Origin: a virus | Taxonomy: Duplodnaviria; Heunggongvirae; Uroviricota; Caudoviricetes | Strand: one strand, 5' to 3' | IMG/VR virus record: IMGVR_UViG_3300028800_000057 | Length of the DNA: 64,000 nucleotides | In this document: one piece after another, positions 1 through 64,000 of the stretch | Numbering within the stretch: the stretch's first letter is position 1 | Layout: each line of letters starts with the position of its first letter | The notes under the pieces: model-generated | Database searches by the model: none | The model's input: only the letters and a program-made list of their open reading frames with translations | What the model was told of the DNA's origin: nothing | Position numbers and translations under genes: made by a program

Positions 1-5
1 AGTGG

Positions 6-518
6 GTGAAAGCTCACGCGATGATCGGAACTAACACGAACGTGGTAACTAGCATCGAGATTACCGATGGTGACTCTGGTGACTCCCCTCAACTTGCTGG
101 ACTAGTTGATAGTACTGCTCAGCGGTTCAATATGAAAGAGGTTTCGGCCGACAAGGCCTATCTTGCACACGCCAACTTAGAGGCCATTGCAAATGTTGGT
201 GCGGTCCCGTACATCCCCTTCAAGAGCAACAGTCAGGGTCAAGGTCCAGAGCAGTGGCAGAAGCTCTGGCATCTGTTCTGGTTCCGACGCCGAGAGTTTG
301 AGCAGCACTACCACCCCCGAAGCAACATTGAGTCCAGCTTCTCGATGATCAAACGGAAGTTCGGGGGCTCGATTCGATCTAAGCTTTACCCAGCTCAGGT
401 GAATGAGATACTAGCCAAGGTTCTCTGTCACAACCTAGCAGTCTTGGTGCATGAAATGTACGAACTAGGAATCGAACCAGAGTTCTGGGGTAGGCCCGCA
501 ATGGCCGGAGTTCATTAA
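6..518 (+). mobile_element. IS4/IS5-like DDE transposase, C-terminal part (runs off window start)
   Basis: Motifs VSADKAY, YHPRSNIESSFSMIKRKFG and KVLCHNL typical of DDE_Tnp_1 transposases. Confidence 0.85.
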
Positions 519-538
519 TCGACTCTACCGGCGTATAA

Positions 539-1537
539 TTGGTATCCTGTTATGATTCAGCGAGTAGATCCGTAGTCTTGATAAGTGGTAATGCCATGTT
601 CTTCAGAATCCAAAAAACTCCAATGATCCTGCTGGTTATTCTACTGACCTGGATCTCACGGGCTCTACCGAGTCTGGCCTCGGAGATTCGGCAACCTTCA
701 TCGGTTTTGACTTCAACCACAAGGCAGCCGACAAGCAAACCGCCGACGGACGACGAGTTACAAGCACTCTTACAACACTGGAAAGAAGAGTTCGGTTCAG
801 ATCCAAAGACCTCTCAGATAACGACCTGTAGTGATTTCGCAGCACAAGAGCGAAAAGTGAACGAGCTTGGAAAGATCGTGGCTGATATAATAGGCCGTAT
901 AAAGAATGCCACTAAGGATAACCCTCAAATGGCCGAGGGGCTAAAGAGTCCTTTGCTAAAAGAGCTAGCTGATTTGCGTAAAGAGCATTCTGACTTGGTC
1001 TATAGTGGCTATCGTGGAAAGATCTACCGTGACCTCCGAGCGGTTAGTGCAAGACTCGATGCCTTGCCAGTGTTCAGTGAAGGGTACTTTTTCTACTTGA
1101 GTGACCTGCGTGATGACTCTTGGGTGCAAGCAGTCGCAATAGTTCGACAAGCTATCAAGGATTCAAGTTGCGACTCAGAGTATCTCACAAAGGCCGCTAA
1201 AGAAGTTGATGACCGTGAAGCACAGATAAACGTTCTAGTAGCCAATGAAGCTCGATGCAGGGCCAGCCATAAATGTAAGCGTGAGCGGGCTCTGGCTGAG
1301 GCGATGACTGATAGTGTTCCAAATATTTGTGGTGATCTTGAAGACATTAAGTTATCCCAACAAAGACTGATTAGTCTCCAGAGTACGCCATCTGGCAGGG
1401 CTGACAAATACAACTTAGATGCAACCAGGGAGAGGATTCAGCTCGCCTGGGCAGAAGTGGCAAAGCTCAAAGCAACCTTCGCCAAAGAGACGGGCCAACA
1501 GTTCTCTGCTCGCCTGTGTTCAAAGATTCCACACTAG
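539..1537 (+). CDS. Putative secreted/membrane-anchored helical protein (start probably ATG 596 or later)
   Basis: 332-aa ORF; hydrophobic signal-like stretch MILLVILLTWISRALPSLA; coiled-coil-rich body. Confidence 0.6.
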   Translation: MVSCYDSASRSVVLISGNAMFFRIQKTPMILLVILLTWISRALPSLASEIRQPSSVLTSTTRQPTSKPPTDDELQALLQHWKEEFGSDPKTSQITTCSDFAAQERKVNELGKIVADIIGRIKNATKDNPQMAEGLKSPLLKELADLRKEHSDLVYSGYRGKIYRDLRAVSARLDALPVFSEGYFFYLSDLRDDSWVQAVAIVRQAIKDSSCDSEYLTKAAKEVDDREAQINVLVANEARCRASHKCKRERALAEAMTDSVPNICGDLEDIKLSQQRLISLQSTPSGRADKYNLDATRERIQLAWAEVAKLKATFAKETGQQFSARLCSKIPH

Positions 1538-1579
1538 GTTTCTAAGACGCCAGATACTCGGCAACCTCCGCGGGACATC

Positions 1580-2068
1580 TTGAAGCTTATCAGGCAATCA
1601 ACAGGGCCGTTAGAAATGGATATGGCCAAAGCAAGAGCGTTGTTTGTCTGTCTGAACGATAGTTACCCGCAGCTAGTGATCAGCCTCAGAACGAAGTGCT
1701 CGGACTTGGTTGAATCTCTCGGTAAGGATCACGCTCAAATAGCTGTCGATTGTGATTCGGACGGCCTCTTGAACGCAACTTGTGGCTGGTGGCATATTGA
1801 TTGCAACGAGGCCAAGGATGTAAAGTTCATATTTGGTGTTTTTGATAAGAAGGTAGTGTCTGCTTACGAGGTCAATGTTCCGGTTGAATCGTGGCCGATC
1901 ATGCCCCACAATCCGCCAGATGACCCACAGGGTGGGCGTAAGTACGTTCCCCCGACACATATTATTAAGAGTCAATGGGGGCTGGCTACGAGATTACAAC
2001 CCCCAAAACTAGCCGGGCCAATCGGTTACGATACCGTTGAAGTGGACTCAAACGGCAATCTAACTTAG
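1580..2068 (+). CDS. Hypothetical protein
   Basis: 162-aa ORF, no recognised motif. Confidence 0.5.
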   Translation: MKLIRQSTGPLEMDMAKARALFVCLNDSYPQLVISLRTKCSDLVESLGKDHAQIAVDCDSDGLLNATCGWWHIDCNEAKDVKFIFGVFDKKVVSAYEVNVPVESWPIMPHNPPDDPQGGRKYVPPTHIIKSQWGLATRLQPPKLAGPIGYDTVEVDSNGNLT

Positions 2069-2095
2069 CAAGGACGAGAACCCAAACAACGGCCC

Positions 2096-2434
2096 CTAAT
2101 CCGTTATAGCGTAGCCGTTACACATGATGGTTATTCGGTAATCATCGTCGAATGTAGCCCTGATAAGCTTCTCCAACTTTTCTACTTCACTACAAACCTT
2201 GGCCAAGGCAGCGGCCTCAATCGGCTTTTTCGGCGGTTGAGTCTTTTGAGTCCTCATCACGTTGATCTTTTTGAGTAGCTCAGGTTGACTTTTTGTACCT
2301 GCCAGTCGCGTAGCTAGACCATTGAGAGCAGCGGCCATTTTTTCCCTGCTGGGATTAGGCTCTTCGGTCATGGCCCACAAGGTTCTGAGTTCGGCTTGTA
2401 GATCTTCGGCTGTGGCGATCCTGTTCATACCCAA
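2096..2434 (-). CDS. Hypothetical phage protein (DLQAEL...PSREKMAAAL..LA.RLA motif)
   Basis: Amphipathic N-terminal motif of a kind I associate with large-phage proteins; likely start ATG 2428. Confidence 0.65.
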   Translation of the reverse strand: MGMNRIATAEDLQAELRTLWAMTEEPNPSREKMAAALNGLATRLAGTKSQPELLKKINVMRTQKTQPPKKPIEAAALAKVCSEVEKLEKLIRATFDDDYRITIMCNGYAITD

Positions 2435-2585
2435 CCGAGGTTACAAAAGGTTTAGCGGCTATCAAACTGCGGAGCTGGCTCGAAGTGGCCTTCTTGGGCA
2501 GAAATGAGAGTTGCCCACAAAAAGGTTGGACTAGGAGCCTTCTTGGGCAAAGCCATGCGCGACCCTGATCGGAGGGTTCAAGAGG

Positions 2586-3149
2586 TTAGGTGGCTGGGGC
2601 ATTGGGTTCTTTTTGGGTTAGAATCCCCTGAATTGCACTTGGCTCAGGGAGCTTCAACAGCTCTTCCTCCACTTTTTGACGAAGGGCGGCCCCTGGTATC
2701 TTCACACGACTAAGCAATCTCCAATGGATAGTCCCAGAGTCTTCACCCGTAATGTCAACAGAGAGGTTGAACAGCCCATCCACCGCCCTAATTGTCACCC
2801 CGAGAACCACGGGTTCAACACCAGGAACTGTGAAGGTGCAATACTCATGCAATAAGTCAACTGCACCCCCTGTACTAAACCCTAAGTACGGAATACCAAC
2901 TTGAGAGGCCACTCGTTTCAGAGCCGTCTGGATTATCGGCTTTAGTTCACTAAATCGAGCCTCCGTGTAGATGGTGAATAACCTGGCTCTCAATAGTTCT
3001 TGAGCGTCTAGCATTGCTTCTTCGGCAGCCAAGATGGAGCTCAACTCCTCGTCAGTCAGTTCAACTTCATCGGTTTTGTATCCAGTTGGCTTCTCTGTTT
3101 TAACAATGTAAGCCGGGATCTCTGAATCAAAAACATATACTTTAGGCAT
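2586..3149 (-). CDS. Hypothetical protein
   Basis: 187-aa ORF tightly packed in a minus-strand run. Confidence 0.7.
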   Translation of the reverse strand: MPKVYVFDSEIPAYIVKTEKPTGYKTDEVELTDEELSSILAAEEAMLDAQELLRARLFTIYTEARFSELKPIIQTALKRVASQVGIPYLGFSTGGAVDLLHEYCTFTVPGVEPVVLGVTIRAVDGLFNLSVDITGEDSGTIHWRLLSRVKIPGAALRQKVEEELLKLPEPSAIQGILTQKEPNAPAT

Positions 3150-3167
3150 CAGGTACTAAAACCCTTC

Positions 3168-3614
3168 TCACTCATCGTTGTCACAGATATAGCAGGGCCG
3201 AATATGACCATGGAGGCAGAGGACCTGATCTTTCAAGGCATCAAGTTCAGCTTGAACGACTTGGAGCTTAGAGGGGGCCCGCTTCTTTCTATTCTCCTCG
3301 ACGTACCCTCGGCCTAGGTCCCCCTCACAGATCCATGCTGGGTTCTCTTTGACGTGCTGGGTAATCACCGTCTGCTTCGGTGACATCAGCTTGCGGCCGC
3401 AATGGTACTCGAGAAGTACGTACCCGTCGTCCTGAATCTCTAAGACAAGGACGTAGAAGATCTGCTGGAACCGCCCCTTGTACCTGTTGACATAGGCCAA
3501 CAACTCAGGAGGGAGATCCCGTACCCGTAGAGCTACGCCCTTGCGCCAAGACCGTTTCTCTGGGGTGCCGTACTCGAACCAGGACACTTCACTTACCTCT
3601 ACTTCAATACCCAC
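3168..3614 (-). CDS. Hypothetical protein with C-terminal CxxC
   Basis: 148-aa ORF, packed gene run. Confidence 0.65.
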   Translation of the reverse strand: MGIEVEVSEVSWFEYGTPEKRSWRKGVALRVRDLPPELLAYVNRYKGRFQQIFYVLVLEIQDDGYVLLEYHCGRKLMSPKQTVITQHVKENPAWICEGDLGRGYVEENRKKRAPSKLQVVQAELDALKDQVLCLHGHIRPCYICDNDE

Positions 3615-3758
3615 TTACTAAGAACTACTTGGGCTCGAATCTTCATTGATCTAACCCAAGCGGAGATTGTACTCAAGAATGGCAGCACTGTCACCAGATA
3701 GAACGGTAAATCGTGAAACGGGTTTCCGCAAAAGTGCATAATCGGTGTACACCGGTGA

Positions 3759-4031
3759 ATGGACAAGGCACAACTGAAGGTTTTAGCTCGAGTATTGGAC
3801 TTATCGGCCAGTGAGTTCAGCAATCATGGGTGCAATGACTTCAACCTGACCAAGCAAGGGCTGACTGCTGACGAGATTAAGAGCTTCAAGGAAGGATTCC
3901 TGATGTTCATGCAAGAAGATGACAAATGGTACGAGGCATCCGGGAACTCAGTCGAGGACTGGCTCGTCATGCGATACTTGGCCAAGCTAGCCAAAGACGA
4001 GCTTCAGAGTCAACCTATAAATTTACGCTGA
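3759..4031 (+). CDS. Hypothetical protein
   Basis: 90-aa ORF with GGTGTA motif 9 nt upstream of ATG. Confidence 0.7.
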   Translation: MDKAQLKVLARVLDLSASEFSNHGCNDFNLTKQGLTADEIKSFKEGFLMFMQEDDKWYEASGNSVEDWLVMRYLAKLAKDELQSQPINLR

Positions 4032-4221
4032 ACCTCGAAGGCTTCGATGACCGCTCGCATGCAGTCTACCGTGAAGTTGTCCGTGGGGATCTGCATCGAT
4101 TCACCCTTACTTATGCTGATGCACAGGTAGGGCCTCCCGTTTGCGTCACATTGAAATGACGTAGTGCCAGGGCACTTGACAGAATCTCTAATGACTTTGA
4201 GTACTTTAGGGGTTTCAGGCA

Positions 4222-5232
4222 TCACTCTTCTCCGTCATAGTCGCCTTCTTCGGTCGCCTTATTGATGATCCCGGTGAGGATGCCAGCCATATCTTGGTGG
4301 TACCTCAGCCAGTTCTTCCAGGGGCGGTCTTGACCACCCGCGTATGAAGGCTTCCATAGGTTACCCCGACCACGGTACCCGTTCACGAGATCAAACCAGA
4401 CCATCTCGGCTACGCCCGACAGGAACCCAGGTAACTCATTAAGTTGAACCGCTCCTTCGAGTGCCATGAGCCAGTGGGACCCTAACCCGAGGCCGCACTC
4501 ATCTCTAATGCATCGGGATAAGTGGTGGTCCCATCGACGAAGGGTCATAGAAGACGCACCTTGAATCAAGCTCCGAATCGAGTATAGGTCATCCCCATTG
4601 AGCATCGCCTCTGACCTATCATGGACCGTTGTGAGGGTGTCGAGGGAGATTGCCGATTCTAATACCTTCCGGCATTCGACCCAATAGTCGCACAAGAGGC
4701 TCTTCAAGCTATCTAGGGTTGTAGGGAAGTCACCACTCCAAGACTTGAAGGGGCTGACCAGTACCGACTGCCACACGTCCTCCCGGATCATGGCCACCTG
4801 AACTCGCACATTCCGTATCCCAGATGTACGAGGAAGGTCTTCTGGCTTTGAGGCCGTAGGTGCCTCCTTGACGTGCCGTTTCTCCTCTCCGTAGCACCAG
4901 TGCCCGGGAACAAGGAGGCGCTCTTCCCAAGTGGCTTCCCAGAGCTGGTCAAAGTCCATATCCCGAGTCACCGCGATGTCATGCCAATGGTTCTCCCCGA
5001 CACTCAGCTCAAACATGTCCGTATGCAGCCCTTGGACCCAAAGACGCTTGAACACGTCATCCTTGACGTCATCCAACCTTCCGTAATCGTTATAGGTTCC
5101 TTGTACTGGGAATGTTCTGGGCAAGTACTTCGACGAGTAGTCACACGTTGCCTCCCCTAGGGTTGCCCGATGGTGCTCCGACACGAGGATAGCTAGAAGT
5201 CGTTGAGAGTGCACCCGGGGTGGAGCTTCCAC
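4222..5232 (-). CDS. Hypothetical protein
   Basis: 336-aa ORF; stop overlaps start of the 4010-4225 ORF. Confidence 0.75.
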   Translation of the reverse strand: MEAPPRVHSQRLLAILVSEHHRATLGEATCDYSSKYLPRTFPVQGTYNDYGRLDDVKDDVFKRLWVQGLHTDMFELSVGENHWHDIAVTRDMDFDQLWEATWEERLLVPGHWCYGEEKRHVKEAPTASKPEDLPRTSGIRNVRVQVAMIREDVWQSVLVSPFKSWSGDFPTTLDSLKSLLCDYWVECRKVLESAISLDTLTTVHDRSEAMLNGDDLYSIRSLIQGASSMTLRRWDHHLSRCIRDECGLGLGSHWLMALEGAVQLNELPGFLSGVAEMVWFDLVNGYRGRGNLWKPSYAGGQDRPWKNWLRYHQDMAGILTGIINKATEEGDYDGEE

Positions 5233-5909
5233 TTCCTATGAGTACAGACTTGGTCGTAGTGGCGCGTAACTCAAGTGAGATGGCCCTAGCCCAGCAGAAG
5301 CTCATCCTTTGGGTTGAAGCTAGGATTGAAGTCGAGAAGGCGCTACTTGCCGAGGCTGAGGTCAAGCTTGCCAAAGCCAAGGACATGAAGCAGAGAACCA
5401 CCACCTACGCCAACCGCGTTATGGTAGCCCGAGGGAGCGTGCAGTACTACGAGAAGATCAAGTTGGCTCTGCAGGCTGGGTACTGCATTGTCCCAAACTT
5501 CCCCATCGAGCTCATTGCCATTCGTACGAAGAAGACTGAGCCTACTCTGAGGGAGCACACCAATGAGCAGAAGGCAATGATGCTTGCACCCGGCGAGGGT
5601 CGGTACGTGGACCCTATTCCGAAGATGTCCACTCGAGTCGAAACCGAAGGCGAGAAGACCAAGAGGGTTCGCCATGCGGATTACTTCCGAGAGGTTACGT
5701 TCCCGGCGAGCCTAGCTCGTATCGAGATTCTTGAGGACCTCGACCGGGCTCAAAAGCTCAAGCTATTCGATGCCATTGGGATCTTACCCAGTACTCGACG
5801 CAAGCCTGACCCCATGCTGATTGGTCAGATCTTCCACAAGCGCGGACCGTACAGTGTCAAGACTGTCTCGTTCCTGATCGCTTGGTGGATCGATACAGCT
5901 ACCCTGTGA
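5220..5909 (+). CDS. Hypothetical protein with N-terminal coiled coil
   Basis: 229-aa ORF. Confidence 0.75.
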   Translation: MELPLPMSTDLVVVARNSSEMALAQQKLILWVEARIEVEKALLAEAEVKLAKAKDMKQRTTTYANRVMVARGSVQYYEKIKLALQAGYCIVPNFPIELIAIRTKKTEPTLREHTNEQKAMMLAPGEGRYVDPIPKMSTRVETEGEKTKRVRHADYFREVTFPASLARIEILEDLDRAQKLKLFDAIGILPSTRRKPDPMLIGQIFHKRGPYSVKTVSFLIAWWIDTATL

Positions 5910-6064
5910 CGTCTTGAACCAGGAAGCATGCCCCATCGAGCCGAGAGCTATTAGATAGGACTCGAACACCATGAAGAACACGTCCTGAGACTGGTTAGAT
6001 ACCCAGACCTGACCAGGGACGGGCTTCACGCCATTTCGGAAAAACGCTTTATAGGTTCAGATCA

Positions 6065-6340
6065 TCAGTCTTCATGCCCAGTGATTACACCTGTGTCCTT
6101 AGTATTCATTGCTGGTGGTTCCAGATCGACTTCAGTGAGCTCGCCACCCTCTGATTGAAGTGTGTTCAAGTGCATCTGGAGGTAGCGTACCACTCGTTCC
6201 TTGGCGTCTTCCTTAGAGTCCCCCAGTATTCGCAGTCTGGATCCTAACCAAGAAGGTGGTGTGCAGTGAGCCACGTGGGTATGCCCAGTTGCAATGGCTT
6301 CAGGTTCTGGCAAGTCATAGGTAACGATCTGGAACTTCAT
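6065..6340 (-). CDS. HicB-like fold small protein
   Basis: MKFQIV...GDSKEDAKERV pattern; paralogous to N-terminal part of 6833-7564. Confidence 0.5.
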   Translation of the reverse strand: MKFQIVTYDLPEPEAIATGHTHVAHCTPPSWLGSRLRILGDSKEDAKERVVRYLQMHLNTLQSEGGELTEVDLEPPAMNTKDTGVITGHED

Positions 6341-6350
6341 GGTCCTTGAA

Positions 6351-6821
6351 CTACACCGGCAAAGCACTCATCGTGACCGGGTCCACGTGGTACTTTACTG
6401 GGTCATCTGCAGCAGAGATTTGCTCCTTGAGAAACCCACGCTCCTTGAGCCTTGCGATGGCCTCAGAGACCTCTGTAGTTCGTTGGGCGCGCTCTAGGTC
6501 CTCAGCTGCAAAGAAGTCTTCAATGGCCTTCTGATAGCCTTCATCTTCGAAGTCATTGTTAGGGGGCTGGGGGTGTTCTTGGTACACGTGCTTCGACTCG
6601 TACCAGTCATCAGCTAACCCACTGGCGTAGACAGGACCGATCAAAGCTTGGCCGAGTACGAATCGGTCGCTCTCGATTGGGAAGACTCCGAGGCTTTCAA
6701 CCTCGGTTGCCATTACCTCGCCTAAGACCCGACGGACGTATCCGATCTCGATATCAGGACAGCATGAGTTGGGACGATCCACTTTGCTCCAGATCAACCT
6801 CAAGGCTTCAGAAACTTGCAT
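6351..6821 (-). CDS. Hypothetical protein
   Basis: 156-aa ORF in packed run. Confidence 0.65.
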   Translation of the reverse strand: MQVSEALRLIWSKVDRPNSCCPDIEIGYVRRVLGEVMATEVESLGVFPIESDRFVLGQALIGPVYASGLADDWYESKHVYQEHPQPPNNDFEDEGYQKAIEDFFAAEDLERAQRTTEVSEAIARLKERGFLKEQISAADDPVKYHVDPVTMSALPV

Positions 6822-6832
6822 GATGCCAGCTT

Positions 6833-7564
6833 CTACACCAGATTGGCGGGTATCTCAATCCCGTCTTGGTTCTTCCAAATAGTAGTAGAACCTTGCGCAT
6901 CAATCAGTTCGGTCGCCTCAGCGGGGACCTCGTTGGGTATGATTGTGCAAGTACTGAGTAGGATATCAGTGACTTTGAAGTCCCGATCCCCTATTGCAGT
7001 GTCTGGGTTGATGACTCGATAGATTGGCCCAAACCATGAGAAGGCCCAAGTACCGTCACTGCACAAAAACCAGCTGATGTCACCGATGCAATCGCTCCCC
7101 TGCTTGATCTGCTTCATTAGTTCGAAGGCTTCTCTCGATACGCCCAGGTACTTGTTAGTGTCACAGATGACACTCCCGATGCGCGTCTGCCCCATCGGCA
7201 CCCAACCGAACTCCTTGCCTACATTATTCTCGGGTTCGATGGGCTCGATGATGATCAATCCCTTGTAGGCAACCACTCGCACCTTCAGACTGTTCAGGTC
7301 TCCAGATCGAACGGAGTCATCACTCATCGCGTGCTCGCTGGGGGTGAGCCATATATCATTGGTCACCAAGTCAGGATAGGACGCGTCCAGACGCTGTTGG
7401 ATGACCTGTTTCAGCCTCTGTTGTGCATCACGGGGAGTTGGACCGCATACCCGAAGGGGAGCGTCCTCTGTCCACGGGAATGGCCTGCAGGAAGCTACCC
7501 AAGCATCCTCGCCAGGTTGGTTCAAGTACTTGATATTACGATAGACTACAATCTGAAAATTCAT
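6833..7564 (-). CDS. Two-part protein: HicB-like N-terminal module plus unknown domain
   Basis: MNFQIVVY...GPTPRDAQQRL matches 6065-6340; second part starts near MSDDSV. Confidence 0.55.
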   Translation of the reverse strand: MNFQIVVYRNIKYLNQPGEDAWVASCRPFPWTEDAPLRVCGPTPRDAQQRLKQVIQQRLDASYPDLVTNDIWLTPSEHAMSDDSVRSGDLNSLKVRVVAYKGLIIIEPIEPENNVGKEFGWVPMGQTRIGSVICDTNKYLGVSREAFELMKQIKQGSDCIGDISWFLCSDGTWAFSWFGPIYRVINPDTAIGDRDFKVTDILLSTCTIIPNEVPAEATELIDAQGSTTIWKNQDGIEIPANLV

Positions 7565-7943
7565 GCCCAGTACCCCCGCTTTCTTCGACGACGCACTTCC
7601 AGCTTGGCCAAGCCTATACCAAGTAATGCTGCTGAAACCAAGCACCCAAAGAACAGAGCTACCTCTTTCATGTCTTTTTCTCGCCGCGGATAACTATCAG
7701 GTTGGTCGGCTTCTTGCCGTCGTCCGGTCCAGACCAGCCGGTTTCCACGTGATGAAGCATTGTAGAGAAGTCCATCATCGCTTCAGCTGCCGACTGACCG
7801 TTCTCTAAGTACACCTGAGCGATGAGGGCCATCATTCCGTTGGCCACACATACTCTGACCCTGGCCTCCAGTCTGGCCATAACGTGGCAACTGTATCATA
7901 AAACAGATCTGAGTATGTCAAAATAGGGTATACTGGGGGCTCC

Positions 7944-8264
7944 ATGCCCAATGACAAGCCTAAAGTACGAGTATACGCCAACGGGGATCTACTCTGTGAG
8001 CCTCTCGTTGACATGGTTCCCGACCCTACAAGCCAAGATGGGACAATGCTCATATTCCCTGACTTCAACCTATTTGTAAGGCCAAAGCAGATGTTCACAA
8101 CGAGGGCGGGAGGGCGCCATCACCACGAGGACCTCAAGCCTGGGTTCTATGTATGGGTCAAGTGGGGAGAGTTCATTGCGAATGGTGCCGCTTGCCTGCA
8201 TTGGAGTAGTCAAGCTGAGCGAGTCCTATTCGATGATGTTGAACCGCCCCCACTTGCCGGTTGA
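7944..8264 (+). CDS. Hypothetical protein
   Basis: 106-aa ORF. Confidence 0.6.
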   Translation: MPNDKPKVRVYANGDLLCEPLVDMVPDPTSQDGTMLIFPDFNLFVRPKQMFTTRAGGRHHHEDLKPGFYVWVKWGEFIANGAACLHWSSQAERVLFDDVEPPPLAG

Positions 8265-8498
8265 AGCCTGTCAAAGTCCACCAAGCTCAAAGGTCTCGAA
8301 CGTTCCTCTGTTTTGCTTGTGGACGCGCAAGTCTGAGGCAACCTTCTGACCAAATGAGGTGAGTTGGTATATCCGATCCAAGCCGGTTCCAACGTTGATG
8401 AGTAGCCCCGCTACTTCGCAGTCTGAAAATGGCATGAATGTCTCCCAATGCGGCCAAGGGTATCATAGCCCTTGATTAGGGGCAACAATTAGGTGTAG

Positions 8499-8834
8499 GT
8501 GGGTTCGATGGCGCTTAACGGACCCTGTCCTTACTGTGGAGTGGGGGATTATTACTACTACAGTATAATGAGCGGGATTAGTGGGTGTCACCTCTGTCAA
8601 AGAAGTGGTTCCCACGAGCACGCTGGGGTTCTACCTCCGAAAGCGTGCGGGCCACTCATCGGCTTTTGGGTGCGGCTCATACGCTGGTGTTGGCTAAAGG
8701 ACCCGCACCTTCACAAGACCTGCTCTCGATGTCATGGAAAGTGGATCTCACCGCCGGTAGGAGTCAAGGGCGAGCCTGTACTGACCAAGCCCAAGAAGAT
8801 CAAGAATCGCTACCAACGAGATCCAGTTATATGA
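8499..8834 (+). CDS. Cys-rich (Zn-finger-like) protein with C-terminal RYQRDPVI tag; likely start ATG 8508
   Basis: Three CxxC pairs; tag at stop; GGTGTA motif 10 nt before ATG 8508. Confidence 0.7.
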   Translation: MGSMALNGPCPYCGVGDYYYYSIMSGISGCHLCQRSGSHEHAGVLPPKACGPLIGFWVRLIRWCWLKDPHLHKTCSRCHGKWISPPVGVKGEPVLTKPKKIKNRYQRDPVI

Positions 8835-9165
8835 CCGGATCCCTTTCGTAACGCGACACTCTCTTGATTGATTCAGGGATAGGCGATGAAGGACGACTCG
8901 ACTCGGATAGCGCAACCCCTTCGAAGCTAAACCAATAGACCCCTCCATTCCATTGCTCAACTTTGATAGCCCAAGAAGAGCCTTGGTAGTTATTGAACAT
9001 GTGGGCTGCCACATTCAATAGGATCTGCCTGTTTGACCCGCCTTCATTCAGCACTTCATTTAGGTCGTGTGCAAACCCATTCAGGTCATCCAGGTCATGA
9101 GTGCTTGCCACACTGAAGACCTCGAAGTCATCCTCGGACTCGCGCATCACAACATTAATAGACAT
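8827..9165 (-). CDS. Hypothetical protein with C-terminal SRYERDPVI tag
   Basis: ATG 9165 abuts the HU-like gene stop; tag at stop. Confidence 0.7.
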   Translation of the reverse strand: MSINVVMRESEDDFEVFSVASTHDLDDLNGFAHDLNEVLNEGGSNRQILLNVAAHMFNNYQGSSWAIKVEQWNGGVYWFSFEGVALSESSRPSSPIPESIKRVSRYERDPVI

Positions 9166-9166
9166 C

Positions 9167-9919
9167 TTACTTGACTTTATACCACCATCGCTTGGGGCTA
9201 GAAAAGATGTCTCTCCTACCACTCAGGGTATTCGAGACTGATGACCTGCGCTGAGGTGCCAGGTTGTTTACATCAAGTCGAGTGCAGATAGTATCGAAGT
9301 CAATTGTGTCACCCCCCATAACATAGATGATGCGTTCGACAAGAGTCTGTGGCTCAGAGTTAGGTGTCCTTGGTCGTGGAGTAAACCTACCAGCCCTAGG
9401 TGGAGTTGCTTGCGGCGGCGGTGGTGGCGGGTCCAAGACAACTACAGCCTGCTCGCGTTTTTTCTTTGGTAGCTTACTTGCTAGCTCCTCCAAGCCCAAT
9501 GCCTCAAGCTCTTCAACACTTAGTTTGGATAATGCCCGCTCCTGAGCCGCCTTTTTAGCCTTTAGCGGCTCCTTCGCCTTGCGTCTCTCCAACGACTTCA
9601 GGTCTGAAATAGACCCCACTACACCCACATCAAGCTTGAACCCAACTAAGAAAGAAGCCCTAAGCTTCTTCGAGGCGGGTCGAGGAGATATAACCATCAC
9701 CTCTCCGTTCACAGGGTTCCTACCGAGCCTCTCCTCTCTTGGTGGGGTATCTACAAGACGAATCCTTAGTACATTCGGGATGTTAACCACCCCATCTCTC
9801 TTCAAGGACCGTTCAAGTACTGTCTGCTGGGCCACCAAAAACGCCCTCACCGCGGTCTTTGTTACCTGGAACTCCCCAAGTTCAGCCTTAATCTCAGTGA
9901 TGAAGTCGGCATTAATCAT
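9167..9919 (-). CDS. HU/IHF-like DNA-binding protein fused to Pro-rich linker and C-terminal winged-helix-like domain
   Basis: R.GRNP.NGE.M.I arm motif (REERLGRNPVNGEVMVISPRPASKKLRASF). Confidence 0.8.
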   Translation of the reverse strand: MINADFITEIKAELGEFQVTKTAVRAFLVAQQTVLERSLKRDGVVNIPNVLRIRLVDTPPREERLGRNPVNGEVMVISPRPASKKLRASFLVGFKLDVGVVGSISDLKSLERRKAKEPLKAKKAAQERALSKLSVEELEALGLEELASKLPKKKREQAVVVLDPPPPPPQATPPRAGRFTPRPRTPNSEPQTLVERIIYVMGGDTIDFDTICTRLDVNNLAPQRRSSVSNTLSGRRDIFSSPKRWWYKVK

Positions 9920-9925
9920 AGGTGC

Positions 9926-9962
9926 ACTTGAAAAGTATCAGAGTAGTTGATACTTTTCAAGT
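9926..9962. promoter_or_regulatory. 15-bp inverted repeat forming a symmetric TTGAAA-N17-TACTTT promoter/operator
   Basis: ACTTGAAAAGTATCA-gagtagt-TGATACTTTTCAAGT directly upstream of the HU-like gene. Confidence 0.6.
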
Positions 9963-10585
9963 ATAATTAGGAATATTCTAGTTTAGCTCCACCATCAAGT
10001 AGTAGCTTGCTTTCGCTAAGTCGAGCTTCAGCTCCTTGAAGAAGTCGATTAGAGCACCAAGGTCCATCAGGGTGAATGCTCCACACGTGTTAGTTCCGCC
10101 CTCAGCTATCAAGCCTCCGAAGAGCCAACTCTGGTCCTTATCCCTGTCATTGTACTTGAGAGGGGCCTTGTGCTCATACCTGGATAATACAGCATAGGCC
10201 TCCACCAACGGGATACTGTGCTTGGAGGCATTACTCCCTGAGTACCTCTGAGTAGTCCAGTTTTGGGACTACTCTTATGTGCGACCCGCAAGAAGGACAG
10301 TAATCCTTCCCACTGACCACCCCATGGAGAGAGTTCGAACAGCACTCGAATATTGTCCCATTAGCTGTCTTCGACACTAAGTGGTTCAACAGGTACCCGT
10401 AAAATACCCTACTGTAAGCTATGGAACTCATACGTCTTTCTCCAATACAGTGTGCTTACGCTCATCAATCTCACGAAGTACCCTGCCAGAACGCCTAAGT
10501 GACCTTGTTGATATGAGGATAGCCACCAAAGATAGAGCTATCGACAGGATATTGAGCCCAGAGATTATGAGTTGGCCTCGGTCTG

Positions 10586-10939
10586 TCATTGCAAGAACCC
10601 ACGAGTCCTCATCATCGGAACCTTGCACCCATCGTTGTTGTACGACCAACGAGCCGCACACTCGATAGGAGTCACCGTCTGGTTGCCGTTCTTGTCCTTC
10701 GTGGATAGGCTGCAGGAGACATACCCGTCACCGTCGGTGTCCCGATTCATGCACTCGACCCCAAAGATCTCGATACTCATCGACCTGGCATAGGCTCTCG
10801 CCTCCTCTTCAGCGGTACTGCGCGAGGGTGAACAGCCGTGGAACACGAAGCCAATTGCTATGGCCGCCAAGATCCCGATGATTGACACTACTATGATCAG
10901 CTCAATAAGGGTGAATCCACGATGTAACTTGGTTCTCAT
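10586..10939 (-). CDS. Type IV pilin-like protein
   Basis: Class III signal RG-FTLIELIIVVSIIGILAAIAIG; Cys pairs in the C-terminal head. Confidence 0.85.
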   Translation of the reverse strand: MRTKLHRGFTLIELIIVVSIIGILAAIAIGFVFHGCSPSRSTAEEEARAYARSMSIEIFGVECMNRDTDGDGYVSCSLSTKDKNGNQTVTPIECAARWSYNNDGCKVPMMRTRGFLQ

Positions 10940-11026
10940 ACTCGATTCCTTCGACGGGATACGCTACTTGAACCAAAAACTCTAGTCAAGCAACCATTAC
11001 CCCGGTGTAAGTACTACACCAGACCA

Positions 11027-11275
11027 ATGGGTGATCACAGAAGTGCATACATATTTGGGGACTTATTCCGGGAGTTTGCCCGGGATGACATCAGTAAGAA
11101 CGACTTCGCTCTAACGATGTGGAAGTGCATGGAAGAACTGGACTTTCACTGGAGCGAGATGCGGGCCAATGAGGCACTCGAGAAGTTCGGCCTGGCTAGG
11201 AAACGCGTTGATCCAGACTACCCTGAGGAGGGTGAGGTTTGGTTCTACGGACCCGAGGGGAATGACAGGACGTAA
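11027..11275 (+). CDS. Hypothetical protein
   Basis: 82-aa ORF. Confidence 0.6.
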   Translation: MGDHRSAYIFGDLFREFARDDISKNDFALTMWKCMEELDFHWSEMRANEALEKFGLARKRVDPDYPEEGEVWFYGPEGNDRT

Positions 11276-11316
11276 TCAACCTACCGCCCAAACTGAGCTC
11301 TGATTCGCATCTAGTA

Positions 11317-11510
11317 TTGACTTTTTAGCTGTATTGGTATAAACAGCTCGTCCAGGGTTGGCCAACCCAAAACGAGGGGACGGGCCTGGATAGGGGCACT
11401 GACGGTCTTTGGACCCTCCGTGTTAGCGCTGCTGCACTCCGCCTATTCAGGTCTGTCTACCTCACCAACTTGTGGCATTTTGCGAATCAAGTGGCAAAAT
11501 GATACACCAA
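11317..11510 (+). ncRNA. Candidate structured small RNA behind a TTGACT...TGgTATAAA promoter
   Basis: ORF-free 350-bp gap; stems TCCAGG/CCTGGA, GTTGG/CCAAC, CATTTTGC/GCAAAATG. Confidence 0.35.
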
Positions 11511-11629
11511 TATGACACCAAGTTCAAGAAGCAACTTGGAAACTATTAAGAAAAGTAGGCGCACCACCGCCTTGGTTACACCCTCATTGAATGTATAGCT
11601 GATCTGGCCTATATGGCGCAGCCCCGGAT

Positions 11630-12016
11630 CTAGATCTTGAACAGGTCTATTACGTTCGGAATGAACCCAGACTGTAGCTCGTCTGCCTCATCCGCGTAAG
11701 CACTGGACACATACACATAACCCACCGGGATGTTAGAGTTTAATCTGTACTCACAGCCCGACTCTAGTGCGATTACCCCTCGCTTTGGTGAAGGCAGTAG
11801 CTTCACGTTACCCTCACCAAACATGATGGCAAAAGTGAGTATCTTGTCTGTATCCGCAGGGTTGACCCAAACACGGAAGATTGGATCAACCCGAGGCAGC
11901 AAGACCGCATACCGGGGCTTTGGCTTAGCCTTGCCAACCACTCGTAGCGAGGGCCGTACAGCTGGTTCTTCAGTGGGGTCCTGGTACTCTACTTGTATCT
12001 TTGCTGGCATGGACAT
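11630..12016 (-). CDS. Hypothetical protein
   Basis: 128-aa ORF. Confidence 0.65.
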   Translation of the reverse strand: MSMPAKIQVEYQDPTEEPAVRPSLRVVGKAKPKPRYAVLLPRVDPIFRVWVNPADTDKILTFAIMFGEGNVKLLPSPKRGVIALESGCEYRLNSNIPVGYVYVSSAYADEADELQSGFIPNVIDLFKI

Positions 12017-12030
12017 AATGTCAGCAATTA

Positions 12031-12068
12031 GTGAGCCAATGTGGGAGTTCTAACTAATATTGGCTCAC
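12031..12068. promoter_or_regulatory. 10-bp inverted repeat between divergent genes
   Basis: GTGAGCCAAT-N18-ATTGGCTCAC. Confidence 0.45.
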
Positions 12069-12117
12069 AGTACTGATATCATGGGCTGTAGCACCCACAA
12101 ATGGTGTATTTGAGGGC

Positions 12118-12558
12118 ATGGCTACAAGACACAAGGATAGCGCTCCGCGAGAAGAGATTGACTGCCTGAAGGACAAGTTGGGTCAGGACATCAGGGTTGG
12201 CTCGTACATCGCCTATGGGCACGCCCTTGGTCGTTGTGCAGCCATCAAGATAGGACGCGTCCTGAAACTAACCTCGAAGCCCCTGGACCCTCTTACCTAC
12301 TCATCCTCGCCCCACCGCTTGACTGTTGTAGGAGTCGATGACGACCTTGTCTGGGCTGATCGCGAAGCCGAGATAGCTAAGTACCCACCAAAGCTCAGTA
12401 AACTTGGTACCCTTCTATACCCTGATCGTACTGTAGTTCTCAAAGATACAGTTATCCCCGCAGCTTACAAGGTGCTCCTGGACTCCTTCGAGTGGCCAGA
12501 GAAGTCCAAGAGAACCCGAACTAGATCACCCAAGGTCGCTCGTACCGTGACAACCTAG
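12118..12558 (+). CDS. Hypothetical protein (SH3-like DK.G..I.VG..IAY start)
   Basis: 146-aa ORF; GGTGTA 9 nt upstream. Confidence 0.7.
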   Translation: MATRHKDSAPREEIDCLKDKLGQDIRVGSYIAYGHALGRCAAIKIGRVLKLTSKPLDPLTYSSSPHRLTVVGVDDDLVWADREAEIAKYPPKLSKLGTLLYPDRTVVLKDTVIPAAYKVLLDSFEWPEKSKRTRTRSPKVARTVTT

Positions 12559-13150
12559 GGGGTTCAAGAGCCATCAGCACCTCCAAGCTCTTTGGTAGTT
12601 TCAGCTCAGGGATACCGAAGTACAGTGGAGTGCAAGAGAACTCAGGTTGAGGTTCGACCTCCGAGTATCCAATAATCAACTTCCAGGAGCTATTATTGGC
12701 TAGTGCCTCCCTGATCCCCGCTCGCGTCACGAAGAACAAGGTCCCGTTGGGTACAATAACTAACTTCTCATGGACGAACCGTAGAAGCTGATTCACCCGA
12801 GTGTCGATCCTGTGGGCAAGGTTGAACTCCATCCCGCGAGACTTGAACCATCTGTCCGTGAACCTCGCAACAGGTATTGAAGGTTTCGACGGGTCATTGA
12901 GCTTATTTTTAACCCTAAACTCGAAGTGAGATACAAACTTTCTATCAACCTTCTCCCATTGGATGTGCCAGGTCTCGCAATTATCCTCCCAGTCAACTAG
13001 GATGCCACCAGTCGCAGCCGAGACCACTGATTTACTAACGTCCGGCCTGGAATACCGAACGACATTTAACTCATCCAGGTTCACCGAAGTCACGTACCAC
13101 TTGATGTGAATGGGCAGGGGCATCGAGCGAGTCGTACCATGGTGCGACAA
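12521..13150 (-). CDS. Hypothetical protein with C-terminal SRYERPWVI tag
   Basis: 209-aa ORF, tag at stop. Confidence 0.7.
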   Translation of the reverse strand: MSHHGTTRSMPLPIHIKWYVTSVNLDELNVVRYSRPDVSKSVVSAATGGILVDWEDNCETWHIQWEKVDRKFVSHFEFRVKNKLNDPSKPSIPVARFTDRWFKSRGMEFNLAHRIDTRVNQLLRFVHEKLVIVPNGTLFFVTRAGIREALANNSSWKLIIGYSEVEPQPEFSCTPLYFGIPELKLPKSLEVLMALEPPRLSRYERPWVI

Positions 13151-13190
13151 TTGTTGTCAATTGTAGTGATTTGGTGTAGACTTCCTCACC

Positions 13191-13478
13191 ATGGACGACG
13201 ACAACAGCGACGAGGGCTTCTTGCTGTACGTGGATATACACTCGGAGACCGACCTAGCCTTGTTCAGTCGCGAGGATGTCATCCGTCTTCTCAAGCTCGC
13301 CTGTGTCCCTCCAGGCTCATGGTTCGTACCGAACAGGACCTTCATTAGTGTCCAGGCCGACGTAGCCCGTCCCCTCACCAAACGCGCCAGGAGGCACCTC
13401 AAGCGCTTGAAGACGCCTCAACTCGAGTTACCCTTCGACCCGAGTCGTGGTGCTGAGGACTATTTGCTCTCAGAGTAG
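13191..13478 (+). CDS. Hypothetical protein
   Basis: 95-aa ORF; GGTGTA 12 nt upstream. Confidence 0.6.
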   Translation: MDDDNSDEGFLLYVDIHSETDLALFSREDVIRLLKLACVPPGSWFVPNRTFISVQADVARPLTKRARRHLKRLKTPQLELPFDPSRGAEDYLLSE

Positions 13479-13523
13479 CAAATTCAAGTTGAGATCTGAG
13501 TATCCTCGCTCGTAATACTGGGC

Positions 13524-13856
13524 ATGACCTACAATGATGCCCAACTAACACTAGAGGAAGTTAATCAGATGCCCATGGATGCTCTGACATTCAATGACTT
13601 TGCTCAGTTGAGTGACAGATCGTTCCACTTCAGGAGTTACAGTGAGGAGCAACTCACTATAGGGGTTCCAATCTCAGAGGTCGAGCGTATTCGAGAACTA
13701 CTCTCAGACTGCAAAGATTCTCGGAAGTATTGGATGTGGGTTCGAGCTGGACTAGAACCAGACAAGGCTCTCCGAAAGGTTAGAGTGGGTCGCGCCCAAG
13801 CCAAGAAGTCTCGTCTGGCTCAAGTAGAGATCATCTATGTTCGACGAGCAGCCTAG
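13524..13856 (+). CDS. Hypothetical protein, probably leaderless mRNA
   Basis: TTGAGA-N16-CGTAAT, ATG 7 nt downstream. Confidence 0.7.
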   Translation: MTYNDAQLTLEEVNQMPMDALTFNDFAQLSDRSFHFRSYSEEQLTIGVPISEVERIRELLSDCKDSRKYWMWVRAGLEPDKALRKVRVGRAQAKKSRLAQVEIIYVRRAA

Positions 13857-14239
13857 ATCACCCATGGGCGCTCGTATCGGGACAGTAATCTCCGAGGACC
13901 TCGGGACTTCCCGAGTGTGTCCCTGAGCAGATCTATCTCGCGTTGTTGAATATCAAGATGTTCTTGATCTTTCGGCTACTCTTCTTTGACATGAGTGAGG
14001 TCCCCACAGATAGCGTCAAGGATGGACTCATCTACTGGCAACCTGAAGATCTGTCCTCTTAAAGTCCTCACGTCGATATAGGACCGAGCGGTGCCACTCA
14101 CCGGAGCAAGGTAAATAACACGATCCGACCCAGGTTCCTTCACAGAAGCAATCTCACGAGCCTCGTTGAACCCAATCACTTCGAGGGTGGCAATAACTGG
14201 AAGAACCGGCCCCGTAGAACTTGGAGTATCTTCTGGCAT
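13853..14239 (-). CDS. 87-aa gene (13976-14239) with a 40-codon in-frame extension past TAG ending in SRYERPWVI
   Basis: TAG at 13976-13978 is in frame with a stop-free stretch to TAG 13853-13855 that carries the family tag. Confidence 0.55.
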
Positions 14240-14271
14240 AGTCCACTCAGTTACACCAGCACTACCTCAGA

Positions 14272-14631
14272 TCACCATCGAACTGTGCAGGCCTTCATAA
14301 ATAGCCCGCAACAGACAACTCCGGGAACCTGCTTCATACCTACTGGATTGGTCGCCTCGAACTCCGTCGCCGACCAATCGCTCATGCATGCAAAGAAACC
14401 ATGCCCGCGGGTCTGAATATCGGTGAAACCACTGTACCTGAGTGCACGTCGGGTATCAGCCTCGTTTGTCCAGGGCATCATCCAAAGAATGAGAATGATG
14501 ATCGATATTAGGTTGAGGAGGACTTTCATGCCCATCCGGTACACCGATATTGACGAATTATATGGAAAGTAGTTGACTGGTTTTCCAGAGTATGCGAGTA
14601 TCAACGGTGTTGGAGAAGTAGTTGACACCAA
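14272..14631 (-). CDS. Small membrane-anchored protein (start probably ATG 14530)
   Basis: Hydrophobic N-terminus; G.VCCGL.KAC motif. Confidence 0.6.
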   Translation of the reverse strand: MVSTTSPTPLILAYSGKPVNYFPYNSSISVYRMGMKVLLNLISIIILILWMMPWTNEADTRRALRYSGFTDIQTRGHGFFACMSDWSATEFEATNPVGMKQVPGVVCCGLFMKACTVRW

Positions 14632-14651
14632 TCGTCCACCGATTCTAGACT
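14622..14651 (+). promoter_or_regulatory. Sigma70-type promoter for the tracr/cas12 transcript
   Basis: TTGACA (14622)-N18-TAGACT (14646), followed by ATCAGG. Confidence 0.55.
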
Positions 14652-14656
14652 TTTAT

Positions 14657-14760
14657 CAGGGGACCTTCAACCCGTCATGTACGGGGTCCACCCCTAAAGC
14701 GAGGAACAAGTTCACTCGCTAACTGCCGAATCTTCAGTGATACGGCCCCACTTACTCGGT
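14657..14760 (+). ncRNA. Candidate tracrRNA
   Basis: CCTTCAA (14664-70) complements repeat nt 30-36; CCCCACTTACTC (14746-57) complements repeat nt 17-28 (one G:U); several stem-loops lie between them. Confidence 0.7.
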
Positions 14761-14856
14761 CAAGTCTCGATGGACGATTGGTGGCAACAACTCTACAACA
14801 TAGTGGGAATAAGCATAAAGCGAGGGTTACGACCACTCGCTGGAAAGGTAGCCTAC

Positions 14857-16596
14857 GTGGCAACCAAGAAGAAAATAGAGGAGATCAAGAAACCTGAGCT
14901 GACCGACGCTGATAAGGAGTGGGCCAGTGGGGAAGTTTACAAGCTCCTTGTAAAGTACTATCAGACGGCGGATCAACTAGGTCTGAAACCCAAGAAGCAA
15001 CCAAAAGTTTCAGTATACCTGTACTGCGGTTGTCCAATGGCCAAGTATGGAAGAGATACCCTAGGACGAATCCCTCTTGAGATCATCCAAGATCGTAACC
15101 TTGAAGGGGTCGAGGAAGCTCTGTTCAACCTTCCAGGTGCACTAACGCTCCCCATAGTATTCTCGGATCTTCCTAAGGAGGAGGCGGCCACCCTAAAGAA
15201 CCAGTTCTACGGGGTAGCCAGGACGCTCACTATGGGCCTCCAAGCCGTGTACCGACGTCGGTTCCAGGGTCCAATCGAAGGGAACTTGGAGACTGCAGCG
15301 TATCGAACCTGCAATGAAGGGATGGATGAGTATCTAGAAAGTCTAGATGACCCGCTTCTGAGGTTGATGCGGCCATCGTCAAACATAGTAGCGACTGCCA
15401 GTAAGGACTACTCCACCAGGTATGGCAACTGGGAGGCTAGAAATTCACAGGATAAGTCCCCACCATGGCCGAAGGTGACTGGGTTCCCAATCAAAACCGA
15501 CTGCTTTAGTATCGAGATCACTACCCCAGAAGCCTACCGAAAGCGTTGTCCTTCTGCCCCGGCCGAATTACCCAAAGAAATCGTCATGCTTAGTCTCAGA
15601 GTACTAGCTGGGGCGAGCAAGGGTCAACGAGTAGCACCTCTTGTTGCCCGAGTCCAAGTTCGAGGTAGCTCTGACTGGGCAACCCTCAAGAGGGCCATAA
15701 GTGGTACGAAGGGGTACAAGACAACTCAAGGTAGATTGGTTCTTGATGAAGGGAAGTGGGTGTTCAAGCTGGGGTTCAAGAAACCCCGACCCGAACCTTC
15801 AAAGGTCAAGACTGCGCTGGTAGTAATCCCGGCGCTCAATGACTTGGCGATGATTTACTCACATGAAGGTGATTACCTTCGCGGCAAGTACAAGGGGGCT
15901 GGGGAGGTCCTTCCGAAGGGGATAGACTCCTCGGGTTTCATCCACCTCAAGAAAATGTATGACTCCATGAGGTCAGCCCGAGCGCGCCACTTGAACTTCG
16001 TTGGTCGAGGTGCGAGAGGGCATGGTCAGAAGAGATTCCGACTATCACTAGAAGTAGTCGAGGGTAAAGAGACCGATAGGACCAACACCTGGATGGAGCA
16101 GCAGGCCTCCCATCTAGCCAGGTACGCCAATAGTATCGGTGCTATCGTCGGGATCGACGATATGGTTTCAGTCCCTACTGCTCCGGATCGCAAGATAGAA
16201 CGTCTCCTACGACGTTTTCCCTGGTGTACCTTCCGTGACAAGATCGCATGGGCTTGCAAGAAACATGGGGTCCCAACCAAGGTAATCAAACACTCTGGAG
16301 TCAAAGACTGCCCCATGTGCGGCGGGGAGAAGACCCTAGTTGACTCTGCTAACTATGATGGTCGTCCCGAACAGTGGTGCAGGACTGGTTGTGGAGCCGT
16401 AGCCCCAAAGAACCTATTCAGAGCCTGGAGACTGTTCAAGGTTCTTCTGGTCACTGATGCCGATAGCCTGGCGGTAGTTGATCAGGGCTTCAGAAATAAG
16501 GTTGAGGGTCTAATGCATATTCGTACACGAAACAACTCACCTGAAAGTATGAACCTTATGGGTGAACAACCTGATACCGCAGATGCAGCTGAATAG
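14857..16596 (+). CDS. cas12: Cas12f/TnpB-like type V effector with degenerate RuvC (probably nuclease-dead); about 579 aa from GTG 14857, ORF open from 14737
   Basis: KWVF.LGF, GARGHGQKR, IVGIDDM (E to D), FPW..FRDKIAWACKKHGVP, CPMCG/CRTGCG zinc finger; RuvC-I reads ALVVIPAL (no Asp), RuvC-III reads PKNLFRA (D to N); adjacent to array; SD-like GGAAAGG before GTG. Confidence 0.8.
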   Translation: MATKKKIEEIKKPELTDADKEWASGEVYKLLVKYYQTADQLGLKPKKQPKVSVYLYCGCPMAKYGRDTLGRIPLEIIQDRNLEGVEEALFNLPGALTLPIVFSDLPKEEAATLKNQFYGVARTLTMGLQAVYRRRFQGPIEGNLETAAYRTCNEGMDEYLESLDDPLLRLMRPSSNIVATASKDYSTRYGNWEARNSQDKSPPWPKVTGFPIKTDCFSIEITTPEAYRKRCPSAPAELPKEIVMLSLRVLAGASKGQRVAPLVARVQVRGSSDWATLKRAISGTKGYKTTQGRLVLDEGKWVFKLGFKKPRPEPSKVKTALVVIPALNDLAMIYSHEGDYLRGKYKGAGEVLPKGIDSSGFIHLKKMYDSMRSARARHLNFVGRGARGHGQKRFRLSLEVVEGKETDRTNTWMEQQASHLARYANSIGAIVGIDDMVSVPTAPDRKIERLLRRFPWCTFRDKIAWACKKHGVPTKVIKHSGVKDCPMCGGEKTLVDSANYDGRPEQWCRTGCGAVAPKNLFRAWRLFKVLLVTDADSLAVVDQGFRNKVEGLMHIRTRNNSPESMNLMGEQPDTADAAE

Positions 16597-16604
16597 AGGT
16601 TACA

Positions 16605-17315
16605 ATGCCAACCAAGCCCACATTTGTTGATCCTTACAAGGTCACTGGAAGTACTAAACAGATCATAACTAGGCTACTCAAACTCAAGCCGAAGGACTTT
16701 CCAGACGAAGACCAAGCTTTGGACCTAATTCGAAGGCTTAAGGCCGATGCTGATCAGGGTGAGATGCGGCTAATAGCCTATCTTACCGCCTACGAGAAAA
16801 GCGAGCTCTGGAAAAAGTCGGCAGTCCAGTGCCATACCTTCAATGGGTGGTTGAAGTACTATCAAACATCGCTCCCTGATGTGAGCAGGTATAACAACGG
16901 CAAGGAGGCCCTACTCGAGTTTGGGGTTGAAGCTTGTTTGGTCTACAGCATTCGAGCGCTGTCCAAAGTGGTTAGCCTACCAAAAGTGCATCGGCATACC
17001 TTCGTCAAGGAGGAACTTGAACCGGGAGTGGAAACCCGTAGGTTTCCACTAAGTGACGTCACCGTTGGTAGTCGTGTTAAGGAGTACCGTAAGGCTCATG
17101 GTTTAGTCAGTAATGTACCACGAAACCCGAAGAGCGACCTAGCAACTCAACTCGACGAAGCCCGGGAGAGGATCTGCCAGCTGAAAGAAGAAGTCCGAGA
17201 ACTCAAGAAAGAGCGGGACGACCTTAAAAAACGACTGGCCGAATATGACCCCCAAAACCTAATCACTAAGAAACCTGTACCACGGACCAGCAAGGTATCA
17301 AGGAAGGCCGCTTGA
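16605..17315 (+). CDS. Accessory protein co-located with cas12; DUF3102-like N-terminus plus C-terminal coiled coil
   Basis: 8 nt after cas12 stop; YL.AYE...LWK.....TF..WL motif; heptad LDEARERICQLKEEVRELKKERDDL. Confidence 0.7.
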   Translation: MPTKPTFVDPYKVTGSTKQIITRLLKLKPKDFPDEDQALDLIRRLKADADQGEMRLIAYLTAYEKSELWKKSAVQCHTFNGWLKYYQTSLPDVSRYNNGKEALLEFGVEACLVYSIRALSKVVSLPKVHRHTFVKEELEPGVETRRFPLSDVTVGSRVKEYRKAHGLVSNVPRNPKSDLATQLDEARERICQLKEEVRELKKERDDLKKRLAEYDPQNLITKKPVPRTSKVSRKAA

Positions 17316-17540
17316 TTTACGAGGGGTGAGGTGCTTAGCTTCACCCCTTACTCGCTCGCAGGACTATTCTTGAGCGAGTAAGTCCATGATCCTTGACAAA
17401 TTGAGTGCGGAAAGCGAGAAGGGTACTTACCCGTAATGGGGGCTCCTTCCCTAACATACTTGGGAATCAAAAGGTGCTTTTAGTACCCTCTCGCAAGAAG
17501 CATGTGAAGTGGTGGAATTGATTGATTACTGCAGTAACGT

Positions 17541-18834
17541 GTGTTGATCCGATTATGAGTAGGTGGGGTTTGAAGGACTGTCGACGCAGAGAAGCGTGCT
17601 CAACGCATTCGTAGGTGTTGATCCGATTATGAGTAGGTGGGGTTTGAAGGGAGTTGCTCGTCAGTCCCTTCTGGGAGGGCTAGGCGGGGTGTTGATCCGA
17701 TTATGAGTAGGTGGGGTTTGAAGGTGACTCGCTGCTATTCCCGGTCGTCTCGGCACTTGGCGGTGTTGATCCGATTATGAGTAGGTGGGGTTTGAAGGGG
17801 CGAGGACGACAACGACGTTATGTCGTTGATCTCGAGTGTTGATCCGATTATGAGTAGGTGGGGTTTGAAGGTCTGAACTCGGTTGGGACTCGGTCAGGTA
17901 CTTGGTCAGTGTTGATCCGATTATGAGTAGGTGGGGTTTGAAGGCAGGTCATCAGAGTCCAGGTGTTGATCCGATTATGAGTAGGTGGGGTTTGAAGGAA
18001 TCCGACAAGCGGCCTCGCCGTAGACCTCACTTACGGTGTTGATCCGATTATGAGTAGGTGGGGTTTGAAGGTTCGATTTTGAGGCCGTCAATCTTGGCTA
18101 GCGCGTTGTGTTGATCCGATTATGAGTAGGTGGTTCTTGAAGGGATCAAGCCCGATGAAGGTGTTACGCCGGGCATGAACGTGTTGATCCGATTCTGAGT
18201 AGGTGGTGCTTGAAGGGCCGTTAGCTAGCCCCATCGCATAGTGACTAGGGTTGTGTTGATCCGATTATGAGTAGGTGGGGTTTGAAGGGTTATGTCAGCC
18301 ACACGCCAACGTGGCCCGTTCTCGCGTGTTGATCCGATTATGAGTAGGTGGGGTTTGAAGGATTCGGCAAAGGGAGGAAAAGGGGGCCGGATTTCGCGTG
18401 TTGATCCGATTATGAGTAGGTGGGGTTTGAAGGGGCTCACGAGCATTAGGATGTCGGCGCGGGTGGGATTGTGTTGATCCGATTCTGAGTAGGTGGTTCT
18501 TGAAGGTCGCCTCGCTTGGCATAGTCAATTTTCGCCAATAGGTGTTGATTCGATTCTGAGTAGGTGGGGTTTGAAGGCAATCTATCGATTGGAACCATTG
18601 CTAGTCGACTTCTTGTGTTGATCCGATTATGAGTAGGTGGTTCTTGAAGGTTCGTCGGAGAGTTCGAGCACAACGGCCCAAATGCGTGGTTGATCCTATT
18701 CTGAGTAGGTGGTGCTTGAAGGATGCATTGACTACGACCAGCAACCCGCAATAGCCAAGTTCTGACCCCATTATCAGTAGGTGGGGTTTGAAGGGCCAGG
18801 TGTTGATCTGATTCTGAGTAGGTGGTATTGAAGG
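17541..18834 (+). CRISPR. CRISPR array, 19 repeats / 18 spacers; repeat GTGTTGATCCGATTATGAGTAGGTGGGGTTTGAAGG (36 nt)
   Basis: Repeats 1-8 identical; degeneration from 18108 onward places the leader on the cas12 side; spacers 35-38 nt except one of 18 nt and one of 5 nt. Confidence 0.98.
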
Positions 18835-19262
18835 GGGCCCCACATCACCTCGTAGAGCTCGTCAAAGCCTTCCGCCAGGGTTGGGTCCACGAACCTTTGA
18901 GCCGTGATGAGGATGCCCACGCGCGGGACGAATGCCTTCCCTGTCCGTTGAGCATTCCTCTCCATAGACTGCTGAACATTGGATCTGAAATGGTATACGA
19001 TGACCCGTGCGGAGTAGTAACGCGCCAGAGCTACCAACTCAGCCCGTTCTTCAACACTCGGGTTCGTGTTGTCCACTACTAGGGACTTCCCTGCCTCGAG
19101 AGCCTCCCGAATGAGCAGAGTCTGTCTCACAGACTTTGGAGTCCGATTCTTGCGACTACGAGTCATCAAGTCCTTGCTCACAAGGACATAGTCGGGAAAG
19201 AGCACCTTTTGAAAGGTGCTCTTTCCCGATGCCTGCAGGCCAACAAGAATGATGAGATCCAT
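18774..19262 (-). CDS. AAA_33 / polynucleotide-kinase-like P-loop protein
   Basis: LIILVGLQASGKST Walker A; VVDNTN; 3' end overlaps terminal CRISPR repeats. Confidence 0.85.
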   Translation of the reverse strand: MDLIILVGLQASGKSTFQKVLFPDYVLVSKDLMTRSRKNRTPKSVRQTLLIREALEAGKSLVVDNTNPSVEERAELVALARYYSARVIVYHFRSNVQQSMERNAQRTGKAFVPRVGILITAQRFVDPTLAEGFDELYEVMWGPLQYHLLRIRSTPGPSNPTY

Positions 19263-19266
19263 CGAA

Positions 19267-20019
19267 CTACTTGAGATTCTGCAGTATTTGAGTCACAAGA
19301 TCAACATATTCGTCCCCATAGGGTAGATTCCGGTCGATGTAGATCTTCCGTCTTTGAGCAATACTGGATGTCTTGGTCTTGGGGTTGAATCCAGTTTTCT
19401 CGAAACCATGCCAATAGAGCCCGGTCCCACGCTTCTGCCATAGAGGAACGTTGTTGAAGTTGATCCCGTTCTTGTGCAGTATTTCGTTCTTGGTAGAGAA
19501 GGTGGCCCCTTCGAGCCCCTCCGTCGCCTGCTTGGCGGTATGCCCGGATCTCCTCATTGTCCAGTAGCACCAGGAGTTGATACAGCACCGGGAAGCGTCC
19601 AGCTGCCTCCAACGGAAGTAGTCCAGCACATTGGATGTCAACGGCCCAACCCATAACCGACTGTCGAAGTGAGCCGCCTGACCTAGTTGAATCGAGAAGG
19701 TCGAGGAAGCTATCCCTGCAGAGACCGACACCAGCTTCTCCACCTCGCGGCCAAATAGATCCGTATCGCGAGGCAATAGAACAGAAATCTCGTCACTCTC
19801 CGTGAACGCATACAACCCTCCAAGCTCGACCAAGAGAATCGCCGCTGTCTCGACCATAGACTCGTGAAACTTCACGTCAAATGGGTGATCCATCCCACGA
19901 GTCAGCTTCGTAAAGCTCCGCCCATCAACGCGGATGATCGTGTAAGTATCGGGGAGAACCTCCAATGAGTGGTAGTACTCAAGCCGGCGCATCCTCGCTT
20001 CTAGGGTGTCGCTTTTCAT
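19267..20019 (-). CDS. thg1: tRNA(His) guanylyltransferase Thg1-like protein
   Basis: RVDGRSFTKLT, ESDEISVL, FDSR, YF.WRQ.DA.R..IN, FN.VP.WQKRG motifs. Confidence 0.92.
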   Translation of the reverse strand: MKSDTLEARMRRLEYYHSLEVLPDTYTIIRVDGRSFTKLTRGMDHPFDVKFHESMVETAAILLVELGGLYAFTESDEISVLLPRDTDLFGREVEKLVSVSAGIASSTFSIQLGQAAHFDSRLWVGPLTSNVLDYFRWRQLDASRCCINSWCYWTMRRSGHTAKQATEGLEGATFSTKNEILHKNGINFNNVPLWQKRGTGLYWHGFEKTGFNPKTKTSSIAQRRKIYIDRNLPYGDEYVDLVTQILQNLK

Positions 20020-20291
20020 CTCTGTACTCCCCCGTCACCAGTAATGCGAAGGATCTTGGTAGGCTGGACATTCATGTGAACAAGATGCTCCTGACCATTC
20101 ACCGTGCGCACGTACTGATACTCACGAGGGGAATTGGGGTCACCAAAGTCCGCAATTACCACCTGACCGTCAGCCAGGAAACCCATAAAATTGCCAACCC
20201 CAACAGCGGCCACATCCACCGTCGAAGCTTCAACTACCAGAACCTGAGAGTCAATGTGGCCTTTCGGCCCAGTAACTAAGAATAAACTCAC
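20016..20291 (-). CDS. Hypothetical protein, paralog of 20942-21289
   Basis: F.VTGP...VL.EA.T.D.AA.G and REY.Y.R shared. Confidence 0.7.
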   Translation of the reverse strand: MSLFLVTGPKGHIDSQVLVVEASTVDVAAVGVGNFMGFLADGQVVIADFGDPNSPREYQYVRTVNGQEHLVHMNVQPTKILRITGDGGVQR

Positions 20292-20957
20292 GACTTTATC
20301 TCCTCAACGGGCCAGATGATGTACGGACCCTGACCCGACGTTTGAATCACGAACCATCCCGCTTCTGGGTGGTGAGCTATCGCGGTTGGTACTCCGTCAC
20401 CGTTTTCACTCGTGAAGAGTTCAATCGCTTCAGGGGGCGCCCCGGTACGGTCCGTGACGATGAAGGTCTCGAGCTCCCCGGCACTTGGTCGACTCATGGT
20501 TTCTTGTGATCATCACCCACCGTGACAAGGTGAGTTACCGTCCCCGAGAAGTCGTAGGGCCCATCTGAGACGTGGACAGCTTCAGCCTTGCAACTATGAC
20601 TCTGAGCCAGAGACCTTGCCCAGCCCTCTGCCCCAGCATCGTTACCACGATACGTGTGAACCTCACGCTTACCTGTATACTTGTCCGTGTACCGAATTTC
20701 GTAACTCATGGCTTCTTCAACTCCTTGATCCTAGACACCACTTTGTCATACCGCCCCTGAAGCAAGGTCATGTCATCCCACGCAGCTTGGTTCGCTTCCT
20801 CGCTCCCGAGGTCGTCTAGAGACTGAAGAGCACAGATAGCCGAGTGGAGCTCGTCTCGTAATGATATGAGATCATTCAGGTTGTCTGGGTTAGCTTCCCC
20901 GCGCGCCTTTGCCCGTGCACCATCGTCCAACCGTCTCTTATCTACTGCTGAGGGCAT
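20288..20957 (-). other. Three coupled small hypothetical genes (20288-20497, 20494-20709, 20706-20957)
   Basis: Consecutive 4-nt stop/start overlaps. Confidence 0.65.
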
Positions 20958-21289
20958 GCTACCCCTGGTTCGGCAAGGATAACCCCATCACCGTTCACCT
21001 GAACCGTCACTTTGGGGGTGATCTTGTAGTACTCGTAGTCCCCAGAAACCTCTGTACCCCGTATGTAACGGTACTCACGAGCTGAATCAGCAAACCTGAA
21101 GTCTACTATCTGGGCGTGACCGTCTACCTCAATCCCGAGGTGAGCCCCGGCCCCAAGAGCAGCAGCGTCAATAGTCGGCGCTTCGATGAGTACCATCCGT
21201 TGTTCTTTTGAATTTACAGGTCCGGTCACTATGAACATCATGGTGTGACAGCCATACCAGAAACGGCTATTCCAAGTCAAGCTGGACAA
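20942..21289 (-). CDS. Hypothetical protein, paralog of 20016-20291 (start probably ~21241)
   Basis: Shared motifs as above. Confidence 0.65.
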   Translation of the reverse strand: MSSLTWNSRFWYGCHTMMFIVTGPVNSKEQRMVLIEAPTIDAAALGAGAHLGIEVDGHAQIVDFRFADSAREYRYIRGTEVSGDYEYYKITPKVTVQVNGDGVILAEPGVACPQQ

Positions 21290-21337
21290 TGGCCAGTTTT
21301 AGGTTGAGAATCGTCATCCTCGCGCGTAATACGAATC

Positions 21338-21643
21338 ATGACTACTGAACGACGATGTCTGTTTGCCTGTGGTGTTGAACTGGTACTTGAAAACGGCAAG
21401 GTCACTATTCCCGGTAAGAGCAATGACGGCCCGCTTCGTCAAGAGTATGCCGACAAGCTCGCTACCATGACTGATGACGAGTTCTTCGAGGCCTGCAAGA
21501 AGTACATCTGGCTCTCTGCCTACGCGAACAACAACCATAAGTCAGACTACCACTGGATGTGCGACGCCTGCACCCTCGAGAGCTGGCGCAGTGGTCGAGA
21601 ACACCTTTACGACAAGGCCTACAAGGAAGTCTCGAAGCAATAG
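21338..21643 (+). CDS. Hypothetical protein, probably leaderless
   Basis: TTGAGA-N15-CGTAAT-N7-ATG. Confidence 0.75.
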   Translation: MTTERRCLFACGVELVLENGKVTIPGKSNDGPLRQEYADKLATMTDDEFFEACKKYIWLSAYANNNHKSDYHWMCDACTLESWRSGREHLYDKAYKEVSKQ

Positions 21644-21819
21644 GCCACAGGGTAGCATGACCACCGCCATTATTGTAACCGACCGAGGGGAAGTCTTCCT
21701 TCATTGGGCCAGCGCTTCAAGGCTCACCCCTTCTGATGCAGAGGAATCCTATACCGTCCCAGAGTTTGGTACTCCCAAACGGATCACCTGAAACTTCTAC
21801 CTATGAGGACCTACCCAGT

Positions 21820-22506
21820 ATGACCCACGATCCGGTAGTCAAGGAACTGGTCGAGCGCGCAGAGCACATGCCCTCCCAGGGGGACAACTGGCCAGCCTTC
21901 ATAGATGCCATCCGGGAGTGCGATTATGATGTCACTGGCCCTATCTATCAAGGGGGTCCTAGTAGCCTGACTCGGAGTATCTCGATAGCTCTCGGCCCCA
22001 AGAAGGATGAGAAGGTCAGCCTGACTCGGTTGTTCCAAGAGTGGGATGACACCTACAAGCGAGAGCAGGCGCGTAGGGTCAGACAACGATACCTCGATGC
22101 AACCGTCGAAGTCACCTACTTGGATAAGAACGGAAAGCTAAAGAAGCCTGAGCGTATCCCCAAAGAAGATACCGACAAGCCGTGGAAGCCCGGCTGCCAC
22201 ATCCAAGAGGAAGGCGCCCGAATCGAAGGACGAGGATGGGACAAGGATCCACAACCCACCTTCGTTCTGAAAACAACCCCAATCGGTACCGAGACACCAA
22301 CGGGAACCATTGTGGGTAAGCGCAAGCTAGGCCCAACAGTCCAGTACCTCATCAAGCCCCGTAGCGCCCCCGCCGAGAAGAAGTACCTCGCACGACTCGA
22401 ACTCGAGTCACTACGGACTCAGCTCAAGATCAACCTGGACTACATGAGCCCTGAGACCATTCAGAAGACCCACGATAGAATTGAAGTCCTCAAGCACAAG
22501 GTGTAA
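21820..22506 (+). CDS. Hypothetical protein
   Basis: Long ORF (open from 21736), ATG 21820. Confidence 0.7.
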   Translation: MTHDPVVKELVERAEHMPSQGDNWPAFIDAIRECDYDVTGPIYQGGPSSLTRSISIALGPKKDEKVSLTRLFQEWDDTYKREQARRVRQRYLDATVEVTYLDKNGKLKKPERIPKEDTDKPWKPGCHIQEEGARIEGRGWDKDPQPTFVLKTTPIGTETPTGTIVGKRKLGPTVQYLIKPRSAPAEKKYLARLELESLRTQLKINLDYMSPETIQKTHDRIEVLKHKV

Positions 22507-22518
22507 CCTCGGGTCACT

Positions 22519-22776
22519 ATGAGAGTCAAAGACCTGATTGAAGCCCTATCGAAGCTTGACCCTGAGCTGTTGGTTGTACTCGCCCAAGATGAAGAGGGTA
22601 ATGGTTACGACAAGTTGGGTGATATCGACGACAACTTCGTCTTCAACGATGACCATGAGGCTCGCTTACATCACTTAACCCCAGAGCTGGAAGAGCATGG
22701 GTGGACCGAGAGTGATGTTGACAATGGACCTGAATTCATTCGGTGCGTGGTTTTGGGTCCTGGGTCTCAGGACTAG
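22519..22776 (+). CDS. Small conserved-type phage protein (M.V.DLIE.L...DPEL.V)
   Basis: Common phage N-terminal pattern. Confidence 0.7.
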   Translation: MRVKDLIEALSKLDPELLVVLAQDEEGNGYDKLGDIDDNFVFNDDHEARLHHLTPELEEHGWTESDVDNGPEFIRCVVLGPGSQD

Positions 22777-22779
22777 ACA

Positions 22780-23580
22780 TCACGGCAATGGTATCCACGA
22801 GGCGACTAGTAATTTCTCAATGCGAGGCCCTGACCCACAGTAAAGTTCAGGGGTGCCTTCCTTCAGATAGAAGCGAGACCCCCCATCCATTACTAAAGTA
22901 GGTGAGGTCAGTCTACCAGATGAGATCAGTTCACATTGAAATCCATCAGCTCTTATCGAGCTGATCAGTTCTCCCAGGCTTGGCAAAAAGAAGTCCTCTG
23001 GTATCTTGACCTTAGCTAGTACAACCCCACGATAGGACGATAACTGATCGGATGCAGCTTCTTGAACTAAGCCATTCCAGGTTTGCTTCAACTCAACCAA
23101 CACATGGCTTGTATTCTCAAGATCACGGATCTGAGACTCCTTGTGTTGATTGATTAGCATCTCCTCATGAGCCTTCTCAATCTTTGTTTGGAGCTCTCGT
23201 ATTTGGTTTGCATCCAGATGTTCAATCATGGGGTACACTACACCTTCACTGAGCACGGTCTCGATGTCCTTGAGAAGCTCCTCACCCTTGGAGGTAATCC
23301 AGGAGCAACGAATTGTCGCCCCATGCTCGATGTAGTCCTGGTTGCTGGCCCATGAGAGGAAGAACATCGTGGGCATGTCCTCGTACCTGTTGGTATCCCA
23401 TGTCGACTGCCCAACATGGAGTCTAAACATCTCGACGATGTACCGGAGGATCGCATCCGAGTCCCCGCAGTCACAGAGGGGTAGAACACCTTGCTTGAGG
23501 TAAGCCGCCCGAGTAGCCCAGACGACCCCATTCTCATCGTAGTACCCATCCTCTGGGTCATAGACCAGCTTATCAAGCAT
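22780..23580 (-). CDS. Hypothetical protein
   Basis: 266-aa ORF. Confidence 0.7.
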   Translation of the reverse strand: MLDKLVYDPEDGYYDENGVVWATRAAYLKQGVLPLCDCGDSDAILRYIVEMFRLHVGQSTWDTNRYEDMPTMFFLSWASNQDYIEHGATIRCSWITSKGEELLKDIETVLSEGVVYPMIEHLDANQIRELQTKIEKAHEEMLINQHKESQIRDLENTSHVLVELKQTWNGLVQEAASDQLSSYRGVVLAKVKIPEDFFLPSLGELISSIRADGFQCELISSGRLTSPTLVMDGGSRFYLKEGTPELYCGSGPRIEKLLVASWIPLP

Positions 23581-23757
23581 TGCTACTTTCGCTTCCCTTT
23601 GAGCTCCACCCCAAATAGTTTTTGAATTGCTATCAGATCTGCAGGGTCAGGCTTCAAACAGCGCCTCTTAGACTGATTGTCAACGGTATCCAGGAGTAAT
23701 TGAGCAAACTTCTGGTCAGTCTCGGTAGATGCTTTACTTCTCATGGTGGTTACCCAT

Positions 23758-24180
23758 CTAGTTCCACGGTGAATAGTCAGGCATGAGCACTGTCACCCCA
23801 GTGCCTCGCCCTACGGATACGCTCCAAGACCCAGCCGAGTCCTCAAGTAAGATCTCAGTAGGGACAGGGTAAGCTATATAAACCCCACCATGCCAGCCAA
23901 TAGCCACATAGTGGTACCTACTGCATCGACTCGGTTGAGAGCGATTAGGAGCACAGAGTTCGAACCGTTGGATCCAAGGAGTATCCTCATGAACAGATAG
24001 AACAGCAACCCGCTGATTCATCTCTTTAGTCTCTTCAAATCCATCATATTGACCAGAGAACACTCCACACTCAGGATGGTTATCCCTAGTGGAACCGTCC
24101 CTGGTCTCCAGCTCTACTACAACTCGATGAGAGTACTGACCAGGATCAATGATAAACTTGCCTGAAAGTTGAATCAACAT
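23758..24180 (-). CDS. Hypothetical protein
   Basis: 140-aa ORF. Confidence 0.6.
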   Translation of the reverse strand: MLIQLSGKFIIDPGQYSHRVVVELETRDGSTRDNHPECGVFSGQYDGFEETKEMNQRVAVLSVHEDTPWIQRFELCAPNRSQPSRCSRYHYVAIGWHGGVYIAYPVPTEILLEDSAGSWSVSVGRGTGVTVLMPDYSPWN

Positions 24181-24464
24181 GACTTACTTAATCCTACCCA
24201 CCACGCCACGACCACCAACCGTTTTATGCATCACCGTGACGTCCCGAGCGATCTCAGGAGGCCGAGGCTCATCACAGAAGGGTGAAGTAGCAAACGGGTA
24301 CTCATGAACAACCTCAACAGGTTCGCAGGTCATAGCAACATTTCCATCTTCGCCCACGAACTCGGAGGGGTACTGAACTGAAGTCAGTGTGACCTGACCA
24401 TCAACCACTTCCCCCTTGTAGGTGGCCCTGTTTGGGTTCTCTTTATCGTCAGCCATGCCAATAC

Positions 24465-24959
24465 CTACACCGTCAAGCGCTTGGCCAGGTCCTTTGCATA
24501 GTTGGCTAGCCACCCGTTCGAGTATTCCACTTCTTTCCCAGCACACTTCTCTACGTCCTCTTGGAGGATGGCTTCCACCTCACCCGGGGTCATGTGGTCC
24601 CGCATCAAGGTATAGAGAAACGATACGAGCGGATCCGAACTACGGACTGATCCGCTTCGAGCCCTCAAGTCAAGCACTCGAATCGGGTTGTTCTTAAGGG
24701 CTTGAATCCGATTCCAGAGCTCCTTACGACTCTCTTGACTAGACCTATCCCGTACCATGCTCAGGGTCGATTCAAACAATCGAAGTGGTATCGACCACGT
24801 CTGACGTATCGCCCCCTCCTCAGACGCCACCCAGGTCAAGGTGGGCTCAGGAACTCGACCATCCGCGTACCCTATCGATACCTCGGGGCGCACGGATTGA
24901 TACGCGTTCAATGAAGTCAATAGGCCCTGTGCAGTATCCCAAACCGTGTCAACAGCCAT
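24465..24959 (-). CDS. Hypothetical protein
   Basis: 164-aa ORF; GGTGTA 11 nt upstream. Confidence 0.7.
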   Translation of the reverse strand: MAVDTVWDTAQGLLTSLNAYQSVRPEVSIGYADGRVPEPTLTWVASEEGAIRQTWSIPLRLFESTLSMVRDRSSQESRKELWNRIQALKNNPIRVLDLRARSGSVRSSDPLVSFLYTLMRDHMTPGEVEAILQEDVEKCAGKEVEYSNGWLANYAKDLAKRLTV

Positions 24960-25008
24960 AGGTGACTGGTTACACCGTGGAAGATGACCTGTCTAGGGGG
25001 AACCGATC

Positions 25009-25512
25009 CTATTCTGCTACAGCCGTACCAGGAATGATAGCTTCAAGGTCCATTCCAGCTGAAGCGAATAAGGCCTCCCGATGGACCCCGTATAAGAGCT
25101 CCATAATAACTCGGATACTTCCCAAAGGCTCTATGAACCGCTCCTCTTCAGGGTAGATGCTGAGGAAGTTCTCGGTATCAATGATGACTTCCCTGATGCC
25201 TTGGATGACCTCACCCCAGGTCCAGTCAATAGGCTGACTCAGATTGTCAAGTATTATTTGATACTCATGGTACCTATCGTGAGTTGGCCTAACCATCGAC
25301 TGGGCAAACTTCACGCGCCCTTCCTCATTGAACAGGTACGCTTGATAGATCTCGCGCTTCTGGCTCCTGGTCACGTGCGTCGGCTCAGATTGACCATCCA
25401 CCTCACGGTCAATATACAATTGAATCCGAGCCCTTATGCTCTCTTTAGTACAGCTGTCCACTAGGTTCGAGGATTCAAGCTGAGTCAGATACCACTTGAG
25501 ATCTGGGGCCAT
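25009..25512 (-). CDS. Hypothetical protein, paralog of 26839-27390 (YLF..EGR.K.AQSM..P motif)
   Basis: WYL.Q.....LVD.CT....R.RIQ.YID shared with the paralog. Confidence 0.75.
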   Translation of the reverse strand: MAPDLKWYLTQLESSNLVDSCTKESIRARIQLYIDREVDGQSEPTHVTRSQKREIYQAYLFNEEGRVKFAQSMVRPTHDRYHEYQIILDNLSQPIDWTWGEVIQGIREVIIDTENFLSIYPEEERFIEPLGSIRVIMELLYGVHREALFASAGMDLEAIIPGTAVAE

Positions 25513-25536
25513 ACTCTGCCTACACCATGGATAGTA

Positions 25537-26814
25537 CTATCGAATCCGAGCGCCACCCGCTTGGCAAACTTGGACGAATAGCTCTCGAGTGAAAGGCCCG
25601 AGAGCCCGCGGCCCCTTCGTCACCCACAGACGGAACGCCTCAGCAAAACCCTCTATTGGCTCCGTATCACCATAGTCAGAGATCTCCTCAACTTGAACTA
25701 CTTCTTTGTCCTTGAATTTGAGGCGACGTAGGTAGTCATCCGGATCAAAAGGCTCACTAGGCTTAGCACTGATAGACCTGATGTAGGTCTCAGAAAGCTC
25801 CCTGAACTTGATCTCATCAGCTCGACTCTTTGCAGCAGGTAGAGTCAAGTTCAGTATGTCCTTGGCATCCATGAAGGCCCAGTCCTTTGGAAGCTTGTCC
25901 ACAACAATGCGGTAGAAGTGCTCTATGTCCCTATCAGAGATAGTCACCCCTCGGTCACCGAGAATCTCTTCCCACTCAGTTCGAGCTTGCCCCGGAAGAC
26001 ACTTGAACCAGAACCGATGCCCGATCTCGTGAATCAAGGTATGCCCATCAGGGGCCGCTAGCATACCCAGTGGGTACAAGGTAAGTATATCTGTCGAAGG
26101 ATTGTACATCCCTGCTACATCGAACTCACGGGTATCAAACTTCAACAGGACATTCAACCCATCAAGCGCTATCGAGAATCCAGCCCTCCGAACCGTCTTC
26201 AAGTGCTTGCCCAATAGGTTCAAGATCTCAGCAGCGTAGTCGTCATCCTCCTTCCGACCAACGTTTTCAATGGTCACAGGGACGCCCGCTACCTCAAGAT
26301 GGTCCACAGCATCATAGCGAACCATCGTCCCGCCCTGAGAGGCTATGTACTCAGTCAGCTGCTTGTAAACCTTGGTGAACGCTACTTGGTACCGTTTGAT
26401 CCACCCCTCGCGCTTCTTTTTCAACTCATTTAGGTCAGGGCTGTATGTTACCGTATGGCTGTCTTTCCCATCCCATCGGGTCGGAAACAAGTCCCTAAGC
26501 ACGTGAATAAAGTTCCAAGTGCTCGTGCGAAGCTCCTTGATGAGATGGGCCTCTTCCTTGTCCATCTTGGGCAGTATGACCTTGTATACCCAAGCCTCAA
26601 ACCCGTCCCGAAAGGTGCGAAACAGCTTCTGCGCCTCATTGAAGTGCTCATACCCCTTCTCGCGCCCTGCAGTGTCATCCCACTCATAATCCAAGGGGAT
26701 GTCCCGATAGATCTTGGTCATGATCTTGAGGTCTTTTGCCCACTTATCGAGAGTCTTCTGGTCTATCACTGCCGCATAACGTCGGGCGACATTGCGAGCA
26801 ATCAGGTCGAACAT
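25537..26814 (-). CDS. Zincin-like metallopeptidase-domain protein
   Basis: VAGMYNP...LIHEIGHRFW (HExxH) and distal EGFAEAF. Confidence 0.75.
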   Translation of the reverse strand: MFDLIARNVARRYAAVIDQKTLDKWAKDLKIMTKIYRDIPLDYEWDDTAGREKGYEHFNEAQKLFRTFRDGFEAWVYKVILPKMDKEEAHLIKELRTSTWNFIHVLRDLFPTRWDGKDSHTVTYSPDLNELKKKREGWIKRYQVAFTKVYKQLTEYIASQGGTMVRYDAVDHLEVAGVPVTIENVGRKEDDDYAAEILNLLGKHLKTVRRAGFSIALDGLNVLLKFDTREFDVAGMYNPSTDILTLYPLGMLAAPDGHTLIHEIGHRFWFKCLPGQARTEWEEILGDRGVTISDRDIEHFYRIVVDKLPKDWAFMDAKDILNLTLPAAKSRADEIKFRELSETYIRSISAKPSEPFDPDDYLRRLKFKDKEVVQVEEISDYGDTEPIEGFAEAFRLWVTKGPRALGPFTRELFVQVCQAGGARIR

Positions 26815-26838
26815 ACCGTCAGGAAAGTATAAGTACTT

Positions 26839-27390
26839 TCAGTACTTGAATGGACCGTCAGGAGGAAGAATACTCAAGGGTAACTGGTCGAAAGCTGCCA
26901 CCCCAGTCCCACGAATCTGCGCATCACGGTCAAGGTTAGCACAAGCTTCAATCGCATTCTGGTAGAGAACATACTCAAGCGCCACCAACTCCCGTAGCTC
27001 GCAGACCGCAGGGGTGAACCGCTCGTCATCCGGAAGTATAGAGAAGAAGTTCTCGTGCTCGATAGTGAACCCCTCAAGGTTCTTCAAGAACTTATTCCAG
27101 GTCCAATCGAAGAACTGTGAACGTGTTTCTAGTATTTCACGATAGTGCTCGTACCTGACCCGAGCTGGCTTGGCCACCGCGATCACATACCGACCCCTAC
27201 CCTCACGACTGAACAAGTACTCGTTCAGTATGCTTCGCTTCACCTCGCGACTCGTATGCGACGGCCCCGATTGAGCCATCAGGAAGTCGATGTACCACTG
27301 GATGCGCCCCCGTAGAACAGGGTCAGTGCAATCATCGACCAGCTCCGCTTCCGAGATCTGATCCAAGTACCATTCAACGCAGGATGCCAT
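26839..27390 (-). CDS. Hypothetical protein, paralog of 25009-25512
   Basis: Shared motifs as above. Confidence 0.75.
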   Translation of the reverse strand: MASCVEWYLDQISEAELVDDCTDPVLRGRIQWYIDFLMAQSGPSHTSREVKRSILNEYLFSREGRGRYVIAVAKPARVRYEHYREILETRSQFFDWTWNKFLKNLEGFTIEHENFFSILPDDERFTPAVCELRELVALEYVLYQNAIEACANLDRDAQIRGTGVAAFDQLPLSILPPDGPFKY

Positions 27391-27397
27391 GAAGGGG

Positions 27398-27790
27398 TCA
27401 CCCTAGATTATCTAGTGGGCTCAGTAAATCCCTAAACTTCTCACGGACCGAAGACCTACGGCAGATACCAACAAGCAGGTCGACAAGGCCCTCCTTGGAG
27501 TTACGCTTCGCCTTGAAGCCCCAGCAACGTACCATTACCGGATAACCCTCGTCCGACACCTCGAACGTGAACCAAACCTCCCTCGACCTGGAGTCAAAGA
27601 CCACGAACGCCAGACCTGATTCGAGAATGCCCCCAGATTCGATCTCGAAGTGAACCCACTTGCGACTAGGATCAAGAGTGTTCAAACCCGCAACGAACTC
27701 GTGTAGTAAGGCTACTACAGCCTCGTACCCAGGGTTTTGGGTATCAATGCGGATGGCTTTGACCAAAGACTCAGCAAACGGATTTGGCAT
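27398..27790 (-). CDS. Hypothetical protein
   Basis: 130-aa ORF; GGTGTA 9 nt upstream. Confidence 0.65.
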   Translation of the reverse strand: MPNPFAESLVKAIRIDTQNPGYEAVVALLHEFVAGLNTLDPSRKWVHFEIESGGILESGLAFVVFDSRSREVWFTFEVSDEGYPVMVRCWGFKAKRNSKEGLVDLLVGICRRSSVREKFRDLLSPLDNLG

Positions 27791-28079
27791 GCTTCGTGTT
27801 ACACCGAGTGATCAGTCAATCCAGAAGTAAGTTGTCCCCACAGGGACCATAGTCTGACTGGAACTAGGACTACCCGGAGGTAACGGACCTTGAGTTATAG
27901 CCCTAATCGAGTTGATAAGTGCATGTACTTGTCCCGAGGGGATAGCCCCTCCTTGCTCTCACAAGTCGAACAGACCCCGAAGGTCTCCTTCAGATGGTTG
28001 GAACACGCGCATTGGTGAATGATATTCCTGCAATACTTGCAGATAAGCCTCCCATGCCCATTCGGTAGTTGTACGTTTT

Positions 28080-28424
28080 TCATGTAACTAAATTAGATAG
28101 GCCTAGTAACTGGACTTCCTCGGGAGTCAACTTGGAGAGTGCTCTAGTACGGATAGACTCTAGCGCAGAGTCTGCATCAGCCAGAATCACTGGCAAGTCA
28201 ACTAAGTAACCTACAACCCCGTTGGTCAAGACAAGTACCTTGCGCGTGCCCGTGTAGGAAGAATCACCCAACCCCTTCGAATAGGCCAGAGCTACCACAT
28301 CACTCGTGAAGCAACCCTCTGACTTGGTACAGCAACCGTCCTCATTGGTTCGATAAACCTCAGTCATCTGAATCACACGGAAATCAGTGAGAGGCTTTCC
28401 AATCAGGTCTGTTACATCGGACAT
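28080..28424 (-). CDS. Hypothetical protein
   Basis: 114-aa ORF; GGTGTA 9 nt upstream. Confidence 0.7.
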   Translation of the reverse strand: MSDVTDLIGKPLTDFRVIQMTEVYRTNEDGCCTKSEGCFTSDVVALAYSKGLGDSSYTGTRKVLVLTNGVVGYLVDLPVILADADSALESIRTRALSKLTPEEVQLLGLSNLVT

Positions 28425-28448
28425 GCCACCCAGTACACCGAGAGGATC

Positions 28449-28961
28449 TCAGATCACCCACGCACGATGATACCGACTCACCCGAATAGGTTCAGCCCAG
28501 TCAGGGCATGAACCAAGGGTGTTCGACCGGTAAAGTCGAATAGCCGCTATCGTTGCGCCTGTAACAATCGCCCCAGCGGCATGAGGGATAGCGATAGTAC
28601 CATCAACCCCTCGAGTTACCCTCCAAGTGTTACCCCCAACGCCAGTATCGACACTAGTAACCAGTATGATCTCTTGGTCAACCTGAACCTTAAACCTCGA
28701 TTGAGCCGGGAATCTAGTTGAGTTCGTGACGTGTAGTGTTGACTCACGCTCCCAGATGTTGAACATCAAAGAGGATTTCACCAACGAGTCCTCACTCACG
28801 AAGTTCTCAGTAACCCACTCCCATAGGATGCCGACCGGATGCCCCAGTAAGCAAGTGCCCTCCCACCCAAAGTTTGGGGACCGCCCTACCGCGTCCCCCG
28901 TAACACCCTGAGAGGGATACGTAGAGGGACAGTGCCGGCAACTGTCACAAGGGTTAGGCAT
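28449..28961 (-). CDS. Cys-rich protein with inserted tail-type beta domain and C-terminal SRYHRAWVI tag
   Basis: CxxCxxCP.TYPSQG shared with 30163-30498; insert VDQEIILVT...VTRGVDGT.A..HAAGA.V. Confidence 0.75.
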   Translation of the reverse strand: MPNPCDSCRHCPSTYPSQGVTGDAVGRSPNFGWEGTCLLGHPVGILWEWVTENFVSEDSLVKSSLMFNIWERESTLHVTNSTRFPAQSRFKVQVDQEIILVTSVDTGVGGNTWRVTRGVDGTIAIPHAAGAIVTGATIAAIRLYRSNTLGSCPDWAEPIRVSRYHRAWVI

Positions 28962-29401
28962 CAGATGACCGGATCCCGGTTGTACCTCGAGACCCTGTCA
29001 ACCGGTGTCAATGGCTCCTCAACGGGTGGTTCCGATGAGCCAGTGGGGTCACCTAGGTATCGAATCGTTGCCCATGGACCAAGACCCAGAATCCTCTCTT
29101 GTAGTACTGGAGCTTGTCCCCTCTGAAAGGTGAACTCAACATGGGTGTTCCGAGGGCCCCCCAAATTCGTGAGGGTAAACCCACCCCAGCCACCCCAGTA
29201 TGTACCACCTATCCAAACACGAGTATAAATGTCGTTCTCCGGTACTCCAGGGTCTTCAAAGCCCACCTCGTCAATAACACTACGAAGACTCTGTACCGCT
29301 ATGATAAGATCGCTCGGCCCAAACTCGTGATACCCACCACGACCCGTACGCCCCTTGACCACGAATACCTGATCGCTCTCGTCCACTTCAATCGTTGGCA
29401 T
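28961..29401 (-). CDS. Hypothetical protein with SRYNRDPVI tag (start ATG 29401)
   Basis: GGTGTA 11 nt upstream of ATG 29401; TGATG coupling to next gene. Confidence 0.7.
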   Translation of the reverse strand: MPTIEVDESDQVFVVKGRTGRGGYHEFGPSDLIIAVQSLRSVIDEVGFEDPGVPENDIYTRVWIGGTYWGGWGGFTLTNLGGPRNTHVEFTFQRGQAPVLQERILGLGPWATIRYLGDPTGSSEPPVEEPLTPVDRVSRYNRDPVI

Positions 29402-29420
29402 ATACCCGAGATTACACCAA

Positions 29421-29621
29421 ATGTGGATTGACCCAAAGAAGCAAAACCCCGCGGTCGGAGTACCCGTCAGAGCCCTCCTCCGAGGGGCTACCACTGGGAA
29501 GCTCGTCGAGTCCGTTCTTGTCCACGTCGACGAAGATGACTGCTACTGGAGAACCGCTGACGACAACTCAGAGATAGACTTCAACTGGGAGGTAATCGGA
29601 TGGCTTCCGGAAGTCAAATGA
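29421..29621 (+). CDS. Small DUF551-like protein
   Basis: MWID.....P...V....VIGWLP pattern. Confidence 0.55.
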   Translation: MWIDPKKQNPAVGVPVRALLRGATTGKLVESVLVHVDEDDCYWRTADDNSEIDFNWEVIGWLPEVK

Positions 29622-30114
29622 CCGGTTCCCGCTCGTATCTCGAGACTCGTTCAAGTAAATTGGAACTCTCTTCCGATGGCTCAGCAGGTAACGATGGATC
29701 ATCCTGAACTTCTTCCTCGACAGGATCAGCAAACGCCGTACGGTATAGGTATTGACCCGCTTGCCCAGCTAACTGTGATGTGGGATCTAACCTGACAATA
29801 AAAATGCAAGCGAGGTCATAATCGACAGTACCCTCCTCTAGATTCTGAAGCACCCACTTAGCCACATCGAGTTGGGTACTCTCAACGACGTATAGGGGAG
29901 ACCTCTCCCCTATCAAGTATTGCGCTCTCGAAAGTCGCTCGTCTTGATCCGTACTGTGTTGGAATATGAAGGCTGAGGTAGAGTAGACTAAGGAGGGTCT
30001 TCGATTGCTATCAGCCCACGCCAAAAGATACCGAGCTGCCTCCAATTGCAGTTCAACCGGTACTTCAGAACACCCCATTAGCTTTTGACTAGCAAAACTT
30101 TTTCGTACAGGCAT
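29614..30114 (-). CDS. Hypothetical protein with SRYEREPVI tag (start ATG 30114)
   Basis: GGTGTA 9 nt upstream; tag at stop. Confidence 0.7.
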   Translation of the reverse strand: MPVRKSFASQKLMGCSEVPVELQLEAARYLLAWADSNRRPSLVYSTSAFIFQHSTDQDERLSRAQYLIGERSPLYVVESTQLDVAKWVLQNLEEGTVDYDLACIFIVRLDPTSQLAGQAGQYLYRTAFADPVEEEVQDDPSLPAEPSEESSNLLERVSRYEREPVI

Positions 30115-30130
30115 ATCAAAGAGTACACCA

Positions 30131-30163
30131 TCAGATGACCGGATCCCGCTCATATCTAGGCAT
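30131..30163 (-). CDS. 10-aa micro-ORF MPRYERDPVI consisting only of the tag
   Basis: ATG overlaps TGA of the upstream gene (TGATG); ends in TGA at 30131-33. Confidence 0.5.
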   Translation of the reverse strand: MPRYERDPVI

Positions 30164-30498
30164 CAAATCACCCACTCCCGCGAGTAACGACTCCTCCGAA
30201 GCCCAGCATACTTGACGTCTCGGTCAGGACAATTCAACCAAAGAACCGAACGATACAGATGGATAGTCTTCACATCCTCCAATGGACCATCCCATACCCA
30301 ACAGACCCGTACCTCATGACCCCGAGAACAAGCCGCCCTCCAAACAAAGTCAGCAACCGGTATCCGGCCAATAGCCTCCGTGCCTACAACACCCTGAGAG
30401 GGATACGTCAAGGGACAATACCGACAACCATCACATGAAGGCGGTAAAGCCAAATCACGCCCCCCGGGTACCCAAAGACCAACGCTCATTGATCCCAT
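30163..30498 (-). CDS. Cys-rich protein with SRYSREWVI tag, paralog of 28449-28961
   Basis: CDGCRYCPLTYPSQG; tag at stop. Confidence 0.7.
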   Translation of the reverse strand: MGSMSVGLWVPGGRDLALPPSCDGCRYCPLTYPSQGVVGTEAIGRIPVADFVWRAACSRGHEVRVCWVWDGPLEDVKTIHLYRSVLWLNCPDRDVKYAGLRRSRYSREWVI

Positions 30499-30895
30499 TC
30501 AGGTATGACGATACTTCAACCGTATCGTCAGCTATGTACCCAGTACCACTCCGAAAAGGCTCGATACAGACCTCGGAGCAATAACACGAAACCCGACCCG
30601 CAATCTCCCTGAACCCACGCTCAAACTCCATCGCCACCGGTCCCGATGTCAAGACCGTAACCCGAGAAGCACTCTCAGAGATGAACAAGACATGGTGAAG
30701 TAGAAGACGAACATAGAGCTGCTCCGCTACCCACAAGATCCGCGAATCATGATCCGCACCCCAGATGATAGCAAAGTCGTGATTGCTCATCTGAGGTACC
30801 CATACAAGAGCCCGTAGTACCGAATAGTGAATACCATTACCCAGTATTGGGTCTTCATCATGCAAAGTGGTGAAAAACTCAGAGTATAGCTTCAT
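30455..30895 (-). CDS. Hypothetical protein
   Basis: 146-aa ORF. Confidence 0.65.
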   Translation of the reverse strand: MKLYSEFFTTLHDEDPILGNGIHYSVLRALVWVPQMSNHDFAIIWGADHDSRILWVAEQLYVRLLLHHVLFISESASRVTVLTSGPVAMEFERGFREIAGRVSCYCSEVCIEPFRSGTGYIADDTVEVSSYLNGINERWSLGTRGA

Positions 30896-30918
30896 GTAGG
30901 TAGAGGTCCTGTAGTAAA

Positions 30919-31335
30919 TTAGGTCTGAATCAGCTCCTCATACGCTACTTGGTCGAATAAAGCAACATGGGCGCCACGATAGTCTATCAAAGCCACACCC
31001 GAGTTGAACCCAAGGCGATCCCGCTCCTGAACCAAGGACCAGTCAGGCCCCGCTAGCGTGTGAAGCGTCTCAACAAGCTGGTCCGCTCGGACACCGTCAA
31101 CCGTATCACCAGCACCCGAAACAGCCGCACCAGGGAACCTAGCCCAGTCCCACCACCAAAGAGGGTCCCACTCATCTATGTGCTTGTGGTCCTCGAACGT
31201 CGTCCAGATAGACCATGCGTTCTTCGTCTCAACCTGTCCTTGCCCCACCCGGTAACTTGCCCCTCCAGTAGGCCTGAGAATCAGGATGTCAGCCCGCTTG
31301 TTGATGCTCTCCCGAGGATCTTGATTGCTCCACAT
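30919..31335 (-). CDS. Hypothetical protein
   Basis: 138-aa ORF. Confidence 0.6.
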   Translation of the reverse strand: MWSNQDPRESINKRADILILRPTGGASYRVGQGQVETKNAWSIWTTFEDHKHIDEWDPLWWWDWARFPGAAVSGAGDTVDGVRADQLVETLHTLAGPDWSLVQERDRLGFNSGVALIDYRGAHVALFDQVAYEELIQT

Positions 31336-31356
31336 AGTAATGGATGTAGTACACCG

Positions 31357-32124
31357 CTATACAATTCGTTCAACCCAGGTCCTGAATAACTCAACTTTAG
31401 TCTCAGGAGGAAGACAAGCTTCAGCCAGTCTAAATTGATCTGCATCACTGGTAATGAATAATTCGGCTTCTGATGCACTTGTCACGTGAAGAAGGTCGGT
31501 TGTGTCGTTGATGTCTGGTCTCTCACCATTCACAAACCCTTGTATATGTAGGCTTTGATAGGCTATACTTGCACCACTGTAGACCCAAAGGAACCTAATT
31601 GTTCTTGGGTCTACCTGTGAGGTCAGGTGAAATCTCTCAAGTAGGTTAGTAGCACACCTCACCCTGTGCTCTTCATTGAATAATGTGTCTATTAGCTCAG
31701 GAATGTGACGACTAGGAATCTCTTGGTATCGACGAATTAGATCATTCTGACTAACCAAACTATGACTCCTTGATATACTAAGACGAGAACCCTGGGTCCT
31801 ATAGATTTCTGGCCTATACAGAGCCGAATGGAAGGCTTCCATGATGTCAACCCTCGACAATGGAACCCTGATTAGTGACTCTGAATAAGAGTATGCTTTT
31901 AGACTACACTTCTCTAGAAAAGCAAGTCTCTCTCGAAGTTGGTCTACCCTACCAGCAGCCTGAAGTGGGGGTACCAGCTCATCAAGAAAGGTCGAGCTTA
32001 GAACGATTGAATTACTATGGTCTTGTAAGTGACTTAGTACACGTTCCTTGTAACTTTGATCCAACGTTGAGTTAGATCTCCAAAGGTCTGAAAAGGCGCT
32101 AGTGTCAAAGTAATAGTCTGTCAT
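31357..32124 (-). CDS. PIN-domain-like protein
   Basis: YYFDTSAF at N-terminus; DINDTTDLLH...ELFITSD acidic motifs at C-terminus. Confidence 0.7.
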   Translation of the reverse strand: MTDYYFDTSAFSDLWRSNSTLDQSYKERVLSHLQDHSNSIVLSSTFLDELVPPLQAAGRVDQLRERLAFLEKCSLKAYSYSESLIRVPLSRVDIMEAFHSALYRPEIYRTQGSRLSISRSHSLVSQNDLIRRYQEIPSRHIPELIDTLFNEEHRVRCATNLLERFHLTSQVDPRTIRFLWVYSGASIAYQSLHIQGFVNGERPDINDTTDLLHVTSASEAELFITSDADQFRLAEACLPPETKVELFRTWVERIV

Positions 32125-32202
32125 AGGGTAGACTGCTACACCGGGGAAGATCACCGGCTCCCTCTTGGAAGCTCATGAAGTGCTTGGTCATTCCAACTCA
32201 AC

Positions 32203-32856
32203 CTACGCCTTTACTCGAGCGTAAACGTGGTCAATGAACTCCTTCGGCGGCCTGACACCATGGGCTTCAACATAGTGGTCAAACCCATCCGGCCACATGT
32301 AAATACCATCCCCCTTGTCCGTCGAACCAAGATCAGCAGAACAGAGACGACACATAGACCACCCACGCCAATACTCCACGTCAGGACATGACCGGAGATA
32401 ACCAAGAACCATCGCCCTCTCATCAGCATCCCACGACAGGTCCACATGCTGACCAGGCCACGGTAACACGATACCCTTCTGCGCATACCAGTCAACTAAT
32501 GGGTTCTCAGCAGTAGCCCAATACCCAATGCACTTGACCGAAGCACCCTCCCCACCATCCGGATGCCCTTCAACTACCATCGGTACAATCCCATGGTCAC
32601 CCAGAACAGGTGGCTCACTCCCCGCCATTACCCCCCAGTAATAAACGAAGTCCAACCGAAGCTGATGCATATACCTCGTGCCAGGTATCGACTCCAATTC
32701 AATGTTCACCTCCGACCCCTCAAACGAATGAATCCGCCCAAGTGTCCCCACCGGTATCTCTACCTCACCCCCTTCACCGTCACTGATAGTGAGCGGCTCC
32801 TTACTCACTATCTGGGCACCCTTCCAAAGTGGCTTATTCACTGGTACTGCGAACAT
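32203..32856 (-). CDS. Hypothetical protein with C-terminal RGWS.CRLC...WP.G..HYV..H.V.PP domain
   Basis: Cys/His-rich conserved-looking module; GGTGTA 10 nt upstream. Confidence 0.7.
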   Translation of the reverse strand: MFAVPVNKPLWKGAQIVSKEPLTISDGEGGEVEIPVGTLGRIHSFEGSEVNIELESIPGTRYMHQLRLDFVYYWGVMAGSEPPVLGDHGIVPMVVEGHPDGGEGASVKCIGYWATAENPLVDWYAQKGIVLPWPGQHVDLSWDADERAMVLGYLRSCPDVEYWRGWSMCRLCSADLGSTDKGDGIYMWPDGFDHYVEAHGVRPPKEFIDHVYARVKA

Positions 32857-32930
32857 GCCCGAGGAATACACCGGAAACCTCACCTTTCTGGTTGAGATTC
32901 ACACCTAGCCGCGCGTAATAGTCAAGTGTT

Positions 32931-33506
32931 ATGAACAAATCTGAGTTCGTTCGAGCTAACCTGAAAAAACCTACCCTTGAAATCTTGAGGATGGCCAGAA
33001 AACAAGGGGTGAATGGCCTTTCCTCGAACCTGGTGAGCGTCGTCAAGTCCAATGAGAAGAACGGAATGAAGAGAAACCCCGCTGAGCCGCCCCCTGATGA
33101 AGGTGCCCCCATAACCACCCACGAGCACGAGTTGTATGACTTGTTCCTTTCAGTAGGCCTAGATAGAACGCACGAAATACTGGACTACTACGAGAGAAGA
33201 ATTCAGGAAGCCTTCCCCCTCATCAACCTGGACCCCCTGGAAAGCAAACTCACACCCATCCCGAGAGGAATCCGGAACCAAGGGGACCATACCCTGATCA
33301 ACCACCTCATCTACCTCCTCGGTGACCAAACACTTACATTCGCCAGCATCTGTACTCGCCTATCCGAATACAATTGGATGCCCGAACGAAAGTCCTCAGT
33401 GAGCAACGTCCTTAGCTTTCGCCGAGACTTGTTCAATCACCCCTGCCGAGGGACACACAACCTCACAAGAAAGGCTCTGCGCAAGAGAAGTACCCTGAAG
33501 TTGTGA
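32931..33506 (+). CDS. DNA-binding protein with C-terminal winged-helix-like domain
   Basis: C-terminus aligns with C-terminus of 9167-9919 (F..ICTRL.......R.SSVSN.LS.RRD.F). Confidence 0.7.
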   Translation: MNKSEFVRANLKKPTLEILRMARKQGVNGLSSNLVSVVKSNEKNGMKRNPAEPPPDEGAPITTHEHELYDLFLSVGLDRTHEILDYYERRIQEAFPLINLDPLESKLTPIPRGIRNQGDHTLINHLIYLLGDQTLTFASICTRLSEYNWMPERKSSVSNVLSFRRDLFNHPCRGTHNLTRKALRKRSTLKL

Positions 33507-33515
33507 CCAGAGCCG

Positions 33516-34247
33516 TCACCCCAGGTCAAACGTCATCTCATCCAACCACGACATGTCATCACCTATAGACGATGACACCGGAGCAGAGGGAGAGGCACCC
33601 TCAGACGAGTGCAATGGTACAAGCTCAGGTAAGACCGAAGCATGCTCGTCCCCAGGCTCAGGCGTGCCACCCTCCAATACCTGCAGATAGGCATCAGCGC
33701 CCCCAGATGAGCTCAGCGAGGGTTCAGTTGCGACTACGACAGGTGCTACAGACTCAGTTGCTACCATAGTAGTCGTACCTGACAACGCCTTCTCTAGTTG
33801 GATACGAGCCCAGTCCGATACAGTACGACCATCTGCACAAGCTCGAGTAACCATCGCTTCAAGCTGTGTCCCTGTTACCCGAACCTTCAATACCTTGTTC
33901 CGTAACTCTTTACCACCCCTCCCAGTCCCAATGTATGCGTCCCCACCTTCCTTATACCCAGCCACAATGTTGTAACCAACATTCGGGTCACGAGATTTGT
34001 ATCGGTCAATAGCATCCCTCTCAGCTACCAACAGTGTGGCTCGATCAGGGTAGGCCTCTATCTCCTCAACTGCAAAGGCATCAGGCCCTTGCCTCTTGAT
34101 AGCTCCATGAAGCCCAGTAGAAACATTACCCTTGCTATCATGCACATGTCCAGCCCACCGTAGTGCTAATGGCTGAGTAGTACGCCCGATGTAGACCTTC
34201 CCTGTAGTCTTGTTCCGTACTAAGTATATGATTCCGTACGCGGGCAT
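33516..34247 (-). CDS. GIY-YIG endonuclease fused to a ribbon-helix-helix-like module and disordered tail
   Basis: GIIYLVRNKTTGKVYIGRT, AER.AI.....GYN; LKVRVT....EAM...A...G.TVSDWAR. Confidence 0.85.
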   Translation of the reverse strand: MPAYGIIYLVRNKTTGKVYIGRTTQPLALRWAGHVHDSKGNVSTGLHGAIKRQGPDAFAVEEIEAYPDRATLLVAERDAIDRYKSRDPNVGYNIVAGYKEGGDAYIGTGRGGKELRNKVLKVRVTGTQLEAMVTRACADGRTVSDWARIQLEKALSGTTTMVATESVAPVVVATEPSLSSSGGADAYLQVLEGGTPEPGDEHASVLPELVPLHSSEGASPSAPVSSSIGDDMSWLDEMTFDLG

Positions 34248-34334
34248 CCCTCTGTGGTACACCGGAAAGTGGCAGGGCGGACGCCTGGCCCGCCTCATTC
34301 TTTGTACCACGCTAATAGGTTAGTAATATCAAGT

Positions 34335-34408
34335 ACTTGGAATGTACCACACGGAAAGTGGCGGGCCTTCCAGCCAGCCTCCCACTTTCCGTGTGGTACA
34401 TTCCAAGT
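34335..34408. repeat. Perfect 27-bp inverted repeat with extra GGAAAGTGGC copies
   Basis: ACTTGGAATGTACCACACGGAAAGTGG-N20-CCACTTTCCGTGTGGTACATTCCAAGT; related copies near 34264 and 34418. Confidence 0.9.
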
Positions 34409-34911
34409 GTGGTACACGGAAAGTGGCAGGCTGAACAGACGGACAACCGCCGCAAATACCAAACCCACCCGGCCCAATTTTCCTAAATAACTACACACAC
34501 TATAATACCACACAATTCACGGTGCTTCGCACAAGTGACCTGTGATGGATTACACACCTACCTGCAGCCCCCACACACAGTTGTCTTGCAATTCATGTGA
34601 GTTCAGTGCAGCACCATTCACATTCACAGTGAATCACACAAGGAAGTGACACTGCGCCTCTGGCGCCTTGTGATTCACTGTGTAAAGTGTTGAGGTAGGA
34701 TAGTCACACCAGAACTAGGCGCGGAGCGCCGGGTTAGGGTTGGATATGTAGGCAGAGTATCGGTTCGTGACGATACCGCTCTGAAGTATTGTCCAAACCA
34801 CATGTAGTTATCGGTGACGTTCGTGCCCGTAAAAGTATGAACAGATACTATGCCTACATCAGAAGTATCAATTCTTGTTGAGATCAGAGCGAGTGGTGCG
34901 TAATAGGAGGC

Positions 34912-35304
34912 ATGACAATCAGCACTCCTGAGCAAGAAGAGATGATCAGGTCAACGGTACCCGGTGCAACCTGGTACTACCGAAGCATCAGTGGATGGCA
35001 TGAGGTCACCGTTGAGCGCGTGACCAAGACCGTGGTCATCATGACTACAGGAGAACGGGTCCCGAAGGCTTCTAGGCAGTGTGGTGGTCGGGTTTGGTTC
35101 CCACCTACACCTGAGATGGTTGAGCTCTACGAGGCCGAGCAGATGAAAGCGGCTGCCCAGACTCACTACCTGCAGGCTCTCGACAACCTTCAAGCGGTAG
35201 CCAAGCGCGCTACGCCGGCCCAGCTCCGTGAGCTGGCTACTCAGGTGAACAACGCAGTCGATCTCCTACAGGGGGAGATGAGGCGTGCAAGCGTGAAGGG
35301 GTAG
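34912..35304 (+). CDS. Hypothetical protein
   Basis: TTGAGA-N15-CGTAAT-N7-ATG. Confidence 0.75.
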   Translation: MTISTPEQEEMIRSTVPGATWYYRSISGWHEVTVERVTKTVVIMTTGERVPKASRQCGGRVWFPPTPEMVELYEAEQMKAAAQTHYLQALDNLQAVAKRATPAQLRELATQVNNAVDLLQGEMRRASVKG

Positions 35305-35523
35305 GACATGACGTGTACGCTCAAGACCTCGGAGCTGTTCGCGGTGACCCACAGGGCCCTCGTGAGTCAGCAGTGGGGGCAGGCTCGAGTACTACTGGAT
35401 GCGCTCGACCTCAGGAGTGACAACCGGGACAAGCTGTGTTCAGCAGTGAGTTATGGCTGCCCGGATATGCTGGTGAGGGTGATTCAGGACAGGATAGACT
35501 TGGTCAATTCAAAGGTGATATAG

Positions 35524-36120
35524 ATGGCAAAGCGTAATCTACTAGGCGACTGCGTACTTCGACGGGATCCCAAGGGGGACCTCTGGCTCATGAACCGTCA
35601 AGAGGGTGGGTGGCGCTCGTGGGCAGACCCTGTGAAGAGCGAGGCGGCTCTCTTGGCTGAGTTCAATGTACGTCTTGGGGAGTGGACTAGGGACTCGTGT
35701 TCGGAGTACTGTCTGGTGACTCGCATACCGCGCTCGGAGCAACCGACTCTCCACGACGGGGAGGTTATACCGGAACCCGGTTTGGCTTGTGAGCGGCATG
35801 CCTTCAAGCGCATCCAAGATGTCAATGGACTGAGTGGACCGAATATGTTAGACGACAGTTGTGCCAGTGGACCGAAGGCAGGTATGAAGCCGGTTGTCAT
35901 CGTTGATGGTCTCAACGTACTGACTGGGTACAGCATCATGGGTGAGGAACCACTACCAGAGCCATTCAAACCCCATGACGTTGGTCAGCGCGGTCAGAGT
36001 ACCGAGAACGTTGATAGCGCTGAACAACGCATCATGCGGTTCTACAAGCGCACCCTACTACCGAACCTGAGCAACGAGAACGCCGGGTACCAGTTTTTCC
36101 ACCCAGGGAAGAAGACATGA
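35524..36120 (+). CDS. Hypothetical protein
   Basis: 198-aa ORF in + strand run 34912-36413. Confidence 0.65.
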   Translation: MAKRNLLGDCVLRRDPKGDLWLMNRQEGGWRSWADPVKSEAALLAEFNVRLGEWTRDSCSEYCLVTRIPRSEQPTLHDGEVIPEPGLACERHAFKRIQDVNGLSGPNMLDDSCASGPKAGMKPVVIVDGLNVLTGYSIMGEEPLPEPFKPHDVGQRGQSTENVDSAEQRIMRFYKRTLLPNLSNENAGYQFFHPGKKT

Positions 36121-36632
36121 GCTTCGTAATCAAGCACCGGGAAGTCAACGGCGTCTACCTCTGCCATGAGGGCCTTCATTGGTACTGGGGGCCTCGTGAG
36201 CAGGCGCGCGAGTACTCCAAGGAGGATGCCTTCGTCCTTCTCAAGTCACTCTCGAATTGGGGTCCGGTTCTTGGCGTAGGTCAAGAAGATGCCCTCATCG
36301 AGATTGACAAGACACCGGACACCATACCGGTGCCCTCTCCGCAGGCTTTGCAGGGTTTGAGATGGGACTTGACCGGTAGCGCACTACCGTGTACCTTGTG
36401 TGAGTCAGGGTAGTTCGGGTTTTTCTGCGTTTGTCCCTGACCGGGCCAGTCTCCCTTTTCATCGTCGGGGGCTGGCCCGACTCCTATTTAGGGGTAGCGC
36501 GCTACGGTATGTAGCGGATCACGAAGGTGAAGGCCATGGCCATCAGCACCGGGAAGACAGCTTGCTCCCTGCTGAACCCGAGGATGCTACACAGGGAGAT
36601 GGACAAGAGTCCTATGACAAGAGCTCGAGTGA

Positions 36633-38155
36633 TCATACCCAGTTGAGCTGGTACGTCTTCCAGCACCTGGGGCAATCCCCATTGACGTTGTCCACAGTAT
36701 CAGAGGGGTCGCCCAGCATCTTCGGTATCTTGCCCGAGATGAGCTGGACCACTGCCTGCAGCTCGATGACGCTCATAGGGAAAGCGCACGCGAGGGGAGC
36801 TCCCACTTCAACCTGGTCGCCGGTGACATTGACCAGAGTGATGTAGACGCCCCAGGTCGGGTCGTCGGGGAAGCTGTGATAGACCCTGGCTTGGTAGGAG
36901 TTAGCTCCTCCGGTCAGCTCGAACTGTTCAACAGTCATGGGCACTTGGCCTTCAGTACCTCAGTAATAACGGATGCTAGGAGTATGCTCAGCAGAATAGT
37001 CGAAAGGATTACCTCTCTACTGAACCCCAGGAGGTAGCCCATAGCAATGGAGGTTAGTGTGCAAGCAATGACACGGAGGATGATCAGTATCACCGGTGGC
37101 CCTTGAGGATGAAGGCGAGGATGACCACCGCTACCGAGAGCCCGTACCACACGTAGTGGCCTGGGAAGAACTTCTCAGGCTTGAGGGCTACGCCCGGCCC
37201 CATATTCGTTGTGAGCCAGCTGAGGAGGCCGGAGCACTCCTTCCCAAGTGAGTTCACCCCATGGACGAGGAGTCCGATGATGAGCAGTAGGGCCGCGATA
37301 ACGAGTAGGAGTAAGAAGGTCATGTCATCCTTATCATCTGCATGATGTGCTTGGCTTCGAACTGGATGAGGTCACCTAGGCGAGGTAGCTCTGGGTTGCA
37401 CATGGCATGGCTGTCGACCTCCCCAGTGTACTTCCCGGGCTCATGAACCTCGGTGACCACGATCCACATACGCTCGGACATTACCTCTGAGGCCTTGGAC
37501 TCGAAGATGACCTTTGCCACATCCCCCACATGGAGAGCTGTACGTTCTTCAACCGGTGGGATCTCGAACGTATTGGGGTGGGACTCAGCCCATCGTTCAG
37601 TGTCTGTGAGCTTCCAGTTCATGTCGTGTTGTTCTCTCCCGAGTACACTCGGTAGCCCAAGGCTCTCAACGCACCAGTGACAGTAGCGATGTCGTGGGCA
37701 TGCTGACGAGGCCCACGGGGGATCAGTGTTGGCACATACCCATACTCTCGACAGGCATTAACCAGCTGTTCAAACGTGTTGAACGCTGTGACGCGCGAGG
37801 TAGCTGCATCAAGGGCTGGATCAGTTGCCATCAGTTTCTCTTGGGTGAGTGCGTCGACTTCCTTCTTCTCACCAAGCTCTTGAAGGAAGTCACCCAACGT
37901 CTCATCACTCACATGGGTTGCCATAGATCCACTCTAGGGGAGAATGCTGAATCGTGCCAATCGAAGTACCTTCATGGCCTCGTAGTACTTGGTGCTGAAC
38001 CGAGGCATATCGAGGTGGCCCTCTTGAGTGAAGAGGCGCACATGATGCGCAAACTCTCTCCGGCGCTCAGCAGCCCTGAGCTTGAGGTCCATCCGACGGG
38101 TTCTTCGGTTTTCACGATTCGAGGCCTTGAAGCGCTTGTAGGTATTGAGATGCAT
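36633..38155 (-). other. Run of small minus-strand hypothetical genes incl. two membrane proteins (36633-36944, 36935-37150 region, 37090-37323, 37320-37622, 37619-37924, 37934-38155)
   Basis: Overlapping stop/start junctions; hydrophobic segments. Confidence 0.6.
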
Positions 38156-38175
38156 GAGGGCTAGTACACCGGAAG

Positions 38176-38715
38176 TTAGGCTGCATCAGGCTTTTTCCGC
38201 TCCCAAGGTCGGAGAGGGTAGCTGCAGTCGCCCAAGTTGATACCTGCACACTTCAGGGCATCGATCATGCTCTGAAGAATATCCTCTCCCTCTTGGGTAG
38301 TGGCTGCATGGATTGCCATGGCATTGCGCACAGAGAGTAACTCTTGTTCAGTGATCCCCCAGAAGGTTACCCCATAACCCTCGTCAGCTATCACGATCTT
38401 GCACTTCGGGTTTTCTGTGACTTCTTTGTTGTTCGTTGGCGCGCTCACTTCGTCTGCTTTGGGGGCTTGGGGCATAGAGGCCAGCCAATGCCCCATCTCA
38501 GTATTGAACTTCGCCCAGGCCGCCGCGGTCTTTGAGTTCCAAGTATCTGTCGCAAAGTCAAGCGCGCGAGCTCTCTTGACCAACTCAATGACCCTGCGAA
38601 CGACCACCCGCCGGTTCATCTTCTCTGATTCCACATACTCAGGTAGATGGCCCTTTACAGACAGCTTGGTACTCAGGTCCAGTAGCTCGTTCTTCAATCT
38701 TTTCAGGTACTTCAT
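38176..38715 (-). CDS. Hypothetical protein
   Basis: 179-aa ORF. Confidence 0.7.
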   Translation of the reverse strand: MKYLKRLKNELLDLSTKLSVKGHLPEYVESEKMNRRVVVRRVIELVKRARALDFATDTWNSKTAAAWAKFNTEMGHWLASMPQAPKADEVSAPTNNKEVTENPKCKIVIADEGYGVTFWGITEQELLSVRNAMAIHAATTQEGEDILQSMIDALKCAGINLGDCSYPLRPWERKKPDAA

Positions 38716-38938
38716 CGTTCTTCCTTCAACAGCTCAGGGGGTACGTTCTCACAAGGCACTCGGAAAGCTGAACCCATCCAGTAGCACATGCACATGTTGT
38801 GAACACGAGAATCCCGATGGTACTGGGGAGTGTCCCACGACACTTGAGTGCGCTTCGATCCAGCCCAGAATAGTATCCCGAACCCAAAGAGGACCATTAG
38901 GCCCACCGAAAAGTACAGGATGAGGTTGTGTCTGAGAA

Positions 38939-39442
38939 CTAAAGCCATACTTGAAGCTCAGAGTCAAAGTACTTCTTGGGCACCGGGCACACCTTGGACA
39001 CTAACTGTCGCACCTTTCCTGGGTCAACCTTATTCAACGAATCCAGCCCGATTGTCAAGGCTGCCTTCGTCACACGCCGGTGAGATACCGCCCCTTGGAC
39101 CCGCCTCCAGATCAGATCCACACCATCGAGTAACCCCTGTGTCGATGAACACTCGAGTACCAGCTCAGCCTTGATCTGTTTCTTGTGGCTCTTGACCCCC
39201 CGTGGTAACGGTGTCCGTAGGGGTGCCCACTGGTTGACCATCTTCAGGATGATACTCGTAGGCTTCTTTGATAGTAGTGCTATCCCCAATAGTATCGCTG
39301 TCTTAGCTATCCTATGCTTTGTAACGGTACACTTGATCCGGCCCTCACCTTTGCCCTTGGAGGCTTCATAAATCGTGTTCAGGATCTCAACACTCTCGAT
39401 GGTATTGCTCAGGTCTAGTACTGCGTTCCTACGAGTTGACAA
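38939..39442 (-). CDS. Basic hypothetical protein
   Basis: 167-aa Lys/Arg-rich ORF. Confidence 0.6.
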   Translation of the reverse strand: MSTRRNAVLDLSNTIESVEILNTIYEASKGKGEGRIKCTVTKHRIAKTAILLGIALLSKKPTSIILKMVNQWAPLRTPLPRGVKSHKKQIKAELVLECSSTQGLLDGVDLIWRRVQGAVSHRRVTKAALTIGLDSLNKVDPGKVRQLVSKVCPVPKKYFDSELQVWL

Positions 39443-39750
39443 GGTGGAAGGTTCTCTTGAATACCGGTTACAAACAATCGGTAAGGGTTACCACAGGTTA
39501 GGCTCAGTATCAATAGGCTTGTTTGCCGATATAACTGAACGTACGTGATGGTACAGGGCTTGTCTTATAGTGGCAAGAACGAAACACCAAAAAGAACAAT
39601 TGATGAATTTGGGCGCGCAAAGTTTAGGGCGTGGAGCAAGGTGCTAACATCCCACATGTCGAGGTTTGTTCTTGCGGCCTAATCTGGGGGTGAGTAGTAG
39701 TTACAAATGTCTCAAGAGTATCTAAGTACCTCTCGGTGTAGGGCAAGAGT

Positions 39751-40542
39751 ATGAAGGTGAGTCGCAAGATGTTCATCTCAAGGGCCAGTAGGGTTCATGG
39801 GGGGCAGTACGACTACTCACAGCTCCCGGCAGTGTTGGGGGCGACGGTGGCTCTCGTATGTCCAGAGCATGGTGCATTTGATAGGAGCACTCGTGATCAT
39901 CTGAAGGGGCGAGGGTGCCCACCCTGTGATGCCAAGAAGAAGCACCAAGAGGTGTTGGACAGGTTCGTTCAACAAGCTCGTAAGGTACACAAGGATCTAT
40001 ACAGTTACTCGAGAGTAGGAGACGCCCAGTTCCCATCAGTACTAATCACCTGCAGCAAGCATGGGGACTTTGAACAGAGCAAGTACAGTCACCTAAAGGG
40101 TAGTGGGTGTCCCCTGTGCAACCCTCCCTTCTATCACCCCTCTAAGATTGCAAACAGGTGGCTCGACTCCATTGGACTGCCTGATGATACTAGGCACAGA
40201 GAAGTCAGGGGGCTTATACCAGGTCGCCGCTTCACTGTGGATGGGTTCGATCCGGACACCAACACAGTCTACGAGTTCTACGGAGACGAGGTTCACGGTA
40301 ACCCCCGACTGTACTCTCCAGAGCTTCACAGTTCACTCTCGCACACGACCTACGGTGAGTTGTACCAACGGACACTCGCTAAGGAGCGCCTCATCACAGA
40401 GGCTGGATTCAAGCTCGTGACCATGTGGAGGTCAGACTTCGACGGGCTAGATCAACCCACCAAGGCTCAAGAGCTGTCACCAGCAGAGGTGACTCGAACT
40501 CTCGATGAGTTCATTCAGGACGCTCAGCTTGTAGTTCGTTGA
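39751..40542 (+). CDS. Homing-endonuclease-like protein: CxxHG repeats plus Vsr/DUF559-like PD-(D/E)xK domain
   Basis: Y.YS......CPEHG.F repeats; VDGFDPDTNTVYEFYGDEVHG. Confidence 0.8.
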   Translation: MKVSRKMFISRASRVHGGQYDYSQLPAVLGATVALVCPEHGAFDRSTRDHLKGRGCPPCDAKKKHQEVLDRFVQQARKVHKDLYSYSRVGDAQFPSVLITCSKHGDFEQSKYSHLKGSGCPLCNPPFYHPSKIANRWLDSIGLPDDTRHREVRGLIPGRRFTVDGFDPDTNTVYEFYGDEVHGNPRLYSPELHSSLSHTTYGELYQRTLAKERLITEAGFKLVTMWRSDFDGLDQPTKAQELSPAEVTRTLDEFIQDAQLVVR

Positions 40543-40903
40543 TAGGATCCTTCTACTGTATAACCATGTGCGCAAACCATGCTTTCATAGCTATAAGAAT
40601 GGATCTGTACTCTGCATACATGTAGTTTTGGCGCACGTTCATCGCGATAAGCACCAATGGTAACGAAAACTACATGTGATCCATAAAGTATTCGTTGATA
40701 CTCGGCCCCGATTGGTGTACTATCTAACTCGTACTAGTTCCTGATTGTTTCCTTTCGTGGACAGGTTGAGTGGCCCTCTTCAGTTGGCGCTGGAGGGGGC
40801 CGTTCCCTTTAAGCTTGTTGCTATTCGCCCTGGATTGGGATACTCTACCTCTTGCGTTACCTCACAATGACGCCTTCGAACGACCTCCTCGGGCTAACCA
40901 CCG

Positions 40904-42259
40904 ATGGAGGTCGTTCCCTTTAATAATCCGTTTCTACTCAATCTTGGGGGTATGGAAAACCACGAAGAACTAGCTTCTGAGCACCCAACTAACCCTTGCC
41001 CTGCTCCCATACCAGAAGGACAGGTCCAACAAGCTATCCCCGAGGAGCTGCTTCGAACTGTAGTTGACGAGCTGAGGGGTATACGAGCCGATCTATCCGC
41101 CTTGGGTGATATGCGACAACTCGTCAAGGACCTGGTGAACTCCTTCTTGAACTTAGAGCCTCGAGTGGCGAAACTAGAGCACGATGCTGCACATGGGTTC
41201 GGTATTTGCAAGTACCACCATGATGGGGAAGTCAATAAGGACGTCTAACCCATATTAGTCGTTGAGATCCGGTCCCTGTCGTGCGTAATAGGGATCATGA
41301 GACATCAACGAGCATACACGATGAGAAGTACCCGTAGACGCCCACCATCACCCGAGAGTTTAGCCCGCGCAGTCAGAGGGGTTATGGGGTTGAAGGATAC
41401 AGATCCACTACCTACGCCCGAGGAGTTAGAGGCAGCCCTCCTTCCTCACGTAGACAAGGTCATGCCCAATGGCCTTGTGCTTCGAATGACCAGGGACACG
41501 GACGGTACACCCATGTTCGGAGTTGAGAAGGTCCAACCCACTCTCACATCAAACCCATGACCTTGAACCCGACCACCGAGAACAACGCCCAGCCCTTCAC
41601 CGGTAGTCAGAGGGTCATCCTGGAGAAGCGGACCCCTGAAGGCATCCTAGACCTGTCCGATCCCCAGCCCCCGCTCAAGGTCCATGATGTCGACGGCCGA
41701 GGACGTGGTACGCCCCGGGACCTCACCTTCGACGACGTCTACCGGATGATGTTCGATGCATGCCCAGACGCCCAAGGCTCCTGGGAGACACTCCGAGCTT
41801 GGCTCGACTCCAAGAGCTGGGTCGTAAGAGCCAAGACATGGTGAAGTACCGTAAGCTCTCAGAGCGAGACATCCTCCGGTGGGATGACGAGTACCGTCCA
41901 TACCCCGAGAGGATGTGGATGAAGGTCCACGGACCCGCTACAGGCTCACTCCATACGGTAGGGCTCCACCCGTACCCAGGGTTCGAGTACCGAAGGAAGA
42001 TACCATGCCCCAAATCATCGAACTGAACCGTCGGCTCTTCATCGAGTGGTCCAAAGGGACGCTCCTGAAGCGGGACCGTAATGGCAAGTGCATCGTCCTA
42101 GACGGCTCCGACTTCGCCCGTCAGTGCGAAGGGGTGGAAGCGGCTCTTGACCAAGGCGCTACGCTCTACCTCACAGACGATGCCGGCAAGCGTATCACCA
42201 AGATCACCTCCGACGGTAAGGGCTACGAAGAAGAGCTCCTAGACGAAGATTCTTGTTGA
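40904..42259 (+). other. Run of small + strand hypothetical genes (40904-41248, 41297-41560, 41557-41844, ~41838-42026, ~42002-42259)
   Basis: Coupled ORFs; class A promoter at 41262. Confidence 0.6.
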
Positions 42260-43775
42260 GAACGACACCCCCCATGCGTAATACCTGATGTGAGCTGATA
42301 CCCCCACCCATGGCGGGCTAAGCTCTTAGTTGGTTGACAGGCCCCAGGGGCGTCATGACCATGGTGGGTTGTGACGCCCTTGGTTTACCCTGGACCACTT
42401 ACCCTCGGGGGTTACATGGACAACAGTAGTATTCCCAAGCTGCTCAAGTTGAACTGGATGCAGTCATTAGTTGATGGGAAGCCCTGCGGGCCCGCCTTCG
42501 CATACCAAGGCCTGTGGGTGTACAAGAAGGAAGACGGCTCAATATTCAGGATGCGATTGAGCCAGGCCGCTTCCATGGAAGACATCAGGCCTTGCTGGCA
42601 GCCCATCAAGGTACAGGAGGTGTCCTGCACCCTAGTACCCCCACCGGCTACCCTAACCAAAGATCCCATGTACTTTGACCCGGCCTCCTTACTCGAAGAT
42701 AAGTGACCACACCATCACCTAAGTACATACTTTACCTACTACAACACTACTCACCTACTATAACGCCCGTGTTCTATTGTAGTTGTGTGATGAGCCCTGC
42801 ACTCCTTCAGTGTATTGTGTGGTTAGTGTGAGTGAGTAGTGAGTAACACAGTGTATTGTGTGTATACCCACACCTAACCTGCGCTGAGCGCCTGTTGTGT
42901 GTGGGTTGTGTGTATAGTGTAAATTCGATCCATTATCTTTTCGGTCGTCCGGACAGGGGGCTTAACCGCGTATTCAGTTTACGTACGATGGAGGTGAGGT
43001 AGAAGGATATTTCCGGGGTTCTCTCAGGGCGCCTTCGGCGCGATGAAGGACAGGGAAAGTATCCAAACAGACCCCCACCCCCCTAAAAGGGGACCCAAAG
43101 GGAGGGTGTGCGACCTTAAATTTTCTATGGGGCGGATATTTTTTCTGACAGGCCCATAATTCCAAGGTAGTGTGCTCGATTCAGGTGGTGTATCCAGAGC
43201 CCATGCCCATTGAAGCGAAGAATCTGCCTATTGTCTATGCGCACCTAGCTCCTGACGGACGTCTCTTGGATGCCAGGACGGAGGCACCGGTGTCGTGGGA
43301 GACGACTGGTGGTAAGGTTCATGAGTACGTGGTTCTGGTGGACTGGTTGTGGTCCGACGGGCCAGGGTTCGAGCTACCAGAAGAGGGGAAGGCGGTGGTG
43401 TGCAAGGTGATGACGATGGCCACTGGGTTGGAGGTACCTGACCGGATGCGGTACGCGTCCTATCCGAGTTGGAGTGGTATGTTTGGGTACCCATCTATGT
43501 GGGGTCGATGGGGGTGGAAGTACTTGGAGCCTTGAATGAAAAAGTTCCTTGTTGGTAAGTCTAGGGTCACTAACGATGTTGGAGGGGTCTCGTAGGAACT
43601 ACTCTTGGGCCGAGTGTAGTGGGACTGGATATCATCAGGATCGTCCAGTGTGGTTAGCGGTCTGGTTGATGATCATTGCTGACAACACGCTTCACCTGAT
43701 CTGTAATGGCCTCGCCCTGAAGTTTCTCTGAAAAAACTGATTGAGAGGACCTAACCCTCGCGCGTAATAGAGAGC

Positions 43776-43994
43776 ATGGCTACCAAGACCAAGTTAACAT
43801 CGGCGCAAGTTCGTACCCTCAGTGAGATTATCAAGCTAGCTGATGAGGGGTCTCGCAGGTATTACTGTGTCGTTGAGTACAAGCCGGCGCAAGCCCTTCT
43901 CAAGCTTGGTTATGTGAAGAAGGTCGAGGGGTTAGGTGACGAGTACCGGATGGCTCTAGTGCCGACGGTTGAGGGGCGTGGGGCGGTAGTGTGA
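43776..43994 (+). CDS. Small winged-helix-like protein
   Basis: LTSAQ.R.L...L.KLGYV...T.EGR; class A promoter at 43741. Confidence 0.65.
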   Translation: MATKTKLTSAQVRTLSEIIKLADEGSRRYYCVVEYKPAQALLKLGYVKKVEGLGDEYRMALVPTVEGRGAVV

Positions 43995-43996
43995 GT

Positions 43997-44797
43997 CTAT
44001 TCGAGATCTGCTTCCCGGATGAGTCTAGTCATCTTCAGGAGTGCTCGGGCTTTAGTTTGACTGACTAGAGGTTCTGAGACGCCCCAGGAGGTGGCGAGAT
44101 CCGCGAACTTGTCACCGGAGGCTAGGGCCTCGATGACTTGTCGTTCTCGGTCGCTGAAGGGGATTGAGTCGACTTGTTGGAGAATGTTCCGGAAGTGGAG
44201 GGTTTTGTCTTGAGTGGGTGAGTTGGACTGGATAACAGTGTACTCAATGTCCTCAAACCTAGGTTTGTCATCGGCCTTCATCAATCGGCGGGGGATCTTG
44301 GACTCGACTCGGATCTCATCCCATACTTGACCTCGAATACGGAGGCGGGCGTAACCGGGGAATGATGCCTCCTCGCCGGTGAAGCGGGTGCAGGCGTCCC
44401 ATAGGCCGATGGTCCCGAAGTGTTCGAGGGTCTTGAGGTCGTAGCTGTGGCACAGCTTGCGGATGAGGATTCGGGCTTCGAGGTTGACCAGGTGCAGGTT
44501 AGCTTGGAAGCGTTCCTGGAGTGGATCTCGGGGCTTGATGGGTTCTGGGGCGCCGATGGTGATGAACCTAGCAGGGTGGACGATAGCCTGGACCTTGAAC
44601 TCACTCATATCGATTACCAAGCCCTTACGGCGGGAGTGGTAAATCTTCATCGAGTCGGAGCGAGAAATCTTCCCTGTGTGGGTGATGACGGTTTCCCGGT
44701 GAAGCCCAGTCATCTTTGAGATCTGGCGCAGGCTAAACCCTTGGTTGCGAAGTCGTGCGGCTTCGTCAAGGCGTTTGGGGTCAGAGAAGTTGGCCAT
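43997..44797 (-). CDS. FliA/WhiG-like sigma-70 family factor with an extra N-terminal HTH
   Basis: Region 2 GTIGLWDA..RF.....F.GYA.LRIRGQ.WDEIR; region 4 SDRERQVI...LA..WGVSE..VSQ...RAL; N-terminal G.SLRQIS..TGLHR.TV. Confidence 0.85.
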   Translation of the reverse strand: MANFSDPKRLDEAARLRNQGFSLRQISKMTGLHRETVITHTGKISRSDSMKIYHSRRKGLVIDMSEFKVQAIVHPARFITIGAPEPIKPRDPLQERFQANLHLVNLEARILIRKLCHSYDLKTLEHFGTIGLWDACTRFTGEEASFPGYARLRIRGQVWDEIRVESKIPRRLMKADDKPRFEDIEYTVIQSNSPTQDKTLHFRNILQQVDSIPFSDRERQVIEALASGDKFADLATSWGVSEPLVSQTKARALLKMTRLIREADLE

Positions 44798-44890
44798 GCT
44801 CGGGCTTCACTAACTACCCCGGGACAGAAGGATTACTCCTAGGCTATGAGAGGCTGGATAACTTGCTTATAGCTGGCCTAGTTAGGTTTT

Positions 44891-45901
44891 ATGCCACGCA
44901 AGTTCCTGTACTCACTTCATGCACTAGTTGAGAACTATGGTTCCAACCAAGTAACCCACTTGGTTGGTTCGGGGACTGGAGGTTGGACCGTGGTTGGTAA
45001 TATCACGGCGGGACCAAGCTCCAACAACCTATCCTCGCTCGCCTCCAACATTCAGGGATCTCGGGTATTGTACGCCAACTACGGGGGTGGTGTCGTCCCG
45101 CTGGATTACAATGGAGTTACTTGGGTCCCAGGAACGTTAGTACCACAGGGTGGTGGAAACTGTGCAGCTGTAGCAATGTCAGATGACGGGCTCCACGCAT
45201 TATCAGGGGGAGACTTTTCAAGCGGTGTTACCCCTTACGACTTCAATACAGGGACTAATCTTTGGGAAGCGAGGCCTGTAGTTAGCATTCCGTCAGCACA
45301 CTTCAATTCAGTTAGTATAACTAGGGATGGTTCGAGAGCGTTAGCTACTCCAAAATGGGAATCTCACGTCTACCCGCTATTTAGAGACCCAGGTACAGGG
45401 ATCTGGACCGTAGGCACTGGCATCCCACTTACCGGAGCTGCTGAGAAGTTCTTTTGTAGTGGGATCTCTCCTTCTGGTGATGCTGCCATTATTGGTAGTT
45501 GTAACTCCAACTTCCACTCAGATTGTCTTGCTTGGAATGGGTCTTCCTGGGACCATTCTACAGTACCGGTTGTTCTTAGAAGTGTCAGTTGGCGTCCGGA
45601 TGGGTTATCCGCAATTGGAGGGGGCGGTGAGGATGAGCCTGGAGTTATTCGCACAGTCAACTTTGATCCTGTCACCAAGATCTTCACCCCGGGTCAAGTC
45701 ATAACCGGGTTCAACACTGTTGTATCGGTTGCTGTCGCCAACGATGGGATTGGTAATACAGCACTAGCAACAGACTTCTACGGTAATATCGTGACTCCGC
45801 TCAGCTACTCGATGGTTACTGGACTTTGGACTGCTGGGGCCTCTATTTCAAGTACAGACTTCACTAACCCTTGGAACATGCTAGTGTTCCCCATCTGGTG
45901 A
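44891..45901 (+). CDS. Beta-propeller protein
   Basis: Repeated blades with [VI].[ISW].[PRD]DG motifs and spaced Trp. Confidence 0.75.
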   Translation: MPRKFLYSLHALVENYGSNQVTHLVGSGTGGWTVVGNITAGPSSNNLSSLASNIQGSRVLYANYGGGVVPLDYNGVTWVPGTLVPQGGGNCAAVAMSDDGLHALSGGDFSSGVTPYDFNTGTNLWEARPVVSIPSAHFNSVSITRDGSRALATPKWESHVYPLFRDPGTGIWTVGTGIPLTGAAEKFFCSGISPSGDAAIIGSCNSNFHSDCLAWNGSSWDHSTVPVVLRSVSWRPDGLSAIGGGGEDEPGVIRTVNFDPVTKIFTPGQVITGFNTVVSVAVANDGIGNTALATDFYGNIVTPLSYSMVTGLWTAGASISSTDFTNPWNMLVFPIW

Positions 45902-46229
45902 GGTTACTAGGCGAGGAGTGCGCTCAGCTTCATCTCGGCGGTTACCAGCTTCTGCTGCCGGCGCGCGATGGATCGTCTAACCCTAGATTCTAGACTGCAG
46001 GAGCGGCCATTGTGACGGTACCGATCAGTTGGTTTGACTTGGCTGAGTACCTGTTCGCTATGTCGAATCCCGCTCATCTGGTTGTTCATGTACATCCTGA
46101 TTGAAATCTCGGCAAAGAACAGGGCATTCGTAATTGGTTGGTATCTCATACCCTGTATTACGCACGGTGGTCAAAGATCTCAACGTAATTTTAGTTGAGT
46201 TCAGCCCATCCTCGCGCGTAATATTAACC

Positions 46230-46469
46230 ATGAAGAAGAATCAAGACCCAAAAGAGGCTATGAAGAGCCTTATCTCCGATGCCCGAGAGCATGCAGCCTC
46301 AATCGAAGCTGCATGTAAGATCCTGGAAAACGCCCTCAATGGGGTTGACCCAGAGCACAAAGAGTTCCTGGATAAGATGGCTGAGCTGTATGATGGTCGT
46401 CTGGTAGTCAACAAGCTTCGCACAGTTCTCCAAACTAACTTTGTCAGGACGTCAACCTCGTCGAGGTAA
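46230..46469 (+). CDS. Hypothetical protein, probably leaderless
   Basis: TTGAGT-N16-CGTAAT-N7-ATG 46230. Confidence 0.65.
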   Translation: MKKNQDPKEAMKSLISDAREHAASIEAACKILENALNGVDPEHKEFLDKMAELYDGRLVVNKLRTVLQTNFVRTSTSSR

Positions 46470-46884
46470 TACCCCATGCCCAAAGACAAGAGCACGTGTT
46501 GGCATACTCACCGAAGCGTTCCCCATACTATTCCAATCAAGGCTGAAGGATCTCAGGAGATCATTGGTGAGGCCACGCTCCGGGTATGCCTCGAATGTGG
46601 TCAGGTCGAAGGGTCGGTATCAAACGGATCCCTTCTCAACCCTTCGGGTAGCTTGCCACTGACTGTGCCCAAAGGCATTGACATTGGGGTAGCGGCCCGC
46701 AAGGTACTTGGGAATGCCTAACCACGAGCCTAATACTGTCTTTACCATCTCGGTGCTTAAGATAACCCAGTCGTACCTGACTGTTGAAGTAATCCTCTTG
46801 AACCTACTCTCCGGGATGATTTTTACCTACTGGGTTATCCGTTTATTTGATTGAGATCTGTGCCTCTCGCGCGTAATAAGGGGC

Positions 46885-47370
46885 ATGGCAAGAAAGATCA
46901 TCCTCCCAGTGGTAGTAGCACTCCTGGTACTAGACTTCGTGTTTAGCGTGTACGCTTCATCACTTACGCCTTCTGCCAAGAACATCTGTAGTCAGCTGCA
47001 AAGCAAGGGGTTGGTGAAGGATTGCCAACAGGGGACTCCGTGGGCCTTCGAGGTAGTAAGGCACGAGCCTCAATGGAGGTTCTACCCGACCAGCCCTGAG
47101 TTATTCGGGTGCTACCGCATCTCAAAGATTGGGTCGTGGGAGCGGTGTTACTTCGAGGGCGCAATCACTCAATTTGCTAGCGTGAGTGACCTCGACGCTG
47201 CAGTCACTCAGATCACTAATGCGCATCACCACGAAAACCTTGATAAATTTGCTGACATAGTAAGAGCTGACACCACACTAGAACATCACACAGTGTATGC
47301 TTATGCTAAGCATCGAATGCTAATTCTGATGCCGAGGACCGAGAAGGGGTACTCGTCGAAAATGAGATAG
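46885..47370 (+). CDS. Secreted/membrane-anchored protein
   Basis: Signal-like N-terminus; class A promoter. Confidence 0.7.
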   Translation: MARKIILPVVVALLVLDFVFSVYASSLTPSAKNICSQLQSKGLVKDCQQGTPWAFEVVRHEPQWRFYPTSPELFGCYRISKIGSWERCYFEGAITQFASVSDLDAAVTQITNAHHHENLDKFADIVRADTTLEHHTVYAYAKHRMLILMPRTEKGYSSKMR

Positions 47371-47716
47371 AGAGCTTACTTGGACCGAGTGACTAACTCC
47401 AATTCTGGTTGAGATCCACCCCTCTCGCGCGTAATAGTGGACATGGCAAGAATCACTCCTTTCTCGGTTGGTCAGCGCTGGTATTGTGACAACTCGGCTA
47501 CGGGGCGACCGAGCTTTACGTTCGTGATTCTTGGCCCTGGGTTCAAGTCTTATGAAAAGCGATGCCGGTTGGAGTATGATGACCCGCGACACCCACATCA
47601 TAATCTTGATGGTGAATACACACATAAGCACCTCAAGAAGTATGGCAAGCTTGTTTACACGGCCAAAACTTAGTACCTCTTAGCTTAACAACTCAAAACA
47701 AGAAAAGGGAAGACAA

Positions 47717-48571
47717 GTGTTATCTAAATTCGTTACTTTTTTCGCGCTATTGGTACTCTCATGCTCAGTAATGCAATCAGGGTCTGAGAATTCATCTTCA
47801 GAGCAAAGTGGCCTCGGTGAAGTCAAAGCAAGCATACAAATCGCGTCCGGAGTGGACATCACTCAAATCGCATACACGCTAGCTTGCACCCCAACACCGG
47901 TGCCCAGCCAAGTAGCCACTGGTGTTTGGCAGGTTAATTCCGACATCAATGGTAGGGCAAAGGTGAATGGATCCATTGGTGGGCTTGACCCAAATGACAC
48001 CTGTACCTTGGTGCTTTCGGCTCAAGACTCTTGGGGGCAAGCCAATGGCAACATCCAAAACTGTCGAGGCGAAGCAGACGGGCTACAAGTTGATGGCGCT
48101 GTAGTTCAAATGAATGTGGTGTGCACCGACAACAACGTTGCTGGACCAAACTCAGGGAATGTTACGGCCAACATCACGGTGTCTCAAGGCGCACCCTATC
48201 AGTGCAGCGGCATTGCCTGGTATACTAGTTCAGAAGCTTGGTCACCTATTCAGTATGTAGGGGATACCTTTTCCTTGAACATGGGAGTTACCGTCCCAAC
48301 CTCACCACAAACTGTCACATGGTCCAGTAACCACCTCGGTGCCTATTGGTATCAAGGCGCTACATACACAAATGTCTTTACTCTGACCGGGAATCCTGCG
48401 ACAGACCCAGCCACATCGGGCAACCCAGCGGCTCAGGTGATGTATTGCTATGCAAGTGGCAACTTCACCATTACCCTGACTGTCCAAGACCTGACTCCTG
48501 GCCTTCTCATCAACGGGCAACCCGGGCTTTGCCCGGCCTATTCGAACACGTTCCCCATTACCTGCTACTGA
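47717..48571 (+). CDS. Putative lipoprotein, Cys-rich beta-sandwich
   Basis: MLSKFVTFFALLVLSC lipobox-like; multiple Cys pairs. Confidence 0.75.
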   Translation: MLSKFVTFFALLVLSCSVMQSGSENSSSEQSGLGEVKASIQIASGVDITQIAYTLACTPTPVPSQVATGVWQVNSDINGRAKVNGSIGGLDPNDTCTLVLSAQDSWGQANGNIQNCRGEADGLQVDGAVVQMNVVCTDNNVAGPNSGNVTANITVSQGAPYQCSGIAWYTSSEAWSPIQYVGDTFSLNMGVTVPTSPQTVTWSSNHLGAYWYQGATYTNVFTLTGNPATDPATSGNPAAQVMYCYASGNFTITLTVQDLTPGLLINGQPGLCPAYSNTFPITCY

Positions 48572-48586
48572 CAATTAGGGTGGTTT

Positions 48587-48630
48587 CCAAATGCGTTCCA
48601 TGATGCTCATGGAACGCATTTGGTTTAATT
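48587..48630 (+). terminator. Rho-independent terminator
   Basis: 17-bp perfect stem CCAAATGCGTTCCATGA/TCATGGAACGCATTTGG followed by TTTAATT. Confidence 0.75.
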
Positions 48631-48666
48631 GATTGAGAATATCGGAGCTCGCGCGTAATACTCAGC

Positions 48667-48933
48667 ATGGCTACTACTACTACCACTAAGTTTCACGGGA
48701 CCGTCGAGTACTTGGTTGGGCAACATGCGGCCATCGTAGAACTCACTGACGGGATGGGGGAGTGGGCGGGGGCCAGTCGGATTGACCTACGGCCCGTTGC
48801 CTTTGAGACCCGAGAGGGTCTTCAGTCGCGTCTTTATGAGGCTGGGTACATTCGAGCCAGCGCTTCCGCTGCTTCTAAGGGTGGCCGACTTGAAACCTAT
48901 AAGACTACTACTTTTCAACTTTCTTGTTGCTAA
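48667..48933 (+). CDS. Hypothetical protein, probably leaderless
   Basis: Class A promoter, ATG 7 nt after CGTAAT. Confidence 0.7.
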   Translation: MATTTTTKFHGTVEYLVGQHAAIVELTDGMGEWAGASRIDLRPVAFETREGLQSRLYEAGYIRASASAASKGGRLETYKTTTFQLSCC

Positions 48934-49162
48934 ACGTTGAGCTGGTGCGTAATAGCCTACATGACTATTACAAGAGGGGCCATAGCTGTTGGTGACAAGG
49001 TAACTTACCGGGATGAGGGTCTCCGGAAAGAATACAAGGTATTCATGATTCTCCCTTGTACATGCCCTATGTGTCAGGTAGGGGACACGTTCTTGGTGGA
49101 CCTTCCTAGCTTGCTCAACAGCGAGATGAAAAGGCATGTAGGGCACGAGATGATTGAGAGGG

Positions 49163-49900
49163 CTAGGCCCCTACCATCTCCTTCCACCGGTTCACGATCA
49201 TCTCAGTGAAGGGTATCGATGGGGTCCCGTAGCAACCTAGTGCCCAGGCGTCGTTGACTTCGACTAGGAGGGTGCGACCGTCGTCGGTGACACCAAGGTC
49301 GAGAGAGTAGCCGACGGGAGCGTCCTTGAAGCACTTGATAGCTTGAGTGGCCACATCCAAGTTGGGGAAGATAGAGCAGTCCCCCTTGTAGTGTCGGCAG
49401 GCGAAGATGAGGCCTTGGTGGATGAGAACTCGGTACTCGGAGACGAAGTTGACGACGTTGGATTCCCAGATAGGAGTGTTTTCGTCGAAGGTGTTCAATC
49501 GGATCTGGTCTTCGATGCTTCCTGAGTAGAGGAAGCCATTGAATAGCTTGGTCCCGCCCCGGGGCTTAACAAAGATGGATCGCGAGCTGGTGCGCCGTCT
49601 TAGGTAGCCCATGGTAGATGGGTTGATGTGACGGCCGAAGATCCCTTGGAGGCTTGGTGGGTAGTCTTGGACTTCGGGGAGAGGAACTCCTAGAAGGTTC
49701 AGGGCCGCTACTACGTGGGGGACCCCTCCGTGAACGAGGGTATTCTTGGTCAGCTCGCCTTGGATGTCACGGGTGAACGTGTATAGTTGGGTGGGTATGT
49801 CCAAGATCCTGCAGCCAGACCAAACAGCGAAAGCTGTCTCATCAATGGGCATCTTGGTTTCAAGGGACGCTTGGATGAAGGCCTTTTCAATACCGAGCAT
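49163..49900 (-). CDS. ATP-grasp domain protein (DUF4343/R2K-like)
   Basis: FVKP...KLF.G, FVSEYRV, YSLDLGV......LVEVND..ALG.YG. Confidence 0.85.
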   Translation of the reverse strand: MLGIEKAFIQASLETKMPIDETAFAVWSGCRILDIPTQLYTFTRDIQGELTKNTLVHGGVPHVVAALNLLGVPLPEVQDYPPSLQGIFGRHINPSTMGYLRRRTSSRSIFVKPRGGTKLFNGFLYSGSIEDQIRLNTFDENTPIWESNVVNFVSEYRVLIHQGLIFACRHYKGDCSIFPNLDVATQAIKCFKDAPVGYSLDLGVTDDGRTLLVEVNDAWALGCYGTPSIPFTEMIVNRWKEMVGA

Positions 49901-50180
49901 GGATCACCGGGTCTTGCCTTGGCGCATACGCTCGGCTCGTTCTAGGTTGAGTTTGGTTGCTGGGAAGTAGCTTGGTAGATCTCGAAGCGCTCCGTTGGTA
50001 TAGCCAATGACTTTACCAGTAATACGGGAGATAGAGATTCCATTCTCAAGACGAACCATAGTAGGTGTGACCCATATCGCTTCATGGTCCTCTACCATTT
50101 GCCCCTTGAAGCCTAGGAACTTGTCACCGGGTTTAGCTCGGTTGTATGCATATGCGTCAGTTGCTTTCATCCTAACTAAG

Positions 50181-50969
50181 TCACAATCGATCAAAGATCC
50201 TGACCTCTGTGACACCGTCGGTGGTCTCGAGGCGGATGGTTTGGTCGTCGATGACTACCGTCAAGACTGCAGAAGCAGGGAGGTCCCCAAGTTGGAGGTA
50301 GACGTCGACTGGGATACCTAGGTTTCGGAAGGCGGTGACGAGGTTCCTGAGCTGGTAGGGTCCAGCATCCGGGGTCCTCCAGGAAGATTCAAAATGGGAT
50401 CCTGGTACTACTCGGTCCAGGAGACTCTGAACATTACGTTCTTGTTGAATAGCTTGGGCGACCGGGCTTGGGCTAAACAAATGGTTCAAAGCTTCAGGTA
50501 GTACCCCCTCTCCATCTCTTCTGATGAGAGTTAGGATAGGTGCAAGCTCTTGCCGGATGATGTCATCGACACCCTCTAGGTTGGCTCCTGGGGTTCTCGA
50601 GTACTCGCTAATTCGTACTCTGATGGCATCTCCCGCACGAGTCCAGATAGCAGCAGCGGTAGTGGTTCTTGAGAGGTGGCGTCTGATCTCTCCAAGCCAG
50701 ACCTGACTTCGAAGAACGGCTTGTCTCTCGAATTCACTTTGAGGAGCCACGTTCCCCTCTGGGCCTTCGAAGTCAGGGACAAATTCCCCATGCTCCATTG
50801 GTAACTCTATATTACGGGTGAGTAGCTCAGGGTCTACTGGCCATCGTGGCATACGCCTGTTCGATACGGGGATCTCGGCGCACGGGTTGGGTGGGTCCGG
50901 CTGGGGCGGGCTTTGCCTACGATTGGGCCGGACCACCTTCCAGAATAATTCGTAATCTTCGTCGGCCAC
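50181..50969 (-). CDS. Hypothetical protein, partial paralog of 60121-60720
   Basis: DED.E.FW..VRP.R N-terminal motif shared. Confidence 0.7.
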   Translation of the reverse strand: MADEDYELFWKVVRPNRRQSPPQPDPPNPCAEIPVSNRRMPRWPVDPELLTRNIELPMEHGEFVPDFEGPEGNVAPQSEFERQAVLRSQVWLGEIRRHLSRTTTAAAIWTRAGDAIRVRISEYSRTPGANLEGVDDIIRQELAPILTLIRRDGEGVLPEALNHLFSPSPVAQAIQQERNVQSLLDRVVPGSHFESSWRTPDAGPYQLRNLVTAFRNLGIPVDVYLQLGDLPASAVLTVVIDDQTIRLETTDGVTEVRIFDRL

Positions 50970-51038
50970 GGGTGGTACACTACCACCGGGTTTACAAGAA
51001 GGACACTTCTTTTGATCTATTGATAACTGCGGGTACGT

Positions 51039-52526
51039 ATGTCTGCTGATCTGATTCAGAGAGTAGGGCTTTGCCTCAAAAGGGTTGACTTTTGAATAAG
51101 TTCTATTACGCTGGAATCAGGTCTCATTCCTTCGACCAAAAGCGAGGGTTACGACCACTCGCTAAAGCCTCCGGTTAGGAGGGTCTCATACTTTTGAGGC
51201 AAAGAGAGAGTAGCGTCAAGATTCATCGAGGCATCAGCGCCTATCTCCGTAAAGGAAGTTGACGGAAGGATTGAAGTCTCTGGGCCTTATGACAAGATGA
51301 AGGACTTGATCCCTTACCTACGTGGGAAATTCGAGTATCGCGGTCATGACCACACTTGGTGGGAATCCAAAGCGAAAATGACCCCTCTGAAGATTAAGAA
51401 TCTTCAGAAGAAGGTTGATGCGGTCAATGGGAAATTTGGCCCCAACCCTGTGAAGGTGGAAGAGCCAGCGGATGCTAAGGCGGTCAGGATTGAGGAAGCC
51501 AAAAAGCTGCTCAGTAAAGCGATCCATATACGGGTTACTGGATTGATCTTTAGTCCCATCGGGGTCGATGGTGCTCAATTGACAGGAGCTCTTACTGATC
51601 TGAGGGTGTTGATTAACATGTCTGGTGGGGATTATGGCCCAGAGTTCTCGAAGTTCTATGTGCAGAATATCAAACCAGTAGAGTTTAGTAAGCTCCTGGA
51701 CGCGATTGAGGACCAGGGTAGGCTTGTGGCCAAGTCCCTTGCTGATCTGTCTAGTATAATTCCGCGCAAGTTCCCGAGCTTGCAGATTAACGTGGGGACC
51801 AATAACGGGAGCTACTTGTTCGTAGTCTCTGGAAAGACCTATGACTTCAAGGATGATATCAAAAAGCTGGTACCGGTAACATTCAATGGTCAAGGGAGTT
51901 TCTGGTGGGCTCCAGTCCATCAGGTTAAGGAAGCTCAAGTAAAGAAGCTAATTGAGTATCTCGAGAGTGAAGAGCGGGCGAGAGCTGAGAAATGGAAGGC
52001 TGAAAAGGTGGAGAGGACACCTACCGAGAAAGCGAAGAGGCCTAATCGTAGAGGGGATCATTGCTTAAACTGCGGGGCGTGGGTAGATGCTGGTGATGGT
52101 TACTTAGTAGACCATTGGGACAATGATGAGGACGAGCTAGTCTATAAGGTGGTTCACTCTGATCCTAGTGTCTGCGCTGAAGTCAAAGAGGCGGCCAGAA
52201 TACGCCGTGAAAAGGCTAATACGAAGCGTGAGGCTCAGGGAAACTTGTATAAGCTTTGTGCAAAGTCAGAGTACTATGTACAAGGTACAGGACATCGACC
52301 CCCAGGTGAGCAGATCTGGATTGACAAGACTGCACTCGGATATGGGGGTGGGACGTGGGTAGTTATTGAACCCGGTGATAACTACTTCTGGTATGTCAAG
52401 AATAACGGGGCTGACGGGGACGATTGGTCCAACAACAATGTCTCGACAGGTGGTGCTGGGGCCATTGGATATCGACTTCCGATGACAGAAGAAGCGCGCG
52501 TTCTCATTGACGTGGCAAAGGAGTAG
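51039..52526 (+). CDS. Gene split by a 147-bp insertion; restored product about 446 aa (MSADLIQRVASRFIEAS...), downstream part annotated from 51297
   Basis: Removing 51067-51213 fuses ATG 51039 in frame with the 51297-52526 ORF. Confidence 0.75.
51067..51204. mobile_element. 138-bp MITE-like insertion
   Basis: 14-bp TIRs CTTTGCCTCAAAAG (51069-82) / CTTTTGAGGCAAAG (51191-204); 9-bp direct repeat AGAGAGTAG (51058-66, 51205-13). Confidence 0.85.
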
Positions 52527-52535
52527 AGGTTAGCT

Positions 52536-53219
52536 ATGTCAGATCCCATTGTTGAGGTGGTGGTGCTCCGTTACAAGAAGGCTGCCGAGAGTTGGCTCAC
52601 CGAAACCAGTGATCAACTACCTCTTGAGGATGCAGAAGTATACATCAGGGAAGATGTCAAGCTAGTTCGTTGGTACAAGGCCAAGTGCTTGTACCTAGTC
52701 CCGATATTCAGAAGGCTGGCAGAACCGTTAGAAGCCCCCCAGATATTGGTCTCTGCAGATCGGATAGAGAAACGAGTTCAGGAGCTGGATCAGCTCATGG
52801 CGTTAGTTCAGGAAGGCGCCAAGCTGTTCAAGAAGGCTCAGAGTGAATTTGACCAACTCATCGAGGATCTTGCAGATAAGAAGCCTCGAAGGGGTGGGCT
52901 CATTGAGGCTGTCTACGACCTACCGAGTATTGAATCCATCCTCAAAGTAGCCAAGGACGCTCGTAAGATCCAGGACCGTTTCGTCAGGGAGGATGATGAC
53001 TACCATATCGACTGGGTATTGGAGGAGTATCTTGGCTCCGAGGCTGGGATTGGTAAGAAGATAGAGAAGAATGGGGCCAACCTTAATGGGTGGTTCACGG
53101 ACCGGTTCGTGGGCGTGTGGGTTCTATATGGTTTCGTGAAGTACTTCGTCGACACTGACTACATTCAATCGATGGTGGACGAGGTTCGATCCAATAAAGA
53201 AGTGGATGATAAGCCTTGA
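52536..53219 (+). CDS. Hypothetical helical protein
   Basis: 227-aa ORF. Confidence 0.7.
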   Translation: MSDPIVEVVVLRYKKAAESWLTETSDQLPLEDAEVYIREDVKLVRWYKAKCLYLVPIFRRLAEPLEAPQILVSADRIEKRVQELDQLMALVQEGAKLFKKAQSEFDQLIEDLADKKPRRGGLIEAVYDLPSIESILKVAKDARKIQDRFVREDDDYHIDWVLEEYLGSEAGIGKKIEKNGANLNGWFTDRFVGVWVLYGFVKYFVDTDYIQSMVDEVRSNKEVDDKP

Positions 53220-53257
53220 AAACTCGCTTACTGGTGTAGTATTGTCACTGGTAAGCT

Positions 53258-53626
53258 ATGAAGACTAGAATTTCGTATATAGAAGAGATGTGCAGAAGGC
53301 TCCCTTGGATGGGTAAATCCAAGGTTGAAGAGTTCTTACAGGCTCAAGCTGCAGCCATTACTGATGCGCTTAACGCTGATAGCGGTGGGGTTCCGACGGT
53401 GGTGATACCTGGGGTGGTCAAGATCACATCGAAGTACCGGGCGCCTCAACCTGAAAGAATACGCAGAAATCCTATTACAGGGGCCCCGCTAGTAGTTGGA
53501 GCTAAACCGGCATCACGCAAGCTAAAGGCCAAGTTCACTACGAGTATCTGTGCGGCAACCGGTGGTTTGGTGGCGACCGTACACGGACCTGGGGCTAAGA
53601 CTCGAGAGAAGCAGGAAGCCTCCTGA
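53258..53626 (+). CDS. HU/IHF-like DNA-binding protein
   Basis: IPGVVKI...R...ER.RRNPITG....VGAKPASRKLKAKF. Confidence 0.85.
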   Translation: MKTRISYIEEMCRRLPWMGKSKVEEFLQAQAAAITDALNADSGGVPTVVIPGVVKITSKYRAPQPERIRRNPITGAPLVVGAKPASRKLKAKFTTSICAATGGLVATVHGPGAKTREKQEAS

Positions 53627-53914
53627 TGACGGCCAAGTGTACGGTATGTGCGATCCCGTACGGTGAAACTCAATGTGTAACCTGTGGTGCTGAAGCACCA
53701 CAGGTTGAAGTTGGGCTTGTGCGAGAGCTGTATGAAGTAGGAAGTAATGGCCCACCGATACTCACTACAATAATGAGTATCCGGGAAGGTGTCGAAGTCG
53801 AGCCCGTTCGATGTGACAAGTGCGGCGAGTTGACGGTCAGCCACATTGAGAGTCCGGATGGGAAGAAAGGGTGCCTCAAGTGCTTTAGAGAGTTCTTGAA
53901 GCTAAGAGAACCGC

Positions 53915-54115
53915 TCAGTCAAATACCCGAGCCAACTCTTCCCGGACGATTGTCCTCAACGGACCTTCCTCTTCAGGTCGATTCTGCCAAAGTCTTGTGA
54001 TCTCTCGAGTTAGAAGATCGGCCGTAAACTCAGATAGGGTTTGACTATTGCCTCTTGCTAGTAGCCTAGCTTTCGCATTGGTCTCGTTGTCTACTTCGGT
54101 TGTTATGTGTTTCAT
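53915..54115 (-). CDS. Ribbon-helix-helix-like regulator
   Basis: MKHITTEVD.ET..KA..LA......TLSEF..DLL. Confidence 0.65.
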   Translation of the reverse strand: MKHITTEVDNETNAKARLLARGNSQTLSEFTADLLTREITRLWQNRPEEEGPLRTIVREELARVFD

Positions 54116-54190
54116 GGGTAACCTCCTTGAGTCCTAGCTTGTACCTAGTTTCTCTGGTTGGCAAGGAGTTCAGGTGCATATTCCCACATG

Positions 54191-54239
54191 AATTCCACTA
54201 ATTAGACACATGATCATCATGTGTCTAATTAGTGGAATT
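54191..54239. repeat. Perfect 49-bp palindrome (24-bp arms, 1-nt centre)
   Basis: AATTCCACTAATTAGACACATGAT-C-ATCATGTGTCTAATTAGTGGAATT. Confidence 0.92.
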
Positions 54240-54421
54240 GAAATGATTTGAACTCAAAAGGTCTCCGGTGTAGATAGTACTTAGCCGACGGCTTAGCGGT
54301 CGATAGTCCAGGGGTTGTTGTGCGCACCCTCTCCCTGGTGAGATGCCCAGCTTCCGTGTTCGGTGGGGAACCGAGGCCAGGTTCCTGACACAAGTCAGGA
54401 ACCTGGCCTTCTCCTTATCCA

Positions 54422-54772
54422 TTAGTTGGCGTTGGGTACAACCTGGGTGAAGCGTACTCTACCGCCCTCAATGAAGTGTGGATCTAGGACCACCTTGATA
54501 TGCTCTGCCCCTGGGACATCAAAGCTGGTCAAAAAGTCAGGACCATCTTCAACCTGTTTGATGGTGTACCTCTGTATATGCAGCCGATCCATCATATCCC
54601 TGAGCTTGTCGACATCGGTGAAGCAAGGCAGGTACTGATAGTTGGATCCGGGCATCATAAAGAAGTGAGGTTGGGTTCCATCCCACGGGAATACCGTCCC
54701 GGTTAGGTTTACTGTTTTCTCAGTGGTTCCTTCTACTCGATGAGGTTCCAGCATCCCTGCACAGTAGCACAA
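54422..54772 (-). CDS. Hypothetical (SseB-N-like YLPCFT motif)
   Basis: 116-aa ORF. Confidence 0.55.
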   Translation of the reverse strand: MCYCAGMLEPHRVEGTTEKTVNLTGTVFPWDGTQPHFFMMPGSNYQYLPCFTDVDKLRDMMDRLHIQRYTIKQVEDGPDFLTSFDVPGAEHIKVVLDPHFIEGGRVRFTQVVPNAN

Positions 54773-54776
54773 TCAC

Positions 54777-55106
54777 TTGTGGAATAGAACAAGTATGAAG
54801 CTCAAGCCGGTAGTAGACGACACAGGGAAACTTCGCGGGTACGCATTCTTCTGCCCCGGGTGCGACGGGGCACACATATTTTACACGACGGGGACCGTCG
54901 TCTGGGCGTTCGATGGGAACCAAGAGAGCCCTACGTTCAGTCCTTCATTGCTGAACACTTGCCCTAATCACCCGGACCCGAAGCAGCACCGGTGTCATCT
55001 GAACCTTACGGCCGGGAAGATTCAGTACCACGGGGACTGCAGTCACGACCTTGTTGGGAAGTTAATTGACCTACCAGAGTGGCCTTGGGCACCCGGAGAG
55101 GTGTAG
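54777..55106 (+). CDS. DUF6527-like Cys/His protein
   Basis: F.CPGC...H...W.FDGN.ESPTFSPS...CH..LT.G.IQY..DCSH.L.G. Confidence 0.75.
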   Translation: MWNRTSMKLKPVVDDTGKLRGYAFFCPGCDGAHIFYTTGTVVWAFDGNQESPTFSPSLLNTCPNHPDPKQHRCHLNLTAGKIQYHGDCSHDLVGKLIDLPEWPWAPGEV

Positions 55107-55252
55107 CCTAGAGTATCGTCTGGAGCGCTCGGAGCTGAATGGTTTTGCATAGCTACTGAGGCCGTGTGGCTGCTGATGGTTAGGGATAGGCCAGCACCGT
55201 AGTGCAATGCGGAGCTGGCCGTTTCTCTTTACTTGGCAATGCTCCTAAGTGG

Positions 55253-55392
55253 TTGATTTTGTAAGTTGGGTGAGTTATGATCTCATTGAATCAGGATACA
55301 TTCTTGATTTATTGGTTTTGTTCTTTCGACCAAAAGCGAGGATTATGATCACTCGCTAATGTCCCAGGTTAGGGAGTCCTTTTAGGGCAAAG
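55253..55392 (+). ncRNA. Promoter plus tracr-like structured RNA homologous to 51085-51204
   Basis: TTGATT-N17-TATGAT, GAATCAGG, TTCGACCAAAAGCGAGG-attatgatc-ACTCGCTAA, GGTTAGG loop, GGCAAAGAG. Confidence 0.6.
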
Positions 55393-55394
55393 AG

Positions 55395-55721
55395 GTGTCT
55401 GACTATCTTGAAACCAAGCATGAGTTGAGGGAACTCAAGAATACCTTCGTAGCAGTCACGACTCGAGTAGAAGCGGTGGATGCCTACTCACATGAGGTCG
55501 CTGAGCGCAGTCATGACCTCAAGGAGACGGTGGCTCAGCTCTCGGGGTACCTGGCTGGGATACTTCCGAAGGCTGGTGTGAAGGTCCCAGGGGCTGAGCC
55601 AGGGGCTATCAGCATGGAGATTGTCTCTGACCCACTTCCCATGAACGAGAAGCGTCAACGCCCGGTGAACGTCCACACCCGGGTGCCGGCACCCAAGCCC
55701 AATGACAGTTCAGGTCGATAG
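55395..55721 (+). CDS. Hypothetical coiled-coil protein
   Basis: 108-aa ORF followed by a terminator. Confidence 0.65.
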   Translation: MSDYLETKHELRELKNTFVAVTTRVEAVDAYSHEVAERSHDLKETVAQLSGYLAGILPKAGVKVPGAEPGAISMEIVSDPLPMNEKRQRPVNVHTRVPAPKPNDSSGR

Positions 55722-55735
55722 CTAATAGGATAGGC

Positions 55736-55775
55736 GAAAGGCCAGTGATTTCAAGGAGCTCACTGGCCTTTCTTT
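55736..55775 (+). terminator. Rho-independent terminator
   Basis: GAAAGGCCAGTGA/TCACTGGCCTTTC stem followed by TTT. Confidence 0.75.
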
Positions 55776-56861
55776 ACCATCGGCAACAATTTGTTAGGCT
55801 CTACACCTAAAACCTAACCATATCGAGGGGCTGGGATTCTGCACCCTTACCGTATGAGTGAACCGGTTATGCCAGAGTCTTGTCCTGTTTTGGTCTATTG
55901 TTCAGGATTCCCCTAGTATCTACACCTTGTACTCAATACTTTGCAAGTGCATTCAACTGAATATCTGGGATAGTTGACAATTGACGACTACCCTAGTATC
56001 AGAATAAGCTATGTACCAAGAGGATCTTATCCATGTAGTATCTGTGCTTCTGTCTCTATGCGGACCTGAGGCTGGATATCTTGAGTACAAGGAAGGCTCT
56101 GTAGAAGATCCTGGGGGTGAGTTTGATGAAGCGCTGGCGCTTGGATGGGTTGTGAAGGAGAGCGAGGGCGGGCCTTGGTGGAGGATCAATGTGTCACCGA
56201 AGGGCACTGAGTTGGTAGAACAGATCTTCAAGGCAACCGGTGTCGAGATAACTCAATGAAGTTCCCATGGTTTCATAGGCCCAAGAAACTGAGCTTAGTC
56301 GATTCTCAGCTCAAGAGGTTGTACTCTAACACCGCTCGAACCTTTGGGTTGCGCGGGCGTGCACTCACGGTCTCAGTCAAGGCTCAGATGGGTTTTCCCT
56401 ATCACACGGAGCAAGAGTTCCTTGAGAGGATTGCGATCCTCATTCATGCTCTCGTATTAGAGGGTAACCTTGACGAGGCGGTAGCTGAACTTAGGAAGCT
56501 TCGGGATACTCCGCTCCACCATGATCAGTGATTATGATCTCGAAGTCATCTGTCAGAAGGTACTTGCCGCTGACGAGAACCGATTCACGATTGTGCTACA
56601 TAAGCACGGCAAGTCGGTTCTAGGCCACCTGGTTGGTAAGGTATCGATGATGGTCCCGAAGTCAGAATTGTCGAAGGATCTTCTTCTCCGCGCCCATCAG
56701 ATGTTGGCTAAGTTGTTGGATACACCCAGTAATTAGCACTCACACTGGTATGGGTTCCCAGGTATCGGGGCGCATACTAAGGGGAAACCCTAGAAAAGGT
56801 GTTCCATAAATCGATTTATCAAGAAAAAGATGTTGAGATCTGACACCGGTGGCGCGTAATA

Positions 56862-57290
56862 GTGGGCATGGAACATCAAACCCAGATTACAGATGAACAA
56901 GAAGTCCACTCCTCCGTACATCTTACTCGAGTTACGGTACCACCACCGGCTGAAGCCCTAGTGTTAGTTCAAAGTGAAAGAGCATTGGCGCGAATTAGTA
57001 AAGCACAGGAGCAAGCTAATAAGGCACGGGAGCAAGGGGACATCGTCGTCACGGTGAAAGAGCAACCCGAGCTAATCAATAGCGTGGCCAGGATGTTGGA
57101 TGTAAATCCTATCTCAGTTGCTATACACCTGGCAATAATCAACAAGACGCTTATCCAAGCAGTTTTCGTTGACGGTAAGCTTCGACGTGATCGTGCAGCC
57201 CGTAGACCCCTCAACAACCTTAACTTCTCCGGGCCGTCTTTTGGCCAACGAAGTATCGAGTTGGTCCTGACGATGAGTTTGGTGGTATGA
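56862..57290 (+). CDS. Hypothetical protein (start ATG 56868)
   Basis: Class A promoter 56833-56860. Confidence 0.65.
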   Translation: MGMEHQTQITDEQEVHSSVHLTRVTVPPPAEALVLVQSERALARISKAQEQANKAREQGDIVVTVKEQPELINSVARMLDVNPISVAIHLAIINKTLIQAVFVDGKLRRDRAARRPLNNLNFSGPSFGQRSIELVLTMSLVV

Positions 57291-57651
57291 GATCTCTTTG
57301 GCTTGACGATGTACGGACGCCACCTGGCCCTGATTGGCTTTGGGTGAAGACTTCCCTGGAAGCTATCAAGGCGCTCCGAGCAGAATAGTTCGAGGTCATC
57401 TCTCTTGACCATGACCTCGGTGAGGGTGCAGGGGATGGGTACGAGGTCCTTCAGTACCTCGAAGCAGAAGTATTCAGGGACCCTTCGTGCAAACTCCCTA
57501 GGACAATAGTTGTCCACTCGGCCAATACAGTAGCGCGCCAAAGGATGCTGCAAGCCGTGAAGAGTATCGAGAAAATAAGATCAGAGTATTGACTTTCCCA
57601 TATAATTGAGGGACTCTCCTTGAGACCGCTACTAAAGGACAAGGAGATTGC

Positions 57652-58293
57652 ATGCCAAGTGGAACTAACAGACCTCCCAGATTCAGAGGTCGTATGTTTG
57701 GATTGAAAGGTGATCCTAACTTCCCAAGATTGGCCAGGGACGGGCTACCGTGTCAATCCGATGCTTTCAGGATGATTTTGGCTGGAGGTCCTCGAAGCAT
57801 CAAAGAAATTATTTCCCTCCTTGAAGCACTTGATTGGATGCCCTACACCAAAGGTGACAAGGAACACTACATCGGGAATAACCTGAGTATCTGTTGTGGT
57901 ACTAAGGCGAAGGGAAACGATAGGATAGAAAGGGATCGCAACGGGGACAGAGAAAACTTTGGGTTCTATCGTCTTCGCAATAGGGACCATAGGCTTATGA
58001 AGTGGGTCTCAGAGAATAAACCTGAACTACTTCATTCGAATGCACTAGATCTCATAAACGCTTCTAAATCCAAGCCTGAGCACAAGCCAGTCTCAAAGTC
58101 TACATCAGACAAGGGAAATGGTAGCTCAAAAGCTCCGCTCGCCGTAAGCCCACCTGAGCACACTCTGGTCATTGGTCCAATTAAGGGTGTGTTTCATGTT
58201 AGCTTGTTTGGCAAGCGGGACCCGCTGTTCACGGTCGACTTCGAATTATTCCCTTCTGCTGATCAGGTCCATGGCCTTGGAGGTCGACGCTAA
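57652..58293 (+). CDS. Winged-helix-like domain protein
   Basis: GPRSIKEII..L...DWMP......YI.NNLS, similar pattern to 32931-33506 C-terminus. Confidence 0.6.
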   Translation: MPSGTNRPPRFRGRMFGLKGDPNFPRLARDGLPCQSDAFRMILAGGPRSIKEIISLLEALDWMPYTKGDKEHYIGNNLSICCGTKAKGNDRIERDRNGDRENFGFYRLRNRDHRLMKWVSENKPELLHSNALDLINASKSKPEHKPVSKSTSDKGNGSSKAPLAVSPPEHTLVIGPIKGVFHVSLFGKRDPLFTVDFELFPSADQVHGLGGRR

Positions 58294-58999
58294 CGTCATC
58301 TCGAACTCCTCAACGACCCAACTATCCGGCGCGGGGCGTTTACCGGTGCGGTAGTCTCCATCACAGTAATTCTTGAGGCTGCAGATCACTTGCCCTCGAG
58401 TGTTCCAGGTCTTCCCCAACTTGGTCCACTTGGGACGACTACCACCGGTTGAGTACAGTCCGGTTGTAAGATCCTTGATCTTGAAGACAGACTTCATCGC
58501 CCAAGCTTCCTCTTGAGGCGATGAAGCTCATCTTCATCCTTCTCGCGCTGGTCAGCTTCATCCTTGATTCTCTTGCGAGACTTGCGCTCAGCCTTCTCGA
58601 TACCACCCTCGTGGTCTGCCCTCCAAGTGGAGCCGATCTTATCACTAGCCGCGTACATAGCGGCTTCCATGTTGGGGGCGTTGAGCTGAGTGATCCGGAT
58701 TCCGCAACCAATGGTGTAGTCACATCCTCCAGACTGACGTTCTACTAGGTAGTATGGCATAGTCCAGTGATTTACACCGGAGCATTATTGAAGTAGGCTA
58801 GGTATCCAATGAACCCAGTCTTGTATCTGGCACCTCTGTTGAACAAGGGTGGACCCGCGCCGCGCCGGACCCCGCCGTCGAAGTCCAAGGTTTTTTGGAT
58901 CACCCTGGGGTGCTTGGCGCTGGCTGGCGTGACTACTTGGTTCTTCGTCGAGCACCCTTCAATCGGAATTGTTCAAGCCAAGAGACCAATGGGGAGACC

Positions 59000-59416
59000 C
59001 TAGCTCTTTATCGAGTCAGGTACCCAATCAGAGGGGTCGACGACGGGTGCGACGATACGGTGGAAGAGGGAGATCAACTCCTCTTCCAGGTCGTCCTTGA
59101 GCGCCGGGAAGGCTTGGGATAGTCTGAGACGATTAGGGAGCTGCCCCCTCACGACGTCCCAGAACCTATCCTCGAACGGGTTCAGGAGCTCCTCGTGGTC
59201 GGGGATCTTCTTCATGTTCTGCCAAGTAGCAAGTGTCCTATCACACAGTTCAACGAGTGTGTAGTCGTCCTTGGATATGTTCTTGGGTCGCTCTGCTTCA
59301 CCAACCATGCGGACCCGAACCCACTTCCTCTCGGGACACCACATGACAACCCCTATTGCAACCCACCAATAGGGATCCTGCAGCCTAATGGCAAAGACGG
59401 AGTATTGGGCGGGCAT
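59000..59416 (-). CDS. DUF3037-like hypothetical protein
   Basis: YSV........IGVV pattern; weak. Confidence 0.45.
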   Translation of the reverse strand: MPAQYSVFAIRLQDPYWWVAIGVVMWCPERKWVRVRMVGEAERPKNISKDDYTLVELCDRTLATWQNMKKIPDHEELLNPFEDRFWDVVRGQLPNRLRLSQAFPALKDDLEEELISLFHRIVAPVVDPSDWVPDSIKS

Positions 59417-60120
59417 ACTTCACTAGGAGCATTTGTATCAGATGATACTCCTAGAGAGTAACTCAGTACTCCTGTGGTTCATTTGGGTTACCGCGTCGTG
59501 GGGGTTCTATGTTTACCCCAGGCTTGATGCTCTTGAGGATGAGCGCGACCGCTTCATCGAGTTGCATGTCCTGGGTTAGTTGGAGGTTCTCTATCTTGGT
59601 TTCGTAGGAGCCATCAGGGTTTGGCTTGAGGGAGTAGCAGTCTTGGATCATGCCCAGCCCCGATGAGTGATCTACCCAACCCCCACCCATGATGCCGTAC
59701 TGGTCAAGGTTATGAGTACGGAGCCCGGCGGCCTTGAGCTGTGCAACGGCTTCTTCTTGTGTCATAGACCCTCTTTAGCATGAAATGAGCAGAATTGGGT
59801 ACCATCATAATCCGGTATGGGGTGCCCCCAGTACTTGCAGAAAGGTACCTCGCAGACCTGCCCGCGATTAGCACAAGTCGCGCAGGTCTCGGGGCGAGGG
59901 ACATACTGCCTAATCTCTTGTTTTGGATAGAGTTTTAGTGGTGGTTGGGTTCGTGCTCGCAACAAGTTACCGAATACGTCAAAGAGCACGTATATCACCG
60001 ACGGCGGAATCTTATGGTTAACCATCAAATAACTGGTGTTCTCTCGTAACGTGATAGGCGAATGCGCGGGGGCTCTGGGGGATCCGGTTGGCCCTTTGTA
60101 GGGCAATGGCCGGGCATAAA

Positions 60121-60720
60121 TTACATCGATCTCATACCACCAAGGTCGAATGCCATGGAGATGATGGGGTGTCCAGTCACATCAGTTCTGGAGTCAACTC
60201 GTATATCTCCAAGTTGAGGGACGAAAGTTAGAGTCATAGTTCGAGACTCATTCAAGTTCTGATCTAGTCTGGCTTCTACAACCCCAGCAGCAGTCAGTAG
60301 CGGCCCCAACCCATCTCGGACTGGTTCGGGTATCTCGGTCGCTTCCTCTTCATCTCTGGACCATACCCGTTCAACGTCTGCTGCTCCGCCGGTGGCGAGT
60401 GTCCTTCCAATCTCGTGAAGGAGCATGAGCATAGTGTCCCCAGTCACTGGACCAATGTAGTTATTCAGGATTCTAGTAGTTATGGCCTGCACACGACGGT
60501 GGATCGCCTGGGATATTTGAGCCTGTGCAGGTGGAATCAGGGGCACCCCGTCTTGGTCAACGACAACCCTCTCCAATCTACTAGCCCAATCTTTTGGTTT
60601 TAAGTCATGACGCTCCACCGGGACTCCGCGTCTCGGGCGTATCCGGTTCCAAAATCTCTCGAATTGGTCTTCATCAGCCACGGGATTATATACACTAGGT
60701 TCAGGGGCCGGGTTGATCAA
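60121..60720 (-). CDS. Hypothetical protein, partial paralog of 50181-50969
   Basis: DEDQFERFWNRIRPRR. Confidence 0.7.
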   Translation of the reverse strand: MINPAPEPSVYNPVADEDQFERFWNRIRPRRGVPVERHDLKPKDWASRLERVVVDQDGVPLIPPAQAQISQAIHRRVQAITTRILNNYIGPVTGDTMLMLLHEIGRTLATGGAADVERVWSRDEEEATEIPEPVRDGLGPLLTAAGVVEARLDQNLNESRTMTLTFVPQLGDIRVDSRTDVTGHPIISMAFDLGGMRSM

Positions 60721-60804
60721 AGTAACAAGCTCAACGATTTAGTTGAGATTCGTGCTCTCCGCGCGTAATACTGGTCGATTCCAATCTAATACTTGAGGTG
60801 AGAA

Positions 60805-63491
60805 ATGGATTCCATCAGTAAAGTTACGGCAAATTGGGTGTCAGAGGTTATAGGTCTCGCTACAGGAGAGGTGTCTCAGCTACTGGCTGATGCGGTTCCT
60901 ACTCAGGCAGAGGGTCTAGTCAGTGTCAAAGGGGTGGAAAAGGACCTTGGGGTTACCATCATTCGAGTCGAGATCACCATAGAAAGCAGACAAGTGTACG
61001 GTCTCGTCGTCGTAAGAACGAGCCTCCAAATCATAAGGGATGGTGTGACTATCCTACTGAGTGGGGATCCCGTGGCGCTTGTCACTGGTATCAAGGCAAA
61101 AGCTGCTGAGTTGGTTACTTGCCTGAAGATAGCTCCTAACGGGTATCGAATTTAGTACAGTTATACTGTCGCCCGGCTTGAGCAATAACCGAATCCTGTT
61201 GAAATTACAGATTACCCTAGTAGTATGCCAGGATGAGCTGTGACTGGAACGTTTTCTGTCGTACCTGTAATGATGAACATGGGTTTGATGACGCAAATCA
61301 CATGGTGGATCTTATGTTCACCCTCATCAGACACGCTGATGCTATCGCCGGTCTGACTTCATTGCTGGATAGCACGTCAGACGTGGTTCTGAAGACTCAC
61401 TACGGGGAGATTACCGCTGGGTGGTTCAAGAAGCATCTGGGTCATGATTTGGTGGCCCGTTCCGAGTACGGAGATATTCGTGAAGTACCAGAGAATCCTG
61501 TTGAGAGCGAAAACCCTCATGCGTAATAGAGAGTATGGAAAAGCTCACCAAGTCCGAGAGTCAGATTCTTGCTAAGGTTGAAGCTGGCGCAACCGCAGGG
61601 GCTTTGATAGGGCTGGGCATAAGTCCGGAATCCCCTCACTTCTCGGACCCAGAGTACCGATTCATCAAACGGTTGTATGAAGCTAATAAGATCGTTTGGG
61701 TACCTTGGAGCAAAGTCCATGGTGCCGGTTGGGCTCTTCCTGGTAGGTTCCCAGAGGTCGGTGAGTACTACGTCGAATTTGATGAAACTGACGAGATGTA
61801 TTACGTCTACCACACCAATACCGGTGACCACACCTACTCATCCTGGTGTGATAAGGAACAAGCCCAACGTGATGCAGACCGACGCAATGGTGTTGAGAAA
61901 CCCTAACCTCGCGCGTAATAAAGAGCATGTCGTCATCAAGAACTCCCCGCTACGTAGTGAACTTTACCACTGTTCACCCGACCCAGTTCCACACGGGCAT
62001 TGAATGGAAGTTGAGTGTTCATGGTCAGCCGACTGACAGCAACCTCATATCCTTCTGCGCGAAGTACGAGGAGTCAACTCGGAGTGGTGGCTGCAACGAA
62101 CACCTGGGGCCGATGCAAATCTCCGAAGCCAAGATTGTTGATCAGAAGACCTCCAAGGTCGTAGCTGAAGCAATCTTCGCATCCTAGTACGATTCTGTTG
62201 AGAAACCTAACCCTCACGCGTAATAGCTACTATGGCAATGTACAGCAGCAAAGCACTCGAGAAACAAGCACACGAACTCAATGCTCAGATCTTAGCTGCG
62301 TTGACTGCAGCAGGAATCAAAGCTGAGTTGAGTGAAAACTCAGAAGGAATCAAGATTCCTGAGTACACCTACTACATACTCAGTGTCAGTGAGCCTTACT
62401 CTGGGTCTACTTGGAGTCGTAACCCTTCAGGTAAGCTCGAAGTGGACTTTAGGTCGGTCCATACGGGCATGGGTTGTCTCTGTCACGCCAAACGGTTCAA
62501 GATTGACACCAAAGATCTGATCAAGAAGGTAGTAGCGAGTGTCAAAGAGCGCCGGGACGCCCTCGTTGCTGTAGCCAAGCGGGACAAGGAAAAAGACAAG
62601 GCTCAACGATCTCACCAAAAGATCCTCAGGGCCATGAAAGAGAACTACCCTGAGTTCTATGGTAACATCGAGCACCACGAATCTCAGATCAATCTTAACT
62701 TTCGTCGCCTGACGGAGGGCGAGGCTCGGTTGATCCTGATGACGCTTCGCAATGCCGGCATCAATAGTACTCCCGCCCTCACGGATGACTCAGACTCTAA
62801 TAACGAGGACTAACATGTACGAAATTGGACTCAGGCGGTTGTTCTCTGATGCTGAGGCAGCCAAAAACAATGACAAGATCGTGGAGCAGATCCGCGGGTA
62901 CTTCAACAATGAGAGTTGGAATCTCCTTCAGAGCCGGTATGCTTGGTGGGTCATGGGAGTCATTCGCTTCATGGAGCAAGAGAATTGCTCCAGCTTGGAA
63001 GTCATGACCGAGAAGCTACAGGAGAAGATCCGGAATGCCAAGACCTCAGAAGAGATCATGGACGTTCGGATAATCTTCAATGGTGATGCTTGGTTGACTA
63101 TCCAGGCTAGGTTCTGTTGGTGGACTATCGGAGTTGAGAAGTTCCAAGCAGATCGAAGGGCAGCATGAACATCGAATACATCGTGGTCTGTAGAGAAGAC
63201 CGGAAGGATGATGGGACCCCCGGTGACTATACGCTGGTGACCCGCACCGTATTCCCCAACAAGGAAGCGGCAGAAACTTTCGCCGATGGGTGCGCAAGTG
63301 AGCGACAAGCCATCGTTGTGGGTGGCAGATTCGACGGGTTGCGCCGGGACTTTGAGGATAGGTTTGGGGCTTCAAAGAAGACCACTTACATCTGTGGTAG
63401 CAAAAGTACCACCGTGAGCGAGGATACTGGCGTTGTCACCGTTCAGGACTCTAATAACCCTCAGACCACCAAGCACCTTTCACTTTCTTAG
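60805..63491 (+). other. Run of small + strand genes mostly under class A promoters (60805-61155, 61233-61526, 61535-61906, 61927-62187, 62232-62813, ~62815-63168, 63165-63491)
   Basis: TTGAGA/CGTAAT promoters at 60743, 61501, 61893, 62198. Confidence 0.7.
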
Positions 63492-63534
63492 GCTTTTGGT
63501 TGAGTTTCGAGTACCACTGCGCGTAATACCTAAC

Positions 63535-64000
63535 ATGGCAAACAGCGAGATCAACTACAAGCAACTTAGAGACGGAACATGGGGCCTTGCTGGAATCAAT
63601 CTAGTGCCCGGTACGACGGTTACGGTCACCAAGAAGTCCAGGGAGACCAAGCGTGAAGTTGTCGGAGCCATCGTGTGGAAGAATCGAACCGACGGCTTCT
63701 GTTACGCCACTATCGCTACCGAGCAGAGTGCCCAGGCCCCTCAAGCTAAAGCAGCCCCCAAGGCCCGTAGCACCGCTACCAGAGGCACCTCTACTACTCG
63801 TCGTAGCAGCCGTCGGTCTGGTAAGCAAGAAGGCGCTCAAGAGGGCAAGTACCAGTCATCGCGTGAAGGCGATGATGGTGATGAGGTCGGTCGAGTATGC
63901 TGGCTCCGGACCCGTGGAACTCGAATCCCCGTCGTCGTGATTGGTTGGAGCACTGGCTACTGCAAAGAAGATGGCCTCTCAATGTGCTTACCCATGGATG
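63535..64000 (+). CDS. Hypothetical protein, runs off window end (MANSEINYKQLRDGTWGLAG...)
   Basis: Class A promoter at 63500-63527, ATG 7 nt downstream, frame open to end. Confidence 0.75.
   Translation, partial: MANSEINYKQLRDGTWGLAGINLVPGTTVTVTKKSRETKREVVGAIVWKNRTDGFCYATIATEQSAQAPQAKAAPKARSTATRGTSTTRRSSRRSGKQEGAQEGKYQSSREGDDGDEVGRVCWLRTRGTRIPVVVIGWSTGYCKEDGLSMCLPMD

What the first reader, a model, noticed from the sequence alone, without database searches (positions are those of the whole stretch)
30131..30163. 10-aa micro-ORF that is nothing but the tag (MPRYERDPVI)
Seen: its ATG overlaps the TGA of the tagged upstream gene (TGATG), the same coupling used at 28961 where the next gene also begins M-P. 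It is below the ORF-track cutoff. Inference: a free competitor peptide that titrates the tag receptor, or a relic showing that tags are added to genes as a modular cassette.
Basis: partly seen in the sequence, partly recalled or inferred. Interest (0 to 1): 0.7.

Follow-up and report, generated by a model that had tools for sequence, protein, structure and literature searches.

The report
Tag-only mini-ORF: a gene stub
The ten-codon reading frame is real. It is most likely the leftover start and tail of a lost tagged gene in a fast-changing gene array of a huge soil phage, not a purpose-built free tag peptide.

Summary
On the minus strand, 30163..30131 reads M-P-R-Y-E-R-D-P-V-I-stop. Its ATG overlaps the TGA of the upstream tagged gene A (TGATG), as at the C/D junction near 28961. 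This is tag-coding DNA and not chance: 28.5 bits on a tag matrix, against at most 13 in shuffles.

It is not the whole tag. In 59 distinct tails the tag runs R-[VLI]-[S/T/N]-R-Y-E-R-x-[P/W]-V-I, and position -9 is never Pro. The mini-ORF keeps only the last eight residues.

Both flanks look like ordinary gene ends. The 5' side is the usual stop/start overlap with ATGCCTA, as in the D-family genes. On the 3' side, one base after the stop comes GGTGTA-N9-ATG, the standard signal for the next gene, B.

Three syntenic relatives (70-85% DNA identity, plus a 512-kb phage) lack the A-mini-B arrangement. B has no relatives anywhere except its tag.

Tags get separated from gene bodies repeatedly in this clade. 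One relative has CGA changed to TGA just before its tag.

Best reading: a deletion or recombination scar, probably still translated by coupling, with no evidence of function. Earlier reports of this scan had already found the tag in other windows of this genome, but not this mini-ORF.

The parts
30131..30163 (-). 10-codon mini-ORF MPRYERDPVI plus TGA. It consists of 7 nt of a D-type gene start (ATGCCTA) followed by 26 nt of tag-coding tail.
30157..30165 (-). TGATGCCTA stop/start overlap at the end of gene A. It is identical to the C/D junction at 28955-28963.
30163..30489 (-). Gene A, 108 aa (111 aa from the ATG at 30498). It has the Cys-rich N-terminus CDGCRYCPxTYPSQGV and the tail ...KYAGLRRSRYSREWVI. 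It belongs to the multi-copy 'PYxGPRVSRY' branch of the D family.
30124..30129 (-). GGTGTA start signal of gene B. It lies 1 nt after the mini-ORF stop and 9 nt before B's ATG.
29614..30114 (-). Gene B, 166 aa from MPVRK..., tail RVSRYEREPVI. It is an orphan with no relative apart from the tag. Public gene calls start it at 30153, inside the mini-ORF.
28961..29401 (-). Gene C, 146 aa from MPTIEVD..., tail RVSRYNRDPVI. Its last 20 nt plus the TG that follows are identical to those of the mini-ORF (28959-28978 versus 30129-30148).
28449..28961 (-). Gene D, 170 aa, MPNPCDSC..., tail RVSRYHRAWVI. It is the ortholog of the gene that directly follows X in both close relatives.
30455..30895 (-). Gene X, 146 aa, untagged. 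It is the conserved anchor gene used for synteny.

Best explanation
The mini-ORF is a scar of gene turnover. A small tagged gene once lay between gene A and the promoter-like GGTGTA signal of gene B, and the mini-ORF is its first 7 bases and last 26 bases. Alternatively, it is a chimera made when the B-C block was recombined in: the start of the resident D-type gene (ATGCCTA) became joined illegitimately to the tag end of the donor's upstream gene. Either way, it sits in an array of small tagged genes that is reshuffled between related phages, with the tag-coding ends and D-family 5' ends as the recurring short homologies. Its ATG keeps the ordinary stop/start overlap with gene A, so ribosomes finishing A probably do translate it (inferred). 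The product would be a 9-10 residue peptide lacking the conserved first third of the tag. Nothing shows that this peptide is kept by selection or does anything. Shown here: the anatomy, the absence from relatives, and recurrent tag detachment elsewhere. Inferred: the deletion or recombination event itself, and translation.
For: 1. The 5' side is typical. A TGATG or ATGA stop/start overlap follows 19 of 52 tags, and in 15 of those it opens an ORF of 71-187 codons. ATGCCTA is also the start of D in the window and in G001.

2. The 3' side is typical. The stop is followed after 1 nt by GGTGTA, then 9 nt, then B's ATG. GGTGTA is the most enriched hexamer upstream of ORFs (16-fold) and sits 9-12 nt before an ATG. 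Six other tags have the same layout.

3. Between the two sides there is nothing but the last 8 tag residues. Tagged frames are otherwise 81-239 codons long.

4. Synteny. In G001 and G002, X is followed directly by the D ortholog. In the 512-kb phage G004 it is followed by unrelated untagged genes. None has A-mini-B.

5. B's body has no relative in 5.8 billion proteins or in any fetched relative.

6. Other detached tags exist. G002 has TGA where G001 has the -11 Arg codon CGA, leaving an orphan VSRYDRSPVI. The window's tag at 13853 lies behind a TAG that is open in two orthologs. There are further cases at window 60025, G002 96263 and G004.

7. The mini-ORF's tag codons are closest to those of its neighbours B and C: 24/27 and 23/27 nt, against 22/27 or fewer for about 50 other tags, and 6 of 8 same-residue codons are identical against a background of 0.38.
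Against: No relative was found in which the presumed ancestral gene is still intact, so the deletion or recombination event is inferred and not observed. The ORF is intact, with a good start context and a perfect match to the last eight tag positions. All its differences from the tags of B and C are synonymous or between allowed residues. That is what selection on the peptide would also give, although a recent event gives the same picture. Only identical copies of this locus exist in the data I could query, so conservation could not be tested at short evolutionary distance.
Confidence: 0.7

Rival explanations
1. It is a functional free tag peptide. The peptide (M)PRYERDPVI is made by translational coupling to gene A and binds the unknown tag receptor, acting as a competitor or regulator of tagged proteins.
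For: The ORF is intact, has a coupled TGATG start with a GGTGAT Shine-Dalgarno-like word 3 nt upstream, and carries all eight C-terminal consensus residues. From general knowledge, genes this short can be translated: mccA of microcin C7 has 7 codons.
Against: It is not present in any of three syntenic relatives. It lacks the -11 Arg and has Pro at -9, where S, T or N is found in 59 of 59 tails. It is a single copy, and no second ATG-plus-tag mini-ORF appeared in 229 kb of the clade plus the 17 tag sites of G004. The other orphan tags are products of nonsense mutations or of insertions. From general knowledge, short unstructured peptides are usually degraded quickly in bacterial cytoplasm.
Confidence: 0.08
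2. It is a translational relay or spacer ORF. It is kept because it takes ribosomes from the end of gene A and releases them just before gene B's start signal, so it affects B's expression or protects the A-B spacer.
For: It fills 33 of the 48 nt between A's stop and B's ATG, and its stop lies 1 nt before GGTGTA and 16 nt before B's ATG.
Against: B has its own GGTGTA-N9-ATG signal like about 88 other genes, so it needs no relay. The region forms no RNA structure beyond shuffled controls (z = -0.78), and there is no terminator-like site. It contains no regulatory-codon run or known arrest motif. Conservation could not be tested.
Confidence: 0.1
3. It is an empty tag cassette. A start codon joined to a tag is retained as a landing site, so that incoming genes acquire the tag by in-frame insertion, and this would explain how unrelated proteins come to share the tag.
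For: Tags of neighbouring genes share slightly more synonymous codons than distant ones (0.43 against 0.38, permutation p about 0.025). The mini-ORF's tag is closest to those of B and C. Gene content around fixed anchor genes changes between relatives.
Against: This is one instance only. The effect is small and falls to 0.418 without the mini-ORF. Selection cannot maintain a site for future use. No case was seen of different gene bodies sitting on one conserved tag-plus-flank.
Confidence: 0.05
4. The region is really the N-terminal coding part of gene B, starting at the ATG at 30153 as in the public 179-aa gene call, and the mini-ORF is just an out-of-frame overlap.
For: The 179-aa form is the one on record, on 8 contigs. 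A and B are in the same frame with only one TGA between them.
Against: GGTGTA lies 9 nt before the ATG at 30114, the modal spacing in this phage, and that start gives the common M-P beginning. The 13 extra residues are encoded by tag DNA read in another frame. This rival concerns B's start and would not change the origin of the tag-coding stretch.
Confidence: 0.07

Closest known systems
Gene remnants at mosaic junctions of phage genomes (the illegitimate-recombination view of phage mosaicism, from general knowledge of the Hendrix/Hatfull work)
   Same: It is a short piece of a gene left at a junction between modules that differ between related phages, with boundaries at gene ends. One side is explicable by homology (D-family start, tag DNA) and the other by an illegitimate join.
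   Different: Here the remnant happens to keep a start codon, a reading frame and a stop, so it is still an ORF. What it encodes is a portable C-terminal tag and not a fragment of a folded domain.
Overlapping stop/start translational coupling (TGATG, ATGA) in operons and phages
   Same: The mini-ORF start overlaps the stop of the upstream gene, exactly as 15 real genes after tagged genes do in this clade.
   Different: The coupled ORF is only 10 codons long, and the next real gene has its own start signal.
Leader peptides and very small translated genes (trpL, ermCL, mccA)
   Same: Its size (7-24 codons in those cases) shows that translation of 10 codons is feasible.
   Different: It has no attenuator structure, no arrest or regulatory codons, no conservation and no modification genes nearby.
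Short terminal address peptides such as encapsulin cargo-loading peptides and the T4 capsid targeting sequence (comparison for the tag itself, as in the earlier reports e1-1600656 and e1-1618766)
   Same: It is a short terminal peptide shared by many unrelated small proteins of one genome.
   Different: The sequences are not similar, no shell or receptor has been identified, and no free-standing copy of such a peptide is known to act as a competitor in those systems.

Membership tests
SRYER...VI C-terminal tag of this phage clade | R-Y-x-R-x-[P/W]-V-I directly before the stop codon | tested here: met
   RYERDPVI followed by TGA; 28.5 bits on the DNA matrix
SRYER...VI C-terminal tag of this phage clade | S, T or N at -9, a hydrophobic residue or Pro at -10, and Arg at -11 | tested here: not met
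   Position -9 is Pro (0 of 59 tails have Pro there), -10 is the initiator Met, and -11 does not exist
SRYER...VI C-terminal tag of this phage clade | The tag is carried on a protein body (open frames of 81-239 codons) | tested here: not met
   The ORF has 10 codons, and the frame is open for only 30 codons upstream, inside gene A's tail
Gene remnant or recombination scar | It keeps recognisable ends of ordinary genes with the middle missing | tested here: met
   TGATGCCTA start junction as at C/D and as in D-family starts; tag end plus 1 nt plus GGTGTA-N9-ATG, as after six other tags
Gene remnant or recombination scar | It is absent from syntenic relatives, and the locus is variable | tested here: met
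   G001 has X-D-Z-Y, G002 has X-D'-Y-C, and G004 has X followed by unrelated genes
Gene remnant or recombination scar | An intact ancestral gene is visible in a relative | tested here: inconclusive
   None was found.
Regulatory leader peptide or uORF | Alternative RNA structures, or an arrest or regulatory-codon motif, coupled to the downstream gene | tested here: not met
   Fold z = -0.78, no terminator-like site, and B has its own start signal
Functional free (decoy) peptide | Conserved as an independent ORF in related genomes | tested here: not met
   It is absent from G001, G002 and G004. The only other 10-codon orphan tag (G002 52580) arises from a CGA to TGA change
Functional free (decoy) peptide | The peptide is produced and binds the tag receptor | not testable with these tools
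   The receptor is unknown, the phage is uncultured, and no expression data exist

The most novel reading that the evidence does not exclude
The stub is translated, and the resulting 9-10 residue peptide occupies the still unknown receptor of the clade's C-terminal tag. The phage would then carry a genetically encoded free competitor that tunes how about a seventh of its small proteins are addressed. A related variant is that such start-plus-tag stubs are the intermediates through which new genes acquire the tag.
Probability: 0.08. Interest if true: 0.65.

Novelty: already known. Interest (0 to 1): 0.25.

Why it matters
By itself the mini-ORF is an ordinary by-product of genome mosaicism and does not need a new mechanism. 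Its value is as a marker. It shows that the tag-coding ends and the stop/start junctions are where this phage clade's small-gene arrays break and rejoin. Tags are also repeatedly cut off from their proteins by nonsense mutation, deletion or insertion. That bears on how a portable protein tag spreads and is lost in a huge-phage lineage. It also supplies natural tagged and untagged pairs (for example gene Y in G001 against G002) that could help find what the tag does. The truncated peptide is a ready-made control for any future binding test of the tag.

Tried and rejected
- The frame upstream of the mini-ORF reads ...SEESLLAGVGDL, which looked like B's tail ...SEESSNLLERV. Local alignment scored 13, with shuffle p about 0.1, and several unrelated tags scored higher. 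I rejected it as chance.
- Read-through or frameshift joining A to the mini-ORF or to B. A and B share a frame across one TGA, but that has roughly a 15% chance expectation. The mini-ORF is in another frame with no slippery site. Not supported.
- The mini-ORF as the 3' exon of a split gene. X is in the same frame, but X is untagged in all relatives. Rejected.
- The 9-nt TGATGCCTA repeat as a transposon target duplication. Seven of the nine bases are explained by the stop/start overlap plus the common M-P start, and no terminal inverted repeats were evident. I left it as microhomology.
- RNA hairpin or terminator in the spacer: none.
- Suppressor tRNA to explain tags behind stops. There are no tRNA genes in the window, G001 or G002, and the three internal stops are of three different kinds.
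- Searches that found nothing for this locus: IMG/VR by A, by B and by the exact junction; INPHARED phages by DNA; JGI metagenome contigs and GTDB genomes by the neighbouring gene.
- The metagenome contigs found with the tag pattern cover other parts of the window only and could not be searched by handle.
- My first tblastn of B used a wrong frame. I repeated it correctly, with the same negative result.
- One literature search gave nothing relevant.

Full report
**What is there.** The genes of this stretch lie on the minus strand. The order is X (30895..30455, untagged), A (30489..30163, tail SRYSREWVI), the mini-ORF (30163..30131), B (30114..29614, tail SRYEREPVI), C (29401..28961, tail SRYNRDPVI) and D (28961..28449, tail SRYHRAWVI). 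The mini-ORF reads ATG CCT AGA TAT GAG CGG GAT CCG GTC ATC TGA, which is MPRYERDPVI. Its ATG shares its A with the TGA of gene A (TGATG).

**The tag is a peptide, and the mini-ORF carries only part of it.** Ten frames in the window end in the motif. Ser is encoded by both TCN and AGY, Arg by both CGN and AGR, and all three stop codons occur, so selection acts on the protein. I pooled the window, two IMG/VR relatives and five metagenome fragments. The 59 distinct tails give R(-11, 45/59), V/L/I(-10, 42/59), S/T/N(-9, 59/59, never Pro), then R-Y-E-R-x-[P/W]-V-I. The frames that carry them are 81-239 codons long. The mini-ORF has the last eight residues, Pro at -9, the initiator Met at -10 and nothing at -11. 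On a DNA position matrix it scores 28.5 bits, within the range of real tags (20.6-45.3) and far above shuffled sequence (13 at most). So it is homologous tag-coding DNA, but an N-terminally truncated tag. Earlier reports of this scan had already described the tag in other windows of this roughly 443-kb soil phage, but not this mini-ORF.

**Both flanks are those of an ordinary gene.**
- GGTGTA is the most enriched hexamer upstream of ORFs in the three genomes (71 observed against 4.5 expected). It sits 9-12 nt before an ATG in 61 of the 88 GGTGTA sites that have an ATG-started ORF of at least 50 codons within 30 nt. An earlier report reads it as a phage promoter that gives almost leaderless mRNAs.
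- B's ATG at 30114 has GGTGTA (30129..30124) exactly 9 nt upstream. B therefore starts there, and not at the ATG at 30153 used in the public 179-aa call.
- The mini-ORF's stop is followed after one base by this GGTGTA. Six other tagged genes have the same layout of tag stop, 1-9 nt, GGTGTA, 8-12 nt, ATG.
- On the 5' side, the next ATG overlaps the stop of 19 of 52 tags (10 TGATG, 9 ATGA), and 15 of these open ORFs of 71-187 codons.
- ATGCCTA is also the start of D in the window and of its ortholog in G001.
- The mini-ORF is thus a normal gene start and a normal gene end with the body missing.

**Relatives.**
- The locus is not in INPHARED. Neither A, B nor the junction pattern is in IMG/VR.
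- Scanning IMG/VR with a back-translated tag found two contigs, G001 (67 kb) and G002 (98.5 kb). They are syntenic with the window at 70-85% DNA identity.
- In G001 the order is X, D, Z (tagged), Y (tagged), then the homolog of window gene 28080. In G002 it is X, a shortened D, Y, C.
- By protein comparison the window's D, not A, is the ortholog of the gene that follows X in both relatives. A belongs to a multi-copy branch of the same Cys-rich family.
- A profile of X found a complete 512-kb relative, G004, in which X is followed by unrelated untagged genes.
- B's body has no relative among 5.8 billion proteins or in any fetched DNA. Only its tag matches.
- The A-mini-B arrangement is therefore specific to the window's lineage, in a spot where gene content differs in every relative.
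- A closer strain exists: proteins P0009 and P0010 are about 88% identical to the gene next to X.

**Detached tags recur and are degenerative.** A six-frame scan of 229 kb found 46 tags on long frames and a few that are cut off from a body.
- In G002, gene Y ends ...PSIH-TGA-VSRYDRSPVI-TGA. The TGA aligns with the -11 Arg codon CGA of the intact, tagged Y in G001. This leaves a second 10-codon orphan tag, made by a plain nonsense change.
- In the window, the tag at 13853 lies 40 codons behind a TAG. The orthologs in G002 and in metagenome fragment L034 are open there, and L034's frame is open for 114 codons ending in the tag.
- At window 60025, a 30-codon ORF (MPGHCP...RLSRYERTPVI) follows the TAA of a 199-codon gene in the same frame.
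- In G002 at 96263, a TAG replaces the Trp inside the tag.
- G004 has one tail behind two in-frame stops, and one tail downstream of a LAGLIDADG endonuclease ORF.
- The internal stops are of three different kinds, and no tRNA genes are present in these sequences, so a suppressor does not explain them.

About one tag in ten is thus separated from its gene. The mini-ORF is the only case made by loss of the body and not by a stop.

**Origin.** The mini-ORF's 27 tag bases are closest to those of its neighbours B (24/27) and C (23/27), while about 50 other tags reach 22/27 at most. The 20 bases CGGGATCCGGTCATCTGATG are identical at 30148..30129 and 28978..28959. At positions with the same residue, 6 of 8 codons are identical to B and to C, against a background of 0.38. 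Neighbouring tags in general are only slightly more alike than distant ones (0.43 against 0.38, p about 0.025).

Two scenarios fit.
1. An in-frame deletion of a gene that began ATGCCTA... and ended ...AGA TAT GAG CGG GAT CCG GTC ATC TGA.
2. Import of the B-C block by one homologous crossover in or near D and one illegitimate join between base 7 of the resident D-type gene and the tag of the donor's upstream gene. This would also explain why TGATGCCTA occurs at both ends of the block.

I cannot choose between them, and both make the mini-ORF a scar. The 48-nt patch of 85% identity between the 5' parts of A and D suggests further exchange in this family.

**Function.** Translation is likely, given the coupled start and a GGTGAT word 3 nt upstream, but this is inferred. 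There is no RNA structure beyond shuffled controls (z = -0.78) and no terminator-like site in the spacer. B has its own start signal, so a relay role is not needed. For the free-competitor idea nothing speaks except that the ORF is intact. Against it stand the absence from relatives, the missing conserved third of the tag and the single occurrence.

**Verdict.** I put the scar reading at about 0.7 and a functional free peptide at under 0.1. The feature is real, but it is an ordinary kind of thing, so interest is low. The tag system behind it remains the interesting object, and it was already on record in this scan.

Noticed in passing
G004 = IMGVR_UViG_3300028654_000001 (512,571 bp), e.g. loci L050-L066: The distant 512-kb relative carries a variant of the tag, about P-T-R-F-E-R-[E/D]-[D/E/P]-V-I-stop, on 17 tails and none of the R-Y-E-R form. 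Phe replaces Tyr and an acidic residue replaces P/W. This looks like the tag and its unknown reader changing together between lineages.
   Followed up: partly
L066 (G004:317216-318242): A tagged tail (...PTRFEREEVI) of 54 codons with no ATG start lies just downstream of a LAGLIDADG-type endonuclease ORF in another frame. The tagged gene may be split by an intron or a homing-endonuclease insertion.
   Followed up: no
G002:52580-52612 (L015:3081-3113), minus strand: Gene Y ends ...PSIH-TGA-VSRYDRSPVI-TGA. The TGA aligns with the CGA (Arg -11) of the intact tagged Y in G001, giving a natural untagged/tagged pair of one gene.
   Followed up: yes
window 60025-60117, minus strand: A 30-codon ORF (MPGHCPTKGQPDPPEPPRIRLSRYERTPVI) starts one codon after the TAA of the 199-codon gene 60121-60720, in the same frame. 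It is either a nonsense-split tail or a linker-plus-tag mini-gene. No ortholog was found in G001 or G002.
   Followed up: partly
window 13853-13978, minus strand: The in-frame TAG in front of this tag is not conserved. The orthologs in G002 (about 41939-42235) and in metagenome fragment L034 (frame open for 114 codons ending in ...RLSRYERPWVI) read through that position. A lineage-specific nonsense change is therefore more likely than programmed read-through.
   Followed up: partly
G002:96237-96263, plus strand: One tag has TAG at the Trp position (SRYDRK-TAG-VI-TGA), so the tag is damaged inside.
   Followed up: no
window 8499-8834 (+) and 8827-9222 (-): Two convergent genes both end in the tag and overlap by 8 nt at their stops (TTATATGA / TCATATAA). 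The same pair is conserved in G001 at about 44385-44392.
   Followed up: partly
window, G001 and G002 as a whole: Two sharply positioned upstream words occur. GGTGTA sits 9-12 nt before the ATG (88 of 163 sites precede an ORF). GCGTAATA sits exactly 6 nt before the ATG (31 of 49 sites). Both were already noted by earlier reports of this scan as promoters for (near-)leaderless mRNAs.
   Followed up: partly
window 30114-30498, minus strand: Genes A and B are in the same reading frame, with a single TGA and 15 sense codons between A's tag and B's Met. This is probably chance, at roughly 15% expectation.
   Followed up: partly
tag ends throughout: The common codons for ...[P/W]-V-I (xxG GTG ATC) spell GGTGATC, which is complementary to the 3' end of 16S rRNA. 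They lie 2-3 nt before the ATG of genes whose start overlaps the tag's stop, so the tag end may double as a ribosome-binding site.
   Followed up: no
L037-L049 (IMG/VR): Gene X belongs to a family found at 26-39% identity in about a dozen smaller viral contigs (16-64 kb), so it is much more widespread than the tagged genes next to it.
   Followed up: no

What the first reader, a model, noticed from the sequence alone, without database searches (positions are those of the whole stretch)
51085..55392. Two remote tracr-like RNA cassettes 36-40 kb from the CRISPR locus
Seen: loci 51085-51204 and 55253-55392 share TTGAC/TTGATT...TAnnnT promoters, ATCAGG near the start (as at 14655), an anti-repeat-like C(C/T)TTCGACC (tracr has CCTTCAACC) and the same bulged hairpin. 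51148-51172 is identical over 25 nt to 14817-14841. Inner stems covary across the four copies (GGT/ACC, GAT/ATC, GAA/TTC) with a constant bulged A, which indicates selection on structure. Both continue with a hairpin whose GGTTA loop could pseudoknot with the 5' GACC, then GGCAAAGAG. Inference: alternative tracr/scaffold RNAs, natural single guides using flanking DNA as spacer, RNA decoys, or effector-controlled 5' leaders that make the Cas protein a regulon controller.
Basis: partly seen in the sequence, partly recalled or inferred. Interest (0 to 1): 0.86.

Follow-up and report, generated by a model that had tools for sequence, protein, structure and literature searches.

The report
Phage mini-transposon carrying a tracrRNA-like gene
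The two "remote tracr-like cassettes" are copies of a small gene-less transposon of giant soil phages whose cargo is an RNA gene derived from the helper RNA (tracrRNA) of the phage's own nuclease-dead CRISPR-Cas12f system. Every copy sits exactly 9 bases after a TTC, as if a CRISPR-type recognition motif decided where it stays.

Summary
The hairpin AGCGAG-N10-ACTCGCT occurs exactly four times in the window, with covarying inner pairs. The stated 51148-51172 should read 51139-51163.

The two cassettes (51067-51206 and 55235-55394) are not fixed genes. They are MITEs with ends GGCTTTG...CAAAGAG and 9-bp target duplications, and a relative holds an exact empty site. I found 13 independent insertions in related megaphage contigs and metagenomes.

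The parent IS family is identified. It has a SWIM plus DDE_Tnp_1 transposase, ends GGCTTTGCC...GGCAAAGCC and a 9-bp duplication. One copy lies at window 1-2554.

The MITE cargo is a promoter plus a four-hairpin RNA. Its 5' half is homologous to the tracrRNA conserved in all V-U24-type Cas12f loci, and it reads out through the right end into flanking DNA.

All 13 insertions have T-C (12 of 13 TTC) immediately 5' of the left duplication. None of 7 parent-IS insertions does.

Best reading (about 40%): an omegaRNA-like natural single guide loaded on the dead Cas12f and aimed at the element-free version of its own site. This is unproven. The one protospacer found has TTT, not TTC, and the effector cannot cut.

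The parts
51067..51206 (+). MITE copy A (140 bp, short subfamily), inserted after codon 10 of a 446-aa gene
   Evidence: Left end GGCTTTGCCTCAAAAG and right end CTTTTGAGGCAAAGAG. Relative L002 has the uninterrupted site. A copy differing by 1 nt lies at another site in L089. CM R1 scores 105.8 bits.
51055..51066 (+). TTC (51055-51057) plus the left copy of the target duplication AGAGAGTAG (51058-51066). The right copy is at 51205-51213 and overlaps the element's last AG.
   Evidence: The empty site in G002/L002 reads ..ATCC-AGAGAGTAG-CGTC...
51087..51092 (+). -35-like TTGACT just inside the left end. TTGAC/TTGAT stands at this place in every family member.
   Evidence: The -10 of copy A is weak and not called by the scan.
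51120..51200 (+). Structured RNA of copy A: hp0 51120-51137, hp1 51139-51163, hp2 51168-51182, hp3 51183-51200, then the tail AAAGAG, which is the element's end
   Evidence: RNAalifold on 12 copies. 97.9% of cells pair and 6 pairs have compensatory changes, reached by 1 of 500 shuffles.
55235..55394 (+). MITE copy B (160 bp, subfamily with altered left end GGCAATGC). TTC at 55223-55225 and 9 nt before the end, but no matching duplication on the right.
   Evidence: A sister copy lies at another site in L094. CM R1 scores 90.6 bits. Promoter-like TTGATT-17-TATGAT at 55253-55281. hp1 at 55333-55357.
14653..14796 (+). tracrRNA gene of the Cas12f-like system. Promoter at 14622-14651; 5' heptamer CCTTCAA at 14664-14670; hp1 at 14696-14720; main anti-repeat at 14746-14757 and following.
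   Evidence: Conserved from the promoter to about 14796 in L001 and in six further loci. The heptamer covaries with the repeat 3' end: CCTTCAA/TTGAAGG versus CCTTCAG/CTGAAGG. R1 aligns it full-length at 26 bits.
14817..14841 (+). Solitary copy of hp1 in the cas12f leader, 15 nt before the GTG start at 14857
   Evidence: 25/25 identical to hp1 of copy A. Present but diverged in L132 and absent in L001, L133 and L135-L138.
14857..16596 (+). Cas12f-like effector (V-U24-type), apparently nuclease-dead
   Evidence: Matches Cas12f1 9i8y at E 4.5e-6. The RuvC-I Asp position is an invariant Asn, RuvC-II is Asp, and the RuvC-III position varies N/T/I/D among homologues.
16605..17315 (+). Conserved partner gene (about 220-236 aa) following the effector in every locus
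   Evidence: It has no strong Pfam hit.
17541..18835 (+). CRISPR array of 19 repeats; the repeat 3' end is GAGTAGGTGGGGTTTGAAGG
1..2554 (+). 3' part of a full-size IS of the MITE's parent family. Transposase C-terminus at 3-518; right end CTTCTTGGGCAAAGCC at 2539-2554.
   Evidence: DDE_Tnp_1 at E 4e-18. Right end. Homologous IS elements with both ends and 9-bp duplications.
51039..52526 (+). Gene split by copy A. MSADLIQRV is followed by the insert and a stop at 51093-51095. The frame resumes as ERVASRFIEAS... with no canonical start until ATG 51297.

Best explanation
SHOWN. The two cassettes are copies of a non-autonomous transposon (MITE, 140-200 bp) of a clade of megaphages. It has the ends and the 9-bp target duplication of an IS family that encodes a SWIM plus DDE_Tnp_1 transposase; one such IS lies at window 1-2554. 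Its cargo is a promoter-like site plus a four-hairpin RNA. The 5' half of that RNA is homologous to the tracrRNA of the phage's nuclease-dead Cas12f (V-U24-type) CRISPR system. The last hairpin and a 6-nt tail end exactly at the transposon's right end, so transcripts should continue into flanking DNA. Every insertion has TTC (once CTC) directly 5' of the left duplication, always on the promoter side.

INFERRED. The RNA is loaded on the dead Cas12f through the shared hairpin 1. It then acts like a transposon omegaRNA, that is, a natural single guide whose guide is the 9-nt duplication plus the right flank. Its only full match with the TTC in PAM position is the element-free allele of the same site, for example in a co-infecting relative. 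The insertion itself separates TTC from the target, which makes the carrier immune. Binding without cutting could handicap element-free genomes, or help to fix or steer insertions. Either would explain why only TTC-adjacent insertions in one orientation are seen.
For: Mobility: TIRs and 9-bp duplications at 9 of 13 sites, an exact empty site in L002/G002, and near-identical copies at different sites.

Parent IS: 7 full elements with ends GGCTTTGCC...GGCAAAGCC, 9-bp duplications and a SWIM+DDE_Tnp_1 gene. The window's own IS end is at 2539-2554.

Tracr homology: hp1 and its flanks are conserved in tracrs of loci down to 50% protein identity. The variable positions are the same as in the MITE, and the L135/L136 tracr hp1 is identical to the MITE's. 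A CM built from MITEs alone hits all 8 tracrs full-length at 26-31 bits.

RNA under selection: 97.9% of cells pair and 6 pairs are compensatory. In L097, hp3 has a wholly different but complementary stem.

Read-out: no terminator follows either copy.

TTC: positions -11 and -10 are T and C in all 13 sites, and -12 is T in 12 (11 sites tabulated, two more read). There is no GAA on the other side. None of the 7 parent-IS insertions has it; Fisher's exact p is about 1e-5 by my own arithmetic. So TTC goes with the cargo, not with the transposase family.

Co-occurrence: MITEs are present in the three records known to carry this cas12f (window, L132, G001). Five virus records carrying the parent IS, three of them at least 90% complete, gave no match to the MITE/tracr model.

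Precedent: gene-less PATEs carrying omegaRNAs that TnpB uses in trans (PMC10055086), and tracr-repeat fusion back into single guides in dead Cas12f lineages (PMC10691335; 10.1101/2025.06.10.658865).
Against: The effector lacks the RuvC Asp residues, so TnpB-style homing by cleavage cannot be its mode.

The only protospacer found for this CRISPR family has GTTT, not TTC, on the PAM side. A TTY PAM would not explain why all 13 sites have C.

The MITE tail AAAGAG is not the repeat 3' end TTGAAGG. The possible pairing of the hp0 loop (TTCTTT) with the tail shows two one-sided breaks and no compensation. The MITE lacks the tracr's main anti-repeat.

Four of 13 copies have no right-hand duplication.

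Element-free alleles keep TTC at one site (L097's, in G002 and G003) and have TCC at another, so there is no consistent sign of escape.

The transposases tested for target preference are only 51-63% identical to the window's.
Confidence: 0.4

Rival explanations
1. Tracr mimic. The MITE RNA binds the dead Cas12f through hp1, and may pair with the crRNA repeat's last 7 nt. Because it lacks the main anti-repeat, it would act as a decoy or modulator (an RNA anti-CRISPR carried by a transposon) or as a weak alternative tracr, not as a guide.
For: It keeps hp1 and the heptamer position. CCTTCGA or CTTTCGA can still pair with the repeat's TTGAAGG using one or two G:U pairs. The main anti-repeat is missing. 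One MITE carrier (G004) is itself targeted by a spacer of G001. RNA anti-CRISPRs that mimic CRISPR RNAs are known in phages (PMC10651486).
Against: It does not explain TTC-N9, the fixed orientation, or why the RNA must end at the transposon end. Three carriers encode the very system that would be inhibited.
Confidence: 0.2
2. Passenger with no CRISPR-linked function. The transposon once captured the tracr promoter and 5' half. TTC-N9 reflects a target preference of this clade's own transposase, or of a host factor.
For: Members of this IS family carry varied cargo, for example a methylase plus a BglII-like endonuclease in L141. The target preference of the window's own transposase could not be tested. 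The one CRISPR protospacer has TTT.
Against: The four hairpins are kept by compensatory changes across subfamilies. hp1 varies only where the tracr's varies. An asymmetric motif on one side only, in one orientation, is unusual for a DDE transposase acting on near-identical ends (my knowledge of IS10, IS903, Tn5 and Mu targets). None of 7 parent-IS sites has TTC.
Confidence: 0.2
3. Mobile promoter and 5' leader. The element supplies a sigma-70-type promoter and an effector-binding hairpin to the downstream gene, which puts that gene under Cas12f control.
For: Both window copies point into a downstream ORF. A solitary hp1 sits beside the cas12f ribosome-binding site in the window and in L132.
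Against: Other copies face convergent genes or gene 3' ends. Copy A breaks a gene and leaves no start codon in frame until 51297. The idea gives no account of TTC-N9.
Confidence: 0.1

Closest known systems
PATEs and other gene-less IS200/IS605 derivatives that carry an omegaRNA used in trans by TnpB (Meers et al. 2023, PMC10055086)
   Same: A protein-less mobile element whose cargo is a guide-RNA scaffold ending at the right transposon end, so the flank serves as guide. A short motif abuts the insertion on the other side and would act as TAM at the empty site.
   Different: Here the ends are inverted repeats with a 9-bp duplication (DDE transposase) and not the hairpin ends of a Y1 transposase. 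The scaffold derives from a CRISPR tracrRNA, not from a tnpB 3' end. The candidate effector is CRISPR-associated and nuclease-dead. The host is a megaphage.
Single guide RNAs of dead Cas12f / sigma-E systems, formed by fusion of tracrRNA with half a repeat (PMC10691335; 10.1101/2025.06.10.658865)
   Same: A dead Cas12f lineage in which the dual RNA collapses into a tracr-derived single RNA with a 3' guide. Short guides of more than 10 nt are enough there.
   Different: Those guides are fixed next to the effector gene, keep the repeat's 3' end and target host promoters. Here the RNA rides a transposon, has a different 3' tail, and the CRISPR array and tracr are still present.
V-U24 type V CRISPR-Cas (Altae-Tran et al. 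2023, PMC10691335)
   Same: It has a non-canonical RuvC-I and an associated small protein.
   Different: In what I read of that paper it gives no tracr, no PAM and no link to a transposon. I did not test membership against its sequences.
IS903 group (IS5 family) and IS10/IS50 groups (IS4 family), and their MITEs
   Same: A DDE_Tnp_1 transposase and a 9-bp target duplication. The terminal GGCTTTG is the same as the start of the IS903 inverted repeat as I recall it; that is a lead from memory, not a test.
   Different: The transposase has an N-terminal SWIM finger. The MITE's right terminus is ..CAAAGAG, not ..CAAAGCC. Its insertions show an asymmetric TTC that the full IS copies lack.
RNA anti-CRISPRs (Racrs, solitary repeat units; PMC10651486)
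   Same: A phage-borne small RNA that copies part of a CRISPR RNA and could occupy a Cas protein.
   Different: Racrs mimic the repeat, whereas this RNA mimics the tracr. Racrs are not described on transposons, and the carriers here own the system.
Type V-K CRISPR-associated transposons (Cas12k with Tn7-like TnsB/TnsC/TniQ)
   Same: A dead Cas12 and a DDE transposon in one genome, with orientation-specific insertion relative to a PAM.
   Different: V-K inserts 60-66 bp from the PAM with a 5-bp duplication and carries its own Cas gene (my knowledge). Here the motif abuts a 9-bp duplication, the transposon is of the IS4/IS5 type, and no physical link is shown.

Membership tests
MITE (non-autonomous DDE transposon) | Terminal inverted repeats | tested here: met
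   GGCTTTGMCTCAAAAG against CTTTTGAGGCAAAGAG, 13-14 of 16 positions. Shorter in L097, where only CTTTG is shared.
MITE (non-autonomous DDE transposon) | Target-site duplication of fixed length | tested here: met
   A 9-bp duplication, perfect or one mismatch off, at 9 of 13 sites. It is absent at copy B, L094, L099 and L132(-).
MITE (non-autonomous DDE transposon) | Empty site in a relative, and copies at many unrelated sites | tested here: met
   The L002/G002 site is uninterrupted, with a single AGAGAGTAG. There are 13 distinct left junctions.
MITE (non-autonomous DDE transposon) | No transposase gene, and a full-size relative with the same ends | tested here: met
   The element is 140-200 bp with no ORF. 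IS elements of 2-6.7 kb have GGCTTTGCC...GGCAAAGCC ends and 9-bp duplications, with SWIM plus DDE_Tnp_1 genes.
IS4/IS5 superfamily (Pfam DDE_Tnp_1) | Transposase matches PF01609 above the curated cut-off | tested here: met
   Window 3-518 scores 66 bits, L147 84 bits and L141 86 bits, against a cut-off of 23. Assignment to a named group (IS903, IS10) was not tested.
tracrRNA of this CRISPR system | Anti-repeat complementary to the CRISPR repeat | tested here: not met
   Only the 7-nt 5' motif is kept, and with G:U pairs. The 12+6-bp main anti-repeat of the tracr (14746-14770) has no counterpart; the MITE has a self-contained hairpin there.
tracrRNA of this CRISPR system | Conserved position beside the cas gene | tested here: not met
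   The copies are mobile and lie 6-40 kb away or on other contigs.
omegaRNA-type natural single guide | Scaffold ends at the transposon's right end, so that the flank is the guide | tested here: inconclusive
   The structure runs to the last 6 nt of the element and no terminator follows. There are no RNA data.
omegaRNA-type natural single guide | Conserved adjacent motif placed so that it abuts the guide-matching DNA at the empty site | tested here: met
   (T/C)TC lies directly 5' of the duplication in 13 of 13 sites and in 0 of 7 parent-IS sites. Whether it is the effector's PAM is open; the one protospacer has TTT.
omegaRNA-type natural single guide | Bound and used by a TnpB/Cas12 protein | not testable with these tools
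   There is only indirect support: hp1 shares its pattern of invariant and variable positions with the tracr.
Rfam families | Match to any curated RNA family | tested here: not met
   No hit at gathering score in the window, and none at E<=1 on the elements or on the tracr.

The most novel reading that the evidence does not exclude
A dead CRISPR-Cas12f and an IS4/IS5-type DDE transposon have formed a working partnership that is unrelated to Tn7-like CASTs. The transposon carries a tracr-derived guide. The effector's PAM reading (TTC), with or without the flank-derived guide, decides where and in which orientation the element inserts or survives. The result would be a cleavage-free, RNA-guided drive that spreads between co-infecting megaphages.
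Probability: 0.15. Interest if true: 0.92.

Novelty: new variant of a known kind. Interest (0 to 1): 0.72.

Why it matters
Guide RNAs are thought to have moved from transposons (omegaRNA) into CRISPR systems (tracrRNA plus crRNA). Here a CRISPR helper RNA appears to have gone back onto a transposon, and onto one of a quite different class (DDE, with inverted repeats and a 9-bp duplication).

If the RNA is used by the dead Cas12f, this would be a new way for a selfish element to exploit an RNA-guided protein without cutting DNA. It would also be a natural example of a compact single guide for an unstudied effector family (V-U24). The TTC rule gives a sharp, cheap test.

Even if the RNA has no such role, the work identifies a cargo-carrying IS family of large phages and its MITE. 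It also shows that MITE copies mark rearrangement points and can split phage genes.

Tried and rejected
(1) PAM of the CRISPR system. About 80 spacers from the window, G001, L132, L137 and G002 were compared with about 700 kb of related phage DNA. Only one independent protospacer was found (G001 spacer against G004), and it has GTTT on the PAM side. Two spacer scans of IMG/VR and two array searches of GenBank phages found nothing.

(3) Host copies. The exact hp1 pattern gave 62 hits in 185k species genomes. That is the number expected by chance, and none has element-like flanks.

(4) Pseudoknots. My own pairing of the hp0 loop TTCTTT with the tail AAAGAG has no compensatory support and two breaks.

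(5) Spacer-directed insertion. No spacer matches any MITE flank.

(6) Guides aimed elsewhere. The first 14 nt of each right flank match only their own locus or the homologous empty site.

(7) PAM escape at empty sites. One site has TCC and two have TTC, which is inconclusive.

(8) Transposase in G001-G004. No PF01609 match was found, but these records are 2-45% complete.

(9) My first three hairpin patterns had the wrong spacing and falsely found nothing.

(10) TnpB-style homing by cleavage by this effector is rejected because the RuvC residues are missing.

Full report
OBSERVATION. The window is part of a large phage genome; no whole genome is held for it. It carries a CRISPR array at 17541-18835 and a Cas12f-like gene. 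The hairpin AGCGAG-N10-ACTCGCT occurs exactly four times, all on the + strand: 14698, 14819, 51141 and 55335. None of 100 shuffles gave as many. ATCAGG, C(C/T)TTCGACC, the second hairpin and GGCAAAGAG are all as described. No Rfam family matches the elements or the tracr.

THE CASSETTES ARE MOBILE. Relative L002 encodes the 409-aa protein at 89% identity. It reads straight through the place where the window has 140 extra bases. The insert (51067-51206) begins GGCTTTGCCTCAAAAG and ends CTTTTGAGGCAAAGAG, and it is flanked by AGAGAGTAG on both sides.

The insert splits a gene after codon 10. MSADLIQRV is followed by the insert and a stop. The frame then resumes ERVASRFIEAS... with no canonical start before ATG 51297.

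Pattern scans and a covariance model (R1, built from 12 copies) found further copies:
- two in G001, one in G003 and one in G004, all IMG/VR megaphage fragments;
- two in L132, a 473-kb contig whose Cas12 is 86% identical;
- seven on short metagenome contigs.

Nine of the 13 distinct sites have a perfect or near-perfect 9-bp duplication. L089 holds an element 1 nt different from copy A at an unrelated site. Copy B (55235-55394) and L094 form a subfamily with an altered left end (GGCAATGC) and no right-hand duplication. L099 and L132(-) also lack the duplication and lie at rearranged junctions. Scanning one genome for each of 185,579 species gave only chance-level hits with unrelated flanks.

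PARENT IS. Window ORF 3-518 is the C-terminus of a DDE_Tnp_1 transposase. The same IS ends at 2539-2554 with CTTCTTGGGCAAAGCC. Homologues at 51-63% identity in 11 IMG/VR loci lie in full elements of 2.0-6.7 kb. These have ends GGCTTTGCC...GGCAAAGCC and 9-bp duplications in 7 of the 8 loci examined. They encode SWIM plus DDE_Tnp_1 proteins and varied cargo, for example a methylase with a BglII-like endonuclease in L141. The MITE shares the left terminus and the duplication length. Its right terminus is ..CAAAGAG, not ..CAAAGCC.

THE CARGO IS TRACR-DERIVED. I fetched seven further loci (from six homologous proteins) encoding proteins 50-86% identical to the window's effector; for two more (P0003, P0005) no DNA was available. 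All seven have the same upstream non-coding gene, and all have the roughly 220-aa partner gene downstream.

The upstream genes align from the promoter through GG(G/A)GACCTTC(A/G)(A/G)CC, a small hairpin, hp1, a GC-rich hairpin and an anti-repeat. That this is the tracr is supported by covariation with the repeat:
- CCTTCAA pairs with TTGAAGG in the window, L001 and L132;
- CCTTCAG pairs with CTGAAGG in L137 and L138;
- the 12-nt main anti-repeat also changes together with its repeat.

hp1 is invariant in its outer stem, its bulged A and its first inner G-C pair. It varies by compensation in the two inner pairs. The MITE copies vary at exactly those positions. The L135/L136 tracr hp1 is letter-for-letter that of copy A.

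R1 was built from MITEs only. It aligns all eight tracrs full-length at 26-31 bits, in the order hp0 / hp1 / hp2 / anti-repeat. The promoter region (..AGAAG-AGTTGAC) and ATCAGG are also shared. Because the tracr is far more widespread than the MITE, the transposon most likely captured the tracr promoter and 5' half.

A solitary hp1 lies in the cas12f leader of the window and, diverged, of L132. It is absent in the other loci.

THE RNA. Twelve copies fold into four hairpins. 97.9% of cells pair and six pairs have compensatory changes, a count reached by 1 of 500 shuffles. Slid controls pair at 30-48%. In L097, hp3 has a completely different but complementary stem. hp3 is followed only by AAAGAG, which is the transposon's last six bases, and no terminator follows. 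A -35-like TTGAC sits just inside the left end in every copy. The long subfamily has TTGACT-17-TATTCT, copy B has TTGATT-17-TATGAT, and copy A has a poor -10.

THE TTC RULE. In all 13 independent left junctions, the three bases before the 9-nt duplication are TTC (12 sites) or CTC (1 site). No other flank position is conserved, and there is no GAA on the right. The four copies without a right-hand duplication obey the rule as well.

None of the seven full-size IS insertions has it; they read agg, tca, gcg, gtg, tgg, ga and gac. Thirteen of 13 against 0 of 7 gives p of about 1e-5 by Fisher's exact test (my arithmetic). The motif therefore goes with the RNA-bearing MITE and not with the transposase family as sampled.

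Its geometry is that of a 5' PAM/TAM. At an empty site, TTC directly precedes the sequence that, in a filled site, follows the RNA's 3' tail. In the filled site that sequence is preceded by GAG.

THE EFFECTOR. The protein matches Cas12f only around RuvC-II and the zinc ribbon. PMC10691335 lists V-U24 as having a non-canonical RuvC-I and an associated HTH protein. I did not test membership in V-U24 myself.

The only protospacer I could find is a G001 spacer matching G004 at 100% over 37 nt. It has GCCAGTTT on the PAM side.

MECHANISM.
- Shown: a MITE of an identified IS family; a tracr-derived structured cargo under selection; a strict, one-sided TTC.
- Inferred: the RNA is held by the dead Cas12f through hp1 and works as an omegaRNA-like single guide whose guide is the duplication plus the right flank. 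Its full target with TTC exists only in element-free alleles.
- Consequence of a dead nuclease: the effect would be binding (interference with a rival genome, or help in fixing or steering insertion), not TnpB-style cleavage.

Co-occurrence fits this reading. MITEs are present in the three records known to carry this cas12f. Five IS-bearing virus records gave no match to the MITE/tracr model, among them a 452-kb genome that is 94% complete.

Against it:
- TTT at the one protospacer;
- a 3' tail unlike the repeat's;
- no compensatory support for a tail pseudoknot;
- empty sites that mostly keep TTC;
- no RNA or binding data.

I put this reading at about 0.4. The rivals are tracr mimic or decoy (0.2), passenger cargo with a clade-specific transposase preference (0.2), and mobile promoter or leader (0.1; contradicted by mixed gene orientation).

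COMPARISON WITH WHAT IS KNOWN. The nearest described things are two. First, gene-less PATEs that carry omegaRNAs for TnpB in trans (PMC10055086). Second, the re-fusion of tracr and half-repeat into single guides in dead Cas12f lineages (PMC10691335; 10.1101/2025.06.10.658865). Text searches for a MITE combined with tracrRNA, Cas12f, TnpB or guide RNA found no description of a DDE-type MITE carrying a tracr-like RNA. I therefore rate it a new variant of a known kind.

Noticed in passing
window 1-2554: The 3' part of a full-size IS: the C-terminus of a SWIM/DDE_Tnp_1 transposase at 3-518, two or three cargo ORFs with no Pfam match, and the right end GGGCAAAGCC at 2545-2554. This is the likely mobiliser of the MITEs. 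Its left end lies outside the window.
   Followed up: partly
L141:1199-4543 and L139-L149: The same IS family in other viral contigs carries cargo between GGCTTTGCC ends. L141 holds an N6/N4 DNA methylase plus a BglII-like restriction endonuclease, L147 holds a 336-aa protein of no known family, and L149 is a 2-kb deletion derivative. All have 9-bp duplications.
   Followed up: partly
window 51039-51066 and 51207-51240: Copy A cuts the gene's N-terminal peptide MSADLIQRV|ASRFIEA in two. That peptide fits the shared docking-tag motif reported earlier for this phage (e1-1618817). The remaining ORF can start only at Met38 and would be untagged.
   Followed up: partly
window 14817-14841; L132:9958-9988: A solitary tracr hairpin lies 15 nt before the cas12f start codon, next to GGAAAGG. 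It is present only in the window and L132 lineage. In the window it is identical to the MITE's hairpin; in L132 it has diverged. It could be an autoregulatory site or a gene-conversion product.
   Followed up: partly
L016:11059-11095 (G004) versus L001:4763-4799 (G001): A spacer of one megaphage's dead-Cas12f array matches a related MITE-carrying phage perfectly. The flank on the PAM side is GCCAGTTT. Close copies of both were also found on contigs of the Ga0172380/Ga0172381 metagenomes (L092, L095, L100). This suggests phage-against-phage targeting.
   Followed up: partly
G003:86200-86900 (L110): G003 has a second, different CRISPR-like array, with a repeat ending ..GAAGCCTACCAGATGGCTTTGCTAC. 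G003 has one MITE, but no homologue of the window's Cas12 was found in its 228 kb.
   Followed up: no
G002:28215-29489 and about G002:41640-41730: G002 encodes a distant (27% identity) Cas12/TnpB-like protein and has a two-repeat mini-array with repeats ending TGTGGGAATTGAAGG. It has no MITE and no tracr match.
   Followed up: no
L097 versus L099; L132:3950-4320; window 55235-55394; L094: Several MITE copies join flanks from different loci or lack the right-hand duplication. This suggests that recombination between copies, or one-ended events, rearrange these phage genomes. For the 1.5-kb contigs, assembly chimeras cannot be excluded.
   Followed up: partly
G002:14270-14293: GGTTGACTGCAAGAGGC stands directly before the sequence that flanks the L099 MITE on the right. 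It could be a remnant of an internally deleted element.
   Followed up: no
window 13488-63537 (about 20 sites): A repeated motif GTTGAGA-N15-GCGCGTAATA-N6-ATG places the start codon where transcription should begin. These are the leaderless-mRNA promoters already reported for this phage (e1-1618787). The tracr and the MITEs use a different, sigma-70-like TTGAC type.
   Followed up: no
window 18108-18722: Six repeats of the array carry GGTTCT or GGTGCT in place of GGGGTT. This weakens pairing with the end of the tracr's main anti-repeat but keeps TTGAAGG.
   Followed up: no
window 54177-54250: A hairpin gives a weak Rfam match to a mammalian microRNA family (mir-3118, 30.5 bits against a gathering score of 89). 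This is surely chance, but it marks a strong hairpin between genes.
   Followed up: no

What the first reader, a model, noticed from the sequence alone, without database searches (positions are those of the whole stretch)
51039..51297. Mini-element with TIRs and 9-bp duplication cleanly splits a gene
Seen: ATG 51039 reads MSADLIQRV, then enters the insert and stops at TGA 51093. After the second AGAGAGTAG the frame resumes ASRFIEASAPISVKEVDGRIEVSGPYDK-MKDLIP. Removing 147 bp restores a ~446-aa ORF. The insert has perfect 14-bp TIRs and carries the promoter and the tracr-like hairpin. Inference: a non-autonomous mobile cassette spreading a Cas-binding RNA motif. The TIR stem would juxtapose the duplicated codons, so excision, splicing or ribosomal bypass could restore expression.
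Basis: partly seen in the sequence, partly recalled or inferred. Interest (0 to 1): 0.8.

Follow-up and report, generated by a model that had tools for sequence, protein, structure and literature searches.

The report
Mini-transposon carrying a CRISPR-like guide RNA
A 140-base jumping element has recently broken a gene of a huge soil phage; it belongs to a small family that always lands right next to the same three letters and carries a compact relative of the helper RNA of the phage's non-cutting CRISPR protein, which suggests (unproven) that each copy turns its neighbouring DNA into a guide.

Summary
The insertion is real: a 90%-identical phage has the empty allele (MSADLIQRVASRF), and most close homologues start with this extension. 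The element is 140 bp (51067-51206), not 138. It is a gene-less MITE whose left end (GGCTTTGC) and 9-bp duplication match IS903-like SWIM-DDE transposons. I found 13 copies in related jumbo phages. All 13, plus one read-derived flank, have YTC immediately 5' of the duplication, on one side only (background 3.8%); autonomous IS903-like relatives do not (0/8). The 3' 97 nt form a covarying RNA, colinear with the tracr-like RNA of the phage's nuclease-dead Cas12f, and end exactly at the right end, the TnpB omegaRNA layout. Best reading: a TAM-locked MITE encoding a single-guide RNA whose guide is the flank (about 0.45); a passenger or decoy tracr with a transposase-set target bias remains open. 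The mobilising transposase and RNA expression are not shown. Splicing or ribosomal bypass is not supported (TIR stem probability 0.002; a second in-frame stop). The scan noted two more probable copies and a SWIM-DDE transposase elsewhere in this genome; those notes are unchecked.

The parts
51039..51066 (+). First nine codons (MSADLIQRV) of the interrupted phage gene
   Evidence: Same start in empty allele L001 and P0025; RVAxRF-type N-termini in most homologues
51055..51057 (+). TTC, target-adjacent motif (candidate TAM/PAM), directly 5' of the TSD
   Evidence: YTC at this position in 13/13 copies plus one read-derived flank; empty allele L001 has TCC
51058..51066 (+). Left copy of the 9-bp target-site duplication
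   Evidence: Single copy in the empty allele; 9-bp TSD in 8 other copies
51067..51206 (+). The MITE, 140 bp, no ORF
   Evidence: L037 copy with 1 difference, L086 copy identical; 140-nt Logan contig at about 3x depth
51067..51082 (+). Left end / TIR, starts GGCTTTGC like IS903-group SWIM-DDE transposons
51085..51112 (+). Putative sigma-70-type promoter (TTGACT, 16 nt, TACGCT) firing towards the right end
   Evidence: -35 conserved 13/13, TAnnnT -10 in 8/13; below threshold in the generic scan; inferred
51118..51206 (+). Structured RNA scaffold: P1 51120-37, bulged hairpin P2 51141-63, P3 51168-82, and a P1 segment (51121-32) that can pair with the last 12 nt of the element
   Evidence: model built on it hits the tracr-like RNA of five dCas12f loci
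51191..51206 (-). Right end / TIR; its two terminal bases depart from the left end (AG in 12/13 copies, AT in one)
51207..51213 (+). Remnant (7 nt) of the right TSD; start of the putative flank-derived guide
   Evidence: guide role inferred
51207..52526 (+). Rest of the interrupted gene, still an open frame (called from ATG 51297 as 409 aa); function unknown
   Evidence: 395/439 residues identical to L001, no stops; no Pfam family
55235..55394 (+). Second, diverged copy (160 bp); TTC+9 nt on the left, right flank does not match
14651..14766 (+). tracr-like RNA upstream of the dead Cas12f, colinear homologue of the MITE RNA
   Evidence: CM hit E 5.5e-4; two anti-repeat segments read from the sequence
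14817..14841 (+). Hairpin copy identical over 25 nt to the MITE's P2, in front of the cas start codon
14857..16596 (+). Cas12f-like protein lacking the RuvC catalytic residues; candidate partner of the MITE RNA
16605..17315 (+). Conserved partner gene of the dead Cas12f (unknown function, coiled-coil C-terminus)
17541..18830 (+). CRISPR array, 36-nt repeat ending TTGAAGG

Best explanation
The insert is a non-autonomous cut-and-paste element (MITE) of the IS903 group, moved in trans by a SWIM-DDE transposase. Shown: boundaries, TSD, empty allele, multi-copy family, end similarity. Inferred: which transposase. It carries an outward promoter and an RNA homologous along its whole length to the tracrRNA of the phage's nuclease-dead Cas12f, but closed in cis: the P1 pyrimidine segment pairs with the element's last bases where the tracr pairs with the CRISPR repeat end (homology shown; pairing predicted). 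Read-through into the flank makes a single-guide RNA whose guide starts at the TSD, and every copy sits behind YTC, so the empty site is a PAM-flanked target and the filled site keeps only a 9-nt seed match (geometry shown; loading on Cas inferred). With a dead nuclease the likely effect is binding, not cutting: blocking the empty allele of co-infecting sister phages, or covering the element's own left junction and promoter. That would keep TAM-adjacent copies in the population (inferred). At this locus the element simply disrupts a non-essential gene; nothing repairs the mRNA. This copy has lost 2 nt, which puts its guide out of register with the TTC.
For: Empty allele and homologue N-termini. 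9-bp TSD in 8 of 13 copies. Ends GGCTTTGC and 9-bp TSD in SWIM-DDE transposons; IS903B ends start GGCTTTG, 9-bp DR (PMC10569121). YTC 13/13, one-sided, background 3.8%; 0/8 left and 0/5 right flanks of autonomous relatives. RNA: 95.6-97% of cells paired, 4-5 pairs with compensatory change, slid controls 38-52%. A model of the MITE RNA hits the tracr-like RNAs at E 1e-6 to 0.05 in all five dCas loci, and among non-element sequence little else below E 0.4. The right end departs from the TIR exactly at the two bases that pair with P1. The one protospacer found for this Cas family has TTT 5' of it. Three of the four long contigs holding copies also hold this cas locus.
Against: No transcript data. 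No autonomous parent found, and no DDE transposase in the three related phage fragments. The PAM rests on a single match and is TTT, not TTC. The protein is dead, so classical homing cannot explain the spread. IS903 itself reads bases next to the TSD (WTTYA-N9-TRAAW, PMC2577343 Table 1), so a transposase could set the bias. The terminal helix has no compensatory change and has a mismatch in this very copy. Two alternative pairings of P1 with the 3' end cross each other. Only 10 related sequences were aligned, so covariation counts are inflated by kinship.
Confidence: 0.45

Rival explanations
1. Ordinary IS903-group MITE that picked up the tracr sequence as a passenger or as a decoy that titrates the dead Cas12f; YTC is the target half-site of an asymmetric transposase and has nothing to do with guides.
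For: IS903 has a sequence preference directly beside the 9-bp TSD. The MITE's two ends differ at the terminal bases and YTC lies at the strand cut joined to the odd end. P2 also stands alone before the cas start codon. The P1 segment could pair with the CRISPR repeat end in trans (-6.8 kcal/mol).
Against: IS903's motif is palindromic and autonomous SWIM-DDE relatives show no YTC. The RNA ends exactly at the element end, with conserved complementarity to it, which a passenger would not need.
Confidence: 0.27
2. The RNA is the omegaRNA of an active TnpB/Cas12f encoded by an unseen autonomous IS903-TnpB parent; empty alleles are cut and copies spread by homing between co-infecting phages. The CRISPR tracr would be a split descendant of the same RNA.
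For: TAM plus flank-guide geometry is that of homing TnpB elements; PATEs encode omegaRNAs used in trans (bioRxiv 2023.03.14.532601); TnpBs in TIR-bounded DDE transposons are known (PMC10691335).
Against: None of the closest homologues inspected keeps the RuvC-I aspartate, and the three whose contexts were read have no transposase nearby. The model finds no such RNA beside the intact TnpBs of G002/G003.
Confidence: 0.13
3. The dead Cas12f physically steers the transposase: PAM scanning by the Cas-RNA complex places insertions directly behind TTC, a CAST-like partnership with an IS903-type enzyme.
For: Strict one-sided motif at a fixed distance; the protein lacks the catalytic residues, as Cas12k does; MITEs and the cas locus share genomes.
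Against: No transposase gene beside any dCas locus read. In V-K CASTs insertion lies about 60 bp from the PAM (own knowledge), not inside the R-loop. No spacer matches any insertion site in the sequences held.
Confidence: 0.12
4. One reading: the insert is removed or skipped at the RNA level (splicing or ribosomal bypass), restoring the full-length protein.
For: Net insert 147 bp is in frame; downstream ORF is intact.
Against: In-frame by a 1-in-3 chance and through a 2-nt loss particular to this copy. TIR stem not formed. Two TGA stops, and TGA is the commonest stop of long ORFs here. No intron family. The insertion is recent (copies 0-1 differences), so an intact ORF is expected anyway.
Confidence: 0.03

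Closest known systems
IS903 group (IS5 family) insertion sequences and their MITEs, including SWIM-DDE cargo transposons
   Same: Left end GGCTTTG(C), short TIRs, 9-bp TSD, sequence preference directly beside the TSD
   Different: No transposase; right end departs at the two terminal bases; target motif is one-sided YTC instead of palindromic WTTYA-N9-TRAAW; carries a promoter and a structured RNA
PATE-like non-autonomous IS200/IS605 elements that encode omegaRNAs (Meers et al., bioRxiv 2023.03.14.532601)
   Same: Gene-less element, RNA scaffold ending at the right end, flank as guide, motif 5' of the target
   Different: PATEs have hairpin ends, no TIR and no TSD and move by Y1 TnpA; their RNA serves active TnpB, whereas the only homologous RNA found here belongs to a nuclease-dead CRISPR-associated Cas12f
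DDE-associated TnpB elements, DDE-1 to DDE-6 (Altae-Tran et al. 2023, PMC10691335) and Fanzor1 transposons
   Same: TIR-bounded, TSD-making transposons linked to an RNA-guided protein family
   Different: No tnpB inside. In Fanzors the 5' TSD is part of the TAM and the 3' TSD is in the scaffold (PMC13565253); here the motif lies outside a variable 9-bp TSD that would be the first 9 nt of the guide
tracrRNA:crRNA of type V-F Cas12f; omegaRNAs re-formed from tracr plus half-repeat in RpoE-associated dCas12f (PMC10691335; PMC13472631)
   Same: Dead Cas12f-fold protein; tracr-related single RNA with scaffold plus guide
   Different: Those RNAs sit beside their gene and are not reported as mobile; here the RNA rides a MITE 36-40 kb away, its 3' end does not resemble the CRISPR repeat, and there is no sigma factor gene
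T4 gene 60 ribosomal bypass, IStrons and group I introns
   Same: Non-coding insert inside a phage ORF, net in frame
   Different: No stop directly after the duplicated codons, matched TTT landing codon followed by a stop, no intron fold, no enclosing stem

Membership tests
MITE / non-autonomous DDE element | Short, no coding capacity, terminal inverted repeats | tested here: met
   140 bp, 14-bp perfect arms, terminal 2 bp mismatched
MITE / non-autonomous DDE element | Target-site duplication and an empty-site allele | tested here: met
   9-bp TSD in 8/13 copies, 7 nt left at this site; empty allele L001
MITE / non-autonomous DDE element | Several dispersed copies | tested here: met
   13 loci; about 3 near-identical copies in one phage population
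IS903 group (IS5 family) | Ends beginning GGCTTTG | tested here: inconclusive
   Left end matches in this and most copies; right end reads CTCTTTG
IS903 group (IS5 family) | 9-bp TSD | tested here: met
IS903 group (IS5 family) | Cognate IS903-type transposase in an element with the same ends | tested here: inconclusive
   No parent found; relatives share only the first 8 nt of the end; a SWIM-DDE gene in this genome is known only from an unchecked note
IS903 group (IS5 family) | Palindromic target motif WTTYA-N9-TRAAW | tested here: not met
   One-sided YTC; no motif 3' of the TSD
omegaRNA-encoding non-autonomous element (PATE type) | IS200/IS605 hairpin ends, no TIR, no TSD | tested here: not met
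   TIR and TSD present
omegaRNA-encoding non-autonomous element (PATE type) | Structured scaffold whose 3' end coincides with the element end | tested here: met
   (prediction; terminal helix conserved but not covarying)
omegaRNA-encoding non-autonomous element (PATE type) | Conserved motif immediately 5' of the guide-matching target | tested here: met
   YTC 13/13
omegaRNA-encoding non-autonomous element (PATE type) | RNA expressed and loaded on a cognate TnpB/Cas12 that recognises the motif | not testable with these tools
   No RNA run listed; single PAM datum TTT
omegaRNA-encoding non-autonomous element (PATE type) | Catalytically active cognate nuclease | tested here: not met
   The only protein family with a homologous RNA lacks the RuvC catalytic residues
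Self-splicing intron or bypass element | Intron fold, or take-off codon plus stop plus hairpin plus open landing site | tested here: not met
Type V-U24 (for the partner Cas) | Placement in the V-U24 clade of Altae-Tran et al. 2023 | not tested
   Name taken from scan note e1-5432669; the paper only confirms that V-U24 has altered catalytic sites

The most novel reading that the evidence does not exclude
An IS903-type MITE family has taken over the guide-RNA scaffold of a nuclease-dead phage CRISPR-Cas12f and uses that protein in trans, either to steer insertion next to its PAM or to bind and silence empty alleles of competing phages. Each insertion would write a new guide from its own target site without Cas1-Cas2.
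Probability: 0.35. Interest if true: 0.88.

Novelty: new variant of a known kind. Interest (0 to 1): 0.68.

Why it matters
If the RNA is loaded on the dead Cas12f, this is a natural single-guide RNA for an unstudied phage Cas12f family and a direct prediction of its PAM (YTC/TTN). It would be a DDE-type mobile element that depends on a CRISPR effector it does not encode. It also offers a living pair, cis-closed scaffold against split tracr plus repeat, for the question of how omegaRNAs and type V CRISPR RNAs interconvert. A strict one-sided target motif for a 9-bp-TSD transposon is itself unusual and testable. If the RNA is only a passenger, the finding is an ordinary MITE insertion with a curious cargo.

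Tried and rejected
Splicing and bypass: rejected. TGA recoding: rejected, TGA ends 13 of 30 long ORFs. IS1595 (ISPna2-like GGCnnTG ends): considered and dropped, TSD is 9 not 8 and no PF12762 in G001-G004. Search for an autonomous parent: none in viral contigs, JGI metagenomes, GTDB (L044 is a chance match, not scored by the model), GenBank phages or plasmids. No DDE_Tnp_1, DDE_Tnp_1_5 or SWIM-DDE gene in G001-G004 (these are fragments; the G003 SWIM hit is a 94-aa solo protein). Intact IS605/IS607-type TnpBs in G002/G003 have no model hit beside them. Spacer searches gave one perfect protospacer and none at insertion sites. No RNA holder listed. Contigs of four runs showed no joint across the insert, which proves nothing about rare excision. 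Function of the interrupted protein: no Pfam hit, Atlas scores under 0.8. A link between the element and presence of the cas locus could not be tested: the empty-allele phage G001 carries a distant paralogous locus. The window's own genome was not available. Literature searches found no paper on a MITE carrying a tracrRNA, within a library that lacks most subscription papers.

Full report
Observation. The window is part of a jumbo phage (longest contig 443 kb; rhizosphere runs). ATG 51039 reads MSADLIQRV, enters the insert and stops at TGA 51093; a second in-frame TGA lies at 51195. The insertion is real.

Boundaries. L037 holds a copy that differs at one base, at another site, with a clean 9-bp duplication; it shows that the element runs from GG to ...AAAGAG, 140 bp. 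A Logan contig of exactly 51067-51206 at depth 25 against about 8 on the flanks gives the same limits and about three near-identical copies in that population. In the window only 7 nt of the right duplicate remain, most simply through loss of one AG in the AG run. The in-frame 147 bp is therefore particular to this copy; other copies are 160-198 bp.

Family. Pattern and covariance-model searches gave 13 loci, all in related phage-like contigs. Eight have a 9-bp TSD (seven perfect, one 8/9). Four have unmatched right flanks, by rearrangement or chimeric assembly; L086 joins another copy's left flank to this gene. No copy holds an ORF and no longer parent was found.

Transposon class. A scan note mentions a SWIM-DDE transposase 71 kb before the window, and other notes call such enzymes IS903-like. 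I tested the class on relatives. SWIM plus DDE_Tnp_1 transposons have ends that start GGCTTTGC on both sides, and 9-bp TSDs in all five resolved cases; IS903B ends start GGCTTTG with a 9-bp repeat (PMC10569121). The MITE's left end shares these 8 nt; its right end differs in the last two bases. It works like an IS903-group MITE, but the enzyme that moves it is not identified.

Target motif. All 13 copies have YTC (12 TTC, 1 CTC) directly 5' of the left TSD; a further flank from contigs also has CTC. Background is 3.8%. Nothing is conserved on the other side. IS903's motif is palindromic (PMC2577343), and the autonomous relatives show YTC at 0 of 8 left and 0 of 5 right flanks. The empty allele L001 has TCC there.

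RNA. A -35 hexamer is kept in 13/13 copies and a TAnnnT -10 in 8/13; here it is weak and missed by the generic scan. The last 97 nt are conserved and fold into three stems with compensatory changes. A segment of the first stem and its loop is complementary to the last 12 nt of the element in two crossing registers, 95-100% paired; the terminal register includes the two bases where the right end leaves the TIR. These counts come from ten related sequences and are support, not proof. A model built only on the MITEs finds the tracr-like RNA upstream of the Cas12f-like gene in all five loci held (E 1e-6 to 0.05), colinear from end to end. In the tracr the same segment is complementary to the end of the CRISPR repeat. 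So the MITE RNA looks like the cis-closed, single-guide form of that tracr, ending where a guide would begin.

Partner protein. 14857-16596 folds like Cas12f. All three RuvC motifs are degenerate in its close family and none of the closest homologues inspected has the RuvC-I aspartate. It is followed by a conserved 200-245-aa gene and an array, never by a transposase in the loci read. One spacer of the G002 system matches a sister phage perfectly with TTT 5' of it, compatible with a TTN PAM but a single datum.

Mechanism. The layout, motif then target then a scaffold ending at the right end, is that of TnpB elements and their gene-less PATE derivatives (bioRxiv 2023.03.14.532601), moved onto a TIR/TSD transposon. 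TnpB-DDE pairings are known (PMC10691335) but described as rare in prokaryotes (PMC13565253). I think it most likely (0.45) that the RNA is loaded on the dead Cas12f and guides binding to TTC plus flank: fully on empty alleles of co-infecting phages, by a 9-nt seed on its own left junction next to its promoter. Rivals are a passenger or decoy tracr with a transposase-set bias (0.27), an unseen active TnpB parent (0.13), and direct steering of the transposase by Cas (0.12). Expression, binding and any advantage are inferred, not shown. In this copy the 2-nt loss puts the guide out of register with the TTC, so it may be a defective member.

Fate of the host gene. The TIR stem has probability 0.002 in the transcript because the left arm folds locally. 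The only matched codon pair for a hop, TTT, is followed by TGA at both places. TGA is a true stop here and Rfam finds nothing. The downstream frame is intact, as expected of a recent insertion. All seven places listed for the 409-aa protein carry the element's right end as far as they reach. The gene is most likely disrupted or reduced to a poorly translated N-terminally shortened product; ATG 51297 has no clear ribosome-binding site.

Verdict. Real, recent MITE insertion; the restoration-of-expression idea fails; the family's strict one-sided target motif and its tracr-homologous RNA are the interesting part. New variant of a known kind, interest 0.68.

Noticed in passing
window 14617-14650 and 14759-14792: The tracr-like RNA is enclosed by a 34-bp imperfect inverted repeat, kept with changed sequence in G002, L084, L085 and L094; many mismatches are G-U type, suggesting an RNA closing stem.
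   Followed up: partly
window 17320-17500: Structured spacer between the partner gene and the array, with a long stem opening with the same GCGAG...CTCGC motif as the tracr hairpin; conserved in all loci read.
   Followed up: no
L086:1271-1410 and L088: Element joined to another copy's left flank and this gene's right flank: either an assembly chimera or an inversion of about 75 kb between two inverted copies.
   Followed up: partly
window 13489-63530: At least 18 copies of a phage promoter motif TTGAGA-N16-18-CGTAAT before small genes.
   Followed up: no
window 51009-51021 and 55887-55899: Motif CTTTTGATCTATT upstream of the interrupted gene, conserved in L001 while the flanking DNA differs; possible late promoter.
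   Followed up: no
L080:7666-11200 (G001): A second, 27%-identical dead Cas12f locus with partner gene, a variant of the same hairpin upstream and a different CRISPR repeat.
   Followed up: partly
L071:7669-9639 (G003): Cas12m-like gene next to a CRISPR array in a phage fragment that carries a MITE copy (family assignment from memory).
   Followed up: no
L045 spacer 8 against L014:11059 and L042: The dead-Cas12f array of one phage targets a related phage that also carries the MITE, with TTT 5' of the protospacer.
   Followed up: partly
G001, G002, G003 ORF starts: Several unrelated proteins start with an RVAxR(F/Y/W)-like segment, as the interrupted gene does; possible shared N-terminal tag.
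   Followed up: partly
window 34335-34433 and 54191-54239: Long near-perfect inverted repeats (32 and 24 bp) unrelated to the MITE.
   Followed up: no
L137:8302-12709, L141, L143, L148, L150: SWIM-DDE cargo transposons of 4-6 kb in viral and bacterial contigs, three with methyltransferase cargo, GGCTTTGC ends and 9-bp TSD.
   Followed up: partly

Follow-up and report, generated by a model that had tools for sequence, protein, structure and literature searches.

A mobile element carries tracrRNA-related RNA cassettes in a huge-phage genome

Two RNA cassettes near 51 and 55 kb of the stretch of phage DNA analyzed here (64,000 nt in full length, hereafter the window; Caudoviricetes, IMG/VR record IMGVR_UViG_3300028800_000057) are copies of a discrete, non-autonomous transposable element of 140 to 200 nt. 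Judged by sequence, the 5′ half of the RNA module they carry (P1, AAA, bulged P2, UAA) and that of the phage tracrRNA are homologous, and we are highly confident of mobility and tracrRNA homology when these are taken alone, without guide function. The whole model, in which the RNA of this mobile element also steers a Cas12f-like effector, is tentative, and we give it slightly less than an even chance. A preliminary description of the window had placed the two loci as remote cassettes 36 to 40 kb from the CRISPR locus; they are not fixed genes but transposable copies, one of them inside a protein-coding gene.

Thirteen distinct copies were identified, every one on contigs of related huge phages. 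Their ends are imperfect terminal inverted repeats, the left starting with GGCTTTG and the right finishing with CAAAGAG. Insertion produces a 9-bp target-site duplication; a direct repeat of 7 to 9 nt brackets 9 of the 13 copies and is absent at the other 4, including the 55-kb copy. Near-identical elements occur in unlike flanks in three pairs (the 51-kb copy and L034, the 55-kb copy and L039, and L042 and L043).

Copy 1 (51067-51206, plus strand, 140 nt; covariance model R1 score, 98.6 bits) extends from the left inverted repeat GGCTTTGCCTCAAAAG to the right end CTTTTGAGGCAAAGAG, with sharp boundaries on both sides relative to L034. It interrupts, at codon 10, a 446-aa phage gene with no assigned function (51039-52526, plus strand; exon-like parts 51039-51066 and 51214-52526). 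Joining the two parts restores an open reading frame of 446 aa that is collinear from residue 1 with the ortholog in G002, and uninterrupted, empty alleles are carried by the phage genomes G002 and G004. At the G004 empty site, L059 5527-5585 aligns with window positions 51008-51066 and L059 5577-6588 with 51205-52216, the same 9 nt aligning on either side of the insertion. The left copy of the duplication, AGAGAGTAG (51058-51066), directly follows a TTC (51055-51057); the right member lies at 51205-51213, where the terminal AG of the element leaves its position ambiguous by 2 nt. Past the element, the reading frame next meets an ATG at 51297.

Copy 2 (55235-55394, plus strand, 160 nt; 90.2 bits) starts with a left repeat that has degenerated to GGCAATGCTCCTAAGTGG and finishes with CTTTTAGGGCAAAGAG, and both of its flanks differ from those of L039. 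On its left, a TTC (55223-55225) precedes the 9-mer TCTTTACTT, which is not duplicated on the right side.

How does such an element move? A search for an autonomous partner element with matching ends found none. Mobilization by an IS903-related DDE transposase is plausible, and a candidate for acting in trans lies at the left edge of the window (3-518, plus strand), where the C-terminal half of a DDE_Tnp_1 transposase (PF01609; Pfam E value, 8.7e-18) is cut by the window boundary; its nearest annotated relatives are IS903B-type IS5 transposases, at 24 to 26% identity. The element shares with the IS903 group (IS5 family) and its MITEs the GGCTTTG start and the 9-bp duplication (IS903B inverted and direct repeats, PMC10569121), and the phage carries a PF01609 transposase. 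It departs from that group in that the match is limited to 7 terminal bases, CTCTTTG takes the place of GGCTTTG at the right end, the target motif lies on one side only, and the cargo is a tracrRNA-homologous RNA module.

Covariation points to constraint on the RNA module

Each element contains a promoter-like site followed by a conserved module, P1-P2-P3-P4-AAAGAG, that finishes at the last base of the element. In copy 1, a sigma-70-like internal promoter, TTGACT-16-TACGCT (51085-51112, plus strand), can be read from the sequence at a position kept in relatives, and transcription would start near ATCAGG (51116). The module (51120-51206, plus strand; RNAalifold and pair counts over 13 copies) comprises P1 (51120-51123/51134-51137), the bulged hairpin P2 (51142-51162), P3 (51168-51182), P4 (51183-51200) and the tail AAAGAG (51201-51206). 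Copy 2 has a promoter-like site, TTGATT-17-TATGAT (55253-55281, plus strand), an extra 5′ hairpin P0 (55290-55308), P1 (55314-55331), P2 (55336-55356), P3 (55362-55375), P4 (55376-55388) and the tail (55389-55394). Over 60 nt, the two loci show 82% identity, and they have TTCGACCAAAAGCGAGG exactly in common (expected 0.09).

Both loci do contain the sequence features reported earlier, namely the promoters, ATCAGG, the second hairpin, C(C/T)TTCGACC and GGCAAAGAG. GGCAAAGAG is not a free-standing motif; it combines the 3′ arm of the fourth hairpin with the last six bases of the mobile element. The pseudoknot proposed between a GGTTA loop and GACC finds no support among relatives: their loop sequences are GGCTA, GGATA or CGGAT, and GACC, the 3′ arm of P1 (GGTC...GACC), does not vary. 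The bulged hairpin was described correctly: GCGAG-NNN-loop4-NNN-A-CTCGC occurs exactly four times on the plus strand of the window (14699, 14820, 51142 and 55336), with covarying inner stems (GAA/TTC, GGT/ACC twice, and GAT/ATC) and a constant bulged A. With up to 2 mismatches allowed there are 7 matches against 1.3 expected, a number reached in 0 of 100 shuffles. The 25-nt identity claimed between the 51-kb locus and 14817-14841 is also real, at 51139-51163 instead of 51148-51172.

Over the 13 copies, RNAalifold and pair counts gave 97% of cells paired and 6 pairs in which both members have changed, with a covariation score reached in 0 of 500 shuffles; the helices that covary across copies and phages are P2, P3 and P4. 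In L042 and L043, P4 has switched to GACCC/GGGTC, which keeps the hairpin and loses the likeness to the left repeat, indicating that the constraint acts on RNA. The putative pairing of the P1-loop UUCUUU with the tail is invariant, with a C-A mismatch in the 51-kb copy and L034, and this counts against the guide model. The compensatory changes in P2, P3 and P4 bear on the idea that the cassettes are decaying tracrRNA gene copies, or a selfish MITE with a captured tracrRNA fragment, and have no present RNA function. The mobility of the element, its ability to sit within a gene, and the degenerate left repeat and absent duplication at 55 kb would fit such a reading. Together with the helices, the conserved promoter position and the shared deviation of the final two bases of the right end from the left repeat (AG, not CC, in 12 of 13 copies; AT in the G002 copy) make it very unlikely.

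A processive antitermination RNA (put- or nut-like) following early promoters would also place a promoter before stacked hairpins in each copy, and two copies per genome recall HK022, which has two antitermination RNA sites, putL and putR. Comparison of the cassette RNA with Rfam gave no match, and the copies transpose, vary in position among sibling phages, may face convergent genes and are homologous to tracrRNA, so we regard this function as barely credible.

Relation to the phage CRISPR locus and its effector

The tracrRNA gene (14655-14795, plus strand) has a P1 (GGGG...CCCC) with a CCTTCAA loop, P2 (14699-14719), a P3′ and the 12-nt main anti-repeat CCCCACTTACTC (14748-14759). When cofolded with the repeat, the tracrRNA forms pairs between CCUUCAA and UUGAAGG and between CCCCACUUACUC and GAGUAGGUGGGG, and its 3′ part complements its own promoter. 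Built from cassettes only, covariance model R1 matched this tracrRNA (27 bits; E value, 9e-5) and nothing else in the window, and it also matched upstream of every effector homolog fetched, where the tracrRNA gene is always kept. In L033 and L048, the tracrRNA P2 is letter-identical to the cassette P2. A second copy of the P2 hairpin (14817-14841, plus strand) lies in the 5′ leader of the effector gene, with 15 nt between it and the GTG start, and recurs in L032; L001, L033, L045 and L048 have a degenerate repeat at this position instead. The array (17541-18835, plus strand) contains 19 repeats of 36 nt with the conserved 3′ half GAGTAGGTGGGGTTTGAAGG.

The effector (14857-16596, plus strand, 579 aa) is Cas12f-like: its family profile matches Cas12f1 (PDB 9i8y; E value, 4.7e-14) and AsCas12f (8j1j; 4.6e-10), and the catalytic positions fall in register. 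Where RuvC-III should have its aspartate, the window protein has asparagine and the closest homologs have V, V, T, N and I; distant homologs retain D. The effector thus probably binds without cutting. A conserved partner open reading frame (16605-17315, plus strand, 236 aa) lies 3′ of the effector in all relatives; its product is all-helical, has a coiled coil at the C terminus and gave no match in fold comparison.

Do the cassettes serve as alternative tracrRNAs, or as decoys? C(C/T)TTCGACC could pair with the 3′ end of the crRNA repeat, or the RNA could soak up effector, in either case tuning or blocking the phage's own CRISPR system. If G-U pairs are allowed, CCTTCGACC and CTTTCGACC are complementary to the repeat end GGTTTGAAGG, P1-P2 is common to cassette and tracrRNA, and phage RNA anti-CRISPRs that mimic repeats were reportedly described by Camara-Wilpert et al. 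in 2023. Against this, the cassettes have no CCCCACTTACTC, which weakens the earlier suggestion of an alternative tracrRNA; GACC is the P1 3′ arm in 13 of 13 copies; a decoy could do without a one-sided TTC and need not sit at the end of a transposon; and the element resides in the genome that encodes the effector. We therefore consider this explanation unlikely.

Flanking DNA as a possible guide

The 3′ half of the module appears to follow the layout of a tracrRNA:repeat duplex (P4) and the repeat 3′ tail (AAAGAG), and the tail would pair with UUCUUU of the P1 loop as repeat UUGAAGG does with tracrRNA CCUUCAA. Among the four readings offered in the preliminary description, that of natural single guides with a spacer taken from flanking DNA fits the evidence best. 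The cassette transcript would serve the Cas12f-like effector as a natural fused single-guide RNA whose guide is read from the DNA to the right of the element. The right flank of copy 1 (51207-51232, plus strand), which we infer to be part of the RNA, is a putative guide identical over 25 nt to the uninterrupted G004 allele. Since insertion duplicates the 9 nt following TTC, such a guide would exactly match the unoccupied site (5′-TTC, 9 nt and downstream sequence) behind a T-rich PAM. In the carrier genome, the left copy would offer TTC but a match of just 9 nt, and GAG stands in front of the right copy. With an effector that has lost the RuvC-III aspartate, the likeliest outcome would be RNA-guided binding to genomes of siblings or competitors without the insertion, which would be silenced or excluded; the RNA may also act back on the left end of its own element. 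Promoter activity, RNA ends and effector binding of the cassette RNA are presumed here from sequence features.

At positions -12 to -10 of 12 independent left flanks, 11 have TTC and 1 has CTC, always on the promoter side, and GAA never follows the right 9-mer in the same comparison. The T-rich PAM is read from the sole real protospacer, matched by a G001 spacer in phage G003, which has TTT rather than TTC as its 5′ flank; against the model, the G004 empty allele has TCC at the PAM position. Guide-like flanks compared with the other sequences of the analyzed set gave no match beyond chance. A sharp 3′ conservation edge is expected at any transposon end and is not independent evidence for a guide.

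The same cassettes might instead be an ordinary MITE with an outward promoter and a structured 5′ leader, that is, a mobile regulatory cassette whose flank is unused as guide, with P2 as an operator hairpin for the effector or another protein, a role to which the P2 copy in the effector leader points; this is possible, although we doubt it. T4-type PeSL cassettes, reportedly mobile and regulatory according to Arbiol in 2010, and Neisseria Correia MITEs are likewise short, repeated intergenic modules of promoter and stem-loop that move or recombine between genomes. Unlike the element here, they lack CRISPR RNA homology, a defined 9-bp duplication accompanied by a one-sided TTC, and a terminal 3′ module resembling a guide scaffold. 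Co-directional genes follow most copies (51 kb, 55 kb with GTG directly after AAAGAG, L002, L014 and L032-), the P2 copy precedes the effector start in both the window and L032, and the element ends and 9-bp duplication suit IS903-type transposition. The IS903 target motif, WTTYA-N9-TRAAW (PMC2577343), holds a TTY half-site, so a preference of the transposase could account for TTC. That motif, however, is a palindrome separated from the duplication by one base; the TTC here is one-sided and abuts the 9-mer. The leader reading offered earlier, if taken as a pure leader role, also fits poorly with the G001 copy at 57885-57978, opposite which a two-gene operon runs convergently to a stop codon 17 nt past the element, and with L015, L032+, L039 and L014, where the nearest gene start belongs to the leftward gene, inside the left 9-mer. 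The next start codon lies at a variable distance, from 0 to ~160 nt, and a leader leaves unexplained both the one-sided TTC and the tracrRNA:repeat duplex and tail layout of the 3′ half.

Comparison with known systems and distribution

A single guide drawn from flanking DNA would have several relatives. Cas9 long-form tracrRNA, Francisella scaRNA and CreA/CreR, reportedly natural single guides or crRNA-like regulators (Workman in 2021, Ratner in 2019 and Li in 2021), are, as the cassette RNA would be, non-array RNAs that load a Cas effector onto PAM-flanked, sometimes partial matches; they are single fixed loci by cas genes with evolved targets, whereas here transposition itself would create the match. 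The ωRNAs (reRNAs) of IS200/IS605 TnpB/IscB and the non-autonomous PATEs, much as proposed here, place a guide scaffold at a transposon end with flanking DNA as guide, match a vacant site beside a 5′ TAM bordering the other end, and work with an effector of TnpB/Cas12f ancestry (Meers et al., bioRxiv 10.1101/2023.03.14.532601). Those are HUH peel-and-paste systems without duplication; here, inverted-repeat ends and a 9-bp duplication indicate a DDE type, the effector gene lies outside the element, tens of kilobases off and next to the tracrRNA and a CRISPR array, its product is probably nuclease-dead, and the host is a huge phage. The dCas12f-sigmaE systems of RNA-guided transcription and the TldR repressors would share RuvC-inactivated compact effectors, single guides and DNA binding without cutting, some of their guide RNAs are encoded far from the effector gene, and a CRISPR-linked dCas12f cluster has been noted (PMC13472631); their guides are fixed genes with host-promoter targets and a 5′-G TAM, and their effectors have sigmaE or HTH partners or C-terminal truncations, whereas here the guides would be mobile, with the flank as guide and TTC as motif, and the partner is the 236-aa helical protein.

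As far as sampled, the element is confined to a clade of huge phages, since cassette searches of GenBank phages and of 185,579 prokaryote species genomes found none. G002 has a cassette and no effector in its 228-kb fragment (45% complete). Effector and cassettes occur together in the window, in G001 and in a 473-kb ENA contig.

The remote loci are mobile elements

The preliminary description had reported two tracr-like RNA loci remote from the CRISPR locus, and both are present as described, copy 51k at 51067-51206 and copy 55k at 55235-55394, each on the plus strand. Their bulged hairpin, GCGAG-NNN-N4-NNN-A-CTCGC, occurs four times in the 64 kb and on the plus strand only (14699, 14820, 51142, and 55336); when up to two mismatches are allowed, 7 instances are found versus 1.3 expected, a number reached by none of 100 shuffled sequences. 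The inner stems covary as had been claimed (GAA/TTC, GGT/ACC twice, and GAT/ATC), and TTCGACCAAAAGCGAGG is identical in both remote loci. The reported 25-nt identity to 14817-14841 is real, but its true site is 51139-51163, nine bases to the left of the position first assigned. No Rfam family matches the window at the gathering threshold, and nothing relevant appears between 51000 and 55500 at an E value of ≤1.

Copies were collected with pattern scans and with R1, a covariance model trained on six cassettes. In the window R1 matches four places and no others, namely, the cassettes themselves at 98.6 and 90.2 bits, the tracrRNA at 27 bits, and the 14817 hairpin at 26 bits; it also detects a tracrRNA upstream of all effector homologs fetched, with E values of 9e-5 to 4e-6 for the tracrRNAs. 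Thirteen distinct copies were obtained: two in the window, two in the related phage genome G001 (145 kb, with an effector homolog 73% identical), one in G002 (228 kb), one in G003, two on a 473-kb contig, where both lie within 8 kb of the effector, and five on short metagenome contigs. The window is itself part of a huge phage, one relative of which sits on the 473-kb contig; the related IMG/VR records are 98 to 229 kb long with completeness rated at 19 to 45%, and most relatives are fragments. The cassette is absent from the GenBank phages searched and from 185,579 prokaryote species, each represented by one genome. Exact 17-mer matches in eight loci (L003, L004, L006, L007, L037, L038, L041, and L053) and loose hairpin matches in L008 to L025 were dismissed as chance similarity in coding DNA.

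The consensus fold consists of P1 (GGTC...GACC), the bulged P2, P3 (CCTCC-GGNTA-GGAGG), and P4 (GCCTC...GAGGC), followed by AAAGAG. In the 13-copy alignment, 97% of the cells are paired, two-sided changes occur in six pairs, and the covariation score is reached by none of 500 shuffles. The pseudoknot once proposed between the GGTTA loop and GACC finds no support and was rejected.

The cassettes are mobile elements. They resemble MITEs, nonautonomous DDE-type transposons (IS5 family, IS903 group), in being noncoding, 140 to 198 nt long, and bounded by terminal inverted repeats that match at 14 of 14 positions in copy 51k (CTTTGCCTCAAAAG at 51069-51082 and CTTTTGAGGCAAAG at 51191-51204) and are degenerate elsewhere. 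Near-identical copies lie in unrelated flanks, with identity starting at GGCTTTGCCTCAAAAG, just 5' of the -35 hexamer, and ending after AAAGAG; these boundaries are seen in the pairs window 51k/L034, window 55k/L039, and, for the right side, L042/L043. Around 9 of the 13 copies the start of the right flank is repeated just before the left end as a direct repeat of 7 to 9 nt. Copy 55k has no such duplication, and its empty site was not found: the right flank gave no match in IMG/VR, and the 98-kb sibling phage genome G004 lacks the 55k neighborhood.

Copy 51k lies inside a gene. Its left flank reads ATG TCT GCT GAT CTG ATT CAG AGA GTA G, and the frame resumes past the element; joining 51039-51066 to 51214-52526 restores a protein of 446 aa that is collinear with the G002 ortholog from residue 1. 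The gene is uninterrupted in G002 and in G004, which carries no cassette in its 98 kb and preserves the exact empty site (L059 5527-5585 corresponds to window 51008-51066, and L059 5577-6588 to window 51205-52216), nine bases of which align to both sides of the insertion. Even if only the mobile-element part of our account holds, the annotation is corrected, and one "cassette" is a gene-splitting insertion rather than a regulatory locus.

Target sites and possible mobilization

Among 12 independent flanks, some of them from copies that lack the duplication, the left 9-mer is immediately preceded by TTC in 11 and by CTC in one, and GAA follows the right 9-mer in none of nine. With TTC directly before the 9-bp target-site duplication (X9), the empty site reads 5'-TTC-X9-rest and the RNA would read scaffold-X9-rest, by analogy the arrangement of a 5' PAM/TAM and a 3' guide in Cas12 and TnpB. 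In the carrier genome, the left copy retains TTC but has only 9 matching nucleotides, and the right copy is preceded by GAG. The empty allele of G004 has a 25-nt match to the right flank in the window, with TCC at the motif through a synonymous ATT-to-ATC change.

A transposase with a target preference of its own could also leave a motif at the insertion site. The cassettes share with IS903B a GGCTTTG end and a 9-bp duplication (PMC10569121), and IS903 prefers WTTYA-N9-TRAAW (PMC2577343), a preference that speaks against taking TTC for a PAM. The cassette sites do not show such a palindromic preference (TTC or CTC on the left in 12 of 12, GAA on the right in 0 of 9). Since the IS903 motif is palindromic and stands one base off the duplication, it explains the one-sided TTC only in part.

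The window edge truncates a DDE_Tnp_1 (PF01609) transposase gene, of which a fragment is left at 3-518. The annotated proteins closest to it are of the IS903B type (24 to 26% identity), and a 70% identical homolog is encoded amid phage-like genes of a 466-kb contig. No inverted repeats matching the cassette ends were found around the phage transposase on that contig, nor in G001 or G002. Bacterial members of the family share a fixed operon with a 94-aa ORF and a gene for a DUF2779 protein, suggesting that the enzyme has been domesticated. Given this operon and the lack of matching ends, the PF01609 transposase is a lead only as the mobilizer of the cassettes.

Could crRNAs direct the insertions instead? 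When 82 CRISPR spacers were compared with all loci and with G001 to G003, none matched an insertion site, and crRNA-directed insertion is therefore unsupported. The single true protospacer is that of a G001 spacer (L001 4763-4799) in G003 (L015 11059-11094), identical at 36 of 36 positions with TTT as its 5' flank. Because G003 carries a cassette, this is phage-against-phage targeting within the clade. Two window spacers had no match in IMG/VR, and two CRISPR arrays had none in GenBank phages.

CRISPR locus and effector

The compact type V locus occupies 14.6 to 18.8 kb and comprises, in order, the tracrRNA gene (14655-14795), a Cas12f-like ORF (579 aa; 14857-16596, with a GTG start at 14857), a conserved 236-aa ORF, and 19 repeats. 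The effector has the TnpB/Cas12f fold and zinc ribbon and adjoins the CRISPR array and the tracrRNA; a profile of 11 homologs matches solved Cas12f structures (9i8y, Cas12f1, E value of 4.7e-14; 8j1j, 4.6e-10). The C terminus alone has no phmmer match in PDB. The RuvC D-E-D triad is incomplete in the alignment: the RuvC-I aspartate is D329, the RuvC-II glutamate position is D434, and at the RuvC-III aspartate (NADY in 8j1j) the window has N, the five closest homologs have V, V, T, N, and I, and the five distant ones keep D. Judging from these residues, the effector probably does not cut. They recall proteins that bind without cutting, namely, Cas12m, which protects through binding, and the nuclease-dead Cas12f proteins, which bind DNA via single guides, some of them encoded far off (PMC13472631).

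The 236-aa ORF (16605-17315) always follows the effector. Its AlphaFold2 model (pLDDT of 80) is all helical with a long C-terminal coiled coil, and Pfam, PHROGs, PADLOC, ESM Atlas, and Foldseek against PDB returned nothing convincing. The protein is a possible partner of the effector. A different Cas12f-like ORF (658 aa, 31 to 36% identity) occurs in G004 at 28287-29513 (L060/L061).

In cofolding predictions, CCUUCAA of the tracrRNA pairs with UUGAAGG at the 3' end of the repeat, and CCCCACUUACUC pairs with GAGUAGGUGGGG; the 3' half of the repeat is kept in relatives. The claim that the cassettes are tracr-like stands for the segment P1-AAA-P2-UAA, which is common to them and the tracrRNA, but not for the anti-repeat: the cassettes lack the 12-nt CCCCACTTACTC and have only a short CYTTCGACC, the GACC of which is paired in P1. 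P1 of the tracrRNA is GGGG/CCCC, or GGAG/CTCC in L033 and L048, and P2 in the latter two is letter-identical to that of the cassettes.

Guide-like architecture of the cassette RNA

Downstream of P1-P2, the tracrRNA has a hairpin and then the anti-repeat, and in the cofold the P1 loop pairs with the repeat end UUGAAGG. In the 3' half of the cassette, the hairpin P3 is followed by the closed hairpin P4, where the anti-repeat:repeat duplex stands, and then by the tail AAAGAG, which can pair with UUCUUU of its own P1 loop, a predicted pairing that is invariant apart from one mismatch in window 51k. P4 is altered on both arms in L042 and L043, with loss of the likeness to the left repeat, and the right end closes with AG in 12 of 13 copies (with AT in G002) where symmetry would give CC; both features suggest that the RNA, and not transposase binding, is what is constrained. 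Sibling-copy identity stops right after AAAGAG in three pairs, which puts the end of the putative scaffold at the element boundary, with the flank next in guide position. On sequence and predicted folding, the module resembles a single guide in fused form. The guide-like flanks of the 13 copies gave only chance matches of 11 to 14 nt in all sequence compared.

That the cassette RNA functions as a guide is a serious possibility, a little short of an even prospect. Each insertion would create a guide recognizing only genomes without that insertion, since only in the empty site would TTC and the duplicated 9 nt restore a PAM-protospacer junction; the most likely outcome would be that sibling phages are silenced or excluded through binding. 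Five insertions (window 51k, L015, L032+, L039, and L014) are at a gene 5' end or start codon, a good position for a roadblock on the empty allele. More tentatively, a DDE-type miniature transposon may have acquired, by capture or by evolution, a fused tracr-crRNA scaffold at the end that faces outward, so that each insertion would supply a new guide for a nuclease-dead Cas12f-like protein. Huge phages in competition would then have a device for drive or for marking self from non-self, and the element would be an extant intermediate linking the omegaRNAs of transposons to the tracrRNA/crRNA pair of CRISPR.

The main rival, which we consider rather unlikely, is a MITE that brings merely a promoter and a protein-binding leader. 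Such an element fits the co-directional genes next to the cassettes and the presence of a P2 copy in the leader of the effector itself; it does not fit a copy that faces a convergent operon, the one-sided TTC, or the guide-like 3' half. Less likely still are a decoy or an alternative tracrRNA, products of decay, and an antitermination RNA.

If the flank does serve as a guide, this would be the first known case outside IS200/IS605 and CAST of transposition programming an RNA-guided protein. The element would be of the DDE type and carried by a virus, and it would act in trans, on an effector shared with a CRISPR array. One effector would then use two guide formats, the dual tracr:crRNA and the fused single guide, which bears on the origin of the tracrRNA and repeat from omegaRNA. 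Guide-bearing insertions would also offer a concrete mechanism for rivalry among huge phages, in a clade where a G001 spacer already targets the cassette-carrying G003. For practical use, they would provide a compact single guide of natural design to pair with a DNA binder of 579 aa.

Other features of the locus and repeats in the window

The 3' part of the tracrRNA (14770-14795) is complementary at 17 to 19 of 20 positions to the promoter that drives it, in the -35/spacer region (14617-14640). The complementary arms change jointly in six lineages (window, L001, L032, L033, L045, and L048); the window has CACCAATCGTCC/GGACGATTGGTG, for instance, where L033 has CACAAGTAGTTC/GAACGACTTGTG. On the displaced strand a pyrimidine-rich triplet precedes the match (ATC, CTT, CTC, CCC, TTT, and CTC). 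By analogy with the long-form tracrRNA of Cas9, this looks like self-targeting autoregulation.

The 5' leader of the effector (14817-14856; L001 1540-1575; L033 9963-9998) ends in a repeat-like (G)AAGG right before the RBS and start codon. In the window and L032, what precedes this tail is a copy of the P2 hairpin; in L001, L033, L045, and L048, it is a degenerate repeat, GAGTGGGTG, complementary to the tracrRNA anti-repeat. The effector mRNA leader may mimic a crRNA.

The array contains an 18-nt spacer at 17945-17962 and a 5-nt gap at 18795-18799 between two degenerate repeats; since the mutated repeats are at its far end, the array leader is probably on the cas side. Genes for an AAA_33 kinase-like protein and a Thg1-like tRNA-His guanylyltransferase flank the array, also in relatives (window 18774-20019; L032 13652-17260).

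Elsewhere in the window, the motif GTTGAGA-N14-CGCGCGTAATA-N5-CATG is repeated directly at gene starts (13488-13526, 21301-21347, 34875-34921, 41261-41299, 43740-43794, 46194-46232, 46848-46903, 47406-47461, 48630-48685, 56832-56886, 60742-60771, 61892-61945, 62197-62250, and 63499-63537) and probably represents a promoter specific to the phage, from which mRNAs with little or no leader would arise. Another motif, beginning with ATGACCGGATCCC, stands at the ends of consecutive minus-strand genes (8825-8862, 28959-28996, 29612-29649, and 30129-30157), and a 48-nt repeat has copies 1.5 kb apart at 28902-28949 and 30388-30435.
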